Shown here: positions 1 through 64,000 of the stretch, one piece after another
How positions within the stretch are numbered: position 1 is the stretch's first letter
Layout of the letters: each line of letters opens with the position of its first letter
NCBI GenBank assembly: GCA_040398845.1
Contig: JBBATH010000004.1
Span: 146,981-210,980 of the forward strand
Length of the DNA: 64,000 bases
Direction of reading: 5' to 3'
Origin: Candidatus Nanopelagicales bacterium
GTDB lineage: Bacteria; Actinomycetota; Actinomycetes; S36-B12
Made by a program: the position numbers and the translations under genes
Notes under the pieces: generated by a model
Databases searched by the model: none
Seen by the model: only the letters and a program-made list of their open reading frames with translations
Told to the model about the DNA's origin: nothing

Positions 1-512
1 AGGCCTAGATCGACCTGCGCGTACTGAGCCCCGACATCGCCGGCAACCCGGCTCGCGCTTCCGTCAGCACCGATCAGGGCCTGCGTGCGCACGATGCCCG
101 CCGAGGTGCGCAGACTTACGTTTGTGGAGTCCTCATCAATCTGCTCAAGGGTGACCCCGGTGGCAATAACCGCGCCGGCACTCTCGGCAACAGCGACGAG
201 CTTCGAGTCGAACTCGCTGCGATCAATCATCCAAATGAATGGCTCGGTTGTCGTGCGCGTCGCCGCTCGCTGTCCGCCCAGACTGAAGGTCGCCGACGTC
301 GTTGAGTCGAGGACGGGCACCTCAAACCCCGGCGGCAGTGCACGCAACGAGGTGCCGACCAGCCCACCCCCGCAAAGCTTGTAACGCGGGAGGTCGCTGC
401 GCTCAATCAGGAGGGTTCGGGCACCGGACTCGGCAGCGGCCAGCGCGGCCATCGATCCAGCGGGTCCTGCGCCGATCACGACGACATCCCACTGCGATCC
501 GTCGATGGTCAT
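1..512 (-). CDS. geranylgeranyl reductase family FAD-dependent oxidoreductase, N-terminal part (3' end outside window)
   Basis: Absent from the ORF track because no stop lies in the window. Own translation of the minus strand from ATG 512-510 gives MTIDGSQWDVVVIGAGPAGSMAALAAAESGARTLLIERSDLPRYKLCGGGLVG...LIGADGSASRVAG. It shows the GxGxxG Rossmann start and the GADG motif typical of this family. Confidence 0.75.
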   Translation of the reverse strand, partial: MTIDGSQWDVVVIGAGPAGSMAALAAAESGARTLLIERSDLPRYKLCGGGLVGTSLRALPPGFEVPVLDSTTSATFSLGGQRAATRTTTEPFIWMIDRSEFDSKLVAVAESAGAVIATGVTLEQIDEDSTNVSLRTSAGIVRTQALIGADGSASRVAGDVGAQYAQVDLG

Positions 513-654
513 GCGACCAACGCCCTTCGCTGCACGGCAGTATGGTAGACCGGGCTCGTCGACTTCGCTCAAAGGGCTCGACGCAAACCAGCGTTACCAT
601 CGTCCTTCAGGATCGGGCTATGGGAACTTCACGCTGAGCCAAAGGGAGCAGGAC

Positions 655-1272
655 GTGGATAGGGATGAGGCTGCCGCGCTCCTCGGTGTCCCGTCTCATG
701 CGACCACCGAGGCCGTTAAGCGCGCATGGCGGGTGTGGGCGAGGCTTGCGCACCCTGACGCCGGCGGCGACCCGCAGCATTTCGCCGAACTCGACGAGGC
801 GCGGCGGGTCCTGCTCCGTGCACAACCGCCCTCACTCGGACTCGAACCCACGCCACGATCGACCTGGCGGGAGGTGCTCACCCGCCCCGCGCATCCGATC
901 CTGCTGGGCCTCGGAGCCGTGGTGGCGGTGACGCTCGCCGTCGTCCCCTCGTTTACTCCCCCGCCGCTCGTCCTCGCCGCCGCCCCAGCCTTCCTCGCCG
1001 CGACCGCTTGGGCAGTAGTCGCCAGCCGCGCCCTGCTTGCTCCGCGGGGAGGGCGTAGCCCGAGACCCGATCACGGTCACCGAATCACGGCACTCGCACT
1101 GCTTTGGCTCCCCATCGCGTCAGCTCAGGTGGTCGTCGCGATCATCGCAGGCGTCAGTCTGATTCCCGTGCTCCCGCTCAGTGCCCTTCCGCTCGCAGCC
1201 GCAGTTTCGGCGGTCAATCCCGGGGCAGGTCTGTGGCGTCCGGTGAGCGGCGAACGCCCACCGGACGACTGA
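655..1272 (+). CDS. J-domain (DnaJ-like) polytopic membrane protein
   Basis: ORF 505..1272. J-domain with HPD motif (LLGVPSHATTEAVKRAWRVWARLAHPDAGGDPQHFAELDEARRVLL), followed by several hydrophobic helices. Start moved to GTG 655, which has AAGGGAG 6 nt upstream and avoids overlap with the divergent gene starting at 512. Confidence 0.7.
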   Translation: MDRDEAAALLGVPSHATTEAVKRAWRVWARLAHPDAGGDPQHFAELDEARRVLLRAQPPSLGLEPTPRSTWREVLTRPAHPILLGLGAVVAVTLAVVPSFTPPPLVLAAAPAFLAATAWAVVASRALLAPRGGRSPRPDHGHRITALALLWLPIASAQVVVAIIAGVSLIPVLPLSALPLAAAVSAVNPGAGLWRPVSGERPPDD

Positions 1273-1274
1273 AC

Positions 1275-2657
1275 CTACTTCGTGATCCGGACCCCTGCTG
1301 AGATGGCGCCCATCTGGGTGAACATCGGCGTGTAGGTAAGCGAGACGCTGCACCTGACGCTGCTGCCAGTCGCTACGCCGTCAGGGGTGAAGGTCTTCCT
1401 CGTCTCCCCCCCGATCGCGGATCCATTGCGCAGCCACTGGTATTTGACGGAGGCAACCTTCCAACCCGTCGTGTTGCGGTACGAGCAGGCCAACGGCGAG
1501 CCTGCCGCCGCGGTGCCCGAGACCTTGGCGGTGAGCACCGGGCCAATGCCCGTCCCGATGCGGGAGATGCGCCCGGGGTACTGAATCGACCCTGCCGCGG
1601 TGGTTCTGGACGGCTGCTCGCTGAGCCAGATATTGCCGTCGGCTCCTGCCGCGCCCAGGCCTGGCTGAGCGTTGGCCTTCGGCGTTGGGTATTCCGTGAT
1701 GACCCCGTCGAGGGTGATCTTGGCCAATTTGCTCGTCATTGACTCAACGAACCATAGGTTGCCGTCTGGGCCAGAAGTGATGTCCTGCGGGTCTGACGCT
1801 GGGGTCGGGATGTTGAACGTGGACACCACTCCGGTGGGCGTCATGCGCCCGATCTGGTTATCAACCGGCATGGTGAACCACAGGTTTCCGTCGACTCCCA
1901 CGGTGATGTCCCCGACGCTAATCGGGTTGGGATTGCTAGGTGCCGGCGGCGTGGTCGCCACCGGGAACGAGGTGACGACGCCATCAACAGTGATGCGGCC
2001 TATCCTGCTCGCCGCGGGCATGGTGAACCACATGGCTCCGTCTGGTCCGGCGGTGATGAGGTACCCGCACTGAATGCAGTTGCTGGAGTATTCGATCTTG
2101 GTTGGCCCAGTCGCCCCCACCGCCGGGATCGCGAACTCGGTGATGACGCCATCGGGAGTGATCCGGCCGATCGCATTCGCGAAGTCCTCGGTAAACCAGA
2201 GGTTCCCATCAGGGCCAGCCGCGATCCCATACGGACGTGAGTTCGCTGTCGGCGTTGGGTAGGTCGTGATGTCACCTGCTGGAGTGATCCGGCCAATGAC
2301 GTTGGTGTTAAACGCCGTGAACCACATATTGCCGTCGGGTCCCGCCGCCATGTCGAACAGTCAGGCCGAACTCGTCCCACCGCCAGGGAACTGGAACTCC
2401 CGGACGGCACCGCTGGGCGCGATCCGTCCAATCCTGTTGGTCCAGTAGCGGGTGTACCACATGTTGCCGCCCGGTCCTGCGGTCACGCCGTACGCCGGGC
2501 CGTTGGTCCGGGCCTTTGGAACGTACACCTGCGAGTAGTCACCCAGCGGATCCGCCTGAGCGGGCGCCGCCGCGAATCCAGCGGCGACCGCGCCGATTGC
2601 CACGGCCATCACCACGACGGAACGCGTCGAGGCGCCTTTGAATGTTGCAATGCTCAT
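1275..2657 (-). pseudogene. Vgb (virginiamycin B lyase)-like beta-propeller secreted protein interrupted by an in-frame TGA
   Basis: ORF 2361..2657 carries the signal peptide (MSIATFKGASTRSVVVMAVAIGAVAAGFAAAPAQA) and the first blade. ORF 1275..2351 carries blades with recurring GPDGNLWFTE..IGRITPxGxxTEF and a C-terminal Ig-like domain. The two are in the same frame, separated only by TGA at 2361-2363 (..GGGTSSA*LFDMAAGPDGNMWF..). Confidence 0.8.
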
Positions 2658-2731
2658 GCTCTCGCTCTTTCACTCAGGTGATGCAGGAGGTGGTGAATCT
2701 ACAGGCCACAACGTGGTGCCCTCTGTGTTCC

Positions 2732-5700
2732 CTACGTAACCTTTATTGACCCAGCGGACTTGGCTATTTGACCGGTGCCGTTGGCAGTGAAGCTCACCCG
2801 CAGGGAGTACGAGCCGTGACTGGTGCTCTTCGGGACTTTTAGATTGTTGTTTCCTTTTCCGTTGAGGACATTTACCCTGCCTAGGGTTGCGGTCGTCTTC
2901 CCGTCCTTGTATAGCGTGACGGTAGCCGAGCCATCCGGAGAGCCGGGGCCAACTGAGACCTTGATCTTGAAGTCGTCGCCTGCCTTGACGGAGGTGGGTG
3001 CCGATGCGTCGAGTTCGAGTTGGGCTGGCGGGGCTGGGGTGGTCGGCGCGGCACTGCCCGCGCTCATGACCACGGGAGCAGTCGGGACCGATGGTGGCGC
3101 CGCGCCTTGGCTGGTGTTCGTGGTCACCTGCACCGTTACGGGAGTCCCCGCCGGCACATTCACGATGGTGCAGTTGGTGGTGGTGGTGGTGCAGGTCTGG
3201 CCAGAGTTCGTACGCGCTGTGTAGCTGACCGCTGCGATCGCACCCGAGGCTGTGGTGACGGCATTCCAAGAAACTGCGGCGATGCCGCCACCATAGTTGG
3301 CGATGACATTCTGCACCGGAGTTGCCGGGGATGGCGGAACAGCGGCAGCAGTCGGCGTGGTGGGAGCACTCGGCGCCGACGCCGCACTTGTCAAACCGCC
3401 CGAGGCTGCCGTCACCGTGACGGTGACTGGCGTTCCGTTCGGCACCGAGAGGATTGTGCACGTGGTTCCTGAGGTGGAGCAACTCTGACCGCTGCTGGCC
3501 GTTGCCACATAGGTTACTGACTGAATGCCACTGGTCGTCGCAGTGATCGGGGTCCAGGCTGCAGCGACTAACCCGGATCCTCCCAAGGCCACGACGTTGG
3601 TCGGCGCGGCGATCGTGCTGGGGGTGGTTGCTCCGCCCGAGCCAGAGGAACCGCCCGAACCTGGTGGCGAGGTCAGGTTTCCGGCGGGGTTATTGATCCA
3701 CGCCGTCACCGGCGTGCCATTCCAGTTGAGGTTGAGGGCATTGTTCGCACCCCCCGTGAGCCCCTGGGGAATTTGCGTGCTGGCTGACATGACGCAGCCC
3801 CACTGGCTGACGTACCCGCCGGGGATGGTGTTCTGGATTTGCTGCAGGTCACTGTTCGTGAGCATCCACAGGTTCGAGCCCGTCGGGGAGAATCCGCCAG
3901 TTATCGTGCTTGCTGGAACGTTGGTCGGCATTGCGTAGATCAAGGATGCTCCGCTGCTGCTCACCCCACGGTAGACCAACTGGCTTGCCATTTGGTTCAC
4001 CGAAGAATAGGAGGCCGGTGGATTGGACAGGCTGTAAGTCTTGGCATTCCAGGGGGTCGCGAAGTTCCAGTCGCCAACGGTGCAGCCGGTCGACACTGAA
4101 GAGTCCGCCGTCGTACTCGACGTGCCAGGCACCGAGGCGGCCGTTACGCACGGAACTGCCGTAGCCGCGCACAGGCCCACCGAGGCAGCACTCGTTGCAG
4201 TGCCAGCGGCGTAGGGCCCGCCCTTGGTGATCGTTGTATTGCCGAACCCGAGCAGAACGGTAGCCCCTACGCTCATAACGTACGGGCTTTCCTGATCCGG
4301 ATTCTGGCTTCCGTTCTTGTTGTAGGCCATCTGCGTCGAGCCCGAGCATGCTGACCAGTCCGCTGAAATTCCACCAGTGAAGGCAGATGCGCCGAAATTC
4401 GTGGAGGTAGACGTCGAGGAAGGATTCGTCTGCTGCTGATTGTTGAGATTGCAGGTGTAGGTGTTCGTGCAGGGGTTCGACATCGAACCGCAACCGTACG
4501 GCCCCACGCTTAGGACATTCGAGTTCAGCATGGCCATCACGAGGGAACCCGTGGAGTAGAGCTGGCTTTGGAGTTGGGATAGGGAAACCGCCAAACCATT
4601 CGCTGAGGTCGCGTTGTAAGCCGCAACGGGGGTGATTCCCATGCCAGCCGTCACCGGCAAGTTCGCGGTCGAGGCCGAACCTAATGCGGCGGTCGATCCA
4701 TACGCTGGCACCCAATAGTTGATGTTCCCGGCCGCCTGGCTCGGGTTCACATCAGTTGCCGTCCAGTTGATCTGCCAAGCTGAGCCGGACATCGAACAGT
4801 TTGGTTTGGGTGTAACGAGGGCTTTCACTCCGACGGACACCAGATCAACGGCAACGAAGGCGCCGGCGGTCAGCACACCCGTTGACGCTCCGTGCGCGAT
4901 GCCTGCCTCAAGCCCCACTGATGCGGCCTCGTTCGCACTTGTGAAAGCCTCATTCAAGGATTCTGAGGCTGTCTCTGATGGATTCGAGTTGTAATCCTGA
5001 CTATTCGCCAGCAGCGCCTGCTGGTCCCACATGAAGGTCGTTCCGGCGGGGATCACCTGGTTCGTCACCGCTGTGCCCGTGGTGCACTGCACCGCTGTCA
5101 CGGTGACAGTGAGATCGAACGGCGAACCGTTGAAGAGTGCAAATGGCGCCGGCACCGGAGCGACGGGCGGCGGCTCTTCCATGAAAATACTGCGGGTACC
5201 GCTCCTGGTCTCCCGGGGCTTTGCCTCCTTCTTGGCCGGAGTGCCCGGGAGGGAGAATGCGGTGGCGAACTGACGGACTTCGAAACCACCGATGTTGGGG
5301 TTGGTGTCTTTGTCATGCCAGAGCATCACATTCACTCGCTCGGAAAGCCGCTTCTTCGGCACCTTGCGCAACGAGTCTGCGACCGTCCTCGGGAGTTTCG
5401 CCGCTATGGTGAAGGTTCCATCCCTGTTGATAACACGGGTCGGAATTGCCTTATTCATGAGGTAGAGATCACCCGACTTAGTCTGGGTATCACGTGACGG
5501 GAACCTAAGGTCGACACCCTTGCGCGATATTTGAAGCCGGCCGCCCAGCCGATCAACGGCGGCTGTTGAGTTTCGGGTGGCCGTGCGCCACGCGGTCGCC
5601 TTGACCTTGAAGCTCAGCACATTTCCCTTAAGGGACGGATCCAACACGACCACCGGCATTCCGGCGGGAGACTCGGTTGCCCGCACGTTCTTTTGCTTCT

Positions 5701-5899
5701 TTAGCGGCTGCCGAACCACGGATTCACCAATCGCCGGACTGCTGACGGCGCTCGGCGCCCCGATCGTGGCCGCGACCACAGCCGTGATGAATACTCCGGC
5801 GATCGTCAATCGAGCCCCCCGAAACGACGGCTGCTTCCGCAGGGGGCCACAACTTTCGGGTGGTGACACGTGAGTTCGGCTACGAAGAAGCGAGAACAT
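2732..5899 (-). CDS. large secreted protein of unknown function (1055 aa) with two FN3-like domains and a C-terminal Ig-like domain
   Basis: Long uninterrupted ORF with an N-terminal hydrophobic signal/anchor (ARLTIAGVFITAVVAATIGAPSAVSS). The central region is Ser/Thr/Asn/Gln-rich, contains Cys, and matches no family I recognise. The C-terminus has 2 FN3-like units and an Ig-like unit. It overlaps the upstream gene by 20 nt, so GTG 5869 is an alternative start. Confidence 0.8.
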   Translation of the reverse strand: MFSLLRSRTHVSPPESCGPLRKQPSFRGARLTIAGVFITAVVAATIGAPSAVSSPAIGESVVRQPLKKQKNVRATESPAGMPVVVLDPSLKGNVLSFKVKATAWRTATRNSTAAVDRLGGRLQISRKGVDLRFPSRDTQTKSGDLYLMNKAIPTRVINRDGTFTIAAKLPRTVADSLRKVPKKRLSERVNVMLWHDKDTNPNIGGFEVRQFATAFSLPGTPAKKEAKPRETRSGTRSIFMEEPPPVAPVPAPFALFNGSPFDLTVTVTAVQCTTGTAVTNQVIPAGTTFMWDQQALLANSQDYNSNPSETASESLNEAFTSANEAASVGLEAGIAHGASTGVLTAGAFVAVDLVSVGVKALVTPKPNCSMSGSAWQINWTATDVNPSQAAGNINYWVPAYGSTAALGSASTANLPVTAGMGITPVAAYNATSANGLAVSLSQLQSQLYSTGSLVMAMLNSNVLSVGPYGCGSMSNPCTNTYTCNLNNQQQTNPSSTSTSTNFGASAFTGGISADWSACSGSTQMAYNKNGSQNPDQESPYVMSVGATVLLGFGNTTITKGGPYAAGTATSAASVGLCAATAVPCVTAASVPGTSSTTADSSVSTGCTVGDWNFATPWNAKTYSLSNPPASYSSVNQMASQLVYRGVSSSGASLIYAMPTNVPASTITGGFSPTGSNLWMLTNSDLQQIQNTIPGGYVSQWGCVMSASTQIPQGLTGGANNALNLNWNGTPVTAWINNPAGNLTSPPGSGGSSGSGGATTPSTIAAPTNVVALGGSGLVAAAWTPITATTSGIQSVTYVATASSGQSCSTSGTTCTILSVPNGTPVTVTVTAASGGLTSAASAPSAPTTPTAAAVPPSPATPVQNVIANYGGGIAAVSWNAVTTASGAIAAVSYTARTNSGQTCTTTTTNCTIVNVPAGTPVTVQVTTNTSQGAAPPSVPTAPVVMSAGSAAPTTPAPPAQLELDASAPTSVKAGDDFKIKVSVGPGSPDGSATVTLYKDGKTTATLGRVNVLNGKGNNNLKVPKSTSHGSYSLRVSFTANGTGQIAKSAGSIKVT
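3074..3607 (-). repeat. tandem pair of FN3-like domain-coding units inside the 1055-aa ORF
   Basis: Unit 1 is APTNVVALGGSGLVAAAWTPITATTSGIQSVTYVATASSGQSCSTSGTTCTILSVPNGTPVTVTVTAAS. Unit 2 is PVQNVIANYGGGIAAVSWNAVTTASGAIAAVSYTARTNSGQTCTTTTTNCTIVNVPAGTPVTVQVTTNT. They are colinear with conserved W, Y, C..C and PxGTPVTV positions. Confidence 0.6.
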
Positions 5900-7793
5900 A
5901 GTAGAACTTCCCTTCCTTTTTTGCTCGGACGAGGTACGTGTCGATCCTGGTGAACGTCAGTGCCGGCAGGGTCACCAGACCCTTCGACGTGGACTTCGCC
6001 GCTCCGAAGGACTTCCAGGAACCGCCGATCTTGACCTGTGCCGTGAATTTCGACTTTCGGGGAAGTCCGCTTATTCGAAGTCTTATCGGCTGGTTGACCG
6101 AAACGGCTATCTGCCGAGCGGAGTCGACGGTACGAGAAGCCTTCACTGTCTTTGACGTGCGAACGCTCACTGGACTACCCGATGCCGGGGTGTATACCCC
6201 GCCGCCAAGTGACTGGCCCGGCCGTAGGTACGTAAAGGAGTTCGCAAGGGTGCCGGTCGATCCCTGACGACTTACTGCGATCGCGACAGTCCCGGTCGTT
6301 CCATGAGCGGGGGTGCGGGCAGTGATGGTCGAACTTGAGCGAACAGTGACGCCGGTTGCTGCAATGCCTCCGATGGTGACGGTCTCGGACCCGGTGAATC
6401 CGCTTCCGTAGATGGAAATCGTCGTTCCGCCCGTCGTGAAACCTGATTTCGGAGAGAGTGATGTCAATCTTGGAGCCTCGGGCGCCGAGATGTTCACGAG
6501 AGAGATGGCGGACACCATCCCAGTTGCGGTGAATGTCAACGTGTAGGTGCCGGCCCCGCCGATCACGGCAAGATTGGTGAAGGCTGCAATACCGGCAACC
6601 GCCGCCACACTGACCGTGCCCGTGAGGGTGCCGCCTGAGCTCACCGACGCCGTCACCACCAGCGTGCTCGAAGTATTGGTGTTGCCTGCAGCGTCCCGTA
6701 TCGCCACCCTCGGTTGCGTCGCAAATACGACACCAGACTGCGATGCGGACGCCTCCGCCAGCACTCCTACGTTGCTCCCCGATCCAACCGTCGGCACAAC
6801 TGAGACGGTCGCACTCGTCAAGCCCGATGTCGCGAAGGTGATGACGTAAGCAGCACCAGCCGTGCCGCTAATACCCAAGTTGCTGAATGTAGCCAGGCCC
6901 GAAACTGTCGTTGCGGTCGTGGTGCCCACCAGGGTAGCGCCAGTAGACACTGTCGCAGTGACGACAGCGGCATACGATGTGATGCGGTTGCCGCTCGAAT
7001 CAACGACCGCGACCGCCGGTTGAGTTGTGAAGGCACTTCCCGAGGTGAATCCCGCAGGTGCGGTCGCAATCGACAATGCGGATGATGCGCCAACCAAGAC
7101 CAATGACTGACTTGCGACCGTGAGCGAGCCCGAGGTGAACGTCAGGGTGTAGGTCGAGCCCGTTGTGCCCGTCACCCCAAGGATTGAATAGGTGACGACC
7201 CCACTTACCGCAGCAACCGCAGTCGTTCCGATGGCGGTGGCCCCTGAACTGACAATCGCGGTAACAGTGACCGTGCTGCTCGTCACCTTGTTGCCAGCTG
7301 AGTCCCTGATCTCCACTGCGGGTTGGGTGGCGAAGGCCGTACCCGAAACCGCCCCGGCCGCATTCGTTGTGATCGCAAGTTTTGTTGCGGCGCCGGCAGC
7401 CGCAACAGTGATGGTCTGAGTGGCAACGGACAGGGTGCCGGAGTGGTAGGTGATCGTGTACGTCGTCCCGACTGTGCCCACGACTCCGAGCCCGGTGAAC
7501 GTAGCGACCCCAGAAACTGCCGCAATGCTGCCTGCCCCCACCAGGGTTGCCCCCGTGCTCACCGCTGCATAGACCGTTGAGGTGACCGTCGTGTCAGTCA
7601 CGTTCGTACTGTCCTGGATTGCGATGACCGGTTGCGTGGTGAAGACCGCACCGGATGTCACCGTCGCCGATGCGGCCGCGGTGGTCACGGTCAAGTGATC
7701 GGCAACTGCATGGGCTTGCGACAGTCCGATGAGTGATCCGCCAACCGCGAGCGCGATGACAACCCCACCGATCACGAATGATCGCAACTTCAC
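5880..7793 (-). CDS. secreted protein with four Ig-like (Big-type) repeats and an IPT/TIG domain
   Basis: ORF 5880..7874. Probable start is GTG 7793, which gives the signal peptide VKLRSFVIGGVVIALAVGGSLIGLSQAHA. Contains four ~100-aa repeats with the motif FxTQPxVxIxDxxGN...AAVSGVATFxxLGxxGxxGxxYxLTF, then an IPT/TIG-like unit (PRLTSLSPKSGFTTGGTTISIYGSGFTGSETVTIGG..FTYL). Confidence 0.8.
   Translation of the reverse strand: MKLRSFVIGGVVIALAVGGSLIGLSQAHAVADHLTVTTAAASATVTSGAVFTTQPVIAIQDSTNVTDTTVTSTVYAAVSTGATLVGAGSIAAVSGVATFTGLGVVGTVGTTYTITYHSGTLSVATQTITVAAAGAATKLAITTNAAGAVSGTAFATQPAVEIRDSAGNKVTSSTVTVTAIVSSGATAIGTTAVAAVSGVVTYSILGVTGTTGSTYTLTFTSGSLTVASQSLVLVGASSALSIATAPAGFTSGSAFTTQPAVAVVDSSGNRITSYAAVVTATVSTGATLVGTTTATTVSGLATFSNLGISGTAGAAYVITFATSGLTSATVSVVPTVGSGSNVGVLAEASASQSGVVFATQPRVAIRDAAGNTNTSSTLVVTASVSSGGTLTGTVSVAAVAGIAAFTNLAVIGGAGTYTLTFTATGMVSAISLVNISAPEAPRLTSLSPKSGFTTGGTTISIYGSGFTGSETVTIGGIAATGVTVRSSSTITARTPAHGTTGTVAIAVSRQGSTGTLANSFTYLRPGQSLGGGVYTPASGSPVSVRTSKTVKASRTVDSARQIAVSVNQPIRLRISGLPRKSKFTAQVKIGGSWKSFGAAKSTSKGLVTLPALTFTRIDTYLVRAKKEGKFYYVLASS
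6474..7694 (-). repeat. four tandem ~100-codon Ig-like domain repeats (protein-level repeat, diverged at DNA level)
   Basis: Repeat boundaries counted from the ORF translation (aa 61-467 of ORF 5880..7874). Confidence 0.7.
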
Positions 7794-7965
7794 CGTACGC
7801 AGGCTAACAAGCACTGTACCGAGCACCGCCCTTCCCAGAGTTGCTCCAACGTACGTGCACGATGATTCAAACACACATGTGCAACAAAATCGAGTCCCAG
7901 ACGCGTTCTAGGCAGGTTCGATGAATTCAGGGGCTCGGCGGCTGCCGAGGTCGATAGTCTGAGTT

Positions 7966-8976
7966 ATGACCTCGAATACCTCTGTGCGCCTCGCCCGTCG
8001 ACCCGCCGGCCTCCCCGTCGCCGACGACTGGCAGATCGAGGTCGGCGAGGTGCCCGACCCAGGTCCCGGTCAGTTCGTGGTGAGGACCCACCTCATCTCG
8101 CTCGACCCCGCCATGCGCGGCTGGCTCGATGACCGTCCAAGCTACCTGCCACCGGTGGGCATTGGCGAGGTCATGCGTGCCATGACGGTCGGCGAGGTGG
8201 TCGCCTCCCAGCACCACCGGTTTGGTGTCGGCGCCATGGTGCTCGGCACCTTCGGGGTTCAGGAGTACGCGATTTCGGACGGCGATGGCGTGACGATGGT
8301 CGACTCGCGGCTTGGCACATCGTCGATGTATCTCGGCGTCCTGGGAACCACGGGCCTGACCGCCTACTTCGGTCTCATGGAACTCGGCAAGCCTCGGGCC
8401 GGTGACACCGTTGTGGTGTCGGCAGCGGCCGGGGGCGTCGGCTCGGTCGTGGGCCAATTGGCGCGACTGAACGGCTGCCGGGTTGTCGGCATCGCGGGTG
8501 GCTCGGAGAAGAGCTCCTACATCGTCGATGAACTTGGCTTCGACGTTGCCGTTGATTACAAGGCCCCGGGACTTCGCAATGCGCTTGCCCGGGCCTGCCC
8601 CGAAGGCATCGACGTCTACTTCGACAATGTGGGCGGCCCGGTGCTCAATGCAGCCCTCGGCAACCTCGCCATGGGGGCGCGCATCGTCATCTGCGGCGCC
8701 ATCTCGCAATACAACGCAGAGGCACCGACTCCCGGCCCGTCCAACTACATGAGCCTGCTCGTCCGCCGGGCCACGATGGCGGGGTTCCTCGTGTTCGACT
8801 ACGCCAGCGAGTACCGGGTCGCCCGAAAGCGCCTAGCTCGCTGGGTTGCCGACGAGCGGATCGCAGCGCCCGAGACCCTCGTCAATGGCTCCGTTTCCGA
8901 CTTCAATGACGTGCTGCTGCGACTCTTCCGCGGCGACAACGTCGGTAAGCTCATTCTCGACGTCACACCCGGCTGA
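7966..8976 (+). CDS. NADP-dependent oxidoreductase, medium-chain dehydrogenase/reductase family (YncB/PTGR-like)
   Basis: 336-aa ORF with the MDR nucleotide-binding stretch VVVSAAAGGVGSVVGQLARLNGCRVVGIAGGSEK and the C-terminal FRGDNVGKLIL motif typical of the zinc-independent enone reductase subgroup. Confidence 0.85.
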   Translation: MTSNTSVRLARRPAGLPVADDWQIEVGEVPDPGPGQFVVRTHLISLDPAMRGWLDDRPSYLPPVGIGEVMRAMTVGEVVASQHHRFGVGAMVLGTFGVQEYAISDGDGVTMVDSRLGTSSMYLGVLGTTGLTAYFGLMELGKPRAGDTVVVSAAAGGVGSVVGQLARLNGCRVVGIAGGSEKSSYIVDELGFDVAVDYKAPGLRNALARACPEGIDVYFDNVGGPVLNAALGNLAMGARIVICGAISQYNAEAPTPGPSNYMSLLVRRATMAGFLVFDYASEYRVARKRLARWVADERIAAPETLVNGSVSDFNDVLLRLFRGDNVGKLILDVTPG

Positions 8977-10105
8977 CGCCGCCGCGCAAACGTTCGACGA
9001 CGAGGTCGTGCGGAAGGGCCGGGCTCACGTGACCCAAGCGCCCGACCATGGTCGTATTGCTCACGAGGGCATTGAGCACCGCCTCCTCGACCGCATGGAC
9101 AGTCGCCGAATAGAAGCCGTCCATGCGATTCCACGGAACGAGACTCATCGAGCGCAACCGGGCGTTCGCGGCGGGCTCGCTAGGAAAGCCGCTATCGAGC
9201 GCACCGGGATTACCGGTGGAGAAGGCGAGGAAGATGTCGCCGCTGAAATGGCCACCTGTTGTCCCAGTTCGCGCAAGTCCCAACGGGACGCGGCGAGCCA
9301 GGGCCTCACACTGCTGGGGGATCATCGGGGCGTCCGTCGCGATAACAGCGATCACCGATCCCGCTCCGGCGACCGGGTGCTTGTCTCGCTGTAGCCAGCC
9401 TGAGGATCCCATGGGGAAGGGCACGTCGAGGTCGCCCATCGGCACGCCGTTGATGACGAGTTCGCTGCGGTCGCCGAAGTTGGCCTGGAGGAACACAGCG
9501 ACCGTGTAGGTCTCGCCGCCGAGTTCGACGAGGCGTGAAGCGGTGCCGTTGCCGCCCTTGAACCCGTAGCAGTTCATGCCCGTGCCACCGCCGGACGAGC
9601 CCTCCATGACCGGCCCGGTCGTGGCCGAGTCAATTGCCTCACCTGCGTGCTCGGGCTGCACGAAGGGCTCGTTGATGCTGTTGAGGTAGCCGTCCCACGT
9701 TTCGGCCACGACCGGCAGCAGCCATTCAGCTGCGTGCTCCGGTCGGTTGCGTGCCATCCATTCGATGACCCCTCGATGCACGGTGCCGACGGCATGGGTG
9801 TTCGTGATCATCACCGGACCCGTGAGCGCGCCGGTCTCGCGGATCCAGTGGCACCCGGTCATCTCGCCATTTCCGTTGAGCGAGTTGATCGCTGACGGGA
9901 CAGAGGTCGTGATTCCGTCGCGGCCGAGTGGCAGGATCGCCGTCACCCCGGTGCGCGAGCAGACCGGCGCGACTGATCCGGAGCCGTCCGCTGAGCCGCC
10001 CTCGACAAGCGTGACCATGCCCACCTCGACGCCCGTCACGTCGGTGATGGCGTTCAACAGGCCCGGAGTGCCGTCGAACCTGATGCCAAGATCCCGTGCC
10101 CGCAT
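8963..10105 (-). CDS. P1 family (S58, DmpA-like) aminopeptidase
   Basis: ORF 8963..10120. N-terminus MRARDLGIRFDGTPGLLNAITDVTGVEVG and the overall DmpA/BapA-like sequence. ATG 10105 is preferred because GAGGGA lies 7 nt upstream. Confidence 0.85.
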   Translation of the reverse strand: MRARDLGIRFDGTPGLLNAITDVTGVEVGMVTLVEGGSADGSGSVAPVCSRTGVTAILPLGRDGITTSVPSAINSLNGNGEMTGCHWIRETGALTGPVMITNTHAVGTVHRGVIEWMARNRPEHAAEWLLPVVAETWDGYLNSINEPFVQPEHAGEAIDSATTGPVMEGSSGGGTGMNCYGFKGGNGTASRLVELGGETYTVAVFLQANFGDRSELVINGVPMGDLDVPFPMGSSGWLQRDKHPVAGAGSVIAVIATDAPMIPQQCEALARRVPLGLARTGTTGGHFSGDIFLAFSTGNPGALDSGFPSEPAANARLRSMSLVPWNRMDGFYSATVHAVEEAVLNALVSNTTMVGRLGHVSPALPHDLVVERLRGGVSRV

Positions 10106-10190
10106 ACGCAAATCCCTCACTCACCCTGCGTGTCACTCACCCTGCGGCAAGACTCTTGTAACGTGTATCGCATCACCTTACACTCGACCC

Positions 10191-10469
10191 GTGATCGTGG
10201 GCTTCCGGCACAAGGGGTTGCAGGCGCTGTACGAACGCGACTCCATCAAAGGGGTGCAAGTTGCTCACGCGCCGAAGTTGCGGCGCATTTTGTCTGCGCT
10301 CGACGTCGCCCAGGGGCCGCGGGATCTGGACATTCCTGGTTTCCAGATCCACCCGTTGTCCGGCAGGCTCGCCGATCACTGGTCAGTGTGGGTGAACGGC
10401 AACTGGCGGGTCACCGCTCGATTCATCGATGGTGACGTTGAGCTCGTCGATTATCAGGACTACCACTGA
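10191..10469 (+). CDS. higB: type II toxin HigB (RelE/ParE superfamily, plasmid maintenance killer type)
   Basis: C-terminal 92 codons of ORF 9747..10469, starting from in-frame GTG 10191: VIVGFRHKGLQALYERDSIKGVQVAHAPKLRRILSALD...HPLSGRLADHWSVWVNGNWRVTARF..VDYQDYH. This is the classic HigB signature. Confidence 0.85.
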   Translation: MIVGFRHKGLQALYERDSIKGVQVAHAPKLRRILSALDVAQGPRDLDIPGFQIHPLSGRLADHWSVWVNGNWRVTARFIDGDVELVDYQDYH

Positions 10470-10474
10470 GGAGT

Positions 10475-10765
10475 GTGGAAAGCATGAAGAATCCCGTGCA
10501 CCCGGGCGCCATCCTGCGGGAAGACGTCCTTGGCGAACTCGGAGTGTCGGTTTCCGATGCTGCTGAGCGTCTTGGGGTCTCCCGTGTGACGTTGAGCCGA
10601 GTGATCAACGAGCACGCACGGATCTCGCCCAACCTCGCCCTGCGTCTGGAGGCCGCTGGAATCAGCACTGCTCGAGCGTGGCTCGCCATGCAGAGCGCGT
10701 GCGACTTGGCCAAGGAGCGCGCTGCAGGAATGCCCAAGGTTCGCAAGTTCAGCACCGTCGCTTAG
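10475..10765 (+). CDS. higA: HigA antitoxin (XRE-type HTH)
   Basis: MKNPVHPGAILREDVLGELGVSVSDAAERLGVSRVTLSRVINEHARISPNLALRLE. Lies immediately downstream of higB. The start could instead be ATG 10484. Confidence 0.85.
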   Translation: MESMKNPVHPGAILREDVLGELGVSVSDAAERLGVSRVTLSRVINEHARISPNLALRLEAAGISTARAWLAMQSACDLAKERAAGMPKVRKFSTVA

Positions 10766-10857
10766 GAGACAGCTGATTTGGCCTGAATCCACCGGGAACC
10801 AGTTCGCAGATCGCCCTGAACCACGGCGCGTCGTGGACAAGATCAAGGGCGAGCGAA

Positions 10858-12153
10858 CTACCACTCCCAGAGGGCCGAGATGGGCAGCCCCCACAGCCGC
10901 TCGGAATGCTGATGGCCTGCCTCACCCGTGCCCAGGACGATCCCACCCGCGAAGCGGGACCCCAAACGCTCCGCGAACGAGCGCAGCCCCGCGAAGTGCT
11001 CGCCCCTGAATGAGGATGCCGCATTCACCTCGATGCCGATGACTCGGCCGTCGTCGAGTTCGACGACGAGATCGACTTCGAGGCCATTTCGATCTCGGTA
11101 GTGGGAGAGGGCATACGAGGTCTCGCTCCACCCTGCTTGCTTCATCAATTCGGAGACGACGAATCCCTCAAGCAGCGGGCCCAGATGGTCCCCGCCGACC
11201 AGGGGCTCAAGTTGGCCGGCCGACATGCGGGCCAGTCTCATGGCGACCGCCGAATCCAAGACGATGGACTTGTGTCGCCCGATCTCACGTCTGGTGAGGT
11301 TGGGGGTCCACGGCGGTAGCGCTGAGACTAGGAAGATGGCGGCGGCGACATCAAGGTAGGTCGAGATCGAGGTTGCCGGGATGCCTGACTGCTCAGCGAG
11401 ACGGCCCTTCACCAACTCACCGGACTGATTGGCCGCCAGTAGGCGCAGGACAGCCCGAAGACGCGCAGGTTGCACCTGGCGGTAGACAGAGGCCGCATCC
11501 CGTTTAATGATGCGCGCAAGATAGCCGCCCAACCAGACTGTTCGCATTCGGCCTTCGAGCCCCTGAACCGCAGGGTAGGCACCTCGAGCCAGCATGCCAA
11601 CGTAGTCCTGCCGACGCCAGGTCGTCCTGAATGCTGCCGGAGTGCCGTCATCCAGGATGCGCGTGACGAAGTCGTCGCTTCGCCCGACCATTTCGCCTTG
11701 GCTCAGCCCGTGCACGTGAATGGTTGCTCCTCGGCCAGCAAGGCTGTCTGCTGTCCCGGGGACCTTGAGCAGGTCGGTCGAACCCGTGAGGATGAACCGG
11801 CCCGGGCGCCGATCCCGATCAATAGCCGCCTTGATCGGCAGGACAATCTCTGGCACTCGCTGGACTTCGTCCAAGACCAGAGCCTTGCCCGGGAACTGGG
11901 CGACGAATGCGTCGGGGTCGGCTCGCACTGCATCCCTCGTTGCAGCATCATCGAAGGTGAAGTGCTCCGCTGCCAACCCCTGGGTGAGCATCCCCGCGAA
12001 CGTGCTCTTTCCTACCTGCCGTGCGCCCTGAATTACCACCGCGGGGAAAGCGGCAATTGTCTCCCGCGCAAAGGGGAGGAGATGTCTCGTAGGTTTGCTT
12101 CTCAATTCTCGTAGATTTGCTGGCTGATTCTCGTAGGTTTGCTGGCCAAGCAT
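10858..12153 (-). CDS. AAA+ ATP-binding protein with DUF4143 domain (COG1373 type), paralog 1
   Basis: Walker A (VVIQGARQVGKSTFAG), Walker B (LVLDEVQRVPE), RFILTGS motif and a DUF4143-like C-terminal half. The true start is probably downstream of the annotated ATG, for example TTG 12105, because three 22-nt-phased DNA repeats occupy 12084-12142. Confidence 0.8.
   Translation of the reverse strand: MLGQQTYENQPANLRELRSKPTRHLLPFARETIAAFPAVVIQGARQVGKSTFAGMLTQGLAAEHFTFDDAATRDAVRADPDAFVAQFPGKALVLDEVQRVPEIVLPIKAAIDRDRRPGRFILTGSTDLLKVPGTADSLAGRGATIHVHGLSQGEMVGRSDDFVTRILDDGTPAAFRTTWRRQDYVGMLARGAYPAVQGLEGRMRTVWLGGYLARIIKRDAASVYRQVQPARLRAVLRLLAANQSGELVKGRLAEQSGIPATSISTYLDVAAAIFLVSALPPWTPNLTRREIGRHKSIVLDSAVAMRLARMSAGQLEPLVGGDHLGPLLEGFVVSELMKQAGWSETSYALSHYRDRNGLEVDLVVELDDGRVIGIEVNAASSFRGEHFAGLRSFAERLGSRFAGGIVLGTGEAGHQHSERLWGLPISALWEW
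12084..12142 (-). repeat. three direct repeats GCAAAYCTACGAGA with exact 22-nt phasing at the 5' end of DUF4143 gene 1
   Basis: Plus-strand copies are gtctcgtaggtttgc (12084), ttctcgtagatttgc (12106) and ttctcgtaggtttgc (12128). The 22-nt period is not a multiple of 3, so this is not a peptide repeat. Confidence 0.7.
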
Positions 12154-12261
12154 CGGCCGTCACGACGGAGCGAGTAGCGCGCCGGCGGCCAAGGGTAAAC
12201 TCGTCGATGCGTCGCCAACGGGCATGCATAGTGAAAGCGGCACGCGGAGGAAAGTCCGGTC

Positions 12262-13902
12262 ATGTCAGATTCGCCTTCGTCAGATTCAAGTGTGACCGAA
12301 CAGGCCCCCGCACCTAGGCGCACCGCCTCCGATGCCGGTCGCGAGGCGAGCAAACGGCGGACCTTCGCGGTCATCAGCCACCCAGACGCCGGCAAGTCGA
12401 CACTCACCGAAGCCCTCTCGCTCCACGCCCACGCCATTTCCGAGGCCGGCGCCATCCACGGCAAGGCTGGTCGCCGCGGCACGGTCTCCGACTGGATGGA
12501 CATGGAGAAGGCTCGCGGTATCTCCATCAGCTCCTCCGCCCTGCAGTTCCCCTACGGCGACGCCATCTTCAATCTCGTCGACACTCCTGGGCACGCTGAC
12601 TTCTCCGAGGACACCTACCGGGTGCTGTCTGCGGTCGACAGCGCCGTCATGCTCATCGACGCGGCCAAGGGCCTCGAGCCACAGACGATGAAGCTCTTTG
12701 ACGTGTGCAAGGCGCGCGGCCTGCCGATCATCACCGTCATCAATAAGTGGGATCGACCCGGCTTGGACCCGCTCGCACTCATGGACGAGATCCACAAGCG
12801 CACCGGCCTCATCCCTACGCCGCTCACGTGGCCCGTCGGGGTTGCGGGCGACTTCCGCGGAGTCCTCGACCGTCGAACCGGTGGCTTCATCAGGTTCACC
12901 CGCACCGCCGGCGGCGCGAAGCTGGCGCCCGAGGAGTACCTCGATCCCGCTGCTGCCCTCGAACTCGAGGGTGCGGCGTGGGCATCAGCGGTCGAGGAGC
13001 ACGAATTGCTCGAGCTCGATGAGGCCCAGCACGATCAGGAGACCTTCCTCGCGGGGCGCACCACGCCCGTCCTGTTCGCCGCTGCAGTCCTGAACTTCGG
13101 TGTCGGCCAGCTGCTCGATGTGCTGCACGACCTCGCCCCATCACCCACCTCGCGCCCCGACTCAGCCGGATCGGCCCGTGACATCGATGCCGCCTTCAGT
13201 GCACAGGTGTTCAAGGTGCAGGCCGGCATGGATACGTCCCATCGCGATCGACTCGCCTTCGCTCGTGTCTGCTCCGGCGTCTTCGTCCGGGGTGAGGTCA
13301 TCACCCACGAGCCGAGCGGACGAGGCTTCGCGACGAAGTACGTCCACACGGTGTTCGGCCGGCAGCGCGAGACCGTCGACGTCGCCTACCCAGGCGATGT
13401 CATTGGCTTGGTGAACGCAAGTGCCCTGAGAGCCGGCGACACCCTGTATGCCGGCAAGAAGGTGCAGTTTCCGCCGCTGCCGCTCTTCGCCCCCGAGCAC
13501 TTCGCGGTCATGCGTGCCAAGGACCCGAGTCGCTACAAGCAATTCCGCAAGGGGGTCGAGCAGCTCGACCAGGAGGGCGTCGTGCAGATCCTGCGCTCCG
13601 ATCTGCGCGGTGATCAGGCGCCGATCCTCGCCGCTGTTGGCCCGATGCAGTTCGAAGTCGCGACGCATCGTCTCGAGCATGAGTTCTCGACCCCCGTCCA
13701 CCTCGACTTCCTCGAATACAACCTTGCCCGACGTACCACCGCCGCCGATGCTCCAGAACTCGCCGCGAAACGCGATGTTGAGGTGCTGCAGCGCACCGAC
13801 GGCGTGTACCTCGCACTGTTCAAGGGGCCGTGGCACCTCAAGCGCATCGAGCAGGATCTGCCCAATGCAATGCTCGAGCCGCTCGTCGCCGGCACCGACT
13901 GA
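12262..13902 (+). CDS. prfC: peptide chain release factor 3
   Basis: Translational GTPase motifs (AVISHPDAGKSTLTE, DWMDMEKARGISI, VDTPGHADF, INKWDR) and full-length RF3-like colinearity. Confidence 0.93.
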   Translation: MSDSPSSDSSVTEQAPAPRRTASDAGREASKRRTFAVISHPDAGKSTLTEALSLHAHAISEAGAIHGKAGRRGTVSDWMDMEKARGISISSSALQFPYGDAIFNLVDTPGHADFSEDTYRVLSAVDSAVMLIDAAKGLEPQTMKLFDVCKARGLPIITVINKWDRPGLDPLALMDEIHKRTGLIPTPLTWPVGVAGDFRGVLDRRTGGFIRFTRTAGGAKLAPEEYLDPAAALELEGAAWASAVEEHELLELDEAQHDQETFLAGRTTPVLFAAAVLNFGVGQLLDVLHDLAPSPTSRPDSAGSARDIDAAFSAQVFKVQAGMDTSHRDRLAFARVCSGVFVRGEVITHEPSGRGFATKYVHTVFGRQRETVDVAYPGDVIGLVNASALRAGDTLYAGKKVQFPPLPLFAPEHFAVMRAKDPSRYKQFRKGVEQLDQEGVVQILRSDLRGDQAPILAAVGPMQFEVATHRLEHEFSTPVHLDFLEYNLARRTTAADAPELAAKRDVEVLQRTDGVYLALFKGPWHLKRIEQDLPNAMLEPLVAGTD

Positions 13903-13952
13903 CGAAAGCCCGCCGCACTGTCCTTGAACATTCTGGTGATTCGTCCCAACCT

Positions 13953-13972
13953 ATGACTATAATTCGGGTCAT
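13953..13972 (+). promoter_or_regulatory. candidate leaderless promoter/operator of phd-relE module 1
   Basis: Perfect TATAAT at 13958-13963, 7 nt before ATG 13971. It is embedded in the inverted repeat ATGAC(13953-57)...GTCAT(13968-72). Confidence 0.4.
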
Positions 13973-14237
13973 GATGACGACCTCGCTGGCCACCGTCAAA
14001 GCGCGACTCTCGGCGTTCGTGGATTCCGTTGAGGGGACTCATGAACGCATCGTGATTACGCGCAACGGCGAACCCGCAGCAGTGCTCATCTCGCCGGAGG
14101 ATCTTGAGTCGCTAGAGGAGACCATTGCGCTCCTATCCGATCCCGAGGCCATGGCGGAGATCGACGAGGCGCGAAGTGGGATAGCCAAGGGTGACGTGGT
14201 GGACGTGGCCGCGGTGAGGATGCGTCCGAGGACCTGA
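13971..14237 (+). CDS. Phd/YefM family antitoxin
   Basis: In-frame ATG within ORF 13830..14237: MMTTSLATVKARLSAFVDSVEGTHERIVITRNGEPAAVLISPEDLESLEETIALLSD. Confidence 0.88.
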   Translation: MMTTSLATVKARLSAFVDSVEGTHERIVITRNGEPAAVLISPEDLESLEETIALLSDPEAMAEIDEARSGIAKGDVVDVAAVRMRPRT

Positions 14238-14497
14238 TGTTCCGAATCCTGCTGTCAGGACCCGCCCGTCGCGCGCTTGAGCACTCACTACCTGAGGGTA
14301 TAGCGGCGGCCGCATGGGAGTTCATCAATGGGCCCCTCGCAGCGAATCCACATCGCGTGGGCAGGCCACTCACCGGACAGCTCAGCGGCATGTGGTCGGC
14401 TCGCCGGGGGGACTATCGAGTCGTGTACGTCATTGACTACGACATCATTACAGTGACCGTTTTGCGTTTGGGGCACCGGCGCGACGCCTACCGATAA
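14237..14497 (+). CDS. RelE/ParE family toxin
   Basis: 86 aa with the motif ..LTGQLSGMWSARRGDYRVVYVIDYDIITVTVLRLGHRRDAY. Its start overlaps the antitoxin stop (TGATG). Confidence 0.88.
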   Translation: MFRILLSGPARRALEHSLPEGIAAAAWEFINGPLAANPHRVGRPLTGQLSGMWSARRGDYRVVYVIDYDIITVTVLRLGHRRDAYR

Positions 14498-14542
14498 GCG
14501 CACGCCCACCGGACAATTCGCTTCCCCAAGTAGGGTCACGGT

Positions 14543-16738
14543 ATGAGAGCGAAGCTGATCGTCACCGCAGGAGTCGTCATCGCCATGCTTCCCGGATTGA
14601 TGGTGCCGGCCTTGGCCGGGGGGCCAGCCCCGTCCGCCTCGGCGACCTCACCGACCGTTTACCGGTACCCGGCCGCCGCGACAACCGCCTACGTCGACAC
14701 CTACTTCGGCACGAACGTCGCGGACCCCTATCACTATCTCGAAAGCCCCACCGATCCAAGGACGAAGCGCTGGGTTGCCGCGGAGGCATCACTGGCCCGT
14801 CGCTATCTCGACTCAATGCCAAGCCTGGCCTCGCGCACCGAGCAGGTGAAGGGGCTGTGGAACTACACCCGGTTCACGTCGCCGGAGCAATACGCCAATC
14901 GACTCTTCTGGACCGAGAGTGATGGGGTTCGCGCTCAGCCCGTCGTCTACTGGTCCGAGGGCGCCAGCGGAATTCGCCGCGTGGCCATCGACCCCAATGC
15001 ATTGTCCTCCGACGGCACGGTGTCGATCGGCTTCATGAATGTGAGCCCGGATGGCCGGCTCATCGCCTACGGCGCGTCGGACGGTGGATCCGACTGGCGG
15101 ACGATCCACGTGCGCAACGTCGACACCGGCCAGGATCTGCCTGACGTCATCACGTGGGCGAAGTTCACTGCAGCCTCGTGGTCTCCCGACAGTTCAGGCT
15201 TCACGTACTCCAGCTACCCCGAGCCCGCGAATCCGCTCGAGCAGTCGAACTCGAATATGCGCGCCTACTTCCACAAACTGGGCACCACACAGGCTGATGA
15301 CCGCGTTGTCTACGCCGACCCAGCCCATCCCGAGGTGAGGACGTATGCCTTCATCCCCTCGGGAGACGTGCGCCGCTGGATCAGCCTGTCCACGTTGAGC
15401 GGCGAGAACCAGCTCTCCTACCAATCCCTGGCCGCGGTTGACTCGCCCATCACACCCCTCATCGACACAACCGGAACATCGTCAAGCCCGTTGCACGATG
15501 ACGGCAACTACACATGGATCCTCACAAACATCGATGCCCCCAACTACCGAGTGGTGCGGATCGACCTGCGAGCCCCGGCCCGGGAAAACTGGGTTGATGT
15601 CGTGCCCGAACAGCCCGACGTCATCGACTCGGTCACCGTCTCCGGAACGAACCTCGTGGTCTCGACGCTCCATGACGTGACCTCGCGGGTTCGCATCATC
15701 GGCCTCAACGGAGTCGCCGGGCCGACGGTCGAGCTTCCAGGTCTCGGCGGGGCCAGCAACTTCAAGGGAAGCGACACGAGCACCACCCTCTACTACCGTT
15801 TCGACTCGTTCACCTCGCCTTCGCCCGTCATGGCCCTCGACACGCGCACCGGCAAATCGACCATATGGAAGGTGGCCGAGGTCGGGTTCGACCCGTCACG
15901 CTTCGTCACGAAGCAGGTCTTCGTGACGAGCAAGGACGGCACGAAGGTGCCTGCTTTCATCGTTCATCGCAAAGGTGTGCGCCTCAACGGCCTGAATCCC
16001 ACGCTGCTGTACGGATACGGCGGATTCAATATCTCAATGACCGCTGGCTATTCGCCCTACCGAATGGCTTGGCTCGAGCGGGGCGGTGTCTACGTCCACG
16101 CGAACCTTCGAGGCGGAGGCGAGTACGGGAAGGCGTGGCACGACGCCGGCACGAAGCTGCAAAAGCAGAATGTCTTTGACGACTTCATCGCCGTTGCCGA
16201 GTATCTCGTCGACAAGGAGTGGACGTCGCCGGCGCGGCTCGCCATCGAGGGCGGCAGCAACGGAGGTCTCCTCGTCGGTGCTGCGATCACCCAGCGGCCC
16301 GAACTCTTCGGCGCGGCAATCCCGGCGGTCGGCGTGCTCGACATGCTCCGCTACCACCGGTTCACCATCGGTGCAGCGTGGGCGGGGGATTACGGGCGCA
16401 GCGACGACAGCCCAAAGATGTTCAAATACCTACTTGGCTATTCGCCCCTGCACAACGTCCGACCCGGCGTCGACTATCCCGCGACGCTCGTGATGACGGG
16501 AGAGCGCGACGACCGCGTCGTGCCGGCGCACAGCTTCAAGTTCGGTGCGACCCTGCAGGCTGACAATGCGAGTGATAACCCGATCATTGTCCGGGTCGAA
16601 ACCCGCGCCGGCCACGGCGCCGGGACCTCAACCGAACAGGCGATCGCCCAGACGGCCGACAAGCTGTCCTTCCTCGACGCCAATCTCGGCACCGCCCCCA
16701 TTGTCCCGAAGCCGGTCTTCCTGCCGCCCCGGCGATAG
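14543..16738 (+). CDS. prolyl oligopeptidase family (S9A) serine peptidase, secreted
   Basis: Signal peptide, a beta-propeller N-terminal half, and a catalytic region with LAIEGGSNGGLLVGAA, DDRVVPAHSFKF and RAGHGAG. Confidence 0.9.
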   Translation: MRAKLIVTAGVVIAMLPGLMVPALAGGPAPSASATSPTVYRYPAAATTAYVDTYFGTNVADPYHYLESPTDPRTKRWVAAEASLARRYLDSMPSLASRTEQVKGLWNYTRFTSPEQYANRLFWTESDGVRAQPVVYWSEGASGIRRVAIDPNALSSDGTVSIGFMNVSPDGRLIAYGASDGGSDWRTIHVRNVDTGQDLPDVITWAKFTAASWSPDSSGFTYSSYPEPANPLEQSNSNMRAYFHKLGTTQADDRVVYADPAHPEVRTYAFIPSGDVRRWISLSTLSGENQLSYQSLAAVDSPITPLIDTTGTSSSPLHDDGNYTWILTNIDAPNYRVVRIDLRAPARENWVDVVPEQPDVIDSVTVSGTNLVVSTLHDVTSRVRIIGLNGVAGPTVELPGLGGASNFKGSDTSTTLYYRFDSFTSPSPVMALDTRTGKSTIWKVAEVGFDPSRFVTKQVFVTSKDGTKVPAFIVHRKGVRLNGLNPTLLYGYGGFNISMTAGYSPYRMAWLERGGVYVHANLRGGGEYGKAWHDAGTKLQKQNVFDDFIAVAEYLVDKEWTSPARLAIEGGSNGGLLVGAAITQRPELFGAAIPAVGVLDMLRYHRFTIGAAWAGDYGRSDDSPKMFKYLLGYSPLHNVRPGVDYPATLVMTGERDDRVVPAHSFKFGATLQADNASDNPIIVRVETRAGHGAGTSTEQAIAQTADKLSFLDANLGTAPIVPKPVFLPPRR

Positions 16739-16767
16739 CCGGCTCACTCGATGCGGGCCCTGCCGAC

Positions 16768-17823
16768 TTAGCTAAAGAAGCGTCTCCGCAGCCATAGCGA
16801 CACGTACACGAGCGCAACGAGTGCCGGGACCTCGATCAGTGGGCCGATGACGCCGGTAAGTGCCTGCCCCGAGGTGACGCCCCAGACTCCGATGCTCACT
16901 GCGATGGCGAGCTCAAAGTTGTTGCCGCCAGCGGTGAATGCGAGGGTCGCGGTCTTCGGATATCCGAGGCCCGACTTCGCACCGAGGGCGAATGACACTC
17001 CCCACATGATCGCGAAGTAGGCGAGAAGTGGGATCGCGATCTGAACCACCGAGATCGGGTCGGAAATGATTGCATCGCCCTGAAGCGCGAACATGACGAC
17101 GATGGTGAAGAGCAGTCCGTACAGGGCGAAGGGCGCGATGTGCGGGATGAACGTGCCCTCGTACCAAGCCTTTCCCTTGGCCTTGAGCCCGATGCGCCGG
17201 GTGAAGTAGCCGGCCACGAGTGGGATGCCAAGGAAGATGAGCACCGCCTTGGTGATGTCCCAGGTTGAGAAGGTGACGTCCTGGGTATCGAGGCCGAGCC
17301 AGCCCGGGAGGATCTTCAGGTAGAAGGTGCCGAGCAGTGCGTAGGCGGCGATCTGGAAGACCGAGTTAATGGCGACGAGGAGGGCCCCGGCCTCGCTGTC
17401 GCCACAGGCGAGGTCATTCCAGATGAGCACCATCGCGATGCAGCGGGCAAGGCCGATGACAATGAGGCCGGTGCGCAGGGCGGGCTGGTCAACGAGGAAC
17501 ACCCAGGCGAGGGTGAACATGAGCGCCGGGCCGATCAGCCAGTTGAGGAGCAGCGACAGCCAGAGCAGCTTTCGGTCGCCAGTCACGTGGCCCATGTCCT
17601 CGTAGCGAACCTTCGCCAGAACTGGATACATCATGAGGAGCAGGCCGAGCGCGATCGGCAGTGACGTCTGGTCGACCTTGACGGAATCGAGGGCGCCCTG
17701 GACATCTGGCACTACCCGCCCGAGGATGAGGCCACCCGCCATTGCCGCGAGGATCCAGACCGGGAGAAAGCGGTCGAGCAATGAGAGCTTCGCGAGGACG
17801 GGGTCGCGAGTATCGGTCGTCAT
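16768..17823 (-). CDS. arsB: ACR3 family arsenite efflux transporter
   Basis: 351-aa polytopic protein. The N-terminus LSLLDRFLPVWILAAMAGGLILG is typical of ACR3. It is coupled to arsC (ATGA-type 4-nt overlap). Confidence 0.9.
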   Translation of the reverse strand: MTTDTRDPVLAKLSLLDRFLPVWILAAMAGGLILGRVVPDVQGALDSVKVDQTSLPIALGLLLMMYPVLAKVRYEDMGHVTGDRKLLWLSLLLNWLIGPALMFTLAWVFLVDQPALRTGLIVIGLARCIAMVLIWNDLACGDSEAGALLVAINSVFQIAAYALLGTFYLKILPGWLGLDTQDVTFSTWDITKAVLIFLGIPLVAGYFTRRIGLKAKGKAWYEGTFIPHIAPFALYGLLFTIVVMFALQGDAIISDPISVVQIAIPLLAYFAIMWGVSFALGAKSGLGYPKTATLAFTAGGNNFELAIAVSIGVWGVTSGQALTGVIGPLIEVPALVALVYVSLWLRRRFFS

Positions 17824-18266
17824 GCCGATGCTCCTGCAGGTGCGATCTCGGAGATGAGCGCCTCGATTCGCGCACGAATGTCATCGCGAATCGGACGGAC
17901 GGCCTCGACCCCCTGGCTGGCTGGGTCAGGGAGCTGCCAATCCTCGTAGCGCTTGCCGGGGAAGACTGGGCAGACATCGCCGCAGCCCATCGTGATAACG
18001 ACGTCGGATTCCTGCACCGCCTCAGTGGTGAGCACCTTCGGCACCTCAGCACCGATGTCGATGCCCTCCTCGAGCATCGCCTCGACGACGGCCGCGTTCA
18101 CCGAGTCGGCGGGAGCGGAGCCGGCCGAGCGCACCTCGACGCGGTCGCCGGCAAGGTGGGTGAGGTAGGCCGCTGCCATTTGGGAACGACCAGCGTTGTG
18201 GACGCAGACGAACAGCACGGATTTCTTGTCGAACACGGGATTGACTCCATCGAATCGGGTGGACAT
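17820..18266 (-). CDS. arsC: arsenate reductase, LMW-PTPase type
   Basis: VLFVCVHNAGRSQMAAAY P-loop (CX5R) and a downstream GCGDVCP cysteine pair. Confidence 0.9.
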   Translation of the reverse strand: MSTRFDGVNPVFDKKSVLFVCVHNAGRSQMAAAYLTHLAGDRVEVRSAGSAPADSVNAAVVEAMLEEGIDIGAEVPKVLTTEAVQESDVVITMGCGDVCPVFPGKRYEDWQLPDPASQGVEAVRPIRDDIRARIEALISEIAPAGASA

Positions 18267-18276
18267 GAGGCCGTGT

Positions 18277-18717
18277 TCAGCAACAGTTTGCGGGTGTCGA
18301 TTCGACCATCGCGAGGGCCGGCAACGCGGCCTCGGGGTTGTCGTCCTTGATTGCGTAGATCTCCCAGGGTGCGCCGGCCGGGTCGTGGACCCAGACCTTG
18401 TCCTGGAGGGCGTAGCAGCAGGTGGTGTCTAACTCGTCGAATGCCGCGAGGCCAGCGTCGCGGAGTCGCTGCGCCTGAGCCTCGACCATCGCGACCTCCT
18501 CGACCTCGACCCCGAGGTGGTTAAGCGCCCCCTGCACTCCGGTGCCACGCTGGTCGGCCGGAACCTCGATCAACACGAGTTTTAGCGCGGGCTCGTCGAT
18601 CGCGAAGTTCGCGTAGCCCGGGCGGCGCTTGTGCGGCGCGACTCCGAAGAGGGTCGTGTAGAAGGTGATCGATGCTTCGAGGTCAGAGACATTCAAGGCG
18701 AGCTGCACTCTGGACAT
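18277..18717 (-). CDS. arsI: ArsI/CadI family VOC (glyoxalase-fold) metalloenzyme
   Basis: MSRVQLALNVSDLEASITFYTTLFG.., the vicinal Cys pair in DTTCCYALQDKVWV, and an ars-operon context. Start set at ATG 18717 within ORF 18277..18807. Confidence 0.8.
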   Translation of the reverse strand: MSRVQLALNVSDLEASITFYTTLFGVAPHKRRPGYANFAIDEPALKLVLIEVPADQRGTGVQGALNHLGVEVEEVAMVEAQAQRLRDAGLAAFDELDTTCCYALQDKVWVHDPAGAPWEIYAIKDDNPEAALPALAMVESTPANCC

Positions 18718-18822
18718 CGCGGGGCCGCCTTCAAGTAGATTGACGTCTGTCGATACGAGTCTGGTCATCGCATAGATGGTTGTCAATATATGAAGAAGGT
18801 CGATCAAAAGGAGGACGCACGG

Positions 18823-19137
18823 ATGTCGATTGACTGCTGCCCCGCCGGCCTCACCGCGCCCCTTGACCGTGCGGGGGCCGAGCGTCTAGCCCGCCTCCTC
18901 AAGGCCGTCGCCGACCCCGCGCGACTCCAGTTACTCTCGCTGCTCAAGGCCAGCCCAGGCGGCGAGGCCTGCGTGTGCGACCTCACCGCGCCGATCGGGC
19001 TCTCTCAGCCAACCATCAGCCACCACCTCAAGGTGCTCACCGAGGCCGGCCTGGTCAATCGAGAGCAGCGCGGCACCTGGGTCTGGTACTCGATCGACGG
19101 CCAGCGGTTGGCCGAGCTCTCCGCAGTTCTTGCATAG
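18823..19137 (+). CDS. arsR: ArsR/SmtB family metalloregulator
   Basis: LKAVADPARLQLLSLL..ACVCDL..LSQPTISHHLKVLTEAGLV. ATG 18823 is preceded by AAAGGAGG. The gene is divergent from arsI. Confidence 0.9.
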   Translation: MSIDCCPAGLTAPLDRAGAERLARLLKAVADPARLQLLSLLKASPGGEACVCDLTAPIGLSQPTISHHLKVLTEAGLVNREQRGTWVWYSIDGQRLAELSAVLA

Positions 19138-19211
19138 GTCTTCTGACCTCCCCTGCTGGTCTGCGCCAATCGCCGATTGACGCAAGTGGCTGTGCCCGTG
19201 AGGGTTGACCC

Positions 19212-20442
19212 ATGGGATTCGGCGGCTGGCAGGATCGCACCTTCGCCGCCCTCGCCGGAGTCAACTACCGTCGATTCTTCTTCGGTCAGGCAATTTCGCT
19301 CAGCGGCACCTGGATGCAGTCGGTCGCGATCGCGTGGGTCATCCTGCAACTCACCCACTCGGCGACCTGGCTCGGCATCGCGATCGCCCTTCAGACCCTC
19401 CCGGTCCTCGTATTCGGCCCATACGCCGGAGTGCTCGTCGATCGGTTCGACAAGAGGCGACTCCTGATGGACACCCAGATTGCGGGTGCCGTCCAGGCCC
19501 TCACCCTAGGACTGCTCACCATCATGGGAGCGATGTCGCTCGGCTGGATCGTCCTGCTCTCAATCGGCCTTGGCCTCATCAACGCAGTGGACAACCCAGC
19601 ACGCCAAGCCTTCGTGCGCGAGATGGTGTCTGTCGAACTCGTGCGAAACGGTCAGCCTCAACGCCGTCCTCGTGAACGTTGCGAGGGCGGTGGGGCCAGC
19701 GCTCGCTGGCATCATCATCGCAACCGCTGGTGTCGGTGAGTGCTTCTTCATCAATGCGGCGAGCTTCGGAGCCGCACTCATCGCCTACGCGGGGATGAAC
19801 AGGGCCATGCTCCGCCCCACCGAGCCCGTGCTCCGCGGCCCAGGCCAGTTGCGGGAGGGCCTGCGTTACGTGCGTCACGATCACAGGCTCCTGATACCGC
19901 TGCTCATGATGGCCATCATCGGAACGCTGACCTACGAGTTCCAGGTCGTGCTCCCCGTATTGGCGACCGACACCTTCGACGGGAGCGCTGACAGCCTCGG
20001 ACTCGTCACAGCGGCGATGGGCGTGGGCGCCGTCATCGGTGGCCTCGTGAGTGCCGGTCGTCACTCCAGCGGAGTCGGCACCATGTCCCTTGCCTCCGCC
20101 GCGTTCGGCGCGACCATGCTCATCACCTCGATCTCCCCGACCCTCGAGGTCGCTGCAGTCTCACTCGTGGCCGTCGGCGCGGCGAGCATCTGGTTCCTGT
20201 CAGCCGGCAACACCGCCCTGCAACTGGCGGCCTCCCCCGAGATGCGCGGGCGCGTCATGGCCCTGTGGACGGTGGCGTTCATCGGCAGCACGCCCGTTGG
20301 CGGGCCGATCGTCGGCTTGGTGGCCGAGCACGCGGGCCCTCGCTGGGCCCTTGCGGTCGGGGCAGTTGCTGCATTCACCGCATCGAGTCTTGGGTTTCTT
20401 GCGAACCGCCGGCGACCAGGCGGGCCGCACCTCGATCAGTAG
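19212..20442 (+). pseudogene. MFS transporter (MFS_3/EntS-like) with a frameshift near 19649-19652
   Basis: ORF 19212..19739 reads correctly to ..NPARQAFVREMVSVELVRN. ORF 19570..20442, in the +1 frame, continues ..VSLNAVLVNVARAVGPALAG.., which is the expected next family motif. The junction sequence is cgaaacggtcagc. Confidence 0.75.
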
Positions 20443-21431
20443 GTGATGGCGCTGTCAGCCCCGCCGAGGAGGTCGAGTGAATGCAGCCTCCCTTCGACCG
20501 AATCCGAGTGGTGCACGAGCATGAGCTCGTCCGCGTTCGCGTGACGCCTGAAGTCACTGAGGTAGGCGCGCACGATCTCGGGAGTCCCCAGAGCCGTATA
20601 GGTGAGCATGCCATCGACGTGCCTCCCCTGCGGTCCGGCAAGCACGACCTCGATCGACTCGTCGTCGAGGGGCTCACCGCCTCGTCCGAACAGCACCCGG
20701 GCCAGCCCGCGTCGCCTCGTCTCCCGGGCGGCGAGCGCTGCTTCCTCCGTCTCGGCAACGATCACGTTCACCCCGGCGATCACATGTGGTTCGGCGAGTT
20801 GCTCCGACGGGACGAAGCGCTCGCGATAGATCCGAACCGCATCGAGCAGACCTTGCGGTGCGAAATGTGAGGCGCAGGCGTATGGCAGGCCGAGCATGGC
20901 GGCGAGCTGTGCGCCGAAGAGTGACGATCCTAGGATGGTGATCGGCACGTGGGTGCCTCGTCCGGGTGTAGCGTTGACCCCCGGCACCACGGTCTTGTCG
21001 CCCAGGAACCCTTGCAGTTCAACAACATCCTGCGGGAAGGACTCAGCTGCCCGTGGATCCCGCCTCAGGGCACGAACGGTCACCTGATCGGTGCCCGGAG
21101 CCCTGCCCAGCCCGAGGTCGATGCGATCGGGATGGAGCGCCGCCAAGGTCCCAAACTGCTCGGCGATAACAAGTGGCGAGTGGTTCGGGAGCATGACCCC
21201 GCCTGAGCCGAGTCGGATTCTCTCGGTATTTGCCGCCACGTGAGCGATGAGCACGGCGGTGGCCGACGATGCGATCGTCGGCATGTTGTGGTGCTCCGCA
21301 TACCAGACCCGTCGATAGCCCAACTGCTCTGCGCGGCGGGCAAGCAGCACACTGCCGAGGAGACTGTCGCGAATGCTCTCGCGCGGCCCGACGACGGCGA
21401 GATCTAGCAGCGACAGTGGCGTGACTGGCAT
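20436..21431 (-). CDS. LLM class (luciferase-like) flavin-dependent oxidoreductase
   Basis: [14 protein letters not shown]...[60 protein letters not shown]. Start set at ATG 21431 within ORF 20436..21527. Confidence 0.85.
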
Positions 21432-21542
21432 GTGCCCTCTCGAGGAAGAATTGAATCCGGACCCCGGCATGCGCATTACTGTTGCGAAATCGCTCAAACG
21501 TGGGAGTTTCGCGGCAGTAACGTGCACGTCCAGGGGCGATTT

Positions 21543-22247
21543 CTACTGGGGCGGGCCCCAGAAGAACATGTCGAAGCGGTCTGCCCCCGCCGCCACTGCC
21601 TCGGAGTAGGTGAACGCTCCGTCATAGAGGGCGTCGTCGAGGATGATGCCGTCAAGGCCGTTTGGGACGAGTTCATGGAGTGCGTGGAGGTCCCCTAAGT
21701 GTCCGATACCACCTCGCGCCATCACCGGCCGGTTCGTGTGTGAGCAGAAGTCCGCAAGCAGGTGCCGGTCGCCGTGCTTCCAGTGGTGCTTTTCAGCCTG
21801 ATCGGAGATCACGAACCGGCTGCACCCCGCGCGCTCGAGGCTGCCCGCGATGTCAAAGACGTCAGCCTGGCGAATGTCGAGGCCGACAGCCACGCGATCC
21901 CCGTGGGCCTTCACTGCCGCGCTTGCCCATTCACGGTCAGTGCCGTCGATGACGACCCGGCTGGCACCTGTCGCGATCGCAACCGACAACGCGGCCTCAT
22001 CGCGCACGACTCCCGAGTACTGCAGATGCGCCCCACCCGCCACCATGTGGTGGTGGTTGGGGGTCCCACCATCGATTGCATCCTGGTCGACGATGTGGAT
22101 CCACGCCGCGCCCTGATGTACCCACGAGGAGATCGATTGAGCGACGGAGCCGATCTCGTCTGACTGGCCGTAGCCCTGCGGAGCAATGCGCGCGCGCCCT
22201 CCAGAGATCGTGACAACCGGCAGCAGGGCAAGGGGGTACGTGGCCAT
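21543..22247 (-). CDS. HisA/PriA-like (beta/alpha)8-barrel protein, divergent stand-alone paralog
   Basis: Colinear by eye with actinobacterial PriA as I recall it: LALLPVVTISGG..AAWIHIVDQDAIDG..RVAVGLDI..CSRFVISD..ARGGIG..DGIILDDALY. It is not in a his/trp operon context. Confidence 0.6.
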   Translation of the reverse strand: MATYPLALLPVVTISGGRARIAPQGYGQSDEIGSVAQSISSWVHQGAAWIHIVDQDAIDGGTPNHHHMVAGGAHLQYSGVVRDEAALSVAIATGASRVVIDGTDREWASAAVKAHGDRVAVGLDIRQADVFDIAGSLERAGCSRFVISDQAEKHHWKHGDRHLLADFCSHTNRPVMARGGIGHLGDLHALHELVPNGLDGIILDDALYDGAFTYSEAVAAGADRFDMFFWGPPQ

Positions 22248-22256
22248 GGATGCAGA

Positions 22257-23354
22257 CTATCCGCGATCCCCTCGCGCCCCAATCCCGACGTGGCTTGCGC
22301 CGCCTGCAGGGAAGGTGTGGAGGTCGAGGGACTTCAGGCTCAGCCATACGCCGGTGCCCCTCGCAAGGCGCATGTCAGCGGCAGCCTCGGGCGTGATGGC
22401 AGCGATCACACTCGGCTCACCGTCGACATGGACGCGGATCCTGTCATGCGACGGCTGAAGCGAGGTCACGATCCCCTGCCATACGTTGCGAGCACTGCCC
22501 TCGGGCCGGGTCAGGTGCAAGGTCACCGACTCTGGTCGCACGACGGCCAAGGCGGGGCCGGCGAGGTCATGGTCGACGATGTTCAACACTCCCCCAGCGG
22601 CCAGCGTGAGTGTGCCGCCGGCGGCCTCACCGCGTAGGAGGGTGACGCCCATCAGGGTGGCAACGTAGTCGGTGAGCGGTCGCTGCGAAAGCTCCGCGGG
22701 GGTGCCGTCCTGGGAGACGATTCCGTTCTCGAGCACGATGACGCGATCGGCGAGAAGGAGGGCATCGAGCGGGTCGTGGGTGATGTGGACGACGCAGCCG
22801 GCGAAGGACTCGAGTTGCGTCTGCAACTCTGCGCGGACGATCTCCTTCGTCTCGACGTCAAGGGCAGCGAGTGGCTCGTCGAGGAGGAGGACGTCGGGCG
22901 AGGTCGCAAGCGCCCGCGCGAGGGCAACGCGCTGGGCCTGCCCGCCGGAGATCTCACCGGGCTTGCGGCCCGCGAGATCCGCGACGCCGAGGAGTCGCAG
23001 CGTCTCCAAAGCCCTTGCGCTGGAGACAGTTCGACCGGCGCCGCGCGAGCGTGGCCCGAAGGCGACGTTGTCGAGGACGCTGAGATGGGGGAACAGTGCA
23101 TAGTCCTGGAAGACGACACCGACCGATCTTCGGTGGGCAGGAACGAGCGTGGCCTCCCCGTCATCGACGACCCGACCGTTGATGCTGATCGACCCGGTAT
23201 CGATGGGGTGCAGCCCGGCAATCGCCCGCACGAGCGTGGACTTGCCTGCTCCATTCGGCCCGAGGATCGCCACGACGGTGCCCGGCTCGAAGACGGCAGT
23301 GACGGTCAACGTGAAGTCTCCGCGGGTGACCGTGCAGTCGAGGTTAAGGCTCAT
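22257..23354 (-). CDS. modC: molybdate ABC transporter ATP-binding protein with C-terminal TOBE/Mop domain
   Basis: GPNGAGKST Walker A, LSGGQAQRVALARAL signature, a C-terminal TOBE-like extension, and coupling to modB. Confidence 0.85.
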   Translation of the reverse strand: MSLNLDCTVTRGDFTLTVTAVFEPGTVVAILGPNGAGKSTLVRAIAGLHPIDTGSISINGRVVDDGEATLVPAHRRSVGVVFQDYALFPHLSVLDNVAFGPRSRGAGRTVSSARALETLRLLGVADLAGRKPGEISGGQAQRVALARALATSPDVLLLDEPLAALDVETKEIVRAELQTQLESFAGCVVHITHDPLDALLLADRVIVLENGIVSQDGTPAELSQRPLTDYVATLMGVTLLRGEAAGGTLTLAAGGVLNIVDHDLAGPALAVVRPESVTLHLTRPEGSARNVWQGIVTSLQPSHDRIRVHVDGEPSVIAAITPEAAADMRLARGTGVWLSLKSLDLHTFPAGGASHVGIGARGDRG

Positions 23355-24157
23355 GAGCGAGCGGCCCCCCTCATGTAATTGCCACGCAAGGCCACCAGCA
23401 CGGCCACACTCACGGCGAGCAGCAGGATGCTCAGAGCAATCGCGATGTCACGATCGGATTCGAGGGCCGTATAGACGGCAAGGGGCATCGTCTGGGTGAC
23501 CCCGGGAAAGTTGCCGGCAAAGGTGATGGTCGCCCCGAACTCGCCGAGCGCGCGTGCCCAGCACAGGGCCGCCCCCGCGATGATCGAGGGTGCGACGAGC
23601 GGGATCGTGATGCGACGAAACACCGTCCACGGCGAGGCACCGAGGGTGACAGCGGCGTCCTCGAAACGTCGGTCAAACGAGCGGAACGCCCCCTCGAGGG
23701 TGATGATGAGAAACGGCATGGCGACAAAGGTCTCGGCGAGGATCACCCCCGTCGCGGTGAACGGCAACTGGATGCCAAACGTGTCGAAGAGAAATCCGCC
23801 GACTGAGCCGCGTCGGCCGAACGCGGCGAGTAGCGCCACTCCCGAGACAACCGGGGGAAGCAGCAGCGGCACGATCACGAGGGCGCGGATGAGCCGGGTT
23901 CCCGGCAGGATCTCGCGGGCCAGCAGCCAGGCGAGCGGGATGCCGATGATGGCCGCAATCGCCGTCGCGATCAAGGAGGTGATGAGGGACAGTCGAAGCG
24001 CATCCATCGCCGAGGGGGTGGAGATGATTGACGCGAATGAGTCCCACGGCGCCTGTAGCAGCAGGGCGATGAGGGGGACGACGAGGAACGCGACTGCGAT
24101 CACCCCTGGCCCGATGAGGAACCACGGGGGCGCTGCTGCGTGCCGGACGGTCACCAA
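23351..24157 (-). CDS. modB: molybdate ABC transporter permease
   Basis: 268-aa permease with an EAA-type loop (DAAVTLGASPWTVFRRITIPL). Lies between modA and modC. Confidence 0.85.
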   Translation of the reverse strand: MVTVRHAAAPPWFLIGPGVIAVAFLVVPLIALLLQAPWDSFASIISTPSAMDALRLSLITSLIATAIAAIIGIPLAWLLAREILPGTRLIRALVIVPLLLPPVVSGVALLAAFGRRGSVGGFLFDTFGIQLPFTATGVILAETFVAMPFLIITLEGAFRSFDRRFEDAAVTLGASPWTVFRRITIPLVAPSIIAGAALCWARALGEFGATITFAGNFPGVTQTMPLAVYTALESDRDIAIALSILLLAVSVAVLVALRGNYMRGAARS

Positions 24158-24948
24158 GGCCGCACGAATCCGTAGGCGCGCAGGATGCCCTGCGCGGAGG
24201 TTGTGAATCGGACGTAGGTGACGAAGGCCCGAGCTGCTGCGGCATTGGGGGCGCCGATGACGGTGGCGATCGGGTAGGTCGTGGTGACGTTGCTCGCTGG
24301 CGGGATGGCCACAGACGTGACCTTGCTTGCAGCGGCCTTTACGTCGGATGTGTAGACGATGCCCGCATCGACCTCGTCCGCCATCACCTTGCCCAGAACT
24401 GCGCGAACGTCAAGCTCCAAGGTGACGGGCTTGACGACAACGGAGTTCAGCTTCAAGACATCACGGGTGGCCGCGCCGCACGGCACCGCCACGGCACATA
24501 CCGCGACCAGCACGCCCGGCCTCGCGAGGTCAGATAGCCGTTTGATTCCAGCGGGATTGTCCGGCGGCATCGCGATAGCCATGCTGTTCTTGGCGAAGAG
24601 GAATGGTGCGTTGACTCGTCCCGCATTGACCGCCTTCCACATGGTCGGCTCCGAGGCGGTCGCGAGCACATCGACGGGTGCGCCTGCGTTAATCTGCTCG
24701 ACGAGCGCGGGGCTGCCGCCGAAGTTGAACTTCACGTTCGTGCCCGGGTACTTCTTCATGAAAGCGGCGGCGATCACCGGAAACACGTCGGTGAGGGACG
24801 CCGCTGCCGACACCGTGACCGTGCCGGTCACCCGCTGCGGAGCAACCGGGCGGCCGGGCGACGCACCTGCCGCCCCCGCTCCAACCAACGAGGTCACCGT
24901 GATTGCAGTTGCCGCCGACCATGCCAACAGATGTCTGCTGATGCTCAC
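24151..24948 (-). CDS. modA: molybdate ABC transporter substrate-binding protein
   Basis: Signal peptide followed by TVSAAASLTDVF...FGGSPALVEQI..GAPVDVLATAS, typical of ModA. Confidence 0.85.
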   Translation of the reverse strand: MSISRHLLAWSAATAITVTSLVGAGAAGASPGRPVAPQRVTGTVTVSAAASLTDVFPVIAAAFMKKYPGTNVKFNFGGSPALVEQINAGAPVDVLATASEPTMWKAVNAGRVNAPFLFAKNSMAIAMPPDNPAGIKRLSDLARPGVLVAVCAVAVPCGAATRDVLKLNSVVVKPVTLELDVRAVLGKVMADEVDAGIVYTSDVKAAASKVTSVAIPPASNVTTTYPIATVIGAPNAAAARAFVTYVRFTTSAQGILRAYGFVRPW

Positions 24949-25346
24949 GTTGCTGCCTCGAGTTCGACGATGACGTTCGTCGACTTGATGACCGCAGCAA
25001 CGAGCGAGCCCGGGGCAAGGCCGAGCTCATCTGCCGACTCCCGACTCATGAGCGAGGTGACTCGGTGCGGGCCGGCCTGGATCTCGACGAGTGCCATCAC
25101 GCCGTCCTTCTCGACCCGAGTGACGATGCCGGGAAACCGGTTGCGCGCCGATTGCTGGACTGCCCGCGCCTCAAGGTGCGACTGCTCGGACATGAGGACC
25201 GCGACGCTGCCGGCATCGACAGTCCTCGGCCCGCCGGCATCCGTGCCGGCGGTCAGGCGGCCTGCGTCAAGCCAGCGGCGCACTGTGTCGTCGCTGACGC
25301 CGAGCAGGTTGGCCGCCTCCGAAACCCGCAGATTCGCCATAATCAA
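24945..25346 (-). CDS. MerR/excisionase-type HTH fused to a molybdate-binding Mop/TOBE domain (likely mod regulator)
   Basis: LRVSEAANLLGVSDDTVRRWLDAGRL (HTH), then SARNRFPGIVTRVEKDGVMALVEIQAGPHRVTSLMSRESADELGL.PGS.VAAVIKSTNV (Mop). Lies directly upstream of modA with a 4-nt overlap. Confidence 0.8.
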   Translation of the reverse strand: MIMANLRVSEAANLLGVSDDTVRRWLDAGRLTAGTDAGGPRTVDAGSVAVLMSEQSHLEARAVQQSARNRFPGIVTRVEKDGVMALVEIQAGPHRVTSLMSRESADELGLAPGSLVAAVIKSTNVIVELEAAT

Positions 25347-25394
25347 TCAATTTAGCCCGCACCTGCGGATATGGCAAGCATGAGCGCTCGTGTG

Positions 25395-25796
25395 TCAGGG
25401 GACCGTGGCCGGTGCCACGACTGGCATCCCGTTCATCGCGGCGGCGTCAGCGAGCCTGCGGTCGTAGGTCACAACGGCGACGAGATCGTCGCCAAGCGCG
25501 AGCGCCGATGCCACGTGGAGTGCGTCAAGCGTTCGTAGGTCCGAAGGTCCGAGTCGTCCGGCCGCTTCGAACAGCGCGGTGGTGATCGCGAGGAGGGTGA
25601 TCGAGTCGAGCACGACCCGAGCCCGCAGAACCCGGTCGGGGGCGGCCCGCCGAACCGCGCGGAGCAACTCAGTTCGGGCCAGATCACCAGCAACCAGCAC
25701 GGGTTGCGTTTCAGCTATCCAGGCAAGGAGTTCCTCGGTTTCGGCCTCAGCGACGACGAGTTTCACGAGCGCCGACGTGTCGATGTAGTGGGCCAC
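25395..25796 (-). CDS. vapC: PIN-domain toxin VapC (copy 1)
   Basis: MAHYIDTSALVKLVVAE...LRTLDALHVASALALGDDLVAVVTYDRRLADAA. The acidic PIN residues are present. Confidence 0.88.
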   Translation of the reverse strand: MAHYIDTSALVKLVVAEAETEELLAWIAETQPVLVAGDLARTELLRAVRRAAPDRVLRARVVLDSITLLAITTALFEAAGRLGPSDLRTLDALHVASALALGDDLVAVVTYDRRLADAAAMNGMPVVAPATVP

Positions 25797-25798
25797 GG

Positions 25799-26062
25799 TC
25801 AGTAGCGCTCGGCATCCCTCATCAGGGCCAATTCCGCCGACAGGCTCGGGCCCGCTTCAGGCGCAGGGAGGTCGCCAATATCGCGGCTTGGTGGGCGCGC
25901 TCGGCCGGAGTCGATCATCAATTGAAGGTTCGAGTTCAGGATTGGAATCATTTGCGCGACAGGACGGCCTCGATCCGTGATCGTCACGATCTCGCCGCCC
26001 GCCACACCCGCGACCACTGCCGACGCGTTTTGCTTCAGTGCTCGGATACCGACCTCGGCCAT
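25799..26062 (-). CDS. vapB: Phd/YefM-type antitoxin paired with VapC (copy 1)
   Basis: MAEVGIRALKQNASAVVAGVAGGEIVTITDRGRPVAQMIP.. . It ends 3 nt upstream of vapC. ORF 25799..26071 was trimmed to ATG 26062. Confidence 0.85.
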   Translation of the reverse strand: MAEVGIRALKQNASAVVAGVAGGEIVTITDRGRPVAQMIPILNSNLQLMIDSGRARPPSRDIGDLPAPEAGPSLSAELALMRDAERY

Positions 26063-26246
26063 GTTCTTCAAGGTAGCACAATGACTGGTTGGGAGCGACT
26101 CGTCCCTGGAGCCGGGTCGTACGCACCATCACCCCGAACCCACGTACCCCGAGCACATCACCGTCAGTCCTGCGTAGGTATCGAGCACCCGTTATGCATG
26201 CCCGGATGCAACCCTCACGGCAAACAGCCTGACGATCAGCGCTTCC

Positions 26247-26400
26247 TTAGGCCGGGGCGATGACCGGCGTCCCGTTCATCGCGGCGTCTTCAGCGAACCT
26301 GCGGTCGTACGTCACAACGGCGACGAGGTCGTCGCCAATCGCGACGCTGCAGGCATTGACCGTCTTCGGGCCGCTGGCAACCGTTACGGCGATTAGCTCG
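26247..26400 (-). pseudogene. 3'-terminal remnant of a second vapC (copy 2)
   Basis: Own minus-strand translation gives ..ASGPKTVNACSVAIGDDLVAVVTYDRRFAEDAAMNGTPVIAPA*. This aligns with the C-terminus of VapC copy 1 (..ASALALGDDLVAVVTYDRRLADAAAMNGMPVVAPATVP*). The DNA is visibly homologous to 25395-25500. Homology stops where the AT-rich segment begins, at about 26400. Confidence 0.75.
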
Positions 26401-26601
26401 CCGCATATTCGTCATATTCTGACGGCATAGACCGCACTTCCCGATTCTTTATGGATTCTCGCAACCCATCTGAGAGGTTTCCAAGAGGACACTCGTTGAG
26501 GTCATTTCAGCTCCTAGAATCGAGTTGTGCAGTGACTTTATGAAAAATCCCATCAGTTCCGCACCTTCACCTACCCCAACCACCTAGACCGGCAATGGCG
26601 A

Positions 26602-27717
26602 TTGTGGCGGGCCTTGGGCGAGGCGCAGAGCAAGTGCGAGCACGTGGCAGGAGCGCCGCTCCCCCCACACCTCGCGGAGGAACTCAGCGCCATCTACATG
26701 GCCAAGGGGGTCCACGCCACCACCGCAATCGAGGGCAACACGCTTTCCGAACAAGAGGTGGCCGACATCCTCGCCGGGACAGCCGACCTGCCACCCTCCC
26801 GCGAATACCAGAAAGTCGAGATCAAGAATGTTGCTGCCACCCTGGTCAGCATCGACGAGGCCATTAAGAACGGACAAGCACTTCACCTGACGGTCGAGTC
26901 AGTGACGGCACTCAACCTGCAGATCCTCCAGGGCACCGAACATGAGCCCAACGCGAAACCAGGCCGGTTTCGGCTCCATCAGGTGGTCATCGGACGCTAC
27001 CGGGCCGCGCCGTCCGAGGACGTCGAATACCTGCTGGACCGTCTACTTACGTGGATCAACCGCGAGACCCTTGAGAATTCCGATACGGATACGCAGTTCG
27101 CAAACGCCGTCATCGGAGCCGTCACGGCCCACGTCTACTTTGCCTGGATCCACCCCTTCGGGGACGGAAACGGACGCACTGCCCGCCTCATCGAAGCCCT
27201 CATCCTGGCGCGTTCTGGTCTGGTACCACTTCCGGCAATCAACCTCCTGAGCGATCACTACAACAAGACCCGGGACCGATACCGGCGAATGTTTGATGAA
27301 GCACGGGCGGCCAACGACATCACCTCCTTCATCCTCTACGCGGTCGAAGGCTACTTGGACGGTCTCCGGGGACAGGTGGAACAAATCCGACACGTCACGC
27401 TGCGAACATCGTGGGTGAACTATGTCCATGAACGGATGTCCGAGGAGCCCGAGGGCGCGACCCGGCGCCGGCGACGGGACCTCGTATTGGCCCTATCGTG
27501 CACGGGAATCGTGAAGCGCGCTGCCATCAGTCAACTCAACGCCCCGCTTGCAGCCGCCTACGCCGTCAAGGGCGAGAAGACCATATCCCGAGACCTCAAC
27601 CGGCTCGTCAGTCTCGGACTCGTCGTGCGCGTGGGACGTCATCACGTTCGGGCCAACAGCCAAGTTATGGAGGCCTTCCTGCCTCGCAAGGCAGACCCGC
27701 CGGAGCTCGCGGACTGA
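26602..27717 (+). CDS. Fic/DOC family protein (class II type with N-terminal inhibitory motif) plus C-terminal winged-helix domain
   Basis: Fic active-site motif HPFGDGNGRTARL. N-terminal TTAIEG matches the [S/T]xxxE[G/N] inhibitory helix. TTG start. Preceded by a 200-bp AT-rich segment. Confidence 0.88.
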   Translation: MWRALGEAQSKCEHVAGAPLPPHLAEELSAIYMAKGVHATTAIEGNTLSEQEVADILAGTADLPPSREYQKVEIKNVAATLVSIDEAIKNGQALHLTVESVTALNLQILQGTEHEPNAKPGRFRLHQVVIGRYRAAPSEDVEYLLDRLLTWINRETLENSDTDTQFANAVIGAVTAHVYFAWIHPFGDGNGRTARLIEALILARSGLVPLPAINLLSDHYNKTRDRYRRMFDEARAANDITSFILYAVEGYLDGLRGQVEQIRHVTLRTSWVNYVHERMSEEPEGATRRRRRDLVLALSCTGIVKRAAISQLNAPLAAAYAVKGEKTISRDLNRLVSLGLVVRVGRHHVRANSQVMEAFLPRKADPPELAD

Positions 27718-27814
27718 CACCCTCCTTCGAAGATGCACTTGCCTTTTGCAGTGACACTTGTCGCCGCGCACGCCTGCGTCATTCCGGGCGACCCTCGCGC
27801 AAGGAGTGCCTCGG

Positions 27815-28087
27815 TCAGGAGCGCTGGGAATCCCTCATCACGGCCAATTCCGCCGACAGGCTCGGCCCGGCTTCAGGCGCAGGGAGGTCTCGAATGTCGC
27901 GACTGGGTGGACGTGCTCGGCCGGATTCGATCATCAATTGGAGGCTCGAGGTCAGGATCGGGATCAGCTGCGTAACAGGACGGCCTCGATCCGTAATCGA
28001 CACGATCTCGCCGCCGGCCACATCTGCGACCACCGCGGGGGCGTTCTGCTTCAGTGCCCATGGGACGGCGGCGATTCGGCCGATCAA
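27815..28087 (-). CDS. Phd/YefM-type antitoxin, copy 2 (orphan; its vapC partner is deleted)
   Basis: ..ALKQNAPAVVADVAGGEIVSITDRGRPVTQLIPILTSSLQLMIESGRARPPSRDIRDLPAPEAGPSLSAELAVMRDSQRS, with about 67 of 80 positions identical to copy 1 by eye. The ATG of copy 1 is ATC here. The proposed start TTG 28087 overlaps the upstream gene's stop (TTGA). Confidence 0.65.
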   Translation of the reverse strand: MIGRIAAVPWALKQNAPAVVADVAGGEIVSITDRGRPVTQLIPILTSSLQLMIESGRARPPSRDIRDLPAPEAGPSLSAELAVMRDSQRS

Positions 28088-28719
28088 CCTATGTTCTGCG
28101 GGTTCTCCCTGACGCGAGCGTCGATGAGCACGTTGTGGCCGGCGAAGAACTGGTAACAGAACCAGACCGCCAACGGGATTCCGAGGATCAGGCCGCACAC
28201 GGAGAGGCTCACGACGTTTGACAGGACGAGGAGGGTCACAAGAAGACCGGCCGAACGGAGCATCGCCCTAGCTGCCACGGGGGCCGCGGCATCGCGGTCC
28301 TTGATGACCTCGTTGATGATCAGCGCCTCGATCACGATCGCCGCGATGACCGCAAGCAAGCCCAGGACCCCGGTGAGCAGGGACAGCACGATGGCAGCAC
28401 CAACGGCGATCACCGTTCCCCAGAAGTACTGCTCTAGGTTGGCACCCGCTCGCCCGGACAGGGTCCGATACATCCGCATCGCCTTTTAGAGCCACACCAT
28501 AAAGTAGATGCCGAACGTAATGGTGCTGAGGAACGTCATCATGCCGACGTCGACTCGACCCAGCTCAAGGAAAGCACCCCTCGGCGAGTCGGCCCGGACC
28601 GGACCGGACCGAACCGGCAGATTATCCGGAGGACCAGGAACCAGCGTGGGCGCCCCGCAGGCCATGTAGACTTGCAAGGATTGATGCTGAACCTCCGAGC
28701 CACACTTCGGACAAAACAC
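28084..28719 (-). pseudogene. zinc-ribbon + DUF4234-like membrane protein interrupted by an in-frame TAA
   Basis: ORF 28486..28719 (MFCPKCGSEV..C zinc ribbon ... TFGIYFMVWL) and ORF 28084..28479 (three hydrophobic helices) are in the same frame, separated by TAA at 28486-28488. The GIYxxxW motif is split from its expected continuation. Confidence 0.6.
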
Positions 28720-28925
28720 GATGGCCCCCTCAAGAGCTGCCGCACCCTACGACAACGAAGGCTGCTGGAGCAAGACGGGCTAGGTCAGGCGGGCGCCTCC
28801 GACGGCACCGGTCGTCGCTCAGGTGCGCGGTGATGAGTGGCACGCTCGGCGGATGCGCCCCGCGAAGGTTGGAGCCATTGCCTGGGAGCGAGTTCCGACG
28901 CGGGTCAGGTCCATGCTCAGTTCTG

Positions 28926-29876
28926 CTAGGTCGTGCGTCGCCGCCTGCCGTAGGCCTCGATGCCGAGTGCAAAGAGGATCACCAAGCCCTGAACGATCCG
29001 CTGCACCACCGGGTCGATGCCGTTGAGATTGAACCCATTGCCGAGGAAGGCGATGAAGAAGACACCGACAACCGTTCGCCATATCGCACCGTAGCCACCG
29101 GCGATCGATGTTCCGCCGACCACGATCGCCGCGATCACGGTGAAGACCAGACTGAAGTCGTCGCTCGCCTGAGCGGTGAGGGTTCGGATGGCGTTCAGCG
29201 AGCCAGCAAGTCCCGCGGCCATGCCGCCGAGGATGAACGCCAGCGCGATGACACGGTCGACCGGCACGCCCGCCAGGCGGGCAGCCTCCTGATTGCCGCC
29301 CACAGCGAATACATACCGGCCGAAGCGGGTCCGGTGAAGGAGTACCCCGGCGATGCCGATACATACGATGGCGATCCAGGTTGATGACGTGATGCCGAGA
29401 ACCTTGGTCGTGGCAAGGGCACGCATGGTCGAGTCGGGCAGTCGGAGGATGGATCCGTCCGAGACGAGATACGCGATGCCGAAGATCACCAAGGACGTCG
29501 CAAGCGTCACAATGAATGAGTTGATCTGGGCTTTCGAAACGATCAGGCCATTGATCAGACCGATGATGCACCCGACAACGGCCCCGACCAACAGCATGAG
29601 CAGCCCGGATTGAACATGCTCCGCAACGCGAATGGCCACGAGCGGGGCAAGGATGAAGGTTGCCGAAAGGGATATGTCAAAGCCACCGGCGATCAGGGTG
29701 ATGGTGGCGAAGACCGCGACGATGAGCACGATCGCGTTCTGGTCAAGGACATTCGACAGATTGGTGCCGCTGCGGAACGCCGGCGTGGTCACGGCAAGCA
29801 GCAGGAACAGGATGACAGTCGCCCACACGATCCCGTACTCGCCGAGGACATTAACGATACGTCGACTCGGATTCAC
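28926..29876 (-). CDS. ABC transporter permease, CUT2 (RbsC/AraH-like) family
   Basis: 316-aa polytopic protein with the typical ..GGFDLSxxxxxxL.. architecture (IAGGFDISLSATFIL). Has a 4-nt overlap with the ATPase gene. Confidence 0.85.
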   Translation of the reverse strand: MNPSRRIVNVLGEYGIVWATVILFLLLAVTTPAFRSGTNLSNVLDQNAIVLIVAVFATITLIAGGFDISLSATFILAPLVAIRVAEHVQSGLLMLLVGAVVGCIIGLINGLIVSKAQINSFIVTLATSLVIFGIAYLVSDGSILRLPDSTMRALATTKVLGITSSTWIAIVCIGIAGVLLHRTRFGRYVFAVGGNQEAARLAGVPVDRVIALAFILGGMAAGLAGSLNAIRTLTAQASDDFSLVFTVIAAIVVGGTSIAGGYGAIWRTVVGVFFIAFLGNGFNLNGIDPVVQRIVQGLVILFALGIEAYGRRRRTT

Positions 29877-31375
29877 GTGTCTCTCCCTGCAATGGTGAAC
29901 GCGGCGTTCATGATCTGCTCCTCAGTGGCGGTGCTGCCGTCGAATTCCGCGACGACCCTTCCCTCGTGCATAACAATCACGCGATGCGCCAAGCCGAGCA
30001 CCTCCTCGGTCTCCGACGAGACCATGAGGATCCCCATCCCTCGCTCGGCGAGCGAGACGAGGAGGTCGTAGATGGCGCGCTTTGCTGCGACGTCAACGCC
30101 GCGCGTTGGCTCGTCGGCGAGGAGGAGGACCGGATCCTCGACGAGGGCCCGGGCGAAGAGCACCTTCTGCTGGTTTCCGCCGGACAACGACGTGACCGGC
30201 GTTGTGACCTTTTCCGTTCGCACACCAACTGCCTCGACCGAAGTCTCGGCTTGCTCCAGCGCGGCACTCGGCGAGACGAGTCCAAAGGACCCCAAGTTTC
30301 GAAGGTGCGGCATCGTGATGTTCCACTCCACCGACATGTTGAGGAACAGACCCTGCTCCTTGCGTGACTCCGGTATGAGCGCGAGGCCGCTTCGCAGGGC
30401 CTCCGCCGGGTTGCGAGGCGCGAAGGCATTGCCCACCAATGTCATTGACCCGGAGTCTGCCGGCACATCGCCGAACACCGTGTGAAGGACCTCACTGCGG
30501 CCGGAGCCCACCAGCCCGGTGATCACGACGATTTCACCCTCGCAAACAACGAGGTCGACACCCGCGAACGCCGATCCCCTCGTCAGGCCCTGTACTGAGA
30601 GGAGTTCCTTCGCACCTGCGCCGGGAATCCTTCGAGGCGGGAAGTTCGCACTGAACGAACGCCCGGTCATGCCCTCGATGAGCGATTCCTCGGTCTCATC
30701 AGCCACTCGCGAGGTTCGAATGATCTCGCCATCGCGCATCACCGTCACGACGTCGGCGATGTCAAGTACTTCAGTGAGGAAGTGCGACACGAAAATCACG
30801 GTGCGTCCAGCATCGGCAAGCCGGCGAGTGAGCGACTTGAGCGCGGCCGTCTCAACACCAGTGAGTCGTGCGGTCGGTTCATCCATAACGATCACGCCGG
30901 CATCACGCGCCACAGCGCGAAGGATCTCTACTTTCTGGCGATCGCTAATCGGAAGGCCTCCGACGGCCACATCCGCGGGGACGCTGATCCCGGTGTCAGC
31001 GACGAGTGCGGCGAAGCGTCGATCGAGTGCCTTCTTTCGCACGAATGGACCCGAGTGGTCCTCAATGCCGAGGTAGACATTCTCGACAACAGATCGCGCC
31101 GGCACCAAGGAGAGTTCCTGCGCCATCATCGTGACGCCCACCTCGAGCGCCTGGCGGGGCGAGTTGAGTGACACAGCTCGCCCCGCTAGGATGTAATCAC
31201 CGCTGTCGGGCTGGATGACGCCCGCAATGACCTTGCCGAGTGTCGACTTTCCCGCACCGTTTTCTCCCACGAGGGCGTGAACGGTACCGCGCTCGATGGT
31301 CAGGTCCACAGCAAGGAGGGCCTGCGTTCCACCGAAACGCTTGGAGATGCCTGTCAACTCGACAACAGCGGCCAT
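29873..31375 (-). CDS. ABC transporter ATP-binding protein with duplicated ABC domains (CUT2/RbsA-like)
   Basis: Two Walker A / signature sets (GENGAGKSTLGK, ISDRQKVEILRA; LSGGNQQKVLFAR). Start set at ATG 31375 (MAAVVELTGISKRFGG) within ORF 29873..31468. Confidence 0.88.
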   Translation of the reverse strand: MAAVVELTGISKRFGGTQALLAVDLTIERGTVHALVGENGAGKSTLGKVIAGVIQPDSGDYILAGRAVSLNSPRQALEVGVTMMAQELSLVPARSVVENVYLGIEDHSGPFVRKKALDRRFAALVADTGISVPADVAVGGLPISDRQKVEILRAVARDAGVIVMDEPTARLTGVETAALKSLTRRLADAGRTVIFVSHFLTEVLDIADVVTVMRDGEIIRTSRVADETEESLIEGMTGRSFSANFPPRRIPGAGAKELLSVQGLTRGSAFAGVDLVVCEGEIVVITGLVGSGRSEVLHTVFGDVPADSGSMTLVGNAFAPRNPAEALRSGLALIPESRKEQGLFLNMSVEWNITMPHLRNLGSFGLVSPSAALEQAETSVEAVGVRTEKVTTPVTSLSGGNQQKVLFARALVEDPVLLLADEPTRGVDVAAKRAIYDLLVSLAERGMGILMVSSETEEVLGLAHRVIVMHEGRVVAEFDGSTATEEQIMNAAFTIAGRDT

Positions 31376-31382
31376 GCCTTGC

Positions 31383-32459
31383 CTAGCCCGCCCACTGGGC
31401 GGTGTAATCGCCCACGTTTGCGGAGGTGATCTTGCCGCCGTTCGGGAAATCGAGCAGCGGATTGACACCGCCAGTGATGGTTCCGTCGCGCAATGCGGCG
31501 ATCATCGCAAGGATGGCCTTCTCACCCTCGGTGCCCGGTGCGCCGAAGACGTCACCGAACCACGTTCCGCCGGCAACAGCATCAAGTGCTGCCTGCGAGC
31601 CGCCGAACCCGATGAGCTTGATCTTGGAGATCAGCCCGGCGTCCTCCACTGCGAGCTGGGCACCTTGAATCGCCTGATCGGGACCGGTGATGACGTTGAT
31701 CTCCGGGTTCTTCTGCAGCATGTCCTGAGTGCCCTTCATGGCGACATCAGGTCCGAGGTACTGGCTCTCGCCCTCCGCGACAACCTTGATGTTCGGGCTG
31801 CCCTTTGTTGCCTCATCGAAGCCCAGCCGAACAGCGGTGTCGAGGGGGGTTCCCTTGATGCCGAAGAAGTACCCGACATTGCACGGATCGAGATCCGCGC
31901 ACGCCTCGACCGCGAGCTCGCCGAGCAATGTGCCACTCGCCTTCGGGGGAACGAGCACCGAGGCCGACGGCCCGTCGAACTGCGGGTCGGAGGTGTCGAG
32001 CTGGTCACCGATGATCTGGTTGAGGATGACCACCTTGAGGCCGGCGTCGATCGCCTGCTGCAGGTCGGGGATCAATGCGGCCCCGTCGAGGCCGGCGATG
32101 ATGATGCCCTTGTAGTCGCCGGCGGCGATGACGTCTTGAATCTGCTTTGCGGCCTCGCCGGGCTTGAACTGGGCATCGAACTCAGTGATCTCGATCCCCT
32201 CGGGGGCCGCGATCGCCTGCATCGACTTGAGCGACGACTGCAGCCAGGTGTTTGCGGAACTTGCACTGAGGTAGGCCACCTTGCCGCCGATAGCAGCGGG
32301 CGCTGATTCAGCTGGGGCCGAGCTTGCCGCGGGGGCGGCGCTTGCAGGTTGAGCGGAGGACTCGCTGCTGCTGGAAGAACCGCCGCAAGCAGTGAGGAGC
32401 AGTGCAGCTGCCCCCACCGTTGCGATGAGCACAGCGGGCGTCGTCTTGAGTCGTGCCAT
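31383..32459 (-). CDS. ABC transporter substrate-binding lipoprotein, periplasmic-binding-protein type 1 (sugar-binding-like)
   Basis: Lipobox LLLTACGG, a Ser/Ala-rich linker and a PBP1-like body. It is the first gene of the transporter triplet. Confidence 0.8.
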   Translation of the reverse strand: MARLKTTPAVLIATVGAAALLLTACGGSSSSSESSAQPASAAPAASSAPAESAPAAIGGKVAYLSASSANTWLQSSLKSMQAIAAPEGIEITEFDAQFKPGEAAKQIQDVIAAGDYKGIIIAGLDGAALIPDLQQAIDAGLKVVILNQIIGDQLDTSDPQFDGPSASVLVPPKASGTLLGELAVEACADLDPCNVGYFFGIKGTPLDTAVRLGFDEATKGSPNIKVVAEGESQYLGPDVAMKGTQDMLQKNPEINVITGPDQAIQGAQLAVEDAGLISKIKLIGFGGSQAALDAVAGGTWFGDVFGAPGTEGEKAILAMIAALRDGTITGGVNPLLDFPNGGKITSANVGDYTAQWAG

Positions 32460-32541
32460 GGGTATTCCTTCCTGTTGGGCTGCAGAACCAGCCTGTTTCC
32501 ATGCAACGCTAGGTCCGTGACAATCATCTAGGAATGGACTT

Positions 32542-32573
32542 TTTGCCTACTTAGATAGCTATACATAGGCAAA
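32542..32573. promoter_or_regulatory. nested inverted repeat TTTGCCTA-N16-TAGGCAAA (centre ATAGCTAT) between the pucR-like stop and the SBP gene
   Basis: Perfect 8-bp arms at 32542-32549 and 32566-32573 in a locally AT-rich stretch. No U-tract follows on the transcribed (minus) strand, so an operator is favoured over a terminator. Confidence 0.35.
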
Positions 32574-32576
32574 CTG

Positions 32577-34238
32577 CTACCCACTCCTGCTAGCGGTGCG
32601 CCCGGGAGCATCACCGGCCTTGAGTTTCGCCACCCGGCACGCCAACTGAACGGCCAATCGCTCCTCCGGCTCCTCGAGATTCACCGTCAGTAGCGTTCGC
32701 AACCGCTCAACGCGGTTAATGACCGTATTGCGGTGGACGCCGAGCACGGCAGCCGTGAGGGTCGCGGACGACTCGGAATCGAGGTACGTCTCCAATGTCG
32801 CGAGCAACTGGCCGTCGGCATCGTTGTCTGTGACCGGCGCCAGCAGCGACGTGGCGAAGGCCGCGAACGACTCCGATGCATACCAGCCCAAGAGGATGCG
32901 ACGTACGCCAAGGGCATCGATGTGCTGGACCCCCGATCGCCCGCCTGCAGCCTGCGCGACAACGGATGCCTCCTTCGCCTCGCTCAGGCTCGCCTGCAAG
33001 CCGTTGAGACCCTGATAGGACCGCCCGAGTCCGCCATGCAGGTGCAGCCTGGGTGCACGGTCCACCACGAGTTCAACGGCGCGCCCAAGGTTCTCGGTCA
33101 ACAAGGCCAGTTGCTCCGGTGTTGGTTCCTTCAGATGCGACACCCATAGCGTCCATCCGTCAGGTCGCTCAATGAGCGGTCCGCGGAGTTCAGCCTCGAC
33201 GAGTTGCCGGTTGAGATCCTCGGTGAGCACGAGGACGCGCAGCGGGTCGGCCTCGCCGGAGGCTTGGAGGATGATCCCGGTGCACCAGCCGTCGACGTGC
33301 CAGCCGAGGGTGGCGAGTTGGCGCCTGAGAGGTCCCTCCGCCCTCTCGGACGAGTCGAGAATCAAACTCAGGATCCCCAGCCGAAATCGTGCGTCACGCT
33401 CACGCTGGAGCCGGTCTTGGACCATGCGCGAGGACACATACCAACCGGACATGAGCAGAAGATCCGAAACTAGAGATGTCTCAGCAGCCGTCGGCGTGCG
33501 GAGGCGCGCCGTCAGCCAGAAGGAGGCTTGCTCATTCGGGGCCAGGGTCAGGGGCCGAGTCACTATAGTGTCGTCACCCTCAAACACCTCAATGGGGACC
33601 TGGAGCACCTCCCCCCAGTCACTCGGCACCGCAGCGGGGTCTCCGAGGATGACGCTCCCCTCCGGCCCGGTCAGGGCGAGCGGTCCCGGGAAGGAGGTCG
33701 CGATCGACTCGAAGGCCCGGTCGAGGGTCGTTCTGGTGCCGGCCGCATCGAGGTGCTCGAGGAGGGTGAGCAGCAGGTCGCTGCGCGCAACATTGGGTTG
33801 CTTGACGACGCCTCGCAGTCCTTCGGCCAGTCGCAGGACCTCGGCCTCAGGCTCGAGGATCAATGGGAGCCGGAGCTTGTCCGCCAGTTTCAATGCCGAC
33901 ACCGGCACGATCATCCGCTGCGCACACAGGACAACGGCACTGGCGCCGCTCTCGCTCGCGACCCGGATCGCGACGTCAACCTGGTAGTTGTCCGAGACGA
34001 GCGTTCGGCCATCGAAGACAACGAGCGCGCCGGCCGCGATTCGGTCCCCCTTGACACGCGATTCGAGGCCGAGTGCGGTGACGTCAACGACGTGCCCGTC
34101 GAGTCCGGAGTCGCCGGCGAGCAGAACAACAGACTTGCTCCAAGGCGCCGCGCCGAGAAGCTGCCGCACAGTGACGGCCGCAAGATCTGCGTTCCTGCGC
34201 GATGAACTGAGCCTGGAATCCCCAGCTCTCATGCTCAT
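32577..34238 (-). CDS. PucR/CdaR family transcriptional regulator
   Basis: C-terminal PucR-type HTH LETYLDSESSATLTAAVLGVHRNTVINRVERLRTLL and a long N-terminal sensory region. Confidence 0.85.
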   Translation of the reverse strand: MSMRAGDSRLSSSRRNADLAAVTVRQLLGAAPWSKSVVLLAGDSGLDGHVVDVTALGLESRVKGDRIAAGALVVFDGRTLVSDNYQVDVAIRVASESGASAVVLCAQRMIVPVSALKLADKLRLPLILEPEAEVLRLAEGLRGVVKQPNVARSDLLLTLLEHLDAAGTRTTLDRAFESIATSFPGPLALTGPEGSVILGDPAAVPSDWGEVLQVPIEVFEGDDTIVTRPLTLAPNEQASFWLTARLRTPTAAETSLVSDLLLMSGWYVSSRMVQDRLQRERDARFRLGILSLILDSSERAEGPLRRQLATLGWHVDGWCTGIILQASGEADPLRVLVLTEDLNRQLVEAELRGPLIERPDGWTLWVSHLKEPTPEQLALLTENLGRAVELVVDRAPRLHLHGGLGRSYQGLNGLQASLSEAKEASVVAQAAGGRSGVQHIDALGVRRILLGWYASESFAAFATSLLAPVTDNDADGQLLATLETYLDSESSATLTAAVLGVHRNTVINRVERLRTLLTVNLEEPEERLAVQLACRVAKLKAGDAPGRTASRSG

Positions 34239-34242
34239 TCCA

Positions 34243-35253
34243 TCATGATGTCACTGCCGGAAGTAGTTCTGCGAGGCGCCGCCTGAGGGTGCCCGAGTTC
34301 ACCCACGCAGCGTCCTCCTCACCGAGTGCATCGACGAGCATGGCGCCTAGCCCGGCGAGATCACCGGGTCGCTGGACATCGTCGAGCATCGGGATAGCCG
34401 TGAGGTCGATGAGCGCACCACCGAGGATCGGATCGACGATCGGCATGAGGTCGGCCATGAAGTCCGGCCCGAGCCCGACCCGATCGGCGCCAAGGATTCT
34501 CATCGCATGCTGCACGTGTGCGATGAGATCAGCAGATGTCGCCGAATCCGCAAGGAACGGGGCGAAGGCATTGATTGCAACGAAACCGCCATGCTCGCCA
34601 ATCGCGCGGATCTGGCGATCCGTGAGGTTGCGGGGGTGATCCTGAAGAGCCCGGCAGGAGGAATGGCTGGCGATGAGCGGCGCCGTGGTGATCGAGTCCA
34701 CGTGCCAGAACCCGTTCTCTGAGAGGTGACTGACATCCAGAATGATGCCAAGGCGAGACATTTCCTGGACAGCGTCGATGCCCAGACCCGTCAGCCGGCC
34801 TCCCGTATCGCGCTCCCCGACGCCATCGGCCAGCATTGTCCGGCGATTCCAGGTGAGGGACACCATACGTACGCCCGCCTGAAACATCGTCCGAACGAGG
34901 GCAATATTGCTCCCAAACGACTCGCCGCCCTCAAGGGCGAGGACGAGCGCGATGCGCCCGCAGTCGATGGCTCGTTCGATGTCAGCACCCGTCAGGCAAA
35001 TGGCGACGTCGTCAGGGTGTTGCCTGGCGATCTGCCATGCCTCGTCAAGGAGGAGGAGGGTCCGGCGGAGTGCGCCTTCACCGACGTACTGCTCCTCAAC
35101 GAAAACCGGAAGAACCTGAAGAACGACACCACCGTCGCGTAGTTGCGGAAGCCAGAAATCCCCGAAGGGGTCCGATTGTCCCCTCTCGCGCCGGTGCAGG
35201 CACGGGATGAGGAGGTCGTTATGGCAGTCCGCCATCGCCAGTTGTCCGCTCAT
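34243..35253 (-). CDS. membrane (renal-type) dipeptidase, peptidase family M19
   Basis: DCHNDLL start motif, ..VSLTWNRRT.., ..LDVSHLSE.. and ..ASHSSCRAL.. are characteristic M19 metal-ligand contexts. Confidence 0.85.
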   Translation of the reverse strand: MSGQLAMADCHNDLLIPCLHRRERGQSDPFGDFWLPQLRDGGVVLQVLPVFVEEQYVGEGALRRTLLLLDEAWQIARQHPDDVAICLTGADIERAIDCGRIALVLALEGGESFGSNIALVRTMFQAGVRMVSLTWNRRTMLADGVGERDTGGRLTGLGIDAVQEMSRLGIILDVSHLSENGFWHVDSITTAPLIASHSSCRALQDHPRNLTDRQIRAIGEHGGFVAINAFAPFLADSATSADLIAHVQHAMRILGADRVGLGPDFMADLMPIVDPILGGALIDLTAIPMLDDVQRPGDLAGLGAMLVDALGEEDAAWVNSGTLRRRLAELLPAVTS

Positions 35254-35651
35254 GTCAACTCCTCTTCAGCGCGTGCCAATTGCAGCGCCCGGGTCAGTTC
35301 ATCACTCGGGGCAACGAGACGAGCCTCGCAAATCTGGCCCGCAGCAACCGTGATGAAGGACGCGCCCTCCACGTCGAGCACGACCGGTGGCTGCTCCGCC
35401 GACACTGCACTCATCCGCCAGCGAATGGCAGCCTGATTACCATCGGCCACGACCTGCAGCACGTCACGTCGATAGTTGGGGAAGAGCGCCACCAATTGAG
35501 CCATGGCGCGGCGATCATCCTCCGCGCTCGAGACTTCGCACACCCCGTTGACCGTGACGTGGATGTCCGGCGCGAGCAACGCCGTCGTGGCATCCCAGTC
35601 ATGTGAGTTCTCCGCGCGGTTGTATGCGAGGTACGCCTCGGCGGCATTCAT
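35250..35651 (-). CDS. SnoaL-like / NTF2 family protein
   Basis: MNAAEAYLAYNRAENSHDWDATTALLAPDIHVTVNG... is typical of the SnoaL-like fold. Start set at ATG 35651, 2 nt after the upstream gene's stop. The 3' end overlaps the dipeptidase start. Confidence 0.65.
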   Translation of the reverse strand: MNAAEAYLAYNRAENSHDWDATTALLAPDIHVTVNGVCEVSSAEDDRRAMAQLVALFPNYRRDVLQVVADGNQAAIRWRMSAVSAEQPPVVLDVEGASFITVAAGQICEARLVAPSDELTRALQLARAEEELT

Positions 35652-35653
35652 CA

Positions 35654-37210
35654 CTACCCCTTCAGCGGCCCGGCCGCCTTGACCTGCACTCGGCATCCTT
35701 GCCCCGGAAGATAGGACATCGGTACCTCCGCAACCGACGTGATGCGCACCCCGTTCGGATCGGCACCGGCACGCACTGCCGCATCGACCGCCAGTTGCTT
35801 TGCCTCGTCGAGGCAGGCATCGCGCCCCAATGCTTCATACCGATACACGCGATCGACGGCGCCGGACGCCTCTGCGATTGCCGCCCCGAAGGCGTTAGCA
35901 ACCGCGTAGTGTGCGGGGCGGATGACCTCGGCGACCCCGTTCACCCGATCTGGGACCAGGTGCGAGCCTCCTCCAACGGCGATGAGCGGCATCGACGCGC
36001 GACTTGCCTTCATTCGATCGCACAGCACCGTGATCTGCTCATCGACCCAGGCCAGAGCGCCGGAGACCGTGGCGTCGCTGATACCGCCAGCCAAGGACGC
36101 ATCCCCGAATCCGGTGAGCCGGCCGGAGCGCACGGCGATGTCGGACAGCGTGAGCGTGCGTCCACCGCTCACGAGTGCCTCCGTCACTACCAGATAGCCG
36201 ACCGAGTCGGGCCCTACGAGCACGGACGATCCGGATTCGGTGACGAGCGTGCCCCCACCGAGTCCGATTGAGATGAGATCGGGCATCCGGAAATTCGTAC
36301 GTACTCCCCCGACCTCGACCGCGGCCGCTGACTCACGTGGGAACCCGTCGACAAGGATTCCAACATCCGCAGACGTGCCGCCAATGTCGATGACGAGTGC
36401 GTTCGAAAGCCCTGCGAGTGCACAGGCCCCACGCATGGAGTTCGTCGGTCCGGAGCCAACAGTGAGGATCGGCAGCCTGACAGCCTCTTCGGCTGTCATG
36501 AGCGTCCCGTCGTTCTGGGTGAGGTAGGACTCGACGTCCAGTCCATGTCTGGTGAGCGCAGTCTGGAGGCCATCGACCACCCGGCGCGCGACGCCGAATA
36601 ACGCAGCGTTGAGAATCGTTGCGTTCTCCCGCTCAAGCAGCCCGAGTGAGCCGACCTGATGGGACATCGAGACGGCAACCTGCCCACCGGTCACCTCGTC
36701 GATGATCGCGGCGGCCCGGATCTCGTGGTCTGTGGTGGCCGGGGCGAACGCCGATGAAACGGCGATCGCACGGACGACACCTATGCAGTCGCGAGCGAAC
36801 GCGCGGACACCGTCTTCATCGAGGGGACTGATCTCCTCCCCGTCGTATTCGAAGCCGCCACGAAGGATGGCGGCCCTGCCGATGACCGTGTCGTGGAGGT
36901 CTGCCGGCCAAGCCATACCGGGACGAATCGCGAGGGACGCCGGCGCCGCAAGGCGCAGGATGCCGATCGGGTCGAGATCTCGGCGCCGAATGATGGCGTT
37001 TGCGGGATGGGTCGTGCCGAGCATCGCCTGCGTGATGTGGGCGCGATCGACGTCAGCGATGACCTGATCGAGGGCGATGCGAATGCCGTCGCTCGGATCT
37101 GGCGTTGTCGCGGTCTTGGTGCTCGACAGGACGTTGCCGTCATCATCGACGACCACCGCGTCGGTATTCGTTCCCCCAACGTCGATGCCGATCCGAAGTC
37201 GCGTGCTCAT
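35654..37210 (-). CDS. hydantoinase/oxoprolinase family protein (HyuA-like, ASKHA fold)
   Basis: RIGIDVGGTNTDAVVVDDDGNVL.., DIGGTSADVG and VGGGS motifs. No HyuB-type partner lies nearby. Confidence 0.85.
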   Translation of the reverse strand: MSTRLRIGIDVGGTNTDAVVVDDDGNVLSSTKTATTPDPSDGIRIALDQVIADVDRAHITQAMLGTTHPANAIIRRRDLDPIGILRLAAPASLAIRPGMAWPADLHDTVIGRAAILRGGFEYDGEEISPLDEDGVRAFARDCIGVVRAIAVSSAFAPATTDHEIRAAAIIDEVTGGQVAVSMSHQVGSLGLLERENATILNAALFGVARRVVDGLQTALTRHGLDVESYLTQNDGTLMTAEEAVRLPILTVGSGPTNSMRGACALAGLSNALVIDIGGTSADVGILVDGFPRESAAAVEVGGVRTNFRMPDLISIGLGGGTLVTESGSSVLVGPDSVGYLVVTEALVSGGRTLTLSDIAVRSGRLTGFGDASLAGGISDATVSGALAWVDEQITVLCDRMKASRASMPLIAVGGGSHLVPDRVNGVAEVIRPAHYAVANAFGAAIAEASGAVDRVYRYEALGRDACLDEAKQLAVDAAVRAGADPNGVRITSVAEVPMSYLPGQGCRVQVKAAGPLKG

Positions 37211-38292
37211 GCCGTCGCTCCTTCCATGGACACGAAGTCCACGTCATAGCCGAATGCCTTCGGTCCGACAAGCTCCAACATGCCCGGCTGATGCCACTCA
37301 GGTGCGCACGGCAGGCCGATGACATTGATGCGCTGGCCGTACGCGAGGGTCTCGGTCGTGATCGGATCAGAGGTCTCATAGTCGAGGAAGCAGATGAGAT
37401 CGGGGGTCGTGATGACCGGCTTGCCGTCCTCGAAGGCGATGAGGAACTCGTTTTGGATCTCCACGCGCATGATCCGCTCCGAATCAGAGAGGTCCTCCAG
37501 CACGACCGTTCCGCGAGCGAAACCGGCTGTTGTGCGACGGTCGACGTCGATGATCTTTCCTGAGAAGTACTTGCGGCCACCGGAGAAGCGCAGGAACTCA
37601 TCGAATGCGCCCTCCTCACCCCGCTTGACGGCATTGAGTCGCTTGCCCAACTCGACGCAGTAGCTCATCGAGCCTTGGATCCCGTGTTCGGCGACCTGTC
37701 TGACCGTCATCGGATAGCAGGAGATCCCATTGGCCATGCCCAATTGCATGACCGACGCACGGGCCAGTTTCTCGGCCACCTGATTGCTGATGGTCTGAAG
37801 TACCACCACATTGCCCTTTTCATCCGCCACGCTCATCGGAGCGGCAGGAATCCCTGCGAGGGTGAAGACAGTCATCTCGATCTGCGGGAACGCCCGGCGC
37901 ATCGAATCGGCATCAATGACCGGCAGGCCCATCTCGACAGCGGTTGCGAGCGGTATAAGGGTGTTCATGCCACCGACCTCGATCGGCATGATCGCAACCG
38001 GCTCCTTGCCCAAGTGAGCGGCAAGCGCCTTCACACAGGCAACGAACTCGGTGCCGGCCGGGGGCTTCTCGATGATCACGGTGGGCGCTCCGATGACCGC
38101 GGTCGTGAGCACGAGGCCATCGGGATCAAGTTCGCTCGGATCAACGATCTTCACTGCCCCGAAGCGCCCCATCGCCTGCCTGACCATAAGTCGGGCGATA
38201 TACGGATCCCCGCCGCCGCCAGTCCCGAGGAGGGTCGCCCCGATGACCATGTCATCAAGGTCGTCCAACGTGAGTTCGCGCATAGTTTCCAC
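37207..38292 (-). CDS. DUF917 domain-containing protein
   Basis: LTLDDLDDMVIGATLLGTGGGGDPY.. N-terminal signature of DUF917. Has a 4-nt overlap with the hydantoinase-like gene. Confidence 0.8.
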   Translation of the reverse strand: METMRELTLDDLDDMVIGATLLGTGGGGDPYIARLMVRQAMGRFGAVKIVDPSELDPDGLVLTTAVIGAPTVIIEKPPAGTEFVACVKALAAHLGKEPVAIMPIEVGGMNTLIPLATAVEMGLPVIDADSMRRAFPQIEMTVFTLAGIPAAPMSVADEKGNVVVLQTISNQVAEKLARASVMQLGMANGISCYPMTVRQVAEHGIQGSMSYCVELGKRLNAVKRGEEGAFDEFLRFSGGRKYFSGKIIDVDRRTTAGFARGTVVLEDLSDSERIMRVEIQNEFLIAFEDGKPVITTPDLICFLDYETSDPITTETLAYGQRINVIGLPCAPEWHQPGMLELVGPKAFGYDVDFVSMEGATA

Positions 38293-38388
38293 CTGTGTCA
38301 GTTCGAGGGACGTGCTGAGTACGAAGTAGTTGAACTGTAGAAGAGATTGCCCCCGGTAACCCTGTGCAGTTCGCTCACTGGTGATAAA

Positions 38389-39684
38389 TCACGTGGGCAG
38401 ATTGCCCCGTGCATGAGTCGGAGTTCGTAGCCCTTTGCCCCACTGGAATCGCTCGATGGAGAAGGGCGCAAGTTCTGGGGGCTGCGACTTCCCCTCGACC
38501 AGGTCAGCGACGAGTTGACCGGTACGAGGTGCCAGCGTTACGCCGAGCATGGCGTGGCCGGTAGCGAGGATGACCCCCGGTGCTTGCCGCAGCCGGCCGA
38601 TGACCGGCAGGCCGTCGGGGGTCATCGGTCGCAGCCCGGCCCACGGCTCGCGGGCGCCGTCGATGCCCGCAGCGAAGTACGGCCGGGAGGAGGTGATGAT
38701 GCCGGCTGCGCGCCGGAGATCCACCCGATCCGGATCGCCACCGAACTCCATCGTCCCCGCCAGTCGCATGCCCTCGTTCAACGGCGTGACCGCCACCTTT
38801 GCCTCCGTCAGGTAGACGGCTCGACGCGGCGGCACGGGCGGGGCCGCGAGGTCGTACCCGTATCCCTTGCCGAACCTCAGCGGTAGGCGCTGCCCGAGGG
38901 ACGCCACGATTCTCGAGGTACCGACGCCGGCGGCAACGACAACCTGTCGCGCCGACATGGACCCATGGCCCCACGACAGGGCGATCCGGTCCTTCGCGAT
39001 GGCCAGGCCCCGGACCGACTGCCCCTCGAGCACCGGCACGCCCATAGCGCCGATCGCGCTCCGCAGCCCATCTACGTAGCTGCCTGGATTGAGGTGCATC
39101 TGGTCCGGGCAGAGGATTCCGGCGACCACGGTTTCAGCAAGACCGGGCTCCACATCGCGGACCCCGGTCGCATCGAGGAGCTCCGGGGTTGATAGCCCCG
39201 CAGCCGAGGCTGCGTCCTGGTATTCCTTGACGTGGGCCTCGAACTCACCAAGCGACGTGAATGCGAGGAGGACGCCGTCCCGGTGCAACTCGAAGTGGAC
39301 TCCCCGCCCGGCGTAGGCATCGAACAGGTCCAGCGTGCCCTCCGCCAACGCGCCGACGGCAGCGTGCCCCTGCTGAAATCGCCGTGGCGTCGACGCCCGC
39401 AGCATGCCGATCATGAAGGCGATGTGCCCGGGGTCGAGGTCAGGCGCAACGCGAAGTGGCGACGTCGGATCGAACATCCAACGGGCGGCCTTGCCTACGA
39501 CACCGGGGGCAGGAACCGGCGCGGCCATAATGGGCACGACCCATCCAGCGTTGCGGCGCGCGGCACCCGAACCGACGGTAAGGGCTTCAATGACTGCAAC
39601 GTCGATGCCGCGTGTCGCGAGCTCGAATGCGACGCTCAGCCCAACCGGCCCGGTGCCAATGACAACAACCTCGTGGTCAGCCAC
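38389..39684 (-). CDS. FAD-dependent oxidoreductase (DadA / glycine-D-amino-acid oxidase-like)
   Basis: HEVVVIGTGPVGLSVAFELATRGIDVAVIEA dinucleotide fold and a DAO-family body. The ORF extends to ATG 39735. GTG 39684 is preferred because it reduces the overlap with the upstream gene from 59 to 8 nt. Confidence 0.8.
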   Translation of the reverse strand: MADHEVVVIGTGPVGLSVAFELATRGIDVAVIEALTVGSGAARRNAGWVVPIMAAPVPAPGVVGKAARWMFDPTSPLRVAPDLDPGHIAFMIGMLRASTPRRFQQGHAAVGALAEGTLDLFDAYAGRGVHFELHRDGVLLAFTSLGEFEAHVKEYQDAASAAGLSTPELLDATGVRDVEPGLAETVVAGILCPDQMHLNPGSYVDGLRSAIGAMGVPVLEGQSVRGLAIAKDRIALSWGHGSMSARQVVVAAGVGTSRIVASLGQRLPLRFGKGYGYDLAAPPVPPRRAVYLTEAKVAVTPLNEGMRLAGTMEFGGDPDRVDLRRAAGIITSSRPYFAAGIDGAREPWAGLRPMTPDGLPVIGRLRQAPGVILATGHAMLGVTLAPRTGQLVADLVEGKSQPPELAPFSIERFQWGKGLRTPTHARGNLPT

Positions 39685-40657
39685 GTGAGCCCCCGCCCAT
39701 GAGGAGGTCTGCGACTGCGGCGTCCTGGATACCAAGGCCGACGCTCGCGTAGACGGTCAAATCCAGTGCCGTGGCAAGTCGGTCTACGTGGCCGGCGAGA
39801 ACATCTCCGATTGCATGCACATCGTCGCGCGCAAGACTCCCCGAGGAAATTCCGGCGGCGACGGGGCCGCACTGCATGCACGCAGTGGCGACATCGTCGA
39901 CGTAGACCGAGCCTGCTCGCTCGATGACATCTGCCCCGAATTCGTGCCGGTCCGGGGCGAACGATCCGACGCTGACGAGCGTGGTGCCTGAGTCGAGCCA
40001 GTCTGCGCGAATGACCGGCTCGAAGCTCGTCGTGCAGAGGATGACCGTGTCGGCCCCCTCGACCCCTTGACGGAGGTCATCGGTCACCTGCAATCGATCA
40101 TCGACTGGGGGGCCCTCGACACCGTCACGGGCGAGCAGGGATCCGTGCCGGACCACCATGGTCACGCGCACGTCGGGATATCGCGCGAGCATGAGGTCGG
40201 CGTGCGCCAACCCTTGTCGACCGGCGCCGACGATGACCGCGTGCCTCGGCAGAGCCGTGCCCGCGTCGCCGAGCGCCAGTCCCTCCATCACTGCGATGCT
40301 CGCTGCCGGGGTTCGCCTCGTCGTGATCGCCTCGCCATCCATCGTCGCGACGACCTCGCCGGTGACCTTGTCCATGACGAGGACGAGGGCGTGCACGCTC
40401 GGCAACCCCCGCCCGGGATTGCCCGGGTTTACGCTGCCGATCTTCACGACCGGCCATCCGTCCCGGCTCGCTCGCGCGAGGTAGCTGAACGCCGTGTTCT
40501 CGCCGTAGGCCAGCAGCGCCCGAGTCGCGAGCTGCGCCTCACCGAGGGCAAAGGCCCGAAGCACGTCATGCTGAGAGGCCACCAAATCATCCCATGTCAG
40601 GGCTGACGCGACTGCGGCCGCTGAGAAATGCCGGGCCACCGATGGACTCAGGGCCAC
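39677..40657 (-). CDS. ornithine cyclodeaminase / mu-crystallin family protein
   Basis: ..VKIGSVNPGNPGRGLPSVHALVLVMDKVTGEVVATMDGEAITTRRTPAAS.. and the Rossmann stretch AVIVGAGRQG. Start set at GTG 40657 (GAGGGAGG 6 nt upstream) within ORF 39677..40729. Confidence 0.8.
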   Translation of the reverse strand: MALSPSVARHFSAAAVASALTWDDLVASQHDVLRAFALGEAQLATRALLAYGENTAFSYLARASRDGWPVVKIGSVNPGNPGRGLPSVHALVLVMDKVTGEVVATMDGEAITTRRTPAASIAVMEGLALGDAGTALPRHAVIVGAGRQGLAHADLMLARYPDVRVTMVVRHGSLLARDGVEGPPVDDRLQVTDDLRQGVEGADTVILCTTSFEPVIRADWLDSGTTLVSVGSFAPDRHEFGADVIERAGSVYVDDVATACMQCGPVAAGISSGSLARDDVHAIGDVLAGHVDRLATALDLTVYASVGLGIQDAAVADLLMGGGSRG

Positions 40658-40728
40658 GTCCGCCTCCCTCTTGAAATCCCACTCGACTAGCCGACACCAC
40701 GGTCTCCGCTGGTGTCCGTCGGACCACA

Positions 40729-40781
40729 CGATAGTCGCGGCCTTTCACCCCACTCCTGTGACATACCCACAGCGATAGTCG
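40729..40781. promoter_or_regulatory. direct repeat of CGATAGTCG (x2) in the divergent promoter region of the catabolic cluster
   Basis: CGATAGTCG occurs at 40729-40737 and 40773-40781. A related inverted copy CGACTAG lies at 40684-40690. All three sit between the OCD-family start (40657) and the racemase start (40876). Confidence 0.3.
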
Positions 40782-40875
40782 AATCGGTGTGCACGTTGCC
40801 ACTCTTGACGATCGGCCATGCGTGCGATCCTCAGTCTGCCATCTCGAGACCGTCGACCTTGAAAGGAGCCCGATC

Positions 40876-41661
40876 ATGGGCCGTCGCATCCTGTGGATCA
40901 ACCCGGTCGGAACCTCGGCCTACGACGAGCCGATCGGCACCGCGCTTCGCGGCGAGGCGCTACCAGACACGCGCATTGACGTGTGCTCCCTGCCAGGCTT
41001 TCCGATCAACCACCTCGAGTACAACGCCTATGAGATGGTCATGGCCGGTGCCACCATCGGAGCGGTTCGCTGGGGCGAGCAGCAGGGCTACGACGCCGCC
41101 GTCATCGGTTGCTTCTACGATCCGGCACTCCGCGCTGCCAGAGAGGTCTCCGGCTCGATGGCCGTCACGGCGCCGGCCGAGGCGTGCATGCACATCGCCA
41201 CGACGGTCGGCGAGCGGGTCAGCATTCTCGTCGGTCGATCGAAGTGGATCCCCGAGATGCACGAGAACGCAGTGAAGTACGGGTTCGCCGACAAGGTCGC
41301 CTCCTTCCGTGTGCTTCGCATGACCGTGAATGAGTTTCAGCAGGACCCCGCCTGCACTGAGGAGCGCATCCTCGAGGAGGCGCGGCTCGCCGTCGAGCAG
41401 GACGGCGCGGATGTCATCGTCCTCGGCTGCACGATCGAGTTCGGCTTCTACCGGACGATCCAGGACGAGCTCGGTGTCCCGGTCATCGACGCGCTCGTCG
41501 CTCCGCTTCGCTACGCGGAGCTCCTCGCCGACGTCAACACTCGGCATGGCTGGGGAACGAGTCGGGTTCGCGGATACGAGCGCCCCGACGAGGCTGAGCT
41601 TGACGCCTTCGTTCCGGTGTTCGTGCCGAGCGTCCATCGCGATCCTCGTGACACAGCCTGA
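40876..41661 (+). CDS. Asp/Glu/hydantoin racemase family protein
   Basis: MGRRILWINPVGTSAYDEPI.., ..AAVIGCFYDPAL.. and ..DVIVLGCTIEFGF.. provide the two catalytic-Cys contexts. ATG 40876 is preceded by GAAAGGAG. ORF 40789..41661 was trimmed accordingly. Confidence 0.85.
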   Translation: MGRRILWINPVGTSAYDEPIGTALRGEALPDTRIDVCSLPGFPINHLEYNAYEMVMAGATIGAVRWGEQQGYDAAVIGCFYDPALRAAREVSGSMAVTAPAEACMHIATTVGERVSILVGRSKWIPEMHENAVKYGFADKVASFRVLRMTVNEFQQDPACTEERILEEARLAVEQDGADVIVLGCTIEFGFYRTIQDELGVPVIDALVAPLRYAELLADVNTRHGWGTSRVRGYERPDEAELDAFVPVFVPSVHRDPRDTA

Positions 41662-41861
41662 GGTCAGGCGACGATCCACGGCGTGTGTGCGCCCATTGAG
41701 CATCCTTGAAGTGGGTGTCTCGCGGCCTCCAACACCAACTCAGTCTTGCCGCCTGATGAATTCCTCGTAAGGGTTCTCCGGCCCCATCGACCAAGCCGTG
41801 AGGGGATCGGGCCGGTCCCGCCCACCACTGGTATCGCGCGGGCTGCACTGCCCCAGCAACC

Positions 41862-41889
41862 GGGTTACGGTGATGTGCATTTTCCAACC
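41862..41889 (+). promoter_or_regulatory. promoter-like motif GGGTTAC-N16-CAACC upstream of fasciclin gene 1
   Basis: The same two blocks with identical spacing (23 nt start-to-start) recur upstream of fasciclin gene 2 at 48796-48823. The motif lies 21 nt before GTG 41910. Confidence 0.4.
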
Positions 41890-41909
41890 AATGAACAAGG
41901 AGTTCACCC

Positions 41910-42518
41910 GTGAAGAAAGTTTCAATCGCAGTGGTCGCATTGGCCGCCGCGCTCAGCCTCGGCGCATGCAGCTCATCCAGCGACACAGCGGCCACGCCGG
42001 CCGCATCAACCGAATCTGCGTCGGCACCCGCCTCGGCACCCGCACCCGTCGAGACGGCCGCCCCTTCAGAAGAGGCCATGACCGGCATGACCATCTTTGA
42101 CATGGCATCGACAGCCGATGGCTTCGCCACACTCACGGCAGCCATCACCGCTGCGGGTCTCGCGGAGGATCTTCAGGGCGAGGGTCCCGTCACGGTGTTC
42201 GCACCGACCGACGATGCTTTCGCAGCCCTTCCTGCGGGCGTCCTCGACGCACTTCTCCTGCCGGAGAACAAGGACCTGCTCATCAAGATCCTTACCTACC
42301 ACGTGATTCAGGGCAATGTCCTTGCCGCTGACGTCGTCGATGGTGACGTTCCCACCGCTGAGGGCCAGAACGTGACCCTCAAGACCGGTGAGTTCATCAC
42401 GGTCAACGGTTCGAAGGTCGTCGTAGCCGACGTCGTCGCATCAAACGGTGTCATTCACGGTATCGATGCAGTCCTCCTCCCGCCGGACGTCGACGTCGAC
42501 GCCCTGCTTGCCAACTAG
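41910..42518 (+). CDS. fasciclin (FAS1) domain lipoprotein, paralog 1
   Basis: Lipobox ALSLGAC, an Ala/Ser/Pro linker, and a FAS1 body [22 protein letters not shown]...YHVIQGNV...NGVIHGIDAVLLPPD. Confidence 0.88.
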   Translation: MKKVSIAVVALAAALSLGACSSSSDTAATPAASTESASAPASAPAPVETAAPSEEAMTGMTIFDMASTADGFATLTAAITAAGLAEDLQGEGPVTVFAPTDDAFAALPAGVLDALLLPENKDLLIKILTYHVIQGNVLAADVVDGDVPTAEGQNVTLKTGEFITVNGSKVVVADVVASNGVIHGIDAVLLPPDVDVDALLAN

Positions 42519-42536
42519 TCGCACCACGTTTCACGC

Positions 42537-42572
42537 GAATGGGGAGGGCCCAGTGCCCTCCCCATTCGTTTT
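42537..42572 (+). terminator. rho-independent terminator of fasciclin gene 1
   Basis: 13-bp perfect stem GAATGGGGAGGGC / GCCCTCCCCATTC with loop CCAGT, followed by GTTTT. Confidence 0.7.
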
Positions 42573-42687
42573 GGCCTTTCCCATTCGTTACGGCACAACA
42601 ACGAATTACCCGCTTGTTCTTCCAGCCTTCCATGACACGTCATGTTGATACCGCTGACTGCTCATGCAGATGCGTTGCACTACGTCC

Positions 42688-43809
42688 GTGCGGATTGCGA
42701 TATCAGCGGAATCGTTCCTACCTCGGACGAACGGCGTGGCAAACTCTGTTGCCCATGTGGCGCGGTCGCTGCGTCACCTCGGCCACGACTGCCTCATCAT
42801 CGCGCCGGACACCTTCCCAGGCCGCGACTTTGAGGGCATGCCGGTCCACCGCGTGCGATCCGTGCAGATCCCCGGCGTGCACGACGTCGATATCGCGGTG
42901 ACGAGCACGGCCAAGATGAGCGCTGAGCTAGAGGCCTTCAACCCCGATGTGGTGCACCTAGCCTCCCCGTTCGTTCTCGGTCGCCAAGTCCTCGCAGCCG
43001 CACGGGCGAACGGGATTCCCGCCGTCGCGATCTACCAGACCCATGTCGCGGGTTTCGCCCACCACTACGGTCTTTCAGGTGTCTCGTTTCTTGCCGATTC
43101 CATCGTGCGGGCGGTCCATCGCTCAGCCGATCTGACGCTGGCACCCTCCCGGCAATGTGTCTACTATCTCACCGGGCTCGGCGTACCTCGCATTCGCCTC
43201 TGGGGCCGCGGCGTGGACCTCGCTCGCTTCTCCCCCACGCGCCGCTCACGCGAACTCCGGGATCGCTGGAGTCCGGACGGACGACCGGTGGTGGGCTTCG
43301 TCGGCAGGTTGGCGCCTGAGAAGGGCGTGCATATGCTCGCTGGCCTTGCGGCTTCTGACGAGGTCCGGGTCGTCATTGTCGGTGACGGGCCAATGCGAGG
43401 CGAACTCGGCCGACTCATGCCGCAGGCCGTGTTCATGGATCGCCTGCTTGGCGACGACCTCGTCACCGCGGTTGCCAGCATGGATGTTCTAGTGGCGCCC
43501 GGTGAATTGGAGACGTTCTGCCAGGTCGTGCAGGAGGGCATGGCATCGGGAGTTCCCGTCGTCGCCCCAGCCATCGGTGGACCGCTCGATCTCGTGGAAC
43601 ACGGCGAGACCGGGCTCCTGTATCCGCCTGGCGACCGACTGGCGCTTGAGGACCACGTCCGCCGGGTTGTCACCGACGAGGTCCTCGCCGCACGGCTGAG
43701 ACGAAACGGCTTGGAGCAGGTCTCCACGAAGTCGTGGCTTGCCATCACGAATGAATTACTCGGGCACTACTCCGACGTCACCGGACAAGCCCTCACCCCG
43801 GCCGCCTGA
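42688..43809 (+). CDS. glycosyltransferase family 4 (GT-B, GT1-domain) protein
   Basis: VRIAISAESFLPRTNGVANSVAHVARSL.. N-terminus and the C-terminal E..GLLYPPGD motif region. Start set at GTG 42688 within ORF 42664..43809. Confidence 0.8.
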   Translation: MRIAISAESFLPRTNGVANSVAHVARSLRHLGHDCLIIAPDTFPGRDFEGMPVHRVRSVQIPGVHDVDIAVTSTAKMSAELEAFNPDVVHLASPFVLGRQVLAAARANGIPAVAIYQTHVAGFAHHYGLSGVSFLADSIVRAVHRSADLTLAPSRQCVYYLTGLGVPRIRLWGRGVDLARFSPTRRSRELRDRWSPDGRPVVGFVGRLAPEKGVHMLAGLAASDEVRVVIVGDGPMRGELGRLMPQAVFMDRLLGDDLVTAVASMDVLVAPGELETFCQVVQEGMASGVPVVAPAIGGPLDLVEHGETGLLYPPGDRLALEDHVRRVVTDEVLAARLRRNGLEQVSTKSWLAITNELLGHYSDVTGQALTPAA

Positions 43810-43810
43810 C

Positions 43811-44959
43811 GTGGCCGTCATCGCCCACCTGGCGAACTTTTACACACCGACGAGCGGTGGCCTGCGCACAGCGATGGATGCCCTCATGCTCGAGTATGTT
43901 CGCGCCGGTCATGAGGTTCACACAATCGTTCCCGGCGCCGAGGCTGCATCGCAGACGTCCGGATCAACGACGATCCACCACCTGCCAAGCTGGCAGCTTC
44001 CGGGATCCGGGGGCTACCGGGTCATCACCTCAACGGCTCGCGTGCGGGACATCCTTCGCGAGATTCAGCCAGACTGCATCGAGTTGTCAGACCGGCTCAC
44101 CCTGCTCGGTGCGGCCGACTGGGCCCGCTCAGCAGGAGTCCCTTCGTCACTCATCGCCCATGAGCGCATCGACGGTGTGTTGCAGGCATTCATGCCGTTC
44201 CTGCCCCGCAGACGCGTCGCTGATCGAATGAACGCATCTGCTTCTGCGCGAGTGGACACAATCGTCTGCACCACACAGTTCGCGGCCCAAGAGTTCGATC
44301 GAATCGGCCTCCCCACCACGCAGGTGCCGCTGGGCGTCGACCTCCAGACGTTCAACCCGGCGCAGCGATCCGCAACGGAGCGCGGAAGGTACGCGGAGCC
44401 GGTCCTGTTGGTCCTCGCCAGCCGACTGTCACGAGAGAAGCGCCCCGCGTTCGCCGTCGACGTCCTCGACGCCTGCCGTCGCCGCGGCATGGACTGCCGA
44501 CTGCTCGTCCTGGGCAAGGGACCGATGACTGAGCGCATGGTGGCACTGTCCAAGGATCGGCCGATGACCGTTCTGGGTCACATCGCGTCCCGAATCGAGA
44601 TGGCCCAATTCCTCGCCAGCGCGGATGCCGTCCTCGCCCCAGGCCCGATCGAGACCTTCGGCCTCGCAGCGCTGGAGTCGCTTGCCTGCGGCACTCCTGT
44701 GCTCTGCAATGAGGCATCGGCGATACCCGAGGTCCTCGGGCCGGATGCAGGGTTCGCACGCCCCTTGGATCCCGAACTCTGGGCGGACTGCATCGAAACC
44801 ACGATCAACGATGCCGCCGACGTCCGAGCTCATGCTCGCAGGAGAGCCGAGGAGTTTCCCTGGAGTCGAACGGCAAATTCGCTGCTTGAGGTCTCCGGGA
44901 TACCCAAGACTCCGACACCCGACACGTCGCTTGCCATCGGGACCTTGGAGGTCGGGTGA
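43811..44959 (+). CDS. glycosyltransferase family 4 protein (second of pair)
   Basis: VAVIAHLANFYTPTSGGLRTAMDAL.. and the C-terminal ..ETFGLAALESLACGTPVL.. (EX7E-type region). GTG 43811 lies 1 nt after the upstream stop. Confidence 0.8.
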   Translation: MAVIAHLANFYTPTSGGLRTAMDALMLEYVRAGHEVHTIVPGAEAASQTSGSTTIHHLPSWQLPGSGGYRVITSTARVRDILREIQPDCIELSDRLTLLGAADWARSAGVPSSLIAHERIDGVLQAFMPFLPRRRVADRMNASASARVDTIVCTTQFAAQEFDRIGLPTTQVPLGVDLQTFNPAQRSATERGRYAEPVLLVLASRLSREKRPAFAVDVLDACRRRGMDCRLLVLGKGPMTERMVALSKDRPMTVLGHIASRIEMAQFLASADAVLAPGPIETFGLAALESLACGTPVLCNEASAIPEVLGPDAGFARPLDPELWADCIETTINDAADVRAHARRRAEEFPWSRTANSLLEVSGIPKTPTPDTSLAIGTLEVG

Positions 44960-45825
44960 CAGTTGTCGTAGCGGTCGGCGACAGCATCGCCTTCGGTGTG
45001 GGTGATGTCGACACCGCCTGCGGCCCACAGGCGTGGTCCGGGAGAGTGAGTCGGCTCATCAGCGCCGTGAACGTCAACCTCGGCATGACAGGGGCGGTCC
45101 TTCGGGACGTTGAGTCACGGGTTCCCGAGGTCCTCGCACAGGGTCCCGACATCGTCCTCGTGAGCATCGGCGGAAATGACATCGTTCGCGGGCCGTTCGA
45201 CCGGGAGGAGTTCGGCAATCGACTTGCAGACTGCCTCGCCTCATTTCGATCGGTCGGAGCAGAGGTTGTTATTCTCACTGTGCCGGATCTTTCGCGAATG
45301 GTGCAGTTGCCCGGGTTCATGGGTCGTGCCCTGCACGCCCGCACCCACGCGGTCAATACCGCGCTCGTATCTGCCGCCGAGAGGACCTCAACGATCATCG
45401 TGGACCGTTGGCATGACCCGCAGACCTATCTGCACACGCACCTGCACGTGGACCGAACGCACCCTTCGTCAGCAGGCTTTCAGTATCTTGCCCATTGCAC
45501 GCTCGCGGCACTGGGGTTCGGCGTGGTCCTGGCTCCGATAGCGGAGGTCCCTGCCCCACGCCGCAGGGTCATGTGGATTGCAACATCGGGTCTCTCCTGG
45601 GTCATTCGCCGGTTTCCGCTCGTAGTGCGCAATGTCGTGACGCTCATGCGTGCTCGACCCCAGCGCGGAAGCGAGTGCACGCGATGTGACGCGGCGATCG
45701 GGCAGGCCTCCGCCGTTGCTCTGCCGCCAGGTGATATCGAGAAGGCGATCATTTGTTCGTCATCCTTACCCGCAATATGGCACTTGCCATCACCGGTGTT
45801 GACCTCGCCGTCAATGGCGGACTGA
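44956..45825 (+). CDS. SGNH/GDSL hydrolase family protein with C-terminal hydrophobic segment
   Basis: VVVAVGDSIAFGVGD (block I Ser), GGNDIVRG (block III) and DRTHPS (block V). The start overlaps the upstream GT stop. Confidence 0.8.
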   Translation: MTVVVAVGDSIAFGVGDVDTACGPQAWSGRVSRLISAVNVNLGMTGAVLRDVESRVPEVLAQGPDIVLVSIGGNDIVRGPFDREEFGNRLADCLASFRSVGAEVVILTVPDLSRMVQLPGFMGRALHARTHAVNTALVSAAERTSTIIVDRWHDPQTYLHTHLHVDRTHPSSAGFQYLAHCTLAALGFGVVLAPIAEVPAPRRRVMWIATSGLSWVIRRFPLVVRNVVTLMRARPQRGSECTRCDAAIGQASAVALPPGDIEKAIICSSSLPAIWHLPSPVLTSPSMAD

Positions 45826-45850
45826 CCTCGGGGCACTATCGTGACGTCCC

Positions 45851-47332
45851 ATGGGAGTACCCATCGTGACCCGTAGTCGCCCTCGGCTGCGCCAGCCTGC
45901 CGGTCTCACCACCCTCGCCATGATGGAGATGTGGGAGCGCTTCTCGTTCTACGGGATGGTTTCAATCCTCGTCCTTTACTTCATCGCCCCACCGGATGGT
46001 GGGAGTCCACCCGGGCCGGGGTTCGGATTCTCGAACGCGGATGCCGCGGCACTCTTCGGCTGCTACTCGGCGCTCATCTTCGCGACCCCGCTGGTCGGCG
46101 GTTGGATAGGCGACCGGCTTCTTGGCCCGCGCCGCACGCTCGTCATCGGGGCCGTGGTGATCGCCTCCGGCCATTTCGTTCTGCTCGTCCCCGGTGTCGG
46201 CTGGTTCTGGGCGGGGCTCATGTTCGTCGCGATGGGCACAGGGCTGCTCAAGCCAAACATCTCTGCAGTCCTCGCCGATCTCTACACCGAAGATGATCCG
46301 CGTCGCGATGGTGGCTTCTCCCTATTCTACATGGGAATCAACATCGGAGCGTTCTTGGCTCCGCTCATCTGCGGCTACATCGCGATGCAGGTCTCGTGGC
46401 GACTGGCCTTCTCCGTCGCAGGTTTCGGTATGGTCCTCGGTTTGATTCAGTACGCAATTGGACGCAGCCGTCTGGGCGTCGCGGTGCCGAAGCCTGCTGA
46501 CGCAAGCCAGCGTCAGAAGATCCTTCTTCTTGCCGCCGCCTCCGTCGCAGGAATCGCCTTCCTCTTCTGGGCAGTGATCTCTTCCGTTGGGTTCTCCGCC
46601 TCAGCCGTGACGGCCCTCGTCACCTTCCTCGTCATCGTCGTGTCGATCGTCGCATTCAGCCGGCTTCTCACCCGGCCCGGTTTCACCCCGCTCGAGAAGG
46701 CCAACCTGCGCGGATTTCTCGTTCTGTTCATCACCAGCGCTATCTACTTCGTGCTCTCATCCCAGGCCGGTTCGACCATCAATGAGTTCACCCAGCAGTG
46801 GATCAGGCGATCAGTTGGATCCTTCGAGATGCCGTCAAGTTGGCTGCTCAGCCTCAACCCAGTGCTCGTCGTCGTATTCGCACCTTTGTTCGCTCTCCTG
46901 TGGACCAGGCTCGCTCAGCGTGCTCCATCGACCCCGCTCAAGCTCGCCCTCTCGCTTGTCGGGGTCGGGCTCTCCTTCCTCATCATCGCCGTGCCGGGGT
47001 TTTCGGCGGATCAGGGGCAGTCATCTGCGCTTATGTGGGTGCTCGCGACCTTCCTCGTTCTCACTTGGGCCGAACTCCTCATCGTGCCGATTGCCCTATC
47101 GACAACGACGAAACTCGCGCCTCCCGGCCTCGCCGCCCAACTCCTCAGCCTGTGGTATCTCGCCGCTGCAGTCGGCGGCGCCGTCGGTGGTCAGGCGGCA
47201 CGCCTCGAGGAGCCCCTCGGCATGGGCTGGTACTTTCTCGCCTCGGGCCTGTTCGCGATGCTCCTCGGGCTGGTGTTCGTCCTGCTCCTGCCCCGACTCC
47301 GGCCACTGTTCGTCAGCAGCAGGCCTTTGTAG
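45851..47332 (+). CDS. POT/PTR2 family peptide:proton symporter
   Basis: LAMMEMWERFSFYGMVSILVLYF and GGWIGDRLLG PTR2 signatures, with about 14 predicted helices. Confidence 0.88.
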   Translation: MGVPIVTRSRPRLRQPAGLTTLAMMEMWERFSFYGMVSILVLYFIAPPDGGSPPGPGFGFSNADAAALFGCYSALIFATPLVGGWIGDRLLGPRRTLVIGAVVIASGHFVLLVPGVGWFWAGLMFVAMGTGLLKPNISAVLADLYTEDDPRRDGGFSLFYMGINIGAFLAPLICGYIAMQVSWRLAFSVAGFGMVLGLIQYAIGRSRLGVAVPKPADASQRQKILLLAAASVAGIAFLFWAVISSVGFSASAVTALVTFLVIVVSIVAFSRLLTRPGFTPLEKANLRGFLVLFITSAIYFVLSSQAGSTINEFTQQWIRRSVGSFEMPSSWLLSLNPVLVVVFAPLFALLWTRLAQRAPSTPLKLALSLVGVGLSFLIIAVPGFSADQGQSSALMWVLATFLVLTWAELLIVPIALSTTTKLAPPGLAAQLLSLWYLAAAVGGAVGGQAARLEEPLGMGWYFLASGLFAMLLGLVFVLLLPRLRPLFVSSRPL

Positions 47333-47334
47333 GC

Positions 47335-48675
47335 TCAGGCGCTGATGCGGATGAGCTTCCGGTTGAGGAACTCCTCGATACCAAGGGTGCCGAGCTCCCG
47401 ACCGAAGCCGGACCGCTTAGTCCCGCCGAACGGGAGTTCGGGCGCATCGAGGCCAACCCCGTTGATGAAGACCATGCCCGTGTCGAGGGCGTTCGCGACA
47501 CGCAGTGCCTGCTCGTCATCGGTCGTGAAGACATAGGAGCCAAGACCGTACGGAGTGTCGTTGGCAATGCGAATCGCGTCAGCCTCGTCCGTTGCGCGAA
47601 AGACCTGAGCCACTGGACCAAAGAGCTCTTCGTAGTACACCGGATTATCAGGAGTGACGTCGCTGAGCACGGCCGGCGGGAAGAAGGCCCCGTTTCGTTC
47701 GCCGTCGATTGACAGCGTGGCTCCGTTGGCCACCGCGCGAGAGACCTGGTCCGCGAGGATCTCCGCAGCGCGCTCCGAGCTGAGCGGAGTGCCGAGGTCG
47801 AGAACGAGCATCCGTGCCTTGAATCGCTCGACGAAATCGTCATACAGTCCGTCGATGACAACCATCCGCTTTGCCGCATTGCACGCCTGGCCAGTGTTGT
47901 CCGTTCGTCCCGTGATCGCCGCATCGACCGTGGCATCGAGGTCGTCCGTGCTCAGCACGATGAACGGGTCCGAGCCGCCGAGCTCAAGCACACACTTCTT
48001 CAGGTTGCGGCCGGCGATCTCAGCCACCGCGGCACCCGCCCGCTCGGAGCCGGTAAGTGAGACCCCGCGGATCGCCGGGTCGGCGATGATGGTGGCGATC
48101 TGCTCGTTGGTCGCGTAGACGTTGACGTAGACGCCCTCAGGCACGCCGGCTTCGGCGAAGATCGCCGCGATGACCGCAGCCGACTCGGGGCACTGCGGGG
48201 CATGCTTGAGCAAAACTGTGTTGCCTGCGACGAGATTGGGAGCCGCGAACCTCGCGACCTGGTAGGCGGGGAAATTCCAGGGCATGATCCCGAGCAGCGC
48301 GCCAACCGACGATGGCCGGATGAATGCCGACCCATCTCCACCCGCGAGTTCAACCGGCTTGTCGGCGAGCAGAGCCTCCGCGTTATCTGCGTAGTAGGCG
48401 TAGATAGTACCAGAGAACTCGACCTCACCCGTCGCATCGGCGAGGGGCTTGCCCATCTCCCGCACGATGATCGCGCCCAGTTCAGCAGCCCGCTCCTCAT
48501 GGAGCTCGCCGATCCGTCGCACGATGGCCGCACGATCGGCGATCGATCGCGCTGACCATGCAGCATGGGCGGATGACACCGAATCGACCGCTGTTCGAAT
48601 ATCCACGTCCGACGCCGTCGGGTAACTCTTCACGTGCTCGCCCGTGCTGGGATCGACGACCTCGTACAGACTCAT
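47335..48675 (-). CDS. aldehyde dehydrogenase family protein (succinate-semialdehyde dehydrogenase-like)
   Basis: ALDH motifs: VLELGGSDP with catalytic Glu, [11 protein letters not shown] with catalytic Cys, and EELFGPV. Start set at ATG 48675 (GGGAGAG upstream) within ORF 47335..48723. Confidence 0.85.
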
Positions 48676-48795
48676 GGCTCTCCCTAATGTGATCCGATCA
48701 CGGCCCGCGGTGGCCATGGACAATTATGTGGGCAGTGCAGCAAGAACCGGCCAAGCAGGCTCGCGAAGCGCTCAGGATGCGGCTTTGTCACATTC

Positions 48796-48823
48796 GGGTT
48801 ACCTTGAAAAAGTAATTTCAACC
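48796..48823 (+). promoter_or_regulatory. promoter-like motif GGGTTAC-N16-CAACC upstream of fasciclin gene 2
   Basis: See 41862-41889. The blocks and spacing are identical. The motif lies 19 nt before GTG 48842. Confidence 0.4.
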
Positions 48824-48841
48824 ATCACAGGGAGCAACAAC

Positions 48842-49450
48842 GTGAAAATCATTTCTATCGCCGCAATCGCGCTGGCCGGAGCGCTCAGCCTCGCAGCATG
48901 CAGTAGCTCGACAGACGAAACGGCCGCAGCACCCGCAGCATCCACAACCGCTGCCTCAGAAATGCCCATGGCCGCCTCAGAAATGCCCATGGCCGCCTCA
49001 GAAATGCCCATGGCCGCAGGCGACATCATCGACATCGCAAGCACCACTGATGGCTTCGCTACGCTCACCGCCGCCGTCACCGCGGGCGGCCTTGTCGAGA
49101 CCCTCAAGGGTGCGGGCCCGTTCACGGTGTTCGCACCGACTGACGCAGCATTTGCAGCACTTCCGGCCGGCGTCCTCGACGCACTGCTGCTGCCGGAGAA
49201 CAAGGATGCCCTCGCCAAGATTCTTGCGTACCACGTGGTTGCCGGCAAGGTCATGGCAGCTGACGTGACCGATGGCGACGTCGCGACCGTCGAAGGCCAG
49301 AACGTGACCCTGTCGACCGCTGATGGCGTCACCGTCAACGGCGCAAAGGTCGTCCAGGCTGATGTCGTGACCTCCAATGGCGTTATCCATGCCATCGATG
49401 CCGTCATCCTGCCCCCGGATGTCGACGTCGCGGCGCTTCTCGCGAAGTAG
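48842..49450 (+). CDS. fasciclin (FAS1) domain lipoprotein, paralog 2, with Met-rich linker repeat
   Basis: [20 protein letters not shown] lipobox and a FAS1 body nearly colinear with paralog 1 ([28 protein letters not shown]..). Start set at GTG 48842 within ORF 48644..49450. Confidence 0.88.
48953..49015 (+). repeat. perfect 3 x 21-bp in-frame tandem repeat gcctcagaaatgcccatggcc encoding (ASEMPMA)3
   Basis: Units start at 48953, 48974 and 48995 and are identical base for base. They sit inside the linker of fasciclin paralog 2. Confidence 0.95.
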
Positions 49451-49469
49451 TCAACTGATTGAAACCACG

Positions 49470-49510
49470 CGTATGGGGAGGGCCGAAAGGCCCTCCCCAT
49501 ACGTCGTTCT
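49470..49510 (+). terminator. rho-independent terminator of fasciclin gene 2
   Basis: 15-bp perfect stem CGTATGGGGAGGGCC / GGCCCTCCCCATACG with loop GAAA, followed by a T-rich tail TCGTTCT. The stem core ATGGGGAGGGC is shared with the paralog 1 terminator. Confidence 0.7.
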
Positions 49511-49632
49511 GGGGGTTCCCGACGGTTTAACTGGAGAGTAAACTGACGGCAATGATGTCCGTCAGACCAATGCCACCGACAGATGTATTGCCGCGCATCG
49601 CGTCGGACTGACCCAGGCTCCTAGCGCCGTCG

Positions 49633-49890
49633 CTAGGCATTTACCCGATGTTCGATGACATGCACCACGTTGCGCTTCACACCGTCGTCGATTTCGTAGA
49701 TGACGCGGTAGTCGCCACGACGAGCAACGTGCAGCCCCTCTAATTCGAAACGCAGCGGCTTCCCAACGCGTTGAGGATTGTCGGCTAGTGGTCCGTACAC
49801 GAATTCGATAGCAGCAGTCGCCACCTTCTCGGGCAGCACGGTCAGTGACCTCGACGCGGTTGCTGTCCACGCGACCTGCCACGTGGTCAC
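49633..49890 (-). CDS. RelE/ParE family toxin (module 2)
   Basis: ..ADNPQRVGKPLRFELEGLHVARRGDYRVIYEIDD..VVHVIEHR. Has a 4-nt overlap with the upstream antitoxin. Confidence 0.88.
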   Translation of the reverse strand: MTTWQVAWTATASRSLTVLPEKVATAAIEFVYGPLADNPQRVGKPLRFELEGLHVARRGDYRVIYEIDDGVKRNVVHVIEHRVNA

Positions 49891-50168
49891 TCCGCAAGAC
49901 CGACCCGGCGAGCGGCCTCCTCCTTGGTCAACGGCACCGCTTCGTCGCGCTCCGCACGCGAGGCGCGCACCTGCGCCAGCAGCGCGGGGTCGGACAGCAC
50001 CCGCAGGGTTTCCTCGAGCGAGTCAAGGTCGTCCACGCTTATGACAACAGCAGCGGGTCGGCCGTGCTTGGTAATCGTCACCCTCGCGTGCTGCGTTTCC
50101 ACCTGCTCGACGACCTCTGACAGGCGGTTTTTGACCTCAGCTAACGGCAACTGCTCTGCGAGACTCAT
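49887..50168 (-). CDS. Phd/YefM family antitoxin (module 2)
   Basis: LPLAEVKNRLSEVVEQVETQHARVTITKHGRPAAVVISVDDLDSLEETLRVLSD. Confidence 0.88.
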   Translation of the reverse strand: MSLAEQLPLAEVKNRLSEVVEQVETQHARVTITKHGRPAAVVISVDDLDSLEETLRVLSDPALLAQVRASRAERDEAVPLTKEEAARRVGLAE

Positions 50169-50173
50169 AGCTA

Positions 50174-50189
50174 TAAGTATGGCTACTTA
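50174..50189 (-). promoter_or_regulatory. inverted repeat TAAGTA-N4-TACTTA just upstream of the phd (module 2) start
   Basis: Perfect 6-bp arms located 5 nt from ATG 50168. This is a candidate autoregulatory operator. Confidence 0.3.
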
Positions 50190-50336
50190 CCCGACCCCGT
50201 CAAGAGTTCGGCGAGACTCATGGAACTCGTCCGTGACCGCAAGACCGCTTCATCAGGGAACTCGGACGACCGACCGGCGCGACACTTGAGCGCACCGGCA
50301 GCCTCGGACTTGGTCCGTTCCTGACCTGTCCATCTT

Positions 50337-50365
50337 TTGACTCGATCCAAGGATCGGCCTAACCT
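50337..50365 (+). promoter_or_regulatory. candidate leaderless furA promoter with embedded palindrome
   Basis: TTGACT (50337-42), a 17-nt spacer, TAACCT (50360-65), then 6 nt to ATG 50372. The spacer contains the perfect palindrome CGATCCAAGGATCG (50343-56). Confidence 0.5.
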
Positions 50366-50371
50366 ACGGAC

Positions 50372-53052
<2,681 letters not shown>

Positions 53053-53086
53053 TCCAAAGGGCCTCATTCGAGGCCGATGTCACCGA

Positions 53087-53121
53087 GCTTGCTGGTTCTC
53101 CAGCAAGCCCGGTGCTTTTTT
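53087..53121 (+). terminator. probable katG terminator
   Basis: Stem GCTTGCTGG / CCAGCAAGC with loop TTCT, followed 7 nt later by TTTTTT. A smaller hairpin GGCCTC-ATTC-GAGGCC lies at 53060-53075. Confidence 0.5.
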
Positions 53122-53185
53122 GGGGTGCTGTCGCACTGCCAGCAATGCTCGTGTGCTGAGCACAGCGTTACCTGTGTCCGTCCAG

Positions 53186-53244
53186 TACTATTTGCGGGTT
53201 GCAGTGAGTACAATCTGCGGATTAAATCGGGTATAATCTGCGGA
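53186..53244 (+). repeat. three direct repeats TAyWATyTGCGGr with exact 23-nt phasing upstream of DUF4143 gene 2
   Basis: TACTATTTGCGGG (53186), TACAATCTGCGGA (53209) and TATAATCTGCGGA (53232). The last copy contains TATAAT and ends 22 nt before ATG 53266. Confidence 0.7.
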
Positions 53245-53265
53245 ACTGACAACCCGGGAGTCGGC

Positions 53266-54516
53266 ATGGCATATCAAGCCCGCATCGCTGATGGCGAACT
53301 TGCGGCACGACTGGAGTCATCCGGCGCAGTACTCATTGAGGGGCCTAAAGCATGCGGAAAGACTGAGACCGCTCGCCAGCAGGCCGCTTCGGAGGTTCGT
53401 CTAGACGTCGACGGCCAACAACGTGCCGCCGCAGAAATCACCCCAGAACTCGTCCTCGATCGCCCTGCCCCACTCTTGATAGCCGAGTGGCAACTCGTGC
53501 CGTCAATTTGGGCCCACGTCCGCCGTGCCGTCGATGACCGCCAAGCACGCGGGCAGTTCATCCTTACCGGGTCAGCCACACCGAACGACGATGTATCCCG
53601 ACATTCAGGAGCCGGTCGGATCGCAGTCATGCGGTTGCGGCCCATGTGCCTCGCAGAATCCGGGCGCAGCACGGCGACGGTGTCCTTGACGAAACTGCTA
53701 GACGACAGCACACAGACTGCGGCTGACCCTGGCTTGACAGTGCCTGACCTTGCCACAGCGATCACCGTGGGTGGATGGCCGGCGGAACAGCGAACTCCCC
53801 CCGCGACTGTGTCCCGCAGCCTGCGCGACTATCTGACTCAGATCAGCCATGTGGATGTTGCAGCAGTGTCGGGAGGGCGCCGAGACCCGTCGAAGGTCGA
53901 TGCACTGCTGCGATCCTTGGCTCGAAATACGGCAAGCAAGGCCACGATCACAACACTCACGATCGATGCCACCGGACCTGGGGAAACGCTGGACCGCGAC
54001 TCCGTCAGTGGCTACCTCGCAATCCTCGAGCGCTTGATGGTTGTGGAGGACCAGCCGGCCTGGGCGCCGGCTATGCGTTCACGCGTGCAATTGCGCTCTT
54101 CTCCCAAACGACACTTCGTCGACCCGTCGCTGGCGGTGGCAGCGCTGCACGCCTCACCTGCCCTGCTTCTGGGCGATCTCGAGTCGATGGGGTTGCTTTT
54201 CGAATCCTTGGTGGTGCGCGACTTGCGGGTACTGGCGCAGCCGATCGACGGGCAAGTGCGGCATTACCGGGACAACAAGGGCCTTGAAGTCGACGCCATC
54301 GTGACCTGTGACGACGGCCGGTGGGGAGCCTTCGAGATCAAGCTCAGCTCCATGGGCATCGATGCGGCGGCGAAGAATCTTCTTGCGCTCGCGACCAAGA
54401 TTGACCGGGTTGCCTGTGGCGAACCGGGTGTACTCGCCGTTGTCACCGGCGCCGGCCTTGCCTACCGGCGTAAGGACGGAGTGCACGTCGTCCCTATCGG
54501 CACGCTGGGTCCCTGA
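53266..54516 (+). CDS. AAA+ ATP-binding protein with DUF4143 domain, paralog 2
   Basis: MAYQARIADGELAARLESSGAVLIEGPKACGKTETA (Walker A), LLIAEWQLVP, FILTGSA and a DUF4143-like C-terminal half. ATG 53266 was chosen within ORF 53077..54516. Confidence 0.85.
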   Translation: MAYQARIADGELAARLESSGAVLIEGPKACGKTETARQQAASEVRLDVDGQQRAAAEITPELVLDRPAPLLIAEWQLVPSIWAHVRRAVDDRQARGQFILTGSATPNDDVSRHSGAGRIAVMRLRPMCLAESGRSTATVSLTKLLDDSTQTAADPGLTVPDLATAITVGGWPAEQRTPPATVSRSLRDYLTQISHVDVAAVSGGRRDPSKVDALLRSLARNTASKATITTLTIDATGPGETLDRDSVSGYLAILERLMVVEDQPAWAPAMRSRVQLRSSPKRHFVDPSLAVAALHASPALLLGDLESMGLLFESLVVRDLRVLAQPIDGQVRHYRDNKGLEVDAIVTCDDGRWGAFEIKLSSMGIDAAAKNLLALATKIDRVACGEPGVLAVVTGAGLAYRRKDGVHVVPIGTLGP

Positions 54517-54660
54517 CGCCGGCTCAGTGCGAAGCAGCCGTTGAGGCGATCCGCTGAGAAGCACCAGTCTCTTTTCAATCCCGAGCACCTTGGGAAGAAC
54601 GGCCCCGGAACATGCGCTGTCACATGAGTAGAGTCACGAAATGGAAAGAAGCAATTCGCG

Positions 54661-55371
54661 GTGATCGCCACAGGAACTCCCGGTGAGGCCGCCCATGCGC
54701 GGCAAATCTACGTGGGGTGGGTGACTGCCGGGATCGAACGCTGCGAACGCGTGGTGACCTCGCTCAGTGATGCGGAGTTTGCCGAACCCAGTCGCCTGCC
54801 AGGTTGGACGAGGGCACATGTCATCGCTCACATCGACGGCAATGCCAGAGGCCTTGGCAATCTCGTGACCTGGGCAAGGGCTGGCATTGAGACCCCGATG
54901 TATACCTCGATGGAGCAGCGGGATGCCGACATAGAGGCGGGAGCCCTGCTCGCTCCCCAGGAACTGCGAGCCCGCCTCGTGCAGTCGAGTGCCCGGCTTG
55001 CAGATGGGTTCAAGAGTCTCCGTGAGGAAGATTGGTCAGTGCAGGTGCGCACGGCCCAAGGGCGGATGATCGCCGCGCGGGAGGTCATTTGGCTTCGGGC
55101 CCGTGAGCTCATGATCCACGCAGTCGATCTCGGGGGCGATGTCACCTTCGAAGACCTACCCGATGACTTCCTCATCGCACTTACCGATGAAGTCGTGGCG
55201 CGTCGAGGGACTCTGCCGGATCATCCTGCGATCGCGCTACGGGCGGGTGAGCACCGCTGGGACATCAGCGGCGAGGGTGCACCCGCTGTGGTCGACGGCA
55301 CGCTCCCCCAGATCGCTGCATATGTCACCGGACGCAGTTCACGTGAGCCCGCGCTACCTGGCTGGCTCTAG
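54661..55371 (+). CDS. maleylpyruvate isomerase family mycothiol-dependent enzyme (DinB fold)
   Basis: ..SDAEFAEPSRLPGWTRAHVIAHIDGNARGLGNLVTWA..MYTSMEQRDADIE..RELMIHAVDLG.. matches the actinobacterial mycothiol-dependent family signature. Confidence 0.8.
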   Translation: MIATGTPGEAAHARQIYVGWVTAGIERCERVVTSLSDAEFAEPSRLPGWTRAHVIAHIDGNARGLGNLVTWARAGIETPMYTSMEQRDADIEAGALLAPQELRARLVQSSARLADGFKSLREEDWSVQVRTAQGRMIAAREVIWLRARELMIHAVDLGGDVTFEDLPDDFLIALTDEVVARRGTLPDHPAIALRAGEHRWDISGEGAPAVVDGTLPQIAAYVTGRSSREPALPGWL

Positions 55372-55403
55372 ACATCAGAAGAGTCTCGTCGAGCAGCAGC
55401 GCC

Positions 55404-55739
55404 TCACGCCGCATAGACGACCTGCGCCTGGGCTAGGACCGCGTCCCTCAATCGAGCATGAAGCGCCCCCTTGGAGATCAGGTCGACCGGCCGGCCAAGC
55501 ACCTGTTCGAGATCGTCAGAGAGGTCGTTGATCGCCCACCCAAGGTGGACCCCATCGCGCAGCACGTACAGGACGTCAATATCGCTGTCAGGACGCGCTT
55601 CACCAGTGACAACCGATCCGAAGACGGCAAGCTCGGCAACGCCGTATTTCTCGCACGCCGCGCCGAGCGCGGCGAGATCAATGCCGGCCAGGGAAGACAA
55701 GTCGGCCACGATAGCGTCCATAGGGCGCTCTATCCGCAT
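55404..55739 (-). CDS. MntA-like minimal nucleotidyltransferase (no HepT/DUF86 partner present)
   Basis: ..YGVAELAVFGSVVTGEARPDSDIDVLYVL...LGRPVDLISKGAL.. shows the GSxxxGE...DxD NTase core. Start ATG 55739 (or 55721) within ORF 55404..55796. Lies 31 nt downstream of hipA on the same strand. Confidence 0.8.
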   Translation of the reverse strand: MRIERPMDAIVADLSSLAGIDLAALGAACEKYGVAELAVFGSVVTGEARPDSDIDVLYVLRDGVHLGWAINDLSDDLEQVLGRPVDLISKGALHARLRDAVLAQAQVVYAA

Positions 55740-55770
55740 GGAGGTCTCTGAATTCTCGACCAGCCGGGGT

Positions 55771-57108
55771 TCAGTGCTGGTTGCCGATCGCACCAAGCGA
55801 CCACGGCCGCAGTCTGCTCAGGCAGCTGGTGACGTGGGCTGCGATCGCGTCCGCGAGCCGATCCGGGAGGGGTGAGTCCCACCGGCCTCGAGACACCTCG
55901 ATCACCTCCCGAGACTCGTCAAGAAGCTGCTCGCTCATGCGTCGAACTCGCCGGAGCACCTCGCCGGGATCCACGCGGCAATCACGAGCGAGCTCGTCCC
56001 AGGCTTCGCGTCCGATCGCGTCAGGATCCCTCTCGCTGAATCCGATCCTCATGCTGAGGCTGACCGAGCGGTCACCGCGGTAGGGCAGATAAGAGTTGAG
56101 GTCGTACAGCGGGGCTAGTCGCGTCGCGGTGCGGCTGTGCAGCAGCGAATAGTTGCGCGCGTGCGCATCCGTGCCGACGACGAGCCAGTTGAAGGCGAGT
56201 GCATCGATGAAGTAATCGACGTCATGTTCTGCGTGACCGCCGGTTACCTGCTGTCGAAGCAGACGAGTGATGTCGATGACGTCCCGGCCCGCCTGCGCCT
56301 CGTACTTGCGGGTGGGCGACAAGCCCCTCGCCTGAACAGTGTCCTCCTGATGTATTCGGAGCCATTCGTCGCGAGAATCCTGGCGTCGGTCGAACCGGGT
56401 GACGATGAGTGCGCGCTCACCGTCGAATTCGGCCACTTCTGTCGGTGCGACCGGAAGCCCGACCGAAGCAGCCAGCCTCATTGTGAGGTGCTCGTTCAGG
56501 TCTTGATCGGCCAGCGCTGGGATTGCGGGCTTGAAGATGTGGGTCGATGGCACCTGTCCAGTCGACGCAGCCCACCCCGTGCTCGTGCGAGCGAGGGCGA
56601 ATTTGGCCTGCGCACCGGCGAGACTGAACTGACCCTGTGCGCTCGAAGCGGCCCAGGCTGTCGAGTCGGTGGCAATCTCGCGCAGCCGGTCACCTATCTG
56701 TTGGTCAGTGACCCGCTCAAACCCGCCAATTGATGGCGACGTCTCTGGGTGGACGAACGCGGCCGCTCCGGCGACGTCCTGACCAACGTGCCACAGCATC
56801 GCGTACGGGTCCAGGCGCTTGATGCCGTATAGCGCGCGCCAGCGGTTGAGCACCTCGCTCCGGTCGGGCAGGAGTCCTCCGAGCCAATGCGAGACCACCT
56901 GGCCGGAGTGCTGGCGGATGGAAACGGGGAGGCTGCACGACAGACCACCAGTTACCTCGCGTGCGTCGTCGGCGTAGGTGAGCTTGACCGCTCGCGCGTT
57001 GGGGCTGTCGAGCGCAGCTATGACACGGCCGTGCATGAAGACGTCGAGACGTCTCCCCACTTCGCCCGAGCGCAGCGGCCCTGGTGGCTGTCGGTGCTGC
57101 TTGCTCAC
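55771..57108 (-). CDS. hipA: HipA family serine/threonine kinase toxin
   Basis: LDVFMHGRVIAAL..(N-terminal coupling domain), FSLAGAQAKFAL, and the catalytic loop GTDAHARNYSLL. Its GTG start overlaps the hipB-like stop (GTGA). Confidence 0.88.
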   Translation of the reverse strand: MSKQHRQPPGPLRSGEVGRRLDVFMHGRVIAALDSPNARAVKLTYADDAREVTGGLSCSLPVSIRQHSGQVVSHWLGGLLPDRSEVLNRWRALYGIKRLDPYAMLWHVGQDVAGAAAFVHPETSPSIGGFERVTDQQIGDRLREIATDSTAWAASSAQGQFSLAGAQAKFALARTSTGWAASTGQVPSTHIFKPAIPALADQDLNEHLTMRLAASVGLPVAPTEVAEFDGERALIVTRFDRRQDSRDEWLRIHQEDTVQARGLSPTRKYEAQAGRDVIDITRLLRQQVTGGHAEHDVDYFIDALAFNWLVVGTDAHARNYSLLHSRTATRLAPLYDLNSYLPYRGDRSVSLSMRIGFSERDPDAIGREAWDELARDCRVDPGEVLRRVRRMSEQLLDESREVIEVSRGRWDSPLPDRLADAIAAHVTSCLSRLRPWSLGAIGNQH

Positions 57109-57440
57109 GTTCGGCTCACGCCAGTTCGAAAGGTTGCCAGGTATGCGTCGAGATCGATGTCGTCCTGGTTCGCAATGGGACCCAATGGCGGAACGGATGA
57201 GACGTCGTCGACGAGGTCAGCGCGGAGGGGGACATCGAGTGCGTTCAACAGGGCAAGGACGCGCCACACTTCGGCGTTGGGATGCCGGCCACCCTCAAGC
57301 AGGTTGACCAGACGCCGCGAGACACCGGCGGCATCAGCCGCCTCCTGCTGACTCCAACCGTTCCGCGCACGGGCGGCGCGCAAAATCTGGCTAAGGTCAG
57401 TAACGTCCTCGATCTCCACGGTGCCGCCTCCCTCTGTCAC
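57105..57440 (-). CDS. hipB: XRE-type HTH antitoxin, HipB-like
   Basis: LSQILRAARARNGWSQQEAADAAGVSRRLVNLLEGG is a typical HTH. Translationally coupled to hipA. The start could instead be the internal GTG at 57419. Confidence 0.8.
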   Translation of the reverse strand: MTEGGGTVEIEDVTDLSQILRAARARNGWSQQEAADAAGVSRRLVNLLEGGRHPNAEVWRVLALLNALDVPLRADLVDDVSSVPPLGPIANQDDIDLDAYLATFRTGVSRT

Positions 57441-57509
57441 GGATCTGTTACGTCCGTAGAAGAGTCATAGTACCGACACATTGGGTGAATGTCTTGGAAC
57501 CATTACATC

Positions 57510-58244
57510 TCAATGCTCCTTCGAACGCTCGAGTCTCTTGCGCCAGGCGCTGAATGAACCTGCCGGTCCGGCATGCGGCCGCGCGAGCCACGGCCACGGG
57601 TGGATCTCATCAGGCTCGATGAGGCTGCTGCGCCGCCGCCATCCGGGCACCGGCGCGAAGGTCGTGGCGAGGCATTCGGTGAGGAATACCCATCTTTTTC
57701 CTGTCAATCGGAGCCGAGCGAGCAGCGTTTCGTCGAAGACAAAGACCGCTGGCAGGTCCGGGTTCGCGGCGAGCGCCGGATCCTCGTCACCGAGCGACTC
57801 AGCCGTGATCCAGACTCGGCTCACCTCGGTTCGGCGCTCCACCTCTCGAGGCCCGGCGGTGGCTTCAGGGTCGAAGTCGGCACGGACTCCGGCAGGTGCC
57901 GTCACCTGTGCGAGCACCGGGTCGTCTCCGTACCGTTGAATCGGGCACGCTTGGCGAAGAGCGCAACCTGCACAGAGGTCCGGTGCGCGCCGCTCAACCT
58001 AGACGCGAGCGAATCCGTAGGCACGGCCTAGACCATCACCGACAGTCCACTGCCAGCCGAGCCTGTTGGCTGCTCGCGAGCCGTCGAGCAGGTGGGCGCT
58101 TTGCGGGCCGCAGAACGCAGCGACGCGAGGGGCTCGACGTGCCACGGCTCGGTCAGGGTGCGATGTGGATGTGGGCCGTTCAGCATGTGGGGCATGACTG
58201 CGGCAGCAGTTCACGCCGAGCAACTCCGCTCGCAGGGGAGCCTC
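57510..58244 (-). pseudogene. cryptochrome/photolyase-family remnant(s) with an in-frame TAG
   Basis: ORF 57999..58223 ends ..AHLLDGSRAANRLGWQWTVGDGLGRAYGFARV*, resembling the FAD-binding-domain motif LLDxDxAxNxGxWQWxAG. Reading continues in frame after TAG (57999-58001) into ..DLCAGCALRQACP.. and ORF 57510..57917, whose ..RVWITAESLGDEDPAL..VFVFDE..KRWVFLTECL resembles a photolyase N-terminal domain. At most about 245 codons are available, far short of a full photolyase, and the domain order is scrambled. Confidence 0.4.
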
Positions 58245-58263
58245 TCATCTCGCGGGGAGTCCG

Positions 58264-59636
58264 TCAGCTCTCGTCGGCCTGTGGTTCGGGCAGCGTCCAG
58301 CGCTCGCCTTGCTTGGGACGGATGAAGATCGAGTACCAGATGACGCCGACGAGGATTGAGGCAACCGCGACGATCAGCGGAGTCGGATCAGTCGCAAGGA
58401 TCTTGTACAGCACATAGGCCAAAAACGCGATGACAATGAGCGGCGGCAGCGGCCACAGCTGCATGCGGTAGTGGTCGGGCCGTCCACCCGAGGCCGATCG
58501 GGCGCGAAGCGACGCGAATGCGATCGCGACGTAGATCACGACGACCGTTGCGCTCGTTGCCACGATCAGCCATCCGAACGGGAGAAGATATCCGGCAGCA
58601 GCTGCGAGAACGCCGACAAGGACCGTCGCCGCAATGGGCGATTTCGTCCGTGCGTTGATCGACCCAAGCAATCGGTCGACGCCAACCGGCCACGAACGGT
58701 CACGGGCGGATGCGAAAACCAATCGCGCATTCTGAATCTGGATCGCAATCACCGCGTTGAACACGGAAATCGCGATCCCAATGCTGACAAGCATGTTCAC
58801 GGTTTCGCCCCCGCGCTGCAGCAGAAACTCGTTCAATGGAGCTTCTGACGCCATAAGCGACTCGAGGGAGTCTGCTCCGAGAATGACGGCCATGACCGGC
58901 AGCAGCTCAACGAGGACCGTGACAAGAAGGGACACCATGACCGCACGGGCCATCGTCTTCGAGGCGTTCTTCGTCTCCTCGGAGTAGAAGACGGCTGTGC
59001 CGTATCCGCCGTAGGCGAAGAGCGCAACGGAGACAAGTGAGAACAAGACACCCCACGTCACCGGTTCAAGACCGCCGGACGCTCCAAGCGTCTGCGGCGT
59101 CACGAATGTGTCGAGGCCGCGCTGAATGTCCGAGAAACCGAGCACGACGAGGACGAGAACGGCGAATACCTCAAGTCCGAGGAAGATTCCTGTCACCTAG
59201 GCATTCGTCCTGATCGTGAAGCAGGCCACGACCGTGGTGATGACGATGATCGTCGTCCACGGTGAGTCGAAGCCATCCCAGACGACCGAGAGATAGGTGC
59301 CCACCCGGACCCAATGACGGAGATGATGAAAATCCCAGCCATGAGCGACAGCGTGAGGGCCTCAAAGCCCATCGGCTTTCCAAGAAGTCGGGCGGCCCAT
59401 GTGTATTCACCCCCGCTTATCGGCCACCGGCTCGAAAGCTCGGCGTAGCAAAGCCCGACGAAGATCGCGAGGAAGGCCGCGATCACCATGGCCGCGACAC
59501 TGCCGCCCGCGAGCCCCACGATCAGCGAAGGGATAATGAAGACGCTGGACGCCGGAGTTACCGTCGAAAGCGTGATGAGGATGTTCTCTCGAAGCGTGAG
59601 GCTGCGGGCAAGTTCTTGCCGGTACTCGTTCGACAT
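58264..59636 (-). pseudogene. APC superfamily amino acid permease disrupted by a frameshift and an in-frame TAG
   Basis: The N-terminal part from ATG 59636 (MSNEYRQELARSLTLRENILITLSTVTPASSVF..GGEYTWAARLLG..) leaves frame near 59304-59306, a C-run. The shifted frame reads VGTYLSVVWDGFDSPWTTIIVITTVVACFTIRTNA and then hits TAG at 59197-59199. It continues in frame as ORF 58264..59196 (..FAYGGYGTAVFYSEETKN..). Confidence 0.75.
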
Positions 59637-59850
59637 GGGCGCCAATCCCTGACTCGGAAGGCAACCACCGCAAGCGAATTGAGTGTCTTGGATGGAGTGC
59701 GTCACTGGCAGGGTCTGTTCGGGCCCAGGGCCTCCGTCCGACTGAGACTGCTTCGCCCCGCGTGCCGAGACCGCTACCCGCAGGACTGCACTCACTGAAG
59801 GGACCCATCACGTTCACCATCACGCATGCGGTTGGAGCGGCACGGCATAG

Positions 59851-59977
59851 CAACGCGTGCCTTGGAATGTGCTGGTCCGCTGTACACGCGGTCGTCCAAC
59901 CTGTCGAGGAAGCCGTGCTCAGCGCACTTGTGCCAAACGCCACGATGACCTGGCGGTCGGGCGATGTCAGTCAGGCC
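59851..59977 (+). pseudogene. C-terminal fragment of a second DmpA/S58 peptidase
   Basis: SAVHAVVQPVEEAVLSALVPNATMTWRSGDVSQA aligns with the C-terminus of the intact gene at 8963-10105 (SATVHAVEEAVLNALVSNTTMVGRLGHVSPA). VPWN just upstream (59857-59868) lies in another frame, which implies a frameshift. No upstream body is present. Confidence 0.5.
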
Positions 59978-59980
59978 ACG

Positions 59981-60580
59981 TCAATCGATGACGGTGGACA
60001 CGACCCGTCCGGCTCGGGCCACCATGAGCCGCCCACCGTCGGAATCCGTCGCGGTGGTCACGGACACCGGGAACCCCGTCCCCTTCGGCGAGCACGAGCA
60101 CGGGCCGACAGCCACCGGCCCGTCGAAGAACAACTCCCGCACCAGCTGCGTCGCCCCTTCCTGGACGAGGCCAACCCGGAGGGTGTCGCCCTCGCGCCAC
60201 AGCGTGAACTCAACGCTCCACGTCGAGATGGCCTGCTTGGACCAATCCGAGTGCTCGCGAGTCTCGACGACACTGAACCAAGGGCTGCCGTCCAATTCGA
60301 TGCCGGCCTTCAGCCAGTTTCGCTCGTCGACGCGCACCATGAGCCCGCATTGGTCGAATGGCGACTGGAATTCGCAATGCAGTTGCATGGCAACCTTGAA
60401 GTCACCCTCGCATGAGATGAGGAGGGCGTCGCCGTCATCGGCCCCGACGACACCGCCGGTGTGACGCCAGAAATCGCTCACCGGCCTCGTATCCCAATGC
60501 ACTTGCAGGTCTGCGTCGATCTCCCACCCCACAGGCTCGTTGAGCCAAGCGAATCCTTCCCAACCTCCAACGACAGTCAT
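59981..60580 (-). CDS. DUF1349 domain-containing protein (concanavalin-like fold)
   Basis: ..FAWLNEPVGWEI...VSDFWRHT...FDQCGLMVRVDERNWLKAGIE.. matches the DUF1349 pattern. Confidence 0.75.
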   Translation of the reverse strand: MTVVGGWEGFAWLNEPVGWEIDADLQVHWDTRPVSDFWRHTGGVVGADDGDALLISCEGDFKVAMQLHCEFQSPFDQCGLMVRVDERNWLKAGIELDGSPWFSVVETREHSDWSKQAISTWSVEFTLWREGDTLRVGLVQEGATQLVRELFFDGPVAVGPCSCSPKGTGFPVSVTTATDSDGGRLMVARAGRVVSTVID

Positions 60581-60636
60581 CGAACCTCCTCAATCTCGTG
60601 GCGCAACCAGCGCCTGACTGAACATCGTCGCAGGCA

Positions 60637-61371
60637 CTAGATCGCTAGCCAACCACCATCAACTGGGATGTACGAGCCGGTCATGTACGAGGAGTCATCC
60701 GACGTCAAAAACGCGCACACTGCCGCAATCTCCTGAGCCAGCGCCGGGCGACCGAGCGGGATGCGCTCGCGCAGCCAGGCGCCCTTTGCCGGATCATCGA
60801 TCGACGCCTGGCTCATAGGCGTGGCAACCGGCCCCGGCCCGACCACATTGACGCGCACGCCGAACTTCGACCAGTCGACCGCGAGCGCGCGACCTAACTG
60901 CAGCACGGCTCCCTTGGACGCGGTGTAGGCGGCATTGCCTCCATAACCGACCGTCGACAGGATCGATCCGAGTAGGACGATCGAGCCGGATCCCTGCGGC
61001 ACCATCACCCGACCCGCCACGCGAGCCACGAGGAAGGATCCGGTGACATTGACGCGCATGGTTTGCTCAAACACCGCGAGTGACATGTCGCGCGCATCGA
61101 CGAATGCCTCTTCGATACCCGCGCAATGGACGACGCCGTCCAATCGGCCGTATCGCTCGACCGCTGCGCCGACGAGCGCATCAGCGTCGGACTCGACGGT
61201 GATGTCTCCCGCCGCGACAAGGCCACCCGTCAGGGACACCACTTCCTCCAGCGCGGTTGCGGAGAGGTCCGCGCAGATGACGCGATCACCCCGCTCCGCG
61301 AGGCGGAGTGCAGTCGCGCGGCCAATACCGGAGGCTGCACCCGTGACCAGCGTGACGTGCGTGTCAGTCAT
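60637..61371 (-). CDS. SDR family oxidoreductase
   Basis: TGAASGIGRATA (TGxxxGxG), NAAYTASKGAV (YxxxK) and a PGPVATP region. Confidence 0.88.
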   Translation of the reverse strand: MTDTHVTLVTGAASGIGRATALRLAERGDRVICADLSATALEEVVSLTGGLVAAGDITVESDADALVGAAVERYGRLDGVVHCAGIEEAFVDARDMSLAVFEQTMRVNVTGSFLVARVAGRVMVPQGSGSIVLLGSILSTVGYGGNAAYTASKGAVLQLGRALAVDWSKFGVRVNVVGPGPVATPMSQASIDDPAKGAWLRERIPLGRPALAQEIAAVCAFLTSDDSSYMTGSYIPVDGGWLAI

Positions 61372-62329
61372 GCGTTCGATTCCTTTCGTCGACGTGAGCG
61401 AGGAAGTCCGTCACCAAGGGGAAGAAGGAGTGGGGCGTCTCCAGATGCGCACAATGCGATGCGTCAGGGAGCACGTGCCACTTCGCGCCGGTGATTCCTG
61501 CTGCGAGAGTTCCCATGACCTCGGGGGTTGCCTCATCGAACTCACCCGAGATGCACAGGGTGGGTACCGCGATCTCGTGCAGGCGTGGTCGAACATCCCA
61601 GTGCTTGAGGACAGCCATGCTCGTACCGTTGTCGAATTCAGACCCACCGGCCATCACACGGTAAACCTCGCCATCCGCCTCGAGCGACCGCTCACTTAGG
61701 TCAGCACATTCGGGGAGGGGTTCGAGCCGACAGACGAAGCGCCGGTTGAACTCGTGCTCTGCCGCCTTGAACTCAGGCGAGTCGACAGCCCCCGTGCCAC
61801 GTAGTTCCGCAAGTACAGAGCGAACATCCTCGGGAAGCGTGGCGAGGAGTGCATCGGTGGCCGCTGTCCACTCCTCGATGCTCGCCAGTGTGGAGTAGAG
61901 GATGAGCCCGGCTAGCCCGGGCGGCGAGGTGAGGGCGAAGTCCAGCGCGAGCATCCCGCCCCAGGACTGACCGAGCAACACGTACTGATCGAGTTCAAGC
62001 TCACTGATCAGTAGGGCGAGTTCTTCGATGAATAGGCCGGGTTCGAACATTGCCGGGTCGTGCGGCACGTGCTTGAGCGAGGACTCCCCACACCCGAGTT
62101 GGTCGTAGCGCACGACCGCCCTGCCGGTGCGAGCCAGTGCCTCCATCGGCTCCAGCGAGTAGGACGGGTAGCCCGGCCCGCCGTGGAGCAGGATGACCGG
62201 AACACGTCCGGAGTCGAGATCGCCGGTCACTCGGTACCACGTCTGAAAGCCCCGAACGTCAAGCCGCCCATCACGCACCGGCGGCTCAGCCGCCCGTCCG
62301 CGTGGCGATGTCAACGGTTCACTCTTCAC
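61364..62329 (-). CDS. alpha/beta hydrolase, proline iminopeptidase family
   Basis: VILLHGGPGYPS oxyanion motif, nucleophile elbow LLGQSWGG, and a C-terminal ..DASHCAHLE.. His context. Confidence 0.85.
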   Translation of the reverse strand: MKSEPLTSPRGRAAEPPVRDGRLDVRGFQTWYRVTGDLDSGRVPVILLHGGPGYPSYSLEPMEALARTGRAVVRYDQLGCGESSLKHVPHDPAMFEPGLFIEELALLISELELDQYVLLGQSWGGMLALDFALTSPPGLAGLILYSTLASIEEWTAATDALLATLPEDVRSVLAELRGTGAVDSPEFKAAEHEFNRRFVCRLEPLPECADLSERSLEADGEVYRVMAGGSEFDNGTSMAVLKHWDVRPRLHEIAVPTLCISGEFDEATPEVMGTLAAGITGAKWHVLPDASHCAHLETPHSFFPLVTDFLAHVDERNRTHD

Positions 62330-62341
62330 GATTGATGCACC

Positions 62342-63826
62342 TCACTTCATGCTCGCTGCGATGCGCTCGCCCACGACGACGACAGGCAGTGCGGGGGTGG
62401 AGCGCGGCACCTCGGGGAAGATCGAGGCATCGGCCAGCGTCAGACCGGCAACCCCGTGCACTCTGCCGTCGGCGTCGCAGACCCCGTCTCGTTCGGCGAG
62501 GCCCATGGCTGCCGTGCCCGCAGGATGCCAGTAGTGGCTGTGCGTCCTGGTCATCCAGGAATCGACGCCCTCATCTGGTTGCTGTGGGTTAAGACGTGTT
62601 CCAAGAAGTGGCGCCAATTGATCACCGGCGCACAAACGCTGAGCCGTGGCCAAGCCATCGGCCATCGAGGCCCGATCTGACGGCGCTGCCAGGTATGCAT
62701 GATCGGGAACGAAGCCTCCGGCAGAGCCCACTCGAAGACGGCCTCGTGAGGCGGGGGTGAGCAGCGACACCGGGACGATCGCAGCCCAGCCGGTCGGGGA
62801 GTCAGGCCGCGGTTCGACCCAGGGGTAGATATGTAGGTCGAAGGGTCCCTGCGATGACGACGATGAGACCTTCGCAAGTGCCTGCTCCTCGGGCAGCCAG
62901 CCGTGCTCGGCACGGAAGGCGTCGAGTTGCGAGACCAGTTCAGCCGAGGCGTTGAACTCGAGGGTGATCGCCGGATGGTCATGCAGGTTGCCGCCCGCAC
63001 CCGGAAGCTCAACCTGCGTTTCGACACCGAGACTCGCAAGGTCCTCGCTTCGCCCAATACCTGACCGCATAAGGATTTCAGGGGTTCCGTAGGCGCCTGC
63101 GCACAGCACAACTTGGTCGCAACTCACCACGGTCATCACGCTGTCCTTGATTATCTCGACGCCGGTAACACGTCCGGATTTGATGACGATGCGCAGCGCG
63201 CTGGTGTCGTGCCAGATCTCGAGGTGACCTCGCTCGCGTACCGGATCGATGTAGGCGAATGAGGCATTCCAGCGGACACCGTCGACGATGTTGACGGGGC
63301 TGACATCGACGCCGATGCCGCCATCGAGACTGTCGAGATCCGCGACTCGTGGGACGCCATCCGCTTCGCATGCATCGACAAAGGCCCGATGATAGGGCTG
63401 CACCTCGGATTCTGCGAAGCGGTGCACACGCATCCGCTCTGTCGCAGCGTCGAAGTGCGGCCGCAGGTCATCTGCCGCCCAGCCAGCAAGTCCGCTTGCG
63501 GCCCATCGGTCATAATCCCCTGACCAGCCCCAAGACTGGGTGCAGCCATTGTGAGTAGAGCAGCCACCCATGACCCGTGCTCGGTCAAACGCAAGAGCAC
63601 GGCCCCCAGAACCCGGTCCGCCGTACCCCCAGTCGTGACTCGTGGGCAGCGTGCTGGCGTCGAGGAGGTCTCCGGGCCAGCGTCCCGAGGTGCGGCCGCC
63701 ATAGTCGGGTCCGGCCTCGATGAGTAAGACCTGGCGGTCCGCGCGCTCGGCCAACCTGCCCGCCACGACGCAGCCGGCAGTGCCACCGCCGATGACCACG
63801 ACATTCGGGGATGCTGTCACCCTCAT
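62342..63826 (-). CDS. GMC family oxidoreductase (choline dehydrogenase-like)
   Basis: VVVIGGGTAGCVVAGRLAE.., ..GGCSTHNGC.. and the C-terminal ..HPAGTAAMG.. and ..LTLADASIFP.. GMC signatures. Confidence 0.88.
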   Translation of the reverse strand: MRVTASPNVVVIGGGTAGCVVAGRLAERADRQVLLIEAGPDYGGRTSGRWPGDLLDASTLPTSHDWGYGGPGSGGRALAFDRARVMGGCSTHNGCTQSWGWSGDYDRWAASGLAGWAADDLRPHFDAATERMRVHRFAESEVQPYHRAFVDACEADGVPRVADLDSLDGGIGVDVSPVNIVDGVRWNASFAYIDPVRERGHLEIWHDTSALRIVIKSGRVTGVEIIKDSVMTVVSCDQVVLCAGAYGTPEILMRSGIGRSEDLASLGVETQVELPGAGGNLHDHPAITLEFNASAELVSQLDAFRAEHGWLPEEQALAKVSSSSSQGPFDLHIYPWVEPRPDSPTGWAAIVPVSLLTPASRGRLRVGSAGGFVPDHAYLAAPSDRASMADGLATAQRLCAGDQLAPLLGTRLNPQQPDEGVDSWMTRTHSHYWHPAGTAAMGLAERDGVCDADGRVHGVAGLTLADASIFPEVPRSTPALPVVVVGERIAASMK

Positions 63827-63913
63827 TCGGCCCGCTTGAGGAACGACCGCACCTTGAGCATTCGAGTTCCCCAGTCTCCGAAATCCACGGTCCGTTGCTT
63901 CCCCAACGGTAAG

Positions 63914-63925
63914 TTATGATCATAA
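63914..63925. promoter_or_regulatory. perfect 12-bp palindrome TTATGATCATAA in a divergent intergenic region
   Basis: Lies in the AT-rich gap between the GMC gene start (63826) and the next plus-strand ATG (63966). This is a candidate operator. Confidence 0.35.
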
Positions 63926-63965
63926 GATTTCTACGCTAGATTGGGAAGACCAACAGGAGGCCGAA

Positions 63966-64000
63966 TGCAGCCCGACAACGCAGACGCCCGCACCAACCCC
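63966..64000 (+). CDS. 5' end of an unidentified CDS running off the window
   Basis: ATG 63966 is preceded by CAGGAGG (5 nt spacing). Only 11 codons are visible (MQPDNADARTNP), so no function can be assigned. Confidence 0.35.

Follow-up and report, generated by a model that had tools for sequence, protein, structure and literature searches.

A Fic gene and a modE fragment within a former second vapC: an apparent relic of microhomology-mediated recombination in a Candidatus Nanopelagicales bacterium

In a stretch of 64,000 nucleotides of DNA from a Candidatus Nanopelagicales bacterium (hereafter the window), a Fic gene and the 5' part of another modE copy form a block that, judging by the sequence on either side, sits within a former second vapC gene (vapC2). 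The locus looks like an old relic of microhomology-mediated recombination that has been decaying by lineage rather than like a functional exchange of toxins. We assign a probability of about 0.6 to the whole account favoured here, in which a modE-Fic block was joined into vapC2 and lineage-specific decay followed. Along the minus strand, the order is vapB2, the vapC2 start, antisense Fic, the Fic upstream region, the modE fragment (modE'), the vapC remnant (vapC'), a spacer, vapB1, vapC1, and modE.

Anatomy of the composite locus

Copy 1 was intact, as the preliminary description had stated. On the minus strand, vapB1 (25799–26062) encodes an 87-aa Phd/YefM-type antitoxin directly upstream of vapC1 (25395–25796), a PIN toxin gene of 133 aa in the same operon, with a gap of 2 nt. 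The toxin scored 49.4 bits against Pfam PF01850 (E = 8.3e-13; curated cutoff 23.6) and has all four acidic residues (D6, E43, D91, and D112, by eye), while the antitoxin scored above the cutoffs of both PF02604 (30.4 bits, cutoff 29.8, E = 3.4e-7) and TIGR01552 (24.5, cutoff 20.8). Orthologues of vapC1 were found in more than 20 contigs, and vapB1 had dN/dS values of 0.15–0.18 against its orthologues. At this locus, only vapBC1 looks functional. It has the antitoxin-first layout of VapBC systems that combine a PIN toxin with a Phd/YefM-fold antitoxin, of which actinobacteria have many pairs; unlike these, copy 2 consists of a 33-codon toxin tail and an antitoxin that appears to have lost its start codon and promoter. 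The conserved left flank is formed by a modE-like regulator (24945–25346, minus strand), the first gene of the mod operon, with HTH (HTH_17) and TOBE/Mop domains (Pfam TOBE, E = 2.7e-18; NCBIfam Mop). Comparison with relatives divided the spacer upstream of vapB1 (26063–26249) into 26063–26081, present in all of them, 26082–26135, also found in contigs L010–L012, and 26136–26249, found in the window only.

The second antitoxin ORF, vapB2 (27815–28087, minus strand), is an orphan and Phd/YefM-like by its similarity to vapB1, with a PF02604 match below the curated cutoff (17.4 bits against 29.8, E = 0.0038). Positions 27808–28057 matched 25792–26041 at 86.4% identity over 250 nt without gaps (E = 5e-77), and residues 11–89 were 84.8% identical to vapB1 over 79 aa, in agreement with the identity of about 84% given earlier. 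The boundary of homology had been placed at the vapB2 stop codon, and copy-1 homology indeed ends 7 nt beyond it; these last 7 nt (27808–27814, minus strand) include the vapC2 start position, GTG now being GAG. Past 28057, a gapped alignment of the vapB2 5' end was suggestive and not statistically significant. The N-terminus diverges from that of vapB1, and the loss of the ATG and the TTGA overlap seen earlier are both real: no ATG is present in vapB2, and the ORF upstream ends in a TGA that overlaps the TTG at 28087. This overlap, which coincides with the border of a 13.7-kb block seen in this genome only, may be an accident of that junction. With a dN/dS of 0.19 against vapB1 (range 0.19–0.34), the vapB2 ORF seems to have evolved under purifying selection during most of its past, and it appears to have lost its native start and promoter to this lineage-specific block. 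All vapB relatives in databases were vapB1-like.

Copy 2 has no complete toxin ORF. What remains are 26250–26347 (33 codons) and the 7-nt start trace, with Fic and modE' between them. The 3' remnant vapC' (26247–26347, minus strand; about 33 codons plus the stop codon) matched 25407–25505 from position 26250 on at 88% identity (E = 3e-29), retains only the last PIN acidic residue, and had a dN/dS of 0.57. A remnant of about 50 codons had been described; the vapC 3' tail is real but accounts for about 33 of these, and the remainder is the 5' end of modE' in frame. This fragment (26340–26445, minus strand), recognised as repeat family D6, by alignment, and in a shuffle test, has two pieces parted by a 62-nt internal deletion. 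Positions 26340–26396 correspond to modE codons ~32–49 and are 81–83% identical to modE 25200–25256, and 26401–26445 comprise the modE start codon (ATG at 26415) with about 30 nt upstream (0/500 shuffles reached the score). modE' continues in frame into vapC', the two meeting at the microhomology CGCGA(G)CGC, and at its other end passes without break into the Fic upstream region. Tandem duplication was rejected as the source of the junction between modE' and vapC', since the gene order expected from a 306-bp unit or from a triple copy was not seen; such models are also contradicted by the spacer, which has no similarity to modE.

The Fic upstream region (26446–26526, plus strand) lies within the AT-rich stretch of 200 bp reported earlier, confirmed here as a dip in GC content at 26400–26599 (49.5% vs. 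~64% in the surroundings), and is conserved from 26453 on in contigs L006 and L030. The Fic gene itself (26527–27717, plus strand), delimited by alignment with 396-aa orthologues and by codon comparison, scored 56.1 bits against PF02661 (cutoff 24, E = 6.9e-15) and also has a C-terminal domain. Its active-site loop HPFGDGNGRTAR, which fits HxFx(D/E)GNGRxxR, and the inhibitory motif TTAIEG, located N-terminal to the Fic core at residues 40–45 of a 371-aa ORF, are invariant in the homologue alignment. The loop and the (S/T)xxxE(G/N) motif, here TTAIEG, are shared with class II Fic AMP-transferases (FICD/HYPE, SoFic, and BtFic-like); orthologues of the gene are ~390–400 aa long, and its best PDB matches are FICD (4e-18, the best of all, in an alignment that spans the TTAIEG region) and bacterial Fic proteins. 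The score against the NCBIfam SoFic equivalog was far under the cutoff. The earlier label of a class-II-type Fic gene holds for these motifs but not for an intact ORF when compared with the 396-aa orthologues. From the native start (GTG at 26527), codon 3 is TGA (26533–26535), whereas orthologue P0002 has CGA (Arg), and a full-length translatable Fic is absent here while the 396-aa orthologues read through. The longest usable ORF begins at TTG 26602 and has 371 aa; translation from there would leave off the first 25 conserved residues. Unlike class II members, this copy is probably dead or N-terminally truncated. Given that Fic had a dN/dS of 0.15 against L030, the TGA at codon 3 would be recent.

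The 90 nt that separate the Fic stop from the vapB2 homology (27718–27807) showed no significant similarity to vapC1 or to the corresponding stretch of L010. An early 17-nt match had suggested that 27722–27807 was a vapC2 5' remnant; it was not significant in a shuffle test, and of this idea only the 7 nt next to the vapB2 stop were retained. Elsewhere, a 63%-identical Fic homologue adjoins a tyrosine recombinase and a type I R-M system and a 57%-identical one lies in an unrelated context, and these varied contexts suggest that Fic is accessory cargo. Metagenome contigs searched with P0002 yielded Fic relatives at ≤46% identity only. By exact look-up, neither the 371-aa Fic ORF nor a 131-aa membrane ORF upstream of vapB2 was on record, which we attribute to gene callers having chosen other start codons.

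The 13.7-kb block (28058–41716), seen only in this genome and absent at this position in all related contigs, spans the distance from the vapB2 5' edge to the fasciclin upstream region. It includes a 77-aa and 131-aa membrane ORF pair, a sugar ABC transporter, a PucR regulator, an M19 peptidase, SnoaL, hydantoinase-like genes, DAO, OCD, and an Asp/Glu racemase. A TAA separates the 77-aa and 131-aa ORFs. Of the zinc-ribbon/DUF4234 label previously given to the gene upstream of vapB2, the first half found only weak matches in the ORFs there, and the second, DUF4234, had no Pfam support, even for a merged read-through protein. Beyond the block, the conserved right flank (41717–42518, plus strand) comprises the fasciclin upstream region and gene (41910–42518) and in relatives directly adjoins vapB1 or the Fic 3' end. 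The reported lack of a recombinase and of repeats at the junctions was upheld, as no recombinase or transposase, terminal inverted repeats, or target-site duplication were found in 24900–42200, and the block itself had neither flanking repeats nor a recombinase gene. An Rfam scan of the window gave no matches.

Haplotypes in related contigs

We compared the locus with about 20 related contigs. The commonest layout was one vapBC between modE and the fasciclin gene without Fic, as in L013–L017 and L031–L040, where 26081 is followed by a 36-nt filler and 41727 (type A); this junction was identical in two lineages ~10% apart. A resemblance of 11/14 nt between the filler and a vapC2 stop-codon scar was too weak to be retained. 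In L006 and L030, modE is followed by scars of vapBC1 (25385–25404, 25788–25813, and ~25908–25926), by 26453–27721 with an intact 396-aa Fic, and then by 41734, with the microhomologies GTGGACC and ACACC at the junctions. Fic is under purifying selection in these two contigs, which lack vapB2, and Fic and vapB2 thus do not seem to be functionally tied. In L010–L012, which have an intact vapBC1, 26135 meets 27315 at ATCACC(C/T)CC, Fic persists as an 81-aa tail only, and an exact 14-nt vapB-stop/vapC-start scar (CTGACCGTGGCCCA) adjoins the fasciclin upstream region.

Three diverged lineages have Fic in the interval from vapB1 to the fasciclin gene, and the locus has decayed differently in each, which argues that the event is old. 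Exactly one of Fic and VapBC1 was intact in each of the four haplotypes seen. The preliminary description had envisaged an uninterrupted vapBC2 ancestor, and neither this nor a vapBC2-vapBC1 tandem was found among the related contigs or the database relatives of vapB. An intact modE directly beside Fic was likewise not confirmed in any genome compared. A search of genome contigs with VapC1 returned four distant loci (37–69% identity), none of them syntenic.

Origin of the composite locus

The topology proposed in the preliminary description was recovered: the vapB2-stop/vapC-start lies to the right of Fic, as 7 nt in the window (27808–27814) and as the 14-nt scar in L010–L012, and a collinear vapC 3' end lies to its left. 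The reading that it had placed on this topology, the replacement of one toxin family by another, was not supported, as the Fic block includes the modE 5' end and upstream region and Fic is stopped at codon 3. The relatives also speak against such a swap, most of them having one vapBC and no Fic, and L006 and L030 having Fic without vapB2. Given the modE 5' end in the block, recombination between two alternative occupants of the modE-fasciclin locus is suggested rather than insertion of a Fic cassette. In the account that we favour, the interval from modE-vapBC1 to the fasciclin gene would be a variable spot in this actinobacterial group, and the starting block would have held Fic as the divergent neighbour of modE. 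This modE-Fic block would have been joined into the toxin gene of the second vapBC by microhomology-mediated recombination, illegitimate or homology-facilitated, presumably with no site-specific process; equivalently, a tandem vapBC array would have integrated as two pieces around a resident modE-Fic pair. Later decay would have proceeded by small deletions at microhomologies of 5–8 nt and by point mutations, different in each lineage, and would here have left vapC2 destroyed, Fic with a recent nonsense mutation at codon 3, and the vapB2 ORF surviving.

A somewhat unlikely alternative is that the modE-Fic pair was resident, that only the left half of the composite reflects one event, and that vapB2 is unrelated debris, so that vapC2 was never split by Fic. 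A donor consisting of the vapC tail, spacer, vapB1, vapC1, and the modE 5' part would have integrated into the resident modE through one homologous crossover inside modE and a microhomology joint at codon 49 that displaced modE', and vapB2 would belong to the separately acquired 13.7-kb block, at whose edge it exactly lies. This would agree with modE' still having its start codon and the sequence ahead of it, which runs directly into the Fic upstream region, and with a switch in modE ancestry from A1-like to L010-like at ~25208–25232 (sliding-window identities), some 10–30 nt from 25200, the modE'/vapC' fusion coordinate. A mosaic breakpoint would fall that near by chance about 1 time in 10, however, which is not very unlikely, and modE' is not consistently A1-like, its start region being L010-like. 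L010–L012 lack the 13.7-kb block yet have the vapB-stop/vapC-start scar downstream of the Fic tail, and the same-strand collinearity of vapB2, vapC start, and vapC tail across Fic would have to be coincidence. The single-vapBC layout (fasciclin, vapB, vapC, modE), the commonest and common to diverged lineages, may itself be ancestral, in which case the composite could have come ready-made by homologous recombination. Here 26082–41716 would have been imported from another lineage, with recombination anchored in modE/vapBC1 and in the fasciclin upstream region and with no insertion into vapC2 in this lineage. The window flanks are 96–99% identical to type-A1 contigs without Fic, vapC1 and the modE 5' part are L010-like, and the type-A junction is shared by the two lineages ~10% diverged, all as such an import would have it; in contrast, sequence that is A1-like and not donor-like makes up the 5' part of vapB1 and the initial 19 nt of the spacer, and import merely shifts the formative event to the donor and leaves the anatomy unexplained. 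We consider it quite unlikely. As recombination has made the region a mosaic, any order of events read from trees carries less weight.

Doc is a Fic-fold toxin neutralised by the Phd antitoxin, and by analogy the Phd-type VapB2 could now partner or regulate Fic in a true toxin exchange, for which the open vapB2 frame and its dN/dS of ~0.2–0.3 might be cited. This is highly improbable: unlike the co-oriented, antitoxin-first Phd-Doc operon, vapB2 and Fic are convergent on opposite strands, Fic carries its own putative inhibitory TTAIEG helix in the class II arrangement, and L006 and L030 have an intact and constrained Fic with neither vapB2 nor vapBC1, apart from the stop at codon 3 of Fic and the missing native start codon of vapB2 in the window. 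A chimeric or collapsed contig would suit the metagenome/MAG-like source and the split or stopped genes nearby (Fic at codon 3, the TAA between the 77-aa and 131-aa ORFs). We regard its likelihood as almost negligible, as an independent Logan assembly, though possibly from the same reads, is 100% identical over 20.4 kb, and parts of the composite structure are seen again in further samples and lineages (L006, L030, and L010–L012).

Returning to the favoured joining of a modE-Fic block into vapC2, the closest processes are homology-facilitated illegitimate recombination and microhomology-mediated end joining, by which, as de Vries and Wackernagel reportedly described in 2002, foreign DNA is integrated in naturally transformable bacteria. 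The likeness lies in junctions with 5–8 nt of microhomology, the lack of a recombinase, inverted repeat, or target duplication, and a duplicated fragment of an anchor gene (modE) beside a homologous crossover, while here we infer the mechanism from scars only, left by events that predate ~10% nucleotide divergence. Degraded chromosomal TA loci and orphan antitoxins in bacteria offer a second parallel, with an antitoxin ORF without cognate toxin, toxin fragments, and lineage-specific loss; here, what fills the gap in the toxin gene is the toxin-like Fic together with a fragment of a housekeeping regulator.

Possible function and meaning

It is very unlikely, in our estimate, that VapB2 is kept as a trans-acting spare antitoxin for VapC1, or that Fic and VapBC1 cannot coexist in intact form at this locus. 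The former may be read from the selection on vapB2 (dN/dS ~0.2–0.3) and from putative expression by translational coupling to an unrelated membrane-protein gene; the latter would follow from the intact-one-of-two pattern of the four haplotypes, which would point to antagonism between Fic AMPylase and the PIN toxin system. The sequences directly show the anatomy, the haplotypes of the relatives, the stop codon in Fic, and the selection estimates; the direction of the event and the present activity of vapB2 and Fic are, like the mechanism, inferred.

The locus is a worked example of how chromosomal TA and Fic genes in a variable region were apparently rearranged through recombination at microhomologies and then eroded differently in sister lineages. 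It also counsels caution, since Fic is probably inactivated here and independent of the antitoxin in relatives: an orphan antitoxin beside a different toxin need not be a designed exchange. The four haplotypes (composite, Fic only, vapBC only, and vapBC with a Fic tail) could serve as a small natural experiment, informing the rate at which TA remnants decay and the retention of orphan antitoxins. On the P0002/P0247 contig, an 87-aa ORF was not recovered among the vapB clusters, and the N-terminal 53 aa of modE, used as a query for its 47-aa partial ORF, gave two irrelevant matches. This contig is the one candidate for an intact modE lying next to Fic, or for a vapC2 remnant that reaches further at the 5' end.

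The two vapBC copies and what lies between them

The preliminary description of this locus proposed a tandem vapBC duplication in which an antisense Fic cassette had replaced most of the second vapC. Copy 1 was intact as described: ORF listing and Pfam recovered vapC1 (25395-25796, minus strand; PIN domain, E=8e-13) and vapB1 (25799-26062, minus strand; Phd/YefM antitoxin, E=3e-7), an ordinary example of the known PIN/Phd-type toxin-antitoxin (TA) modules, and we infer that vapBC1 is the sole complete module in the locus. The orphan antitoxin, vapB2, was a vapB1-like ORF at 27815-28087 (minus strand; ORF listing and direct reading). In a BLASTN comparison of copy 1 with the remaining locus, 25792-26041 matched 27808-28057 with 86.4% identity over 250 nt, ungapped (E=5e-77), and therefore homology to copy 1 does resume near the vapB2 stop as claimed, picking up again 7 nt beyond it. 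The same comparison matched 25407-25505 to 26250-26347 (88%, single 1-nt gap, E=3e-29), so that the homology of the vapC1 3' end to a remnant left of Fic is real. This remnant (vapC') spans ~33 codons, shorter than the ~50 proposed, the rest being, by sequence match, a 5' fragment of a second modE copy (modE'). No significant similarity to vapC1 was found in the 90-nt stretch that separates Fic from vapB2, and vapC2 appears to have been lost.

Upstream of the vapC tail on the gene strand, 26340-26396 had 81-83% identity to modE 25200-25256, and 26401-26445 aligned with the modE start codon and ~30 nt upstream of it (score 17, reached by 0/500 shuffles), a 62-nt deletion parting the two modE' pieces. 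vapC' and modE' were fused in frame (...GPKTVNACSVA joined to IGDDLVAVVTYDRR...), with a CGCGA(G)CGC microhomology at the joint. GC dropped to 49.5% across 26400-26599, confirming a stretch previously noted as AT-rich; given the modE' pieces and the fusion, it can therefore be assigned to the Fic upstream region and a decayed 5' end of modE.

vapB2 had a weak Pfam match to the antitoxin family of vapB1 (17 bits, under cutoff), and no vapB2-like sequence was found among database vapBs, all of which resembled vapB1. Its dN/dS was 0.19 against vapB1 and 0.20-0.34 against orthologues, with values of 0.15-0.18 for vapB1 against orthologues. Given that vapB1 and vapB2 barely differ in their toxin-binding C-terminal half, we infer that vapB2 was functional through most of its history and could, if translated, still neutralise VapC1. 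Direct reading agreed that its ATG is lost and placed the TTGA overlap at 28084-28087: the single candidate start is a TTG that lacks a good Shine-Dalgarno sequence and overlaps the stop codon of an ORF which encodes a membrane protein and belongs to a 13.7-kb block unique to this genome. The DUF4234 label previously given to the ORF upstream of vapB2 was not reproduced by Pfam. Within 28084-28719 (minus strand), 77-aa zinc-ribbon-like and 131-aa membrane ORFs share a frame and are parted only by TAA at 28486-28488 (read-through ...GIYFMVWL*KAMRMYR...); they probably represent either a single gene interrupted by a nonsense mutation or two ORFs linked by read-through, and the merged protein had no Pfam match.

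The Fic gene

The plus-strand Fic ORF ends at 27717 and encodes a Fic domain (Pfam, E=7e-15), with FICD as top PDB match. With its TTAIEG and HPFGDGNGRTAR motifs the protein is ordinary in sequence among class II Fic proteins, and the domain and TTAIEG motif of the preliminary description are borne out. The ORF is not intact. The homologous frame in the window begins at GTG 26527 and reads GTG CAG TGA CTT TAT GAA..., against V-Q-R-I-Y-E in the 396-aa orthologue P0002, so that the third codon is a stop; initiation at the next candidate, TTG 26602, would cost 25 conserved residues. Close homologues are all 391-405 aa long, those at 94% and 91% identity being 396 aa. Given a dN/dS of 0.15 against the intact orthologue in L030, the stop is recent, and the gene has probably only just become a pseudogene.

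vapB2 and Fic fail as a Phd-Doc-like module, differing from Phd-Doc in both orientation and co-occurrence. Fic is likely independent of vapB2, since two related contigs (L006/L030) keep Fic without vapB2. Distant Fic homologues occupied contexts unrelated to the window locus: one at 57% identity adjoined DUF554 and a glycosidase, and one at 63% (L007-L009) was flanked immediately by a type I restriction-modification operon on one side and a tyrosine recombinase on the other. The surroundings in L007-L009 represent a defence or mobile-island context.

Arrangements in related contigs

Through the contexts of Fic and vapB homologues we obtained ~20 related contigs, 84-95% identical in flanking genes, which together with the window sorted into four arrangements; L001, the Logan assembly of the window genome, was 100% identical across 20.4 kb. 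The clade seems to consist of freshwater actinobacterial MAGs. In type A (L013-L017 and L031-L040), the commonest arrangement, which may be ancestral, the fasciclin upstream region (41727...) leads through a conserved 36-nt filler to 26081 onward and vapB-vapC-modE-modABC, without Fic or a second vapBC copy, and this junction is common to two lineages ~10% apart. In type B (L010-L012), vapBC1 is intact and an ATCACC(C/T)CC microhomology marks the joint between 26135 and 27315. All that is left of Fic there, 27315-27559 and 27673-27721, encodes an 81-aa tail (P0241) and is followed by ~60 nt, an exact CTGACCGTGGCCCA and then the fasciclin upstream region; this 14-mer corresponds to the vapB-stop/vapC-start junction (alignment score reached by 5/1000 shuffles). 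In L006/L030, modE is followed by vapC1 scars (25385-25404 and 25788-25813), vapB1 as two short pieces, and 26453-27721 with an intact Fic of 396 aa, joined straight to 41734 at an ACACC microhomology. The window is a composite, with two stretches unique to it (26136-26452 and 28058-41716). On the contig that encodes P0002 and P0247 (GCA_041443045.1, JGI 3300059473), a minus-strand ORF lies 112 nt upstream of Fic and an 87-aa ORF lies 325 nt past the Fic stop; this contig may preserve an intact modE-Fic adjacency or a longer vapC2 head.

Fic and vapBC1 were never intact together in the haplotypes seen: L006/L030 keep Fic and have a scarred vapBC1, and the others keep vapBC1, with Fic missing, cut short or interrupted by a stop. 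The number of independent lineages is too small for a judgement. A Cellulomonas MAG (L002, 5034-5358) carried a partial vapB C-terminus and a vapC middle fragment 5 kb away from the intact vapBC homologue of that genome, so that this TA family has left partial duplicates in distant actinobacteria as well.

Origin of the composite locus

Right of Fic in the window lie the vapB2 stop and the vapC start, which type B also retains as a scar, and left of it lies a vapC tail collinear with them. The vapC traces on either side of the Fic-modE' block support the proposed topology, a Fic-bearing block inside a former vapC2. A clean cassette swap did not hold up: between the traces are Fic, its upstream region and the modE 5' end with its own start codon, and the block is not a cassette because it holds this modE fragment. 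Fic would have been the divergent neighbour of modE in the source locus, the Fic-modE block an alternative occupant of the same modE-fasciclin interval, joined through short microhomology; all later deletions in relatives also fall at short microhomologies. As previously stated, no recombinase, inverted repeats or target duplications were found at the locus. Given the modE fragment, the microhomology joins and the lack of these elements, the structure is best read as the remains of a recombination event, illegitimate or homology-facilitated, between two allelic arrangements, the product of which would then have undergone lineage-specific decay.

Either Fic entered a vapBC tandem, or a vapBC array was inserted as two segments flanking a resident modE-Fic pair; the product would be identical. 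In a less likely, homology-facilitated alternative, a donor vapBC piece would have integrated into the resident modE beside Fic, with vapB2 as debris of the 13.7-kb block. Segments 24550-25210, 25900-26081 and 41700-41925 (modA/modE 3' part, vapB1 5' part and fasciclin upstream region) match type A1 (L013/L014) at 96-99%, and 25225-25900 (modE 5' part, vapC1 and vapB1 3' part) matches L010 at 93-99%; judged by these similarities, the locus is a recombination mosaic. The ancestry switch within modE (25208-25232) lies 10-30 nt from coordinate 25200, the site of the modE'/vapC' fusion, which fits this alternative, although the closeness could be coincidence. The structure itself is real, and is best classed as a decayed scar of recombination between TA and Fic genes at a variable locus, such scars being a known kind of structure.

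The 13.7-kb metabolic block (28058-41716) encodes a sugar ABC transporter, PucR-type regulator, M19 dipeptidase, SnoaL, hydantoinase-like genes, FAD oxidase, ornithine cyclodeaminase and Asp/Glu racemase. It was absent at this position from all ~20 related contigs, and neither a recombinase nor flanking repeats were found for it. Elsewhere in the window, a second, diverged fasciclin-like region (~48841-49452) had 74-77% identity to the fasciclin gene of the relatives and the region upstream of it. Synteny with L010/L031 stops at 20440. An MFS_3 transporter at ~19212-20442 (L001 15355-16585) was split by gene calling into overlapping ORFs (250 and 175 aa) and may likewise carry a frameshift.

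Follow-up and report, generated by a model that had tools for sequence, protein, structure and literature searches.

A PucR-linked gene cluster conserved in several phyla couples a DUF917 protein to a short HyuA-like ATPase and most likely serves the catabolism of a small cyclic amide

In the analysed stretch of 64,000 nucleotides (the window), positions 28926–41661 carry a real gene cluster that is conserved in several phyla. Most likely, the cluster serves to import a small cyclic amide, either a cyclic dipeptide or a hydantoin, to open its ring with ATP, to split the product and to recycle a D-amino acid. The ring would be opened by a DUF917 protein and a short HyuA-like ATPase (HyuA'), which appear to behave as one enzyme. 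This ATP-using two-protein enzyme, kin to the ATP-dependent lactamases, is without prior characterisation. The initial annotation had proposed ring opening, hydrolysis, oxidation and imine reduction. This is still the best reading, and the interpretation as a whole is partly supported.

Relatives are encoded in 351 GTDB species genomes. Among the 54 loci that span 19 kb or more, the genes for DUF917, HyuA' and the M19 dipeptidase were each found in all 54, the PucR regulator in 49, the binding protein of the importer in 47 and the racemase in 35; many of the counted loci come from related genomes, and therefore fewer independent events underlie them than the counts suggest. The order and strand of the conserved core genes are shared among these 54 loci. 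Dozens of species, spread over several phyla, share this gene order, and such an arrangement is far beyond chance. MAGs labelled as Chloroflexota and Gammaproteobacteria carry the same core, and a Paenarthrobacter plasmid carries nine of the same genes. In the version of Longimicrobiales, DUF917, HyuA' and an M19 close by are retained, but the transporters are different. Genes that recur nearby encode second M19 copies, M20, MR_MLE epimerase-like proteins, and M24 and S9 peptidases. No characterised orthologue or orthologous cluster with a known substrate was found, which agrees with the earlier view of the system as undescribed.

All eleven genes are present, and Pfam and NCBIfam profile HMMs backed the family assigned to each of them in the initial annotation. 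A base-by-base check of the junctions reproduced the overlaps and short gaps that had been listed: overlaps of 4 nt at 29873/29876, 35250/35253 and 37207/37210, an overlap of 8 nt at 39677/39684, and gaps of 2–7 nt at 31375/31383, 34238/34243 and 35651/35654. The array also contains two unlisted larger gaps, of 96 nt between the genes of an FAD-dependent dehydrogenase (DAO) and DUF917 and of 117 nt between the genes of PucR and the binding protein. Therefore, the array probably consists of three co-directional units, from which the racemase gene diverges, and the single ten-gene transcript suggested earlier is unlikely. The 117-nt gap in front of the binding-protein gene contains a perfect inverted repeat, TTTGCCTA-N16-TAGGCAAA (32542–32573), which is a candidate operator or transcript boundary. 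It occurs once in the window, and one such match was obtained in 49 of 100 shuffles, so it is not rare by chance; no clear conservation of the repeat was seen in relatives.

HyuA' (35654–37210, minus strand, 518 aa; Hydant_A_N 2.5e-32) is an ASKHA ATPase that matched the PDB entry 7hk5, an N-methylhydantoinase (1.2e-28), and CapA (1.3e-23), and retains the ATP-binding motifs GIDVGGTNTD, VIDIGGTSAD and GLGGGT. Like the ATPase subunit of the HyuA/HyuB lactamases (OplAB, N-methylhydantoinase, CapAB), it is a HyuA homologue with Hydant_A_N and Hydantoinase_A. In contrast to that subunit, it is about 170 aa shorter, its Hydantoinase_A match is limited to profile positions 1–176 of 291, and the Pfam search found no Hydant_A_C domain in it. 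The adjoining partner gene and the catabolic context with permease, racemase and downstream amidase are again shared with these lactamases, but the partner here is DUF917 and not HyuB. As noticed earlier, HyuB is absent from the window. DUF917 (37207–38283, minus strand, 358 aa; PF06032 and PF20906) had 2o3i as its sole fold match in Foldseek and showed no homology to HyuB (hhalign probability 0.2%).

HyuA' was present in 73 of 78 loci, the DUF917 orthologues are 63–95% identical, and the 4-nt stop/start overlap of the two genes is kept in 62 of 70 loci. Pairs of DUF917 and HyuA' also occur in Haloferax (archaea), Bacillota and Rhizobium, and four eukaryotes encode full-length HyuA'-DUF917 fusions, which parallel the HyuA-HyuB fusion of eukaryotic 5-oxoprolinase. 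The overlaps, the recurrent pairing and the fusions argue that the two proteins act as one enzyme. In C. difficile, DUF917 and HyuA' are co-regulated with a permease (PMC12915319). In the HyuAB family, the A subunit phosphorylates and the B subunit hydrolyses (PMC6061476). We propose that HyuA' is the lactim-phosphorylating subunit and DUF917 its hydrolytic partner.

The earlier statement that DUF917 has no assigned function is outdated at the family level: the family is now named S-Me-THD_N/C in Pfam, and Pfam and NCBIfam link it to thiohydantoin desulfurases. These matches and the PucR-type regulator could suggest a cluster for ergothioneine/thiohydantoin or allantoin/purine catabolism, but we disfavour this explanation as highly improbable. 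The thiohydantoin and S-methyl-thiohydantoin desulfurases (NF058529, NF058532), which attack a 5-substituted imidazolidinone ring at the carbon bearing the leaving group, belong to the same two-domain DUF917 fold family. However, their identity to the cluster DUF917 is about 27%, and the latter scored 132 and 105 bits against the NCBIfam desulfurase models, far under the equivalog cut-offs of 450 and 440. Genes of the desulfurase type have no HyuA' partner and are neighbours of a urocanate-hydratase homologue, whereas the cluster DUF917 clade is always coupled to the ATPase. Unlike the Agrobacterium pAt cluster, where a stand-alone DUF917 is 27% identical, the cluster has neither ergothionase nor thiourocanate hydratase. 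Allantoinase and allantoicase are absent from it, as initially noted, and so are the ureidoglycolate enzymes.

The proposed pathway would begin with uptake of the ring compound by the CUT2-type ABC importer and its divergent sugar-fold binding lipoprotein. The cofactor-independent two-Cys racemase would then epimerise the acidic ring C-alpha, and therefore all stereoisomers could feed one hydrolase. HyuA' would phosphorylate the lactim oxygen of the ring amide, and the translationally coupled DUF917 would add water, so that the ring opens and ADP and Pi are released. DUF917, though unrelated to HyuB, would thus take the part that HyuB has in 5-oxoprolinase, N-methylhydantoinase and caprolactamase. 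The linear dipeptide would be cleaved by the M19 enzyme. In this genome, the DadA-like FAD dehydrogenase and the OCD-family reductase would turn the released D-amino or imino acid into the L-form.

The M19 protein (34243–35253, minus strand, 336 aa; PF01244 4e-76) is of the renal, binuclear-metal dipeptidase type. Its translation carries the N-terminal HND, and alignment with Sco3058 (3id7) revealed LEGGES, DVSHLS, IASHSS, HPRN and GLGPDF, which we take, from the structure of Sco3058, to be the metal and carboxylate ligands. Compared with Sco3058 and other bacterial M19 dipeptidases, no metal ligand is lost and the Arg that binds the carboxylate is kept too, and the enzyme is predicted to be catalytically intact. 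It differs from Sco3058 in being only about 35% identical over the core and in lacking an insertion of about 40 aa (Sco3058 residues 254–293). The preference of Sco3058 for L-Xaa-D-Xaa dipeptides would be consistent with a D-amino acid as product.

It is improbable that M19 itself is the cyclic amidase and that HyuA'/DUF917 performs another ATP-dependent step, such as carboxylation or decarboxylation (cf. acetone carboxylase) or the exchange of a group on the ring (cf. S-methyl-thiohydantoin desulfurase). M19 does have the amidohydrolase fold of hydantoinases and hydrolyses beta-lactams in mammals, subunits of acetone and acetophenone carboxylases are among the HyuA relatives, and DUF917 has no relationship to HyuB. 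In addition, the reaction of characterised DUF917 enzymes is the substitution of a group at ring C2, and not ring opening. But the retained Arg is typical of enzymes that act on open dipeptides. Moreover, minimal clusters of Bacillota contain only a regulator, a permease, DUF917 and HyuA', and therefore the pair must catalyse the first productive step after import of the compound.

The importer is of the sugar type, as had been supposed, and is the most consistently conserved transporter of the loci. Its AraH/RbsC-like permease (28926–29876, minus strand, 316 aa; PF02653 1.8e-37) scored below every NCBIfam sugar equivalog cut-off, and in 56 of 78 loci it follows the ATPase. The RbsA/AraG-like ATPase (29873–31375, minus strand, 500 aa, ATG at 31375) is a fused protein with two ABC_tran domains; it reached 431 bits against the AraG model (cut-off 689) and is present in 58 of 78 loci. 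The binding lipoprotein (31383–32459, minus strand; Peripla_BP_4, PF13407 1.9e-34) has a sugar-type fold and a lipobox, LLTAC. Its top PDB match, ribose-binding protein, reached only 1.9e-10, and it is found in 58 of 78 loci at 50–67% identity. The PucR-family regulator (32577–34238, minus strand, 553 aa; HTH_30 3.1e-18, GGDEF_2 2.5e-11), whose PucR N-domain gave 29 bits, under the cut-off of 33.5, follows immediately after M19 in 59 of 78 loci.

The conserved sugar-type importer would suit another lactam or a cyclic amidine: ornithine or lysine lactam, a pyroglutamyl compound, a creatinine-like 2-amino-imidazolone or a sugar-amino-acid lactam of the agropinic acid type. Among lactams, 5-oxoproline and caprolactam have known ATP-dependent HyuAB enzymes (PMC6061476). 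One member of the OCD family is ornithine cyclodeaminase; combined with PutA, it would convert ornithine into glutamate. The Ti-plasmid genes agaF and agaG are HyuA/B-like and have been proposed to open agropinic acid. We nevertheless consider such substrates unlikely: the universal M19 and the ring-type two-Cys racemase would have no obvious job, achiral creatinine-type rings require no racemase, and neither a sugar kinase, nor an isomerase, nor opine-oxidase subunits are conserved in the loci.

The racemase (40876–41661, plus strand, divergent from the array, 261 aa; PF01177 1.7e-29) is of the hydantoin/allantoin-racemase type. Its nearest solved structure, 3qvj (1.3e-26), was deposited as a 'putative hydantoin racemase', and it keeps both Cys positions that differ in the variant entry 3qvk. 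Another relative is OpaE, an epimerase of a ring-embedded aminoacyl residue. High-identity orthologues occur in about 30 loci, in varying positions.

The cluster may be a catabolic island under PucR control, directed at a small cyclic amide that is chiral and neutral; as the most likely substrate we tentatively name a 2,5-diketopiperazine (cyclic dipeptide), at worse than even odds. The universal and apparently intact M19, the peptidase neighbours, the recruitment of DAO and OCD genes and the two-Cys racemase all count for it. PF01177 racemases, DUF917 and peptidases are over-represented in clusters of the CDO-like, diketopiperazine-oxidising kind (PMC11055893). Enzymes that hydrolyse diketopiperazines have not been identified, and actinobacterial strains cleave such rings stereoselectively (PMC3852281). 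On the other hand, the importer is not peptide-type, the nearest solved relatives of the racemase were deposited as racemases of hydantoin or allantoin, both five-membered rings, thiohydantoins are the substrates of characterised DUF917 enzymes, and canonical HyuA/HyuB genes adjoin the cluster in several lineages. Furthermore, from proline diketopiperazines the lactim chemistry would give Xaa-Pro, a dipeptide that no M19 enzyme is known to cleave.

With the same architecture and mechanism, the substrate could, with only slightly lower probability, be a 5-substituted hydantoin or a related five-membered cyclic ureide or amide. The racemase would then be a hydantoin racemase, HyuA'/DUF917 an ATP-dependent hydantoinase giving an N-carbamoyl amino acid, and the amidohydrolase-fold M19 an unconventional carbamoylase, with DAO and OCD inverting the D-amino acid. 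This agrees with the racemase structures and the frequent HyuA/HyuB neighbours mentioned above, with the thiohydantoin desulfurases as the only named members of the DUF917 family, and with N-methylhydantoinase as the closest relative of HyuA'. Related DUF917/HyuA' pairs adjoin NCS1 permeases (the hydantoin/allantoin/cytosine carrier family), and the plasmid copy, whose host degrades iprodione, is accompanied by further hydantoin genes. Iprodione is a fungicide with a hydantoin ring, and growth on it raises the expression of p1_00033 and p1_00026 in strain TA1.8 (PMC12927932). By gene-number spacing only, these two genes are probable orthologues of HyuA' and the racemase; the response, the sole hint from expression, speaks for hydantoins no less than for diketopiperazines.

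Classical hyu operons (the 'hydantoinase process') share with the cluster a permease, a ring racemase, a ring-opening hydrolase and a second hydrolase that yields the amino acid, as well as the logic of dynamic kinetic resolution of stereoisomers. They differ in having an NCS1 permease in place of the sugar-type ABC importer, and a dihydropyrimidinase-type hydantoinase and a carbamoylase, where the cluster has M19 in the second position. No carbamoylase, nitrilase-type or M20 AmaB-type, belongs to the core, as the initial annotation had reported, and no M19 enzyme is known to act as one. The dipeptidase ligand set of M19 and the second M19, M24, S9 and MR_MLE neighbours suit peptides better than hydantoins. 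The cluster is commonest in freshwater and sponge habitats, where natural 5-substituted hydantoins are scarcer than diketopiperazines.

The neighbourhood conservation that had been expected held for the core (DUF917, HyuA', M19, PucR, the ABC importer and the racemase) but not for the DAO and OCD of the window. The DAO (38389–39684, minus strand, 431 aa; PF01266 5.7e-57) is a DadA-like amine/D-amino-acid dehydrogenase with 224 bits against the DadA subfamily model (cut-off 383). Since its type was found in only 4 of 78 loci, the DAO and OCD of the window are lineage-variable accessories and not a fixed part of the cluster. The OCD/mu-crystallin family protein (39677–40657, minus strand, 326 aa; PF02423 1.1e-31) is NAD(P)-dependent and a candidate imine reductase or cyclodeaminase; it fell under all NCBIfam cut-offs, with near-equal scores for archaeal AlaDH and Pyr2C/Pip2C reductase. 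The adjoining FAD DAO and NAD(P)H-dependent OCD genes resemble D-to-L inversion modules (DauA/DauB for arginine, D-proline dehydrogenase with Pyr2C reductase), although both window proteins are under all equivalog cut-offs.

In 30 of the 54 loci, a gene of the DAO family is found no more than 10 kb away. Non-orthologous DAO and OCD genes were recruited in at least five lineages; elsewhere, a non-orthologous DAO, a Pyr2C reductase and PutA stand in place of the window genes. The sponge-type OCD of Acidimicrobiia exceeds the Pyr2C/Pip2C reductase equivalog cut-off (360 versus 322) and has PutA next to it; PutA adjoins in 12 loci and on the Paenarthrobacter plasmid. Wherever Pyr2C reductase and PutA are in the cluster, proline would be the released acid. 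These recurrent modules, together with the peptide-related neighbours, strengthen the logic of ring opening, hydrolysis, oxidation and imine reduction.

The SnoaL/NTF2-like protein (35250–35651, minus strand, 133 aa; PF12680 1.5e-16) had no informative relative in the PDB. Its gene is missing from the Acidimicrobiia versions and present in the Actinomycetes-type, Chloroflexota and 'Gammaproteobacteria' ones. The likely true start of DUF917 is 38283 (ATG) and that of OCD is 40657 (GTG after GAGGGAGG); public gene calls concur with both, giving 358 aa for DUF917 and 326 aa for OCD. The racemase likely starts at 40876 (ATG after AAGGAG), and its length equals that of the gene call in a 95%-identical relative (L090).

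The region at 28926-41661 holds eleven genes, ten of them co-directional on the minus strand and one divergent on the plus strand. The initial annotation had named the protein families of all eleven, and Pfam and NCBIfam upheld each name. On the minus strand lie a BPD_transp_2 permease, a fused double-ABC ATPase resembling RbsA/AraG, a Peripla_BP_4 solute-binding lipoprotein (SBP), a PucR-type regulator (HTH_30 and GGDEF_2), an M19 enzyme (Peptidase_M19), a SnoaL-like protein (SnoaL_2), a short HyuA-like ATPase of 518 aa (HyuA'; Hydant_A_N and the first part of Hydantoinase_A), a DUF917 protein (37207-38283; now Pfam S-Me-THD_N/C), a flavoenzyme of the DAO family closest to DadA, and an OCD/mu-crystallin protein (OCD). 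The plus-strand gene encodes an Asp/Glu/hydantoin racemase. We corrected the starts of the DUF917 (38283), OCD (40657) and racemase (40876) genes. Good ribosome-binding sites precede the corrected OCD and racemase starts, the DUF917 and OCD lengths now equal the public gene calls, and the racemase length equals the call in a 95%-identical relative. The minus-strand genes had been described as one head-to-tail array. Its listed junctions stood: three are overlaps of 4 nt (29873/29876, 35250/35253 and 37207/37210), one is an overlap of 8 nt (39677/39684) and the rest are gaps of 2-7 nt. Its continuity did not stand: a 96-nt gap between the DAO and DUF917 genes and a 117-nt gap between the PucR and SBP genes had been missed. 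Because of these gaps, the array probably consists of three co-directional units (ocd-dao; duf917-hyuA'-snoaL-M19-pucR; sbp-atpase-permease) in addition to the divergent racemase gene. Scans for consensus promoters and terminators gave no signal above background. A perfect inverted repeat with 8-nt arms, TTTGCCTA-N16-TAGGCAAA, lies at 32542-32573 between the PucR stop and the SBP start, occurs once in the window, and is a candidate operator or transcript boundary. We rejected it as a common PucR operator since it is not kept 5' of the SBP gene in relatives, where a GGGC-N5-GCCC-like element recurs in its place; the three intergenic regions that we compared have no palindrome in common.

To follow the cluster across genomes, we surveyed GTDB with one genome for each species, which gave 351 encoding stretches, and examined 78 loci, in which gene presence was scored by tblastn with the window proteins. 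The DUF917 orthologues are very close (the best 120 matches are 63-95% identical), and one order on a single strand recurs: DUF917, HyuA', (SnoaL), M19, PucR, SBP, ATPase, permease. HyuA' was found in 73 of the 78 loci, M19 in 69, PucR in 59, SBP and ATPase in 58 each, permease in 56, racemase in 46 and SnoaL in 21; an OCD of the window type was present in 22, mostly at low identity. In the subset of 54 loci of at least 19 kb, PucR was present in 49 and SBP in 47, and counting by family gave a racemase in 35, a DAO in 30, an OCD in 19 and PutA in 12. Conservation of the neighbourhood, a check suggested by the initial annotation, thus held for the core (HyuA' and M19 each in 54/54 long loci) and failed for the window-type DAO (4/78). 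The carriers are freshwater Actinomycetota, one lineage of which is very widespread, sponge-associated Acidimicrobiia, Prauserella and Thermocrispum. MAGs labelled Chloroflexota (Limnocylindrales) and Gammaproteobacteria carry the same core; in a Longimicrobiales version, DUF917, HyuA' and a nearby M19 are kept but the transporters differ. A 92-kb metagenomic contig matches the window, and relatives 95% identical to it keep the whole arrangement from racemase, OCD and DAO through DUF917 onwards. The closest public copy of the cluster (CALPZT020000077.1, 95% identity) belongs to a MAG labelled 'Bifidobacterium breve'; this contig is probably mis-binned, because the other close relatives of the cluster are freshwater Actinomycetota.

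By its apparent working, the cluster is an ATP-dependent lactamase in a hyu-like operon. However, two features that define the HyuAB family, HyuB and a full-length A subunit, are absent. To our knowledge, ATP-dependent lactamases are known solely as HyuA/HyuB pairs. HyuA' (PF05378, 2.5e-32; PF01968, 1.3e-28) resembles the A part of N-methylhydantoinase and caprolactamase and keeps the ASKHA nucleotide-binding motifs, DxGGT at residues 10-14 and 275-279 and GGGT at 318-321. Compared with canonical HyuA of about 690 aa, it is about 170 aa shorter and lacks Hydant_A_C; PF19278 gave no match, and Hydantoinase_A aligned over positions 1-176 of 291 only. In the canonical HyuA of the homologous locus L024 all three domains are present. 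The initial annotation had noticed a hydantoinase A homologue without its HyuB. Indeed, no PF02538 (HyuB) gene was detected among the cluster genes, the flanks and the other large window ORFs scanned, and the adjacent partner is DUF917. The AlphaFold model of DUF917 (pLDDT 84) gave 2o3i as the sole Foldseek match in the PDB. Judging by this model, DUF917 is not a diverged HyuB, and the profile-profile comparison with HyuB by hhalign agrees (0.2% probability). The N-terminal motif G-T/S-GGGG-DPY of DUF917 (residues 20-29) resembles the conserved C-terminal HyuB motif GGGGGFGDP (L024:16494-18170, residues about 520-530), although the families have no detectable homology; from the sequences, it may be a convergent phosphate or leaving-group loop. 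Canonical HyuA and HyuB genes adjoin the DUF917/HyuA' cluster in unrelated lineages (loci L024, L025, L027, L026, L087/L088 and L080), and these proteins are 68% identical between Thermocrispum and the Paenarthrobacter plasmid. The adjacency of DUF917 and hydantoinase genes is already apparent from annotations. NCBIfam release 20 has no equivalog for either subunit, and in the literature searched no HyuA'-coupled DUF917 had been studied functionally.

DUF917 and HyuA' operate as a single unit, as several lines of evidence show. Of 70 loci, 62 have a 4-nt overlap between the DUF917 stop and the HyuA' start and six more a 1-nt overlap, in line with the operonic coupling that had been proposed for the window from the overlap at 37207/37210. 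Distant DUF917 proteins (37-46% identity) again adjoin a short HyuA': together with a peptide-type ABC system on Haloferax pHV3, with NCS1 permeases on plasmids of Planococcus, Parageobacillus and Lactiplantibacillus (in L. plantarum with PucR too), and with a racemase and a nitroreductase-family gene in Rhizobium. Genes for a permease, a DUF917 protein and a hydantoinase shift expression together in C. difficile (PMC12915319). Finally, among the best 150 family representatives six are fusions of an N-terminal HyuA' to a C-terminal DUF917, 736-992 aa long (P0216, P0211, P0256, P0267, P0234 and P0197). Both halves of P0216 align over their full length with the window proteins, at 40% and 35% identity. 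Four of the five fusion sources looked up are eukaryotic (Anaeramoeba flamelloides, Ancoracysta twista, Hyaloraphidium curvatum and Gefionella okellyi), and the fifth is a JGI metagenome protein. The fusion parallels the HyuA-HyuB fusion of eukaryotic 5-oxoprolinase. The AlphaFold model of P0216, built from a 6-sequence alignment, has a disordered linker and a quality (pLDDT 65, pTM 0.58) below the level at which an interface can be judged. In the archaeal locus of Haloferax volcanii pHV3 (L081, 3160-13826), a five-component peptide-type ABC transporter is followed by DUF917, HyuA', DUF917 and DUF917, so that one ATPase stands among three DUF917 paralogues.

The DUF917 protein matches S-Me-THD_N (PF06032, 1.1e-55) and S-Me-THD_C (PF20906, 1.4e-61), and the names point to thiohydantoin desulfurases. 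It differs from these enzymes in falling far below the cut-offs of the desulfurase equivalogs NF058532 and NF058529 (131.9 bits vs 450 and 104.7 bits vs 440), and it has no ergothioneine-catabolic neighbours: neither an ergothionase, a thiourocanate hydratase nor the hydantoinase of that pathway was found among the window ORFs scanned. On account of these scores, and of the lack of ergothionase and thiourocanate hydratase, we rejected ergothioneine catabolism. On Agrobacterium pAt, where such neighbours are present, a member of a stand-alone DUF917 clade (about 27% identity) adjoins a urocanate-hydratase homologue and hydrolases without HyuA'. This fits the view that the stand-alone clade comprises the thiohydantoin desulfurases behind the family's Pfam and NCBIfam names. 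Allantoin catabolism was rejected for the lack of allantoinase, allantoicase and ureidoglycolate enzymes among the window ORFs scanned, and sugar catabolism for the lack of any sugar kinase or isomerase conserved in the loci.

The M19 enzyme (PF01244, 256.7 bits vs a gathering cut-off of 26) shows an N-terminal HND in translation, has no NCBIfam equivalog and aligns with Sco3058 at LEGGES, DVSHLS, IASHSS, HPRN and GPDF, keeping its bridging Glu, two His, the HPRN arginine and the GPDF aspartate. Since the metal ligands and the HPRN arginine are kept, the sequence makes an open product with a free carboxylate its most likely substrate. The racemase (PF01177, 103.6 bits; no NCBIfam model matched) has cysteines in VIGCFYDP and VLGCTIEF that align with the two cysteines of 3qvj replaced by Ser in the variant entry 3qvk. 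It matches 3qvj at 1.3e-26 and is related to a comparable degree, at 8e-20, to OpaE, which epimerises an aminoacyl residue inside a peptide-derived ring. The importer had been called sugar-type, and its composition is that of a CUT2 set; however, it scores far below the cut-offs of all sugar equivalogs (ribose, arabinose, xylose, allose and others), the best for SBP being 36.6 bits vs 335. The best PDB match of SBP reached only 1.9e-10, and PDB searches pointed to no informative ligand or function for either SBP or the SnoaL-like protein. In the regulator, HTH_30 and GGDEF_2 score above their cut-offs, and the N-terminal PucR domain, at 29 bits, stays below its own of 33.5. In contrast to the classical hyu hydantoin-utilisation operon, the cluster lacks an N-carbamoyl-amino-acid amidohydrolase: no nitrilase-type or M20 form was found in it or among the conserved neighbours, as the initial annotation had noted for the cluster.

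Lineages differ in their accessory genes, and non-orthologous members of the same families have been recruited beside the core. They include a 378-aa DAO-family enzyme in 31 loci, an OCD above the cut-off of the NCBIfam Pyr2C/Pip2C reductase equivalog (360 vs 322), PutA, a second racemase, a second M19, M20, an MR_MLE epimerase-like gene, M24 and S9 peptidases and PLP enzymes. This recurrent recruitment speaks for the release of a D-amino or imino acid that is then salvaged via oxidation and re-reduction and that, in several lineages, is proline.

Enzymes of the HyuAB family work in two steps, phosphorylation of the lactim tautomer by the A subunit and its hydrolysis by the B subunit (PMC6061476). 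By analogy, after import by the CUT2-type ABC system and epimerisation of the ring by the racemase, HyuA' would phosphorylate the ring amide oxygen and DUF917 would add water, so that the ring opens. M19 would then cleave the linear product, and DAO with OCD would invert D to L. Desulfurases related to DUF917 expel sulfur as the leaving group from an analogous sp2 carbon of the ring, and this makes it plausible that DUF917 displaces phosphate.

We tentatively read the substrate as a diketopiperazine, which fits the universal dipeptidase and the peptide-related neighbours. Cyclic dipeptides rank with the most frequent small natural products and with the most frequent signalling or food-derived compounds. 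DUF917 and racemases are enriched in clusters of diketopiperazine-oxidase homologues (PMC11055893). The enzymes that hydrolyse diketopiperazines are essentially unidentified (PMC3852281), and we found no identified one in the literature searched. The initial annotation had also considered a hydantoin, and we hold a 5-substituted hydantoin to be nearly as likely a substrate as a diketopiperazine. It would agree with the nearest relatives of the racemase, with precedents in the family, with the NCS1 neighbours of paralogous DUF917/HyuA' pairs and with a hint from iprodione. Nine genes of the cluster (DUF917, HyuA', NTF2, membrane dipeptidase, HTH, three ABC genes and racemase) recur on plasmid pYJN5-3 of Paenarthrobacter sp. 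YJN-5, an iprodione degrader, with 61%, 71% and 54% identity to the window for DUF917, HyuA' and M19; at the other end of the record are an FAD oxidoreductase, an OCD gene, an aminotransferase and PutA. At 18882-37403 of this locus (L080), a second, paralogous pair of DUF917 and a Hydant_A_N-only protein adjoins a polysaccharide deacetylase, which we take to be the iprodione gene ddaH1, probably. The same stretch encodes a PucR-like HTH protein, a racemase, an MFS transporter, canonical HyuA/HyuB, a GAF protein, an amidohydrolase and PutA. For the related strain TA1.8, a study from 2026 describes induction by iprodione of the 'hydantoin hydrolases' p1_00033, 42, 44, 45 and 52 and the 'hydantoin racemases' p1_00026 and 48 (PMC12927932). 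We infer from these gene numbers, whose spacing fits the pYJN5-3 order, that p1_00033 may be HyuA' and p1_00026 the racemase of the cluster. If this assignment is right, the cluster responds to a hydantoin-ring compound.

Conserved catabolic clusters without a known substrate are common; this one is a well-defined, widespread candidate for a missing enzyme activity. It is doubtful, taken as a whole, that the pair is the missing bacterial diketopiperazine hydrolase, an ATP-driven lactamase of two components with a hydrolytic subunit whose fold is unrelated to HyuB, spread from archaea to eukaryotes and set within a complete pathway from import to D/L salvage that feeds freshwater and sponge-symbiont Actinomycetota. 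If DUF917 really replaces HyuB, the pair would be a second, non-homologous solution to ATP-driven amide ring opening. In that case about 4,000 sequence clusters, a family present in all three domains of life, would gain a function, a nutrient niche would be explained for the very abundant Actinomycetota of freshwater and sponges, and stereoselective biocatalysts would be at hand for dipeptide and D-amino acid synthesis. This enzyme architecture would be new even with a hydantoin as substrate.

Several other genes of the window were recorded. A 1055-aa ORF on the minus strand (2732-5899) has no Pfam match at E <= 1e-6; the protein encoded after it, of 664 aa, has an IPT/TIG domain. A prolyl oligopeptidase (S9) at 14543-16738 and a POT-family di/tripeptide transporter at 45851-47332 are probably unrelated to the cluster, because neither is kept beside it elsewhere. 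The window also encodes a HipA-family toxin kinase (55771-57108), two AAA_14/DUF4143 ATPases (10858-12153 and 53077-54516) and a Fic-domain protein (26602-27717), whose gene lies directly downstream of the cluster.

What the first reader, a model, noticed from the sequence alone, without database searches (positions are those of the whole stretch)
53186..53244. The second DUF4143 ATPase gene carries an analogous triple repeat (23-nt phasing) with a related core, AATCTGCGGA versus AATCTACGAGA
TACTATTTGCGGG, TACAATCTGCGGA and TATAATCTGCGGA start at 53186, 53209 and 53232, ending 22 nt before ATG 53266. The two ATPase paralogs lie 41 kb apart and on opposite strands. Both nonetheless have three phased direct repeats at the same relative position, sharing the core AAYCTRCG. 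Conserved architecture with a diverged sequence suggests a dedicated cis element for this gene family, with paralog-specific recognition. The last copy contains a TATAAT, so occupancy would occlude a -10 element. I know of no described regulatory element for DUF4143/COG1373 genes.
Basis: seen in the sequence. Interest (0 to 1): 0.55.

Follow-up and report, generated by a model that had tools for sequence, protein, structure and literature searches.

The report
Phased repeat array for DUF4143 ATPase
Three 23-bp-spaced repeats in front of this ATPase-nuclease gene are one case of a previously undescribed DNA array found upstream of this very common, uncharacterised "defence-candidate" gene family across many bacterial phyla, and it is most likely the docking site of the gene's own protein.

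Summary
Three direct repeats start at 53186, 53209 and 53232 (period 23) and end 21 nt before ATG 53266.

Alone the array is modestly significant (2 of 5000 shuffles). Comparison makes it solid:
- In 75 of 80 orthologous loci from at least 10 phyla, the best upstream period is exactly 23 bp, with 3-7 copies.
- The repeated word differs between lineages.
- The 29%-identical paralog subfamily and distant Bacteroides, Proteobacteria and Firmicutes relatives carry 22- or 23-bp arrays too.
- No neighbouring gene is conserved, and the word occurs nowhere else nearby.

The protein models as an Orc1/Cdc6- or MalT-like AAA+ ATPase with a winged helix and a PD-(D/E)xK nuclease. The strongest protein-DNA covariation links residues 243-245, at the start of the predicted recognition helix, to repeat positions 14-17. 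Arg244 pairs with G in 8 of 8 lineages.

Where promoters can be recognised, the array abuts or overlaps them and is not transcribed.

Best reading: an autogenous binding and operator array, one protomer per unit. Binding and the sign of regulation are inferred, not shown. The literal shared 8-mer AAYCTRCG is not family-wide. I found no literature on this element.

The parts
53180..53248 (+). Whole array: three 23-bp units in strict register (53180-53202, 53203-53225, 53226-53248)
   Evidence: Periodicity score 11 at period 23, reached by 2 of 5000 shuffles. The same register is conserved in orthologues at 81-97% identity.
53185..53199 (+). Unit 1 core (GTACTATTTGCGGGT), the degenerate copy
   Evidence: three mismatches to the pattern. 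It is in register with units 2 and 3.
53208..53222 (+). Unit 2 core (GTACAATCTGCGGAT)
   Evidence: Conserved across close orthologues while the spacers diverge.
53231..53245 (+). Unit 3 core (GTATAATCTGCGGAA). Its hexamer TATAAT (53232-53237) is the likeliest -10 element of the gene.
   Evidence: Five orthologous loci have TATAAT or TACAAT of the last unit followed by 7 nt and then ATG, a leaderless geometry. The -10 role in this window is inferred.
53256..53260 (+). GGGAG, a Shine-Dalgarno-like sequence 5 nt before the ATG
   Evidence: Read directly. The orthologue L001 has GGGAGG at the equivalent place.
53266..54516 (+). DUF4143 ATPase gene (416 aa): an AAA+ domain, a winged helix and a PD-(D/E)xK nuclease domain. 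Predicted recognition helix 244-256; residues D243-R244-D245-S246 co-vary with the repeat. This copy carries Walker B D73A.
   Evidence: Pfam. PADLOC PDC-S01. AlphaFold2 model with pLDDT 91. Foldseek top hits Orc1/Cdc6, ORC and MalT. Covariation. D73A.
53081..53121 (+). Hairpin (arms 53081-53095 and 53100-53114) plus T-run 53116-53121. Likely the terminator of the upstream catalase-peroxidase gene. It separates the array from upstream transcription.
   Evidence: Inverted repeat, sequence, peroxidase domain. The terminator role is inferred; the consensus scan did not call it.
12085..12150 (-). Array of the second paralog: three 22-nt units (gene strand: ..AGCAAAYCTACGAGA..)
   Evidence: 0 of 5000 shuffles reach its score. 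Orthologues carry 3-5 units of period 22 or 23.
10858..12153 (-). Second DUF4143 ATPase ORF, 29% identical to the first. The third repeat is fused directly to the conserved R-H-L codons. The catalytic EVK motif is EVN here.
   Evidence: compared with the orthologue upstream regions.

Best explanation
The repeats are a cognate DNA-binding array for the protein encoded immediately downstream.

Proposed mechanism:
- Each 23-bp unit has about 15 conserved bp and about 8 free bp, and is the site for one protomer of the Orc1/Cdc6- or MalT-like AAA+ ATPase.
- The winged-helix recognition helix reads the lineage-specific 3' half of the core. Residues 243-246 sit at its N-terminus.
- Invariant helix residues and other parts of the protein read the semi-conserved 5' half.
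- Three to seven protomers line up head to tail at a fixed 22-23-bp spacing, presumably cooperatively and under nucleotide control.
- The array sits against or on the gene's own promoter, so occupancy feeds back on transcription.
- In this window the promoter-proximal unit carries the probable -10 (TATAAT 53232-53237). The predicted effect here is auto-repression of a potentially toxic nuclease.

Shown: the array, its strict period, its family-wide conservation, its lineage-specific words, the amino-acid/base covariation, the absence of any other conserved partner, and the position next to promoters.

Inferred: physical binding, cooperativity, ATP dependence and the sign of regulation.

My estimates: about 0.8 that the encoded protein binds the array, and about 0.55-0.6 that autoregulation is its main role.
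For: 1. Architecture. 62 of 80 upstream regions score at least 10 on the triple-periodicity statistic, against 1% of shuffles and 9-17% of control regions of the same loci. 61 of those 62 have period exactly 23, and so do 14 of the 18 weaker ones. The rows show 3-7 units.

2. Short-range footprint. Among orthologues at 81-97% protein identity, the cores GTAC(A/G)ATCTGCGGA are conserved. The spacers, flanks and copy number change, and homology stops at the first unit.

3. Generality.
- Subfamily 1 has periods of 22 or 23.
- Bacteroides, Rhizobium, Spartinivicinus and Asticcacaulis plasmid genes at 25-43% identity also have arrays.
- So do low-GC relatives on viral contigs.

4. Solo unit.
- No flanking ORF family occurs in more than 5 of 79 loci (at least 90 aa) or more than 4 (40-130 aa).
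- The core word does not recur within 3 kb on either side.
- The only co-inherited protein is therefore the ATPase.

5. Protein.
- The AlphaFold2 model has pLDDT 91 and an H-H-H-wing topology at residues 208-284.
- The best Foldseek hits are archaeal Orc1/Cdc6 on origin DNA (2qby), ORC and MalT.

6. Covariation.
- Of 9568 residue-by-base column pairs, the top ones are 244/col15 (z 10), 244/col14 (8.0), 245/col16 (7.4) and 243/col17 (6.1).
- R244 goes with G15 in 8 of 8 cluster-states, against 4 of 25 otherwise (Fisher 3.6e-5).
- DRD[ST] goes with CTGCGGAA in the window, L001, a Gaiellaceae locus and a Chloroflexi locus. KDDT goes with CTCCCCGC. DPRT goes with TCCTGCATC.
- Subfamily 1 shows the same trend.

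7. Promoter geometry.
- In low-GC loci a canonical -35/-10 pair, or the Bacteroides TAnnTTTG box, lies between the array and the ATG.
- In 12 of 15 subfamily-1 loci with an assignable start codon, a TAnnnT lies 6-7 nt before it, the leaderless pattern.
- In those loci the last unit starts at about -32, -43 or -54. That is a quantised step of about 11 bp (Rayleigh p about 5e-4 at 10.5-11 bp, n=12, hand-anchored).
Against: - No binding, footprinting or expression data exist. Everything is sequence inference.
- The distance from the last unit to the start codon ranges from 12 to 114 nt in subfamily 2. No single regulatory geometry holds, and the sign of regulation may differ between lineages or be secondary.
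- Covariation can be inflated by shared ancestry. My control (states counted once per 65%-identity cluster) is rough.
- Foldseek TM-scores to Orc1/Cdc6 are low (0.27-0.30), so the winged-helix analogy rests mainly on topology.
- Some family members show no clear array: Thermus pTT27 and Allochromatium, and L153 and L166.
- The conserved nuclease active site (D343, E357, K359) is not explained by a purely regulatory role.
Confidence: 0.58

Rival explanations
1. The protein binds the array, but regulation is incidental. The array is an obligatory cis partner of the protein's real activity. It would act as an assembly scaffold or anchoring site on which the AAA+ nuclease oligomerises (for example DNA wrapped around a ring or spiral, one protomer per 23 bp), or as a site the nuclease nicks or cuts. 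The gene and its site would then form a two-part selfish, addiction or immune module, comparable to Rep with iterons or ParB with parS.
For: - The array is co-inherited with the gene across phyla and genomic contexts.
- Its distance to the start codon and promoter is not fixed.
- The nuclease catalytic residues are conserved.
- A second covariation signal links the nuclease-domain loop 335-340 to repeat positions 6-7 (z 6.7 and 5.3). This suggests the nuclease domain also sits on the unit.
- The family is flagged as a defence candidate (PDC-S01; PMC12988326).
- Both copies in this genome carry lesions in catalytic motifs, as expected for costly genes.
Against: - The array is promoter-adjacent wherever promoters can be recognised.
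- It is helically phased to the TSS in subfamily 1. That is what a transcriptional role predicts and a pure scaffold does not.
- There is no sign of cleavage products, target duplications or second sites.
Confidence: 0.25
2. A type III toxin-antitoxin-like arrangement. The repeats would be transcribed, processed into 23-nt RNA units, and these would bind and neutralise the nuclease, as ToxI repeats do for ToxN.
For: - Tandem direct repeats lie directly upstream of a predicted nuclease gene that is a defence candidate.
- The 53180-53268 RNA folds better than shuffles (z -2.9).
Against: - Recognisable promoters lie between the array and the gene in Bacteroides, Firmicutes-like and leaderless actinobacterial loci. 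The array is therefore not part of that transcript.
- Only about 15 of 23 positions are conserved within a locus, unlike near-identical processed RNA units.
- The fold signal comes from a quasi-palindrome (ATCTGCGGAT) peculiar to this word class.
- The protein is an AAA+/winged-helix/PD-(D/E)xK protein, not a ToxN-, CptN- or TenpN-type RNase.
- The Arg-G covariation at a winged-helix recognition helix fits duplex DNA read-out.
- There is no Rfam hit.
Confidence: 0.04
3. An iteron- or ORB-type replication origin, or the end of a mobile element, served by an initiator-like AAA+ protein.
For: - Direct repeats phased at 22-23 bp next to the gene of an Orc1/Cdc6-like protein.
- Wide horizontal spread.
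- Presence on plasmids and viral contigs.
Against: - The loci sit in chromosomes of up to 6.9 Mb among housekeeping genes.
- Several paralogs occur per genome.
- There is no second, inverted copy of the word within 3 kb.
- There is no co-transferred replication, transposition or integration gene.
- All units are direct, not inverted around an unwinding element as in archaeal origins.
- The plasmids that carry the gene have their own replicons.
Confidence: 0.04
4. The repeats are not recognised by the ATPase. They would be tandem promoter-like hexamers or sites of an unrelated host regulator, or a slippage product without function.
For: - Many units begin with a -10-like hexamer (TACAAT, TATAAT, TGCATT).
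- 23 bp equals a hexamer plus a 17-bp spacer.
Against: - Words such as TTCCGGTTGGGTCCGTTGC (L073) or GCCAAACTGCTCAG (L078) are not promoter-like, yet they keep the 23-bp period.
- A host regulator cannot explain lineage-specific words that track residues of the encoded protein across phyla.
- Slippage products would not keep cores conserved while spacers diverge.
Confidence: 0.05

Closest known systems
Archaeal Orc1/Cdc6 with origin recognition boxes (ORB), e.g. S. solfataricus Orc1-1/Orc1-3 on oriC2 (PDB 2qby)
   Same: - An AAA+ module followed by a winged helix that reads repeated DNA boxes lying next to its own gene.
- It is the best structural match of the model.
- Recognition appears bipartite: a conserved half and a variable half of the box.
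- The ORB description is from established knowledge.
   Different: - ORBs are arranged in inverted orientation around an AT-rich unwinding element and serve replication. Here all units are direct, at a strict 22-23 bp, and promoter-adjacent.
- This protein carries an extra PD-(D/E)xK nuclease domain.
- Several copies occur per bacterial chromosome.
- TM-scores are low (0.27-0.30).
Iterons with Rep initiators of theta plasmids (R6K pi, F RepE, pPS10 RepA, RK2 TrfA)
   Same: - Three to seven direct repeats of about 17-22 bp at a spacing of about 22 bp.
- The repeats are replicon-specific in sequence, lie next to the gene of the winged-helix protein that binds them, and double as an autoregulatory site (established knowledge).
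   Different: - The protein is not a WH1-WH2 Rep (no Rep_3, RepA or TrfA domain).
- The context is chromosomal.
- No DnaA boxes or AT-rich region were noticed by eye; no search for them was run.
- No autonomous replicon is involved.
MalT (and LAL or SARP-type STAND regulators) with phased direct-repeat boxes upstream of -35
   Same: - An ATP-dependent oligomerising STAND/AAA+-like ATPase. MalT (8bob) is among the top structural hits.
- Arrays of direct repeats abut the -35 region, with helical phasing to the promoter.
   Different: - MalT binds DNA through a separate C-terminal LuxR-type HTH, has a sensor domain, and regulates other operons.
- Here the AAA+-associated winged helix itself appears to read DNA.
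- The only known target is the protein's own gene.
- A nuclease domain replaces the sensor.
Type III toxin-antitoxin loci (ToxIN, CptIN, TenpIN)
   Same: A short tandem repeat array directly upstream of a nuclease-type defence gene. Copy number is about 2-6 (established knowledge).
   Different: - Type III units are 34-45 nt, nearly identical, transcribed and processed into RNA.
- Here units are 22-23 bp with only the core conserved, lie upstream of the promoter, and co-vary with a DNA-binding helix.
PDC-S01, a PADLOC phage-defence candidate (DUF4143/COG1373 ATPases)
   Same: Both window proteins match its HMMs (E 1.4e-63 and 1.1e-141). This is the family to which the gene belongs.
   Different: - PDC-S01 is defined by the protein alone. 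No cis element has been described.
- Defence is unproven. One tested representative gave no protection against T4, T5 or T7 (bioRxiv 10.1101/2024.09.26.614923).

Membership tests
PDC-S01 / DUF4143 ATPase family (protein) | Match to the AAA_14 and DUF4143 Pfam models and to the PADLOC PDC-S01 HMMs | tested here: met
   - PF13173 1.2e-10 and PF13635 9.7e-30 for 53266-54516. The second paralog scores more strongly.
- PDLC04790 1.4e-63 and 1.1e-141.
PDC-S01 / DUF4143 ATPase family (protein) | Anti-phage defence activity | not testable with these tools
   It is only a candidate by genomic association (PMC12988326). One representative gave no protection in E. coli.
Iteron-type replication origin | Three or more direct repeats of 17-22 bp phased at about 22 bp, next to the initiator gene | tested here: met
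   3-7 units, period 22 or 23, directly upstream of the gene.
Iteron-type replication origin | The adjacent gene encodes a Rep initiator of the WH1-WH2 (Rep_3, RepA, pi, TrfA) type | tested here: not met
   only AAA_14 and DUF4143. AAA+/STAND folds.
Iteron-type replication origin | The element lies on, and drives, an autonomous replicon | tested here: not met
   - The loci sit in chromosomal contigs of up to 6.9 Mb.
- The window neighbours are katG, prfC and peptidases.
- Carrier plasmids have other replicons.
- Replication itself is not testable here.
Archaeal Orc1/Cdc6-ORB origin | An AAA+ initiator-clade ATPase with a C-terminal winged helix | tested here: inconclusive
   The top Foldseek hit is 2qby_A (E 7.9e-6), but TM is only 0.27-0.30. 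There is no sequence-level PDB match.
Archaeal Orc1/Cdc6-ORB origin | Boxes in inverted orientation flanking an AT-rich duplex-unwinding element | tested here: not met
   All units are direct and on the gene strand. No inverted copies occur within 3 kb.
Type III toxin-antitoxin | The repeat array is transcribed from a promoter upstream of it | tested here: not met
   Consensus -35/-10 pairs, the Bacteroides -7 box or a leaderless -10 lie between the array and the start codon. This is sequence-based; there are no transcript data.
Type III toxin-antitoxin | The toxin is a ToxN/AbiQ-, CptN- or TenpN-type endoribonuclease | tested here: not met
   an AAA+ domain, a winged helix and a PD-(D/E)xK domain.
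Type III toxin-antitoxin | Units are near-identical over their whole length (34-45 nt) | tested here: not met
   the mean within-locus conservation is high only at about columns 6-20 of 23.
MalT/LAL-type STAND transcription activators | A separate C-terminal LuxR-type HTH and a sensor (SUPR or TPR) domain | tested here: not met
   there are no such domains. The C-terminus is a PD-(D/E)xK fold.
Known RNA families (Rfam) | A match at gathering threshold | tested here: not met
   no hit anywhere in the window.

The most novel reading that the evidence does not exclude
DUF4143/PDC-S01 genes are not stand-alone proteins. They would be two-part modules in which a lineage-specific DNA array is the loading platform for an Orc-like AAA+ nuclease.

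- Protomers would dock every 22-23 bp. That is roughly 35-70 degrees of twist per unit, depending on the period; at 23 bp it is close to six per turn.
- The resulting DNA-templated oligomer would be the active or poised form of the enzyme. It would be a chromosomally anchored sensor or effector of an immune or addiction system, with autoregulation only a by-product.
- This would be a new class of protein-plus-cis-site module in one of the most abundant uncharacterised prokaryotic families.
Probability: 0.25. Interest if true: 0.85.

Novelty: new variant of a known kind. Interest (0 to 1): 0.74.

Why it matters
DUF4143/COG1373 ATPases (PADLOC PDC-S01) are reported as the fourth most common 'defence' entry in prokaryotic genomes, with about 40,000 detections (PMC12988326). 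No function, ligand or regulator is known for them.

Showing that they carry a cognate, lineage-specific DNA array has several consequences:
- It turns an anonymous ATPase-nuclease into a predicted sequence-specific DNA-binding AAA+ protein with a known target site.
- It gives a readable specificity code, for example Arg244 with G and Asp244 with C-rich words.
- It makes direct experiments possible: EMSA, specificity swaps and reporter fusions.
- It warns that functional tests with the ORF cloned without its upstream array, or under a foreign promoter, may miss the biology.
- It explains how many paralogs can coexist in one genome without cross-talk.

Tried and rejected
- **Rfam scan of the window:** no hit.
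- **Consensus promoter and terminator scan of 52900-53400:** nothing called, so the promoter assignment in the window remains inferential.
- **Literal shared core AAYCTRCG as a family motif:** rejected. It is present in only 10 of 132 loci, although always on the gene strand.
- **Second, inverted or downstream copies of each locus's word (mobile-element ends):** none within 3 kb.
- **Conserved partner gene, large or small:** none.
- **RNA structure:** the only signal is a quasi-palindrome specific to the CTGCGGA word.
- **PDB sequence search and NCBIfam:** no informative match.
- **Literature:**
  - DUF4143, COG1373, PDC-S01 and guilt-by-embedding searches gave no mention of repeats.
  - The AAA_14 search returned only noise.
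  - The Orc1/Cdc6 anti-phage search returned BREX and Dnd papers only.
- **Common frame for low-GC loci:** aligning their units to the high-GC frame for a shared anchor-to-promoter measurement was unreliable, so I did not use it.
- **The 21-nt perfect tandem repeat at 48953-49017:** considered as a further array and rejected. It encodes AASEMPM x3 inside a lipoprotein gene.
Full report
**1. The observation**

TACTATTTGCGGG, TACAATCTGCGGA and TATAATCTGCGGA start at 53186, 53209 and 53232. They are followed by 21 nt that contain GGGAG (53256-53260), and then by ATG 53266.

- The ORF 53266-54516 encodes a 416-aa protein with AAA_14 and DUF4143 domains. Most of the 120 listed homologues are 416 aa long, which fixes the start codon.
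- Upstream lies a catalase-peroxidase ORF ending at 53052, followed by a hairpin and a T-run at 53081-53121.
- The second copy is on the minus strand (10858-12153). It has three 22-nt units at 12085-12150. The two proteins are 29% identical.
- For the locus alone, 2 of 5000 dinucleotide shuffles reach the periodicity score. For paralog 1 the figure is 0 of 5000. However, 1.8% of real 160-nt tiles of the window score as high at some period.
- By itself the paralog-2 array is therefore suggestive, not compelling.

**2. Comparative evidence**

A scan of one genome per species returned 80 loci encoding relatives of the 53266 protein at 52-83% identity. They come from Actinomycetota, Cyanobacteriota, Gemmatimonadota, Acidobacteriota, Chloroflexota, Elusimicrobiota, Planctomycetota, Deinococcota and others.

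- Almost every upstream region shows a ladder of direct repeats.
- 62 of 80 regions (79 loci plus the window; L021, cut at its contig end, is left out) score at least 10. This compares with 1% of shuffles and 9-17% of four control regions from the same loci.
- The best period is exactly 23 in 61 of those 62, and in 14 of the 18 weaker regions.
- Arrays have 3-7 units in strict register. The word is never found elsewhere within 3 kb on either strand, apart from one chance hit.
- Among close orthologues (81-97% protein identity), the cores GTAC(A/G)ATCTGCGGA are conserved. Spacers, flanks, copy number and neighbouring genes differ, and similarity ends at the first unit.
- Gene plus array therefore behaves as one unit. 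No flanking ORF family is shared by more than 5 of 79 loci, and no small ORF by more than 4.

**3. Generality**

- Relatives of paralog 1 from metagenomes carry 3-5 units of period 22 or 23, with words of the GCAAACCTACGAG kind.
- Plasmid-borne DUF4143 genes at only 25-43% identity have arrays as well. These are Bacteroides ovatus and B. uniformis (3-4 x 23), two Rhizobium (22), Spartinivicinus (4 x 23) and Asticcacaulis (3 x 23).
- Thermus pTT27 and Allochromatium show none, and two Rhizobiales loci are weak.
- Low-GC relatives on viral contigs show 23-bp arrays in 10 of 15 distinct loci, some with 5-7 near-perfect units.
- The element is thus a property of the family, not of this genome.

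**4. Anatomy of a unit**

I aligned the units of all loci by cyclic rotation.

- About 15 positions (columns 6-20) are conserved within a locus, and about 8 are free.
- Across loci the consensus is tTTACAATCTCCCCGCTga.
- The 5' half (T, T/G, A/G, C, A, A/T, T; GCCAAA in low-GC genomes) is semi-conserved across phyla.
- The 3' half is lineage-specific: CCCCGC, GCGGAA, CTGCAT, GCCGCT and others.
It is a chance overlap of two words that share the ancestral 5' half, not the conserved feature.

**5. The protein**

- AlphaFold2 gives a confident model (pLDDT 91, pTM 0.91):
  - an AAA+ core;
  - a helical region;
  - a three-helix-plus-wing unit (H208-220, H228-235, H244-256, strands 260-263 and 281-284);
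  - an alpha/beta domain bearing the invariant D343, E357 and K359 of PD-(D/E)xK nucleases (family assignment in PMC3424549).
- The best Foldseek matches are Orc1/Cdc6 on origin DNA (2qby), ORC subunits, MalT, SAMD9, the Pyrococcus ATPase 2qen, and STAND NTPases. Card1 matches the nuclease part. TM-scores are low.
- Both window proteins match PADLOC PDC-S01.
  - This is a defence candidate by association only and is very abundant.
  - It gave no protection in the one published test.

**6. Who reads the repeats?**

The word changes from lineage to lineage and no other gene travels with it, so the encoded protein is the obvious candidate.

- I computed mutual information (APC-corrected) between every protein alignment column and every unit column over 70 loci.
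- Of 9568 pairs, the top four protein-DNA links are 244/15 (z 10), 244/14 (8.0), 245/16 (7.4) and 243/17 (6.1).
- The 7-residue window around 242-246 is 5.6 sd above the mean.
- These residues form the N-terminal end of the predicted recognition helix. T246, Y250 and L254, further along the helix, are invariant or nearly so.
- The table reads like a code:
  - DRD[ST] with CTGCGGAA (window, L001, a Gaiellaceae MAG, a Chloroflexi MAG);
  - KDDT with CTCCCCGC;
  - KRDT with (C/T)GCCCGC;
  - DPRT with TCCTGCATC;
  - K(K/Q)HT with TGCCGC.
- Counting each state once per 65%-identity cluster, Arg244 goes with G at column 15 in 8 of 8 cases, against 4 of 25 for other residues (Fisher 3.6e-5). An Arg-guanine pairing is what direct read-out would give.
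- Subfamily 1 shows the same tendency at the equivalent helix start: P-A-[ST]-S with CTACGAG, P-A-A-T with CAACGA, S-A-A-S with CTATGGG.
- A weaker signal links the nuclease-domain loop 335-340 with columns 6-7.
- Shared ancestry inflates such statistics, so this is strong circumstantial evidence, not proof.

**7. Position relative to promoters**

- In low-GC loci the promoter is recognisable and lies between the array and the ATG. Examples are TTGCAA-17-TATAAT in L156, TGACAT-16-TAATAT in L158, TATAAT 6 nt after the last core in L148, and the Bacteroides TAnnTTTG box in L138, L139 and L161-L164.
- In 12 of 15 subfamily-1 loci with an assignable start codon, TAnnnT lies 6-7 nt before it. That is the leaderless signature.
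- Measured by hand from those sequences, the last unit starts near -32, -43 or -54. This quantisation of about 11 bp gives Rayleigh p about 5e-4 at 10.5-11 bp and is not significant at 8-9 or 13-14 bp (n=12).
- The array is therefore upstream of or overlapping the core promoter, is generally not transcribed, and is phased with it. This argues for a transcriptional role and against an RNA (type III TA-like) role.
- In subfamily 2 the geometry varies. The distance from the last unit to the start codon is 12-114 nt.
- In five of those loci the last unit's TATAAT or TACAAT is followed by 7 nt and then ATG, so that unit is the -10.
- In the window and L001 the same hexamer lies 34 nt before the ATG, with a Shine-Dalgarno sequence in between. 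That makes 53232-53237 the likely -10 and the third unit an operator over it.
- The T that makes it TATAAT is specific to this genome. The 97%-identical orthologue has TACAAT.

**8. Interpretation**

The best-supported reading is an autogenous binding and operator array. One protomer would bind per 22-23-bp unit, through an Orc1/Cdc6-like winged helix with lineage-specific read-out, and occupancy would feed back on the gene's own promoter.

- This works like iterons with Rep, ORBs with Orc1/Cdc6, or MalT boxes.
- It is a member of none of these families. The defining features that fail are the Rep fold, an autonomous replicon, inverted boxes around an unwinding element, and a LuxR HTH with a sensor domain.
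- The conserved nuclease site and the variable distance to the promoter leave room for a larger role of the array as the protein's assembly or action site. I give that reading 0.25.
- The RNA, origin/mobile-end, and 'not recognised by this protein' readings are each at or below 0.05.

**9. Novelty**

Full-text searches of PMC and bioRxiv for DUF4143, COG1373 and PDC-S01 return no description of upstream repeats, DNA binding or regulation.

The principle, a protein with its own phased direct-repeat array, is known. Its association with this very large family, the strict 22-23-bp period across phyla, and the inferred recognition code appear to be new. I therefore class it as a new variant of a known kind.

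**10. State of the two copies in this window**

- Paralog 2 has Ala instead of the otherwise invariant Walker B Asp73. All 43 other aligned homologues and the 97%-identical P0001 have Asp.
- Paralog 1 has EVN instead of the catalytic EVK found in 18 of 19 orthologues (L120 is truncated at this point).
- Paralog 1 also lacks the roughly 50-nt spacer, the leaderless promoter and the native start. Its third repeat is fused to the R-H-L codons, and the ORF runs through the repeats from ATG 12153.
- Both copies may be functionally impaired, yet both keep their arrays.

Noticed in passing
window 12081-12153 (- strand): In paralog 1 the third repeat runs straight into the conserved R-H-L codons (acg aga cat ctc). 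Most orthologues (12 of 15 with an assignable start) have about 25-50 nt of spacer with a leaderless -10, then ATG and 4 codons before this motif. Here the ORF can only start upstream (ATG 12153 or TTG 12105) and reads through the repeats. L120 shows a similarly compact arrangement.
   Followed up: partly
window 10858-12153 (- strand), motif GIEVNAAS: The catalytic lysine of the PD-(D/E)xK motif is Asn in this copy (EVN). 18 of the 19 aligned orthologues have E/D-[VI]-K; L120 is truncated at this point. Together with the 5' rearrangement, this suggests a decaying or nuclease-dead copy.
   Followed up: partly
window 53482-53484 (codon 73 of the 53266 gene): Walker B Asp73 is Ala (LLIAEWQ). All 43 other aligned homologues and the 97%-identical P0001 have LLIDEWQ. 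This is a single A-to-C change (GAC to GCC). It is either a real ATPase-affecting mutation or a sequencing error.
   Followed up: partly
window 53214-53244: The word of this lineage is quasi-palindromic (AATCTGCGGATT against its complement AATCCGCAGATT, 10 of 12). As a result, copies 2 and 3 can pair as an 11-bp hairpin in RNA or single-stranded DNA (z -2.9). This is not seen in other word classes such as CTCCCCGC.
   Followed up: partly
window 48953-49017: A perfect 21-nt x 3.1 tandem repeat (GCCTCAGAAATGCCCATGGCC). It lies inside an ORF beginning with a lipoprotein-like signal peptide and encodes AASEMPM x3 in the linker. It is unrelated to the DUF4143 arrays.
   Followed up: partly
window 55771-57108 (- strand); also L145, L170, L140: A HipA-family toxin gene lies 1.2 kb downstream of the 53266 gene. 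Other DUF4143 loci also sit next to toxin-antitoxin genes: a HipA/YjjJ toxin in the Allochromatium plasmid, PemK upstream in L170, and ParD in Rhizobium Q54. This may reflect a shared 'accessory island' context. I did not quantify it.
   Followed up: no
L003, L008, L010, L017/L018, L039, L051 (Solirubrobacterales), positions about -12 to +2 relative to the aligned codon 1: In these loci the last repeat overlaps the start of the coding region, and there is no canonical ATG, GTG or TTG near the conserved Tyr3. An in-frame ATT inside the last unit's TGCATT lies at -12 in all of them, 6 nt after a TATAAT- or TATACT-like hexamer in some. This could be a non-canonical or leaderless start, or a misplaced start.
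   Followed up: partly
protein residues 335-340 (window 54268-54285) against unit columns 6-7: A second covariation signal (z 6.7 and 5.3) links the loop just before catalytic D343 of the nuclease domain to the 5' edge of the repeat core. This hints that the nuclease domain also touches the unit.
   Followed up: no
L001-L080: Proteins 52-60% identical to the window protein occur in at least 10 bacterial phyla, with no conserved neighbourhood. This implies frequent horizontal transfer of the gene-plus-array unit.
   Followed up: partly
L081-L119 upstream regions: In subfamily 1 the start of the promoter-proximal unit falls at about -32, -43 or -54 from the leaderless start codon. That is a step of about 11 bp, half the array period, so the units keep one face of the helix relative to the -10.
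   Followed up: partly
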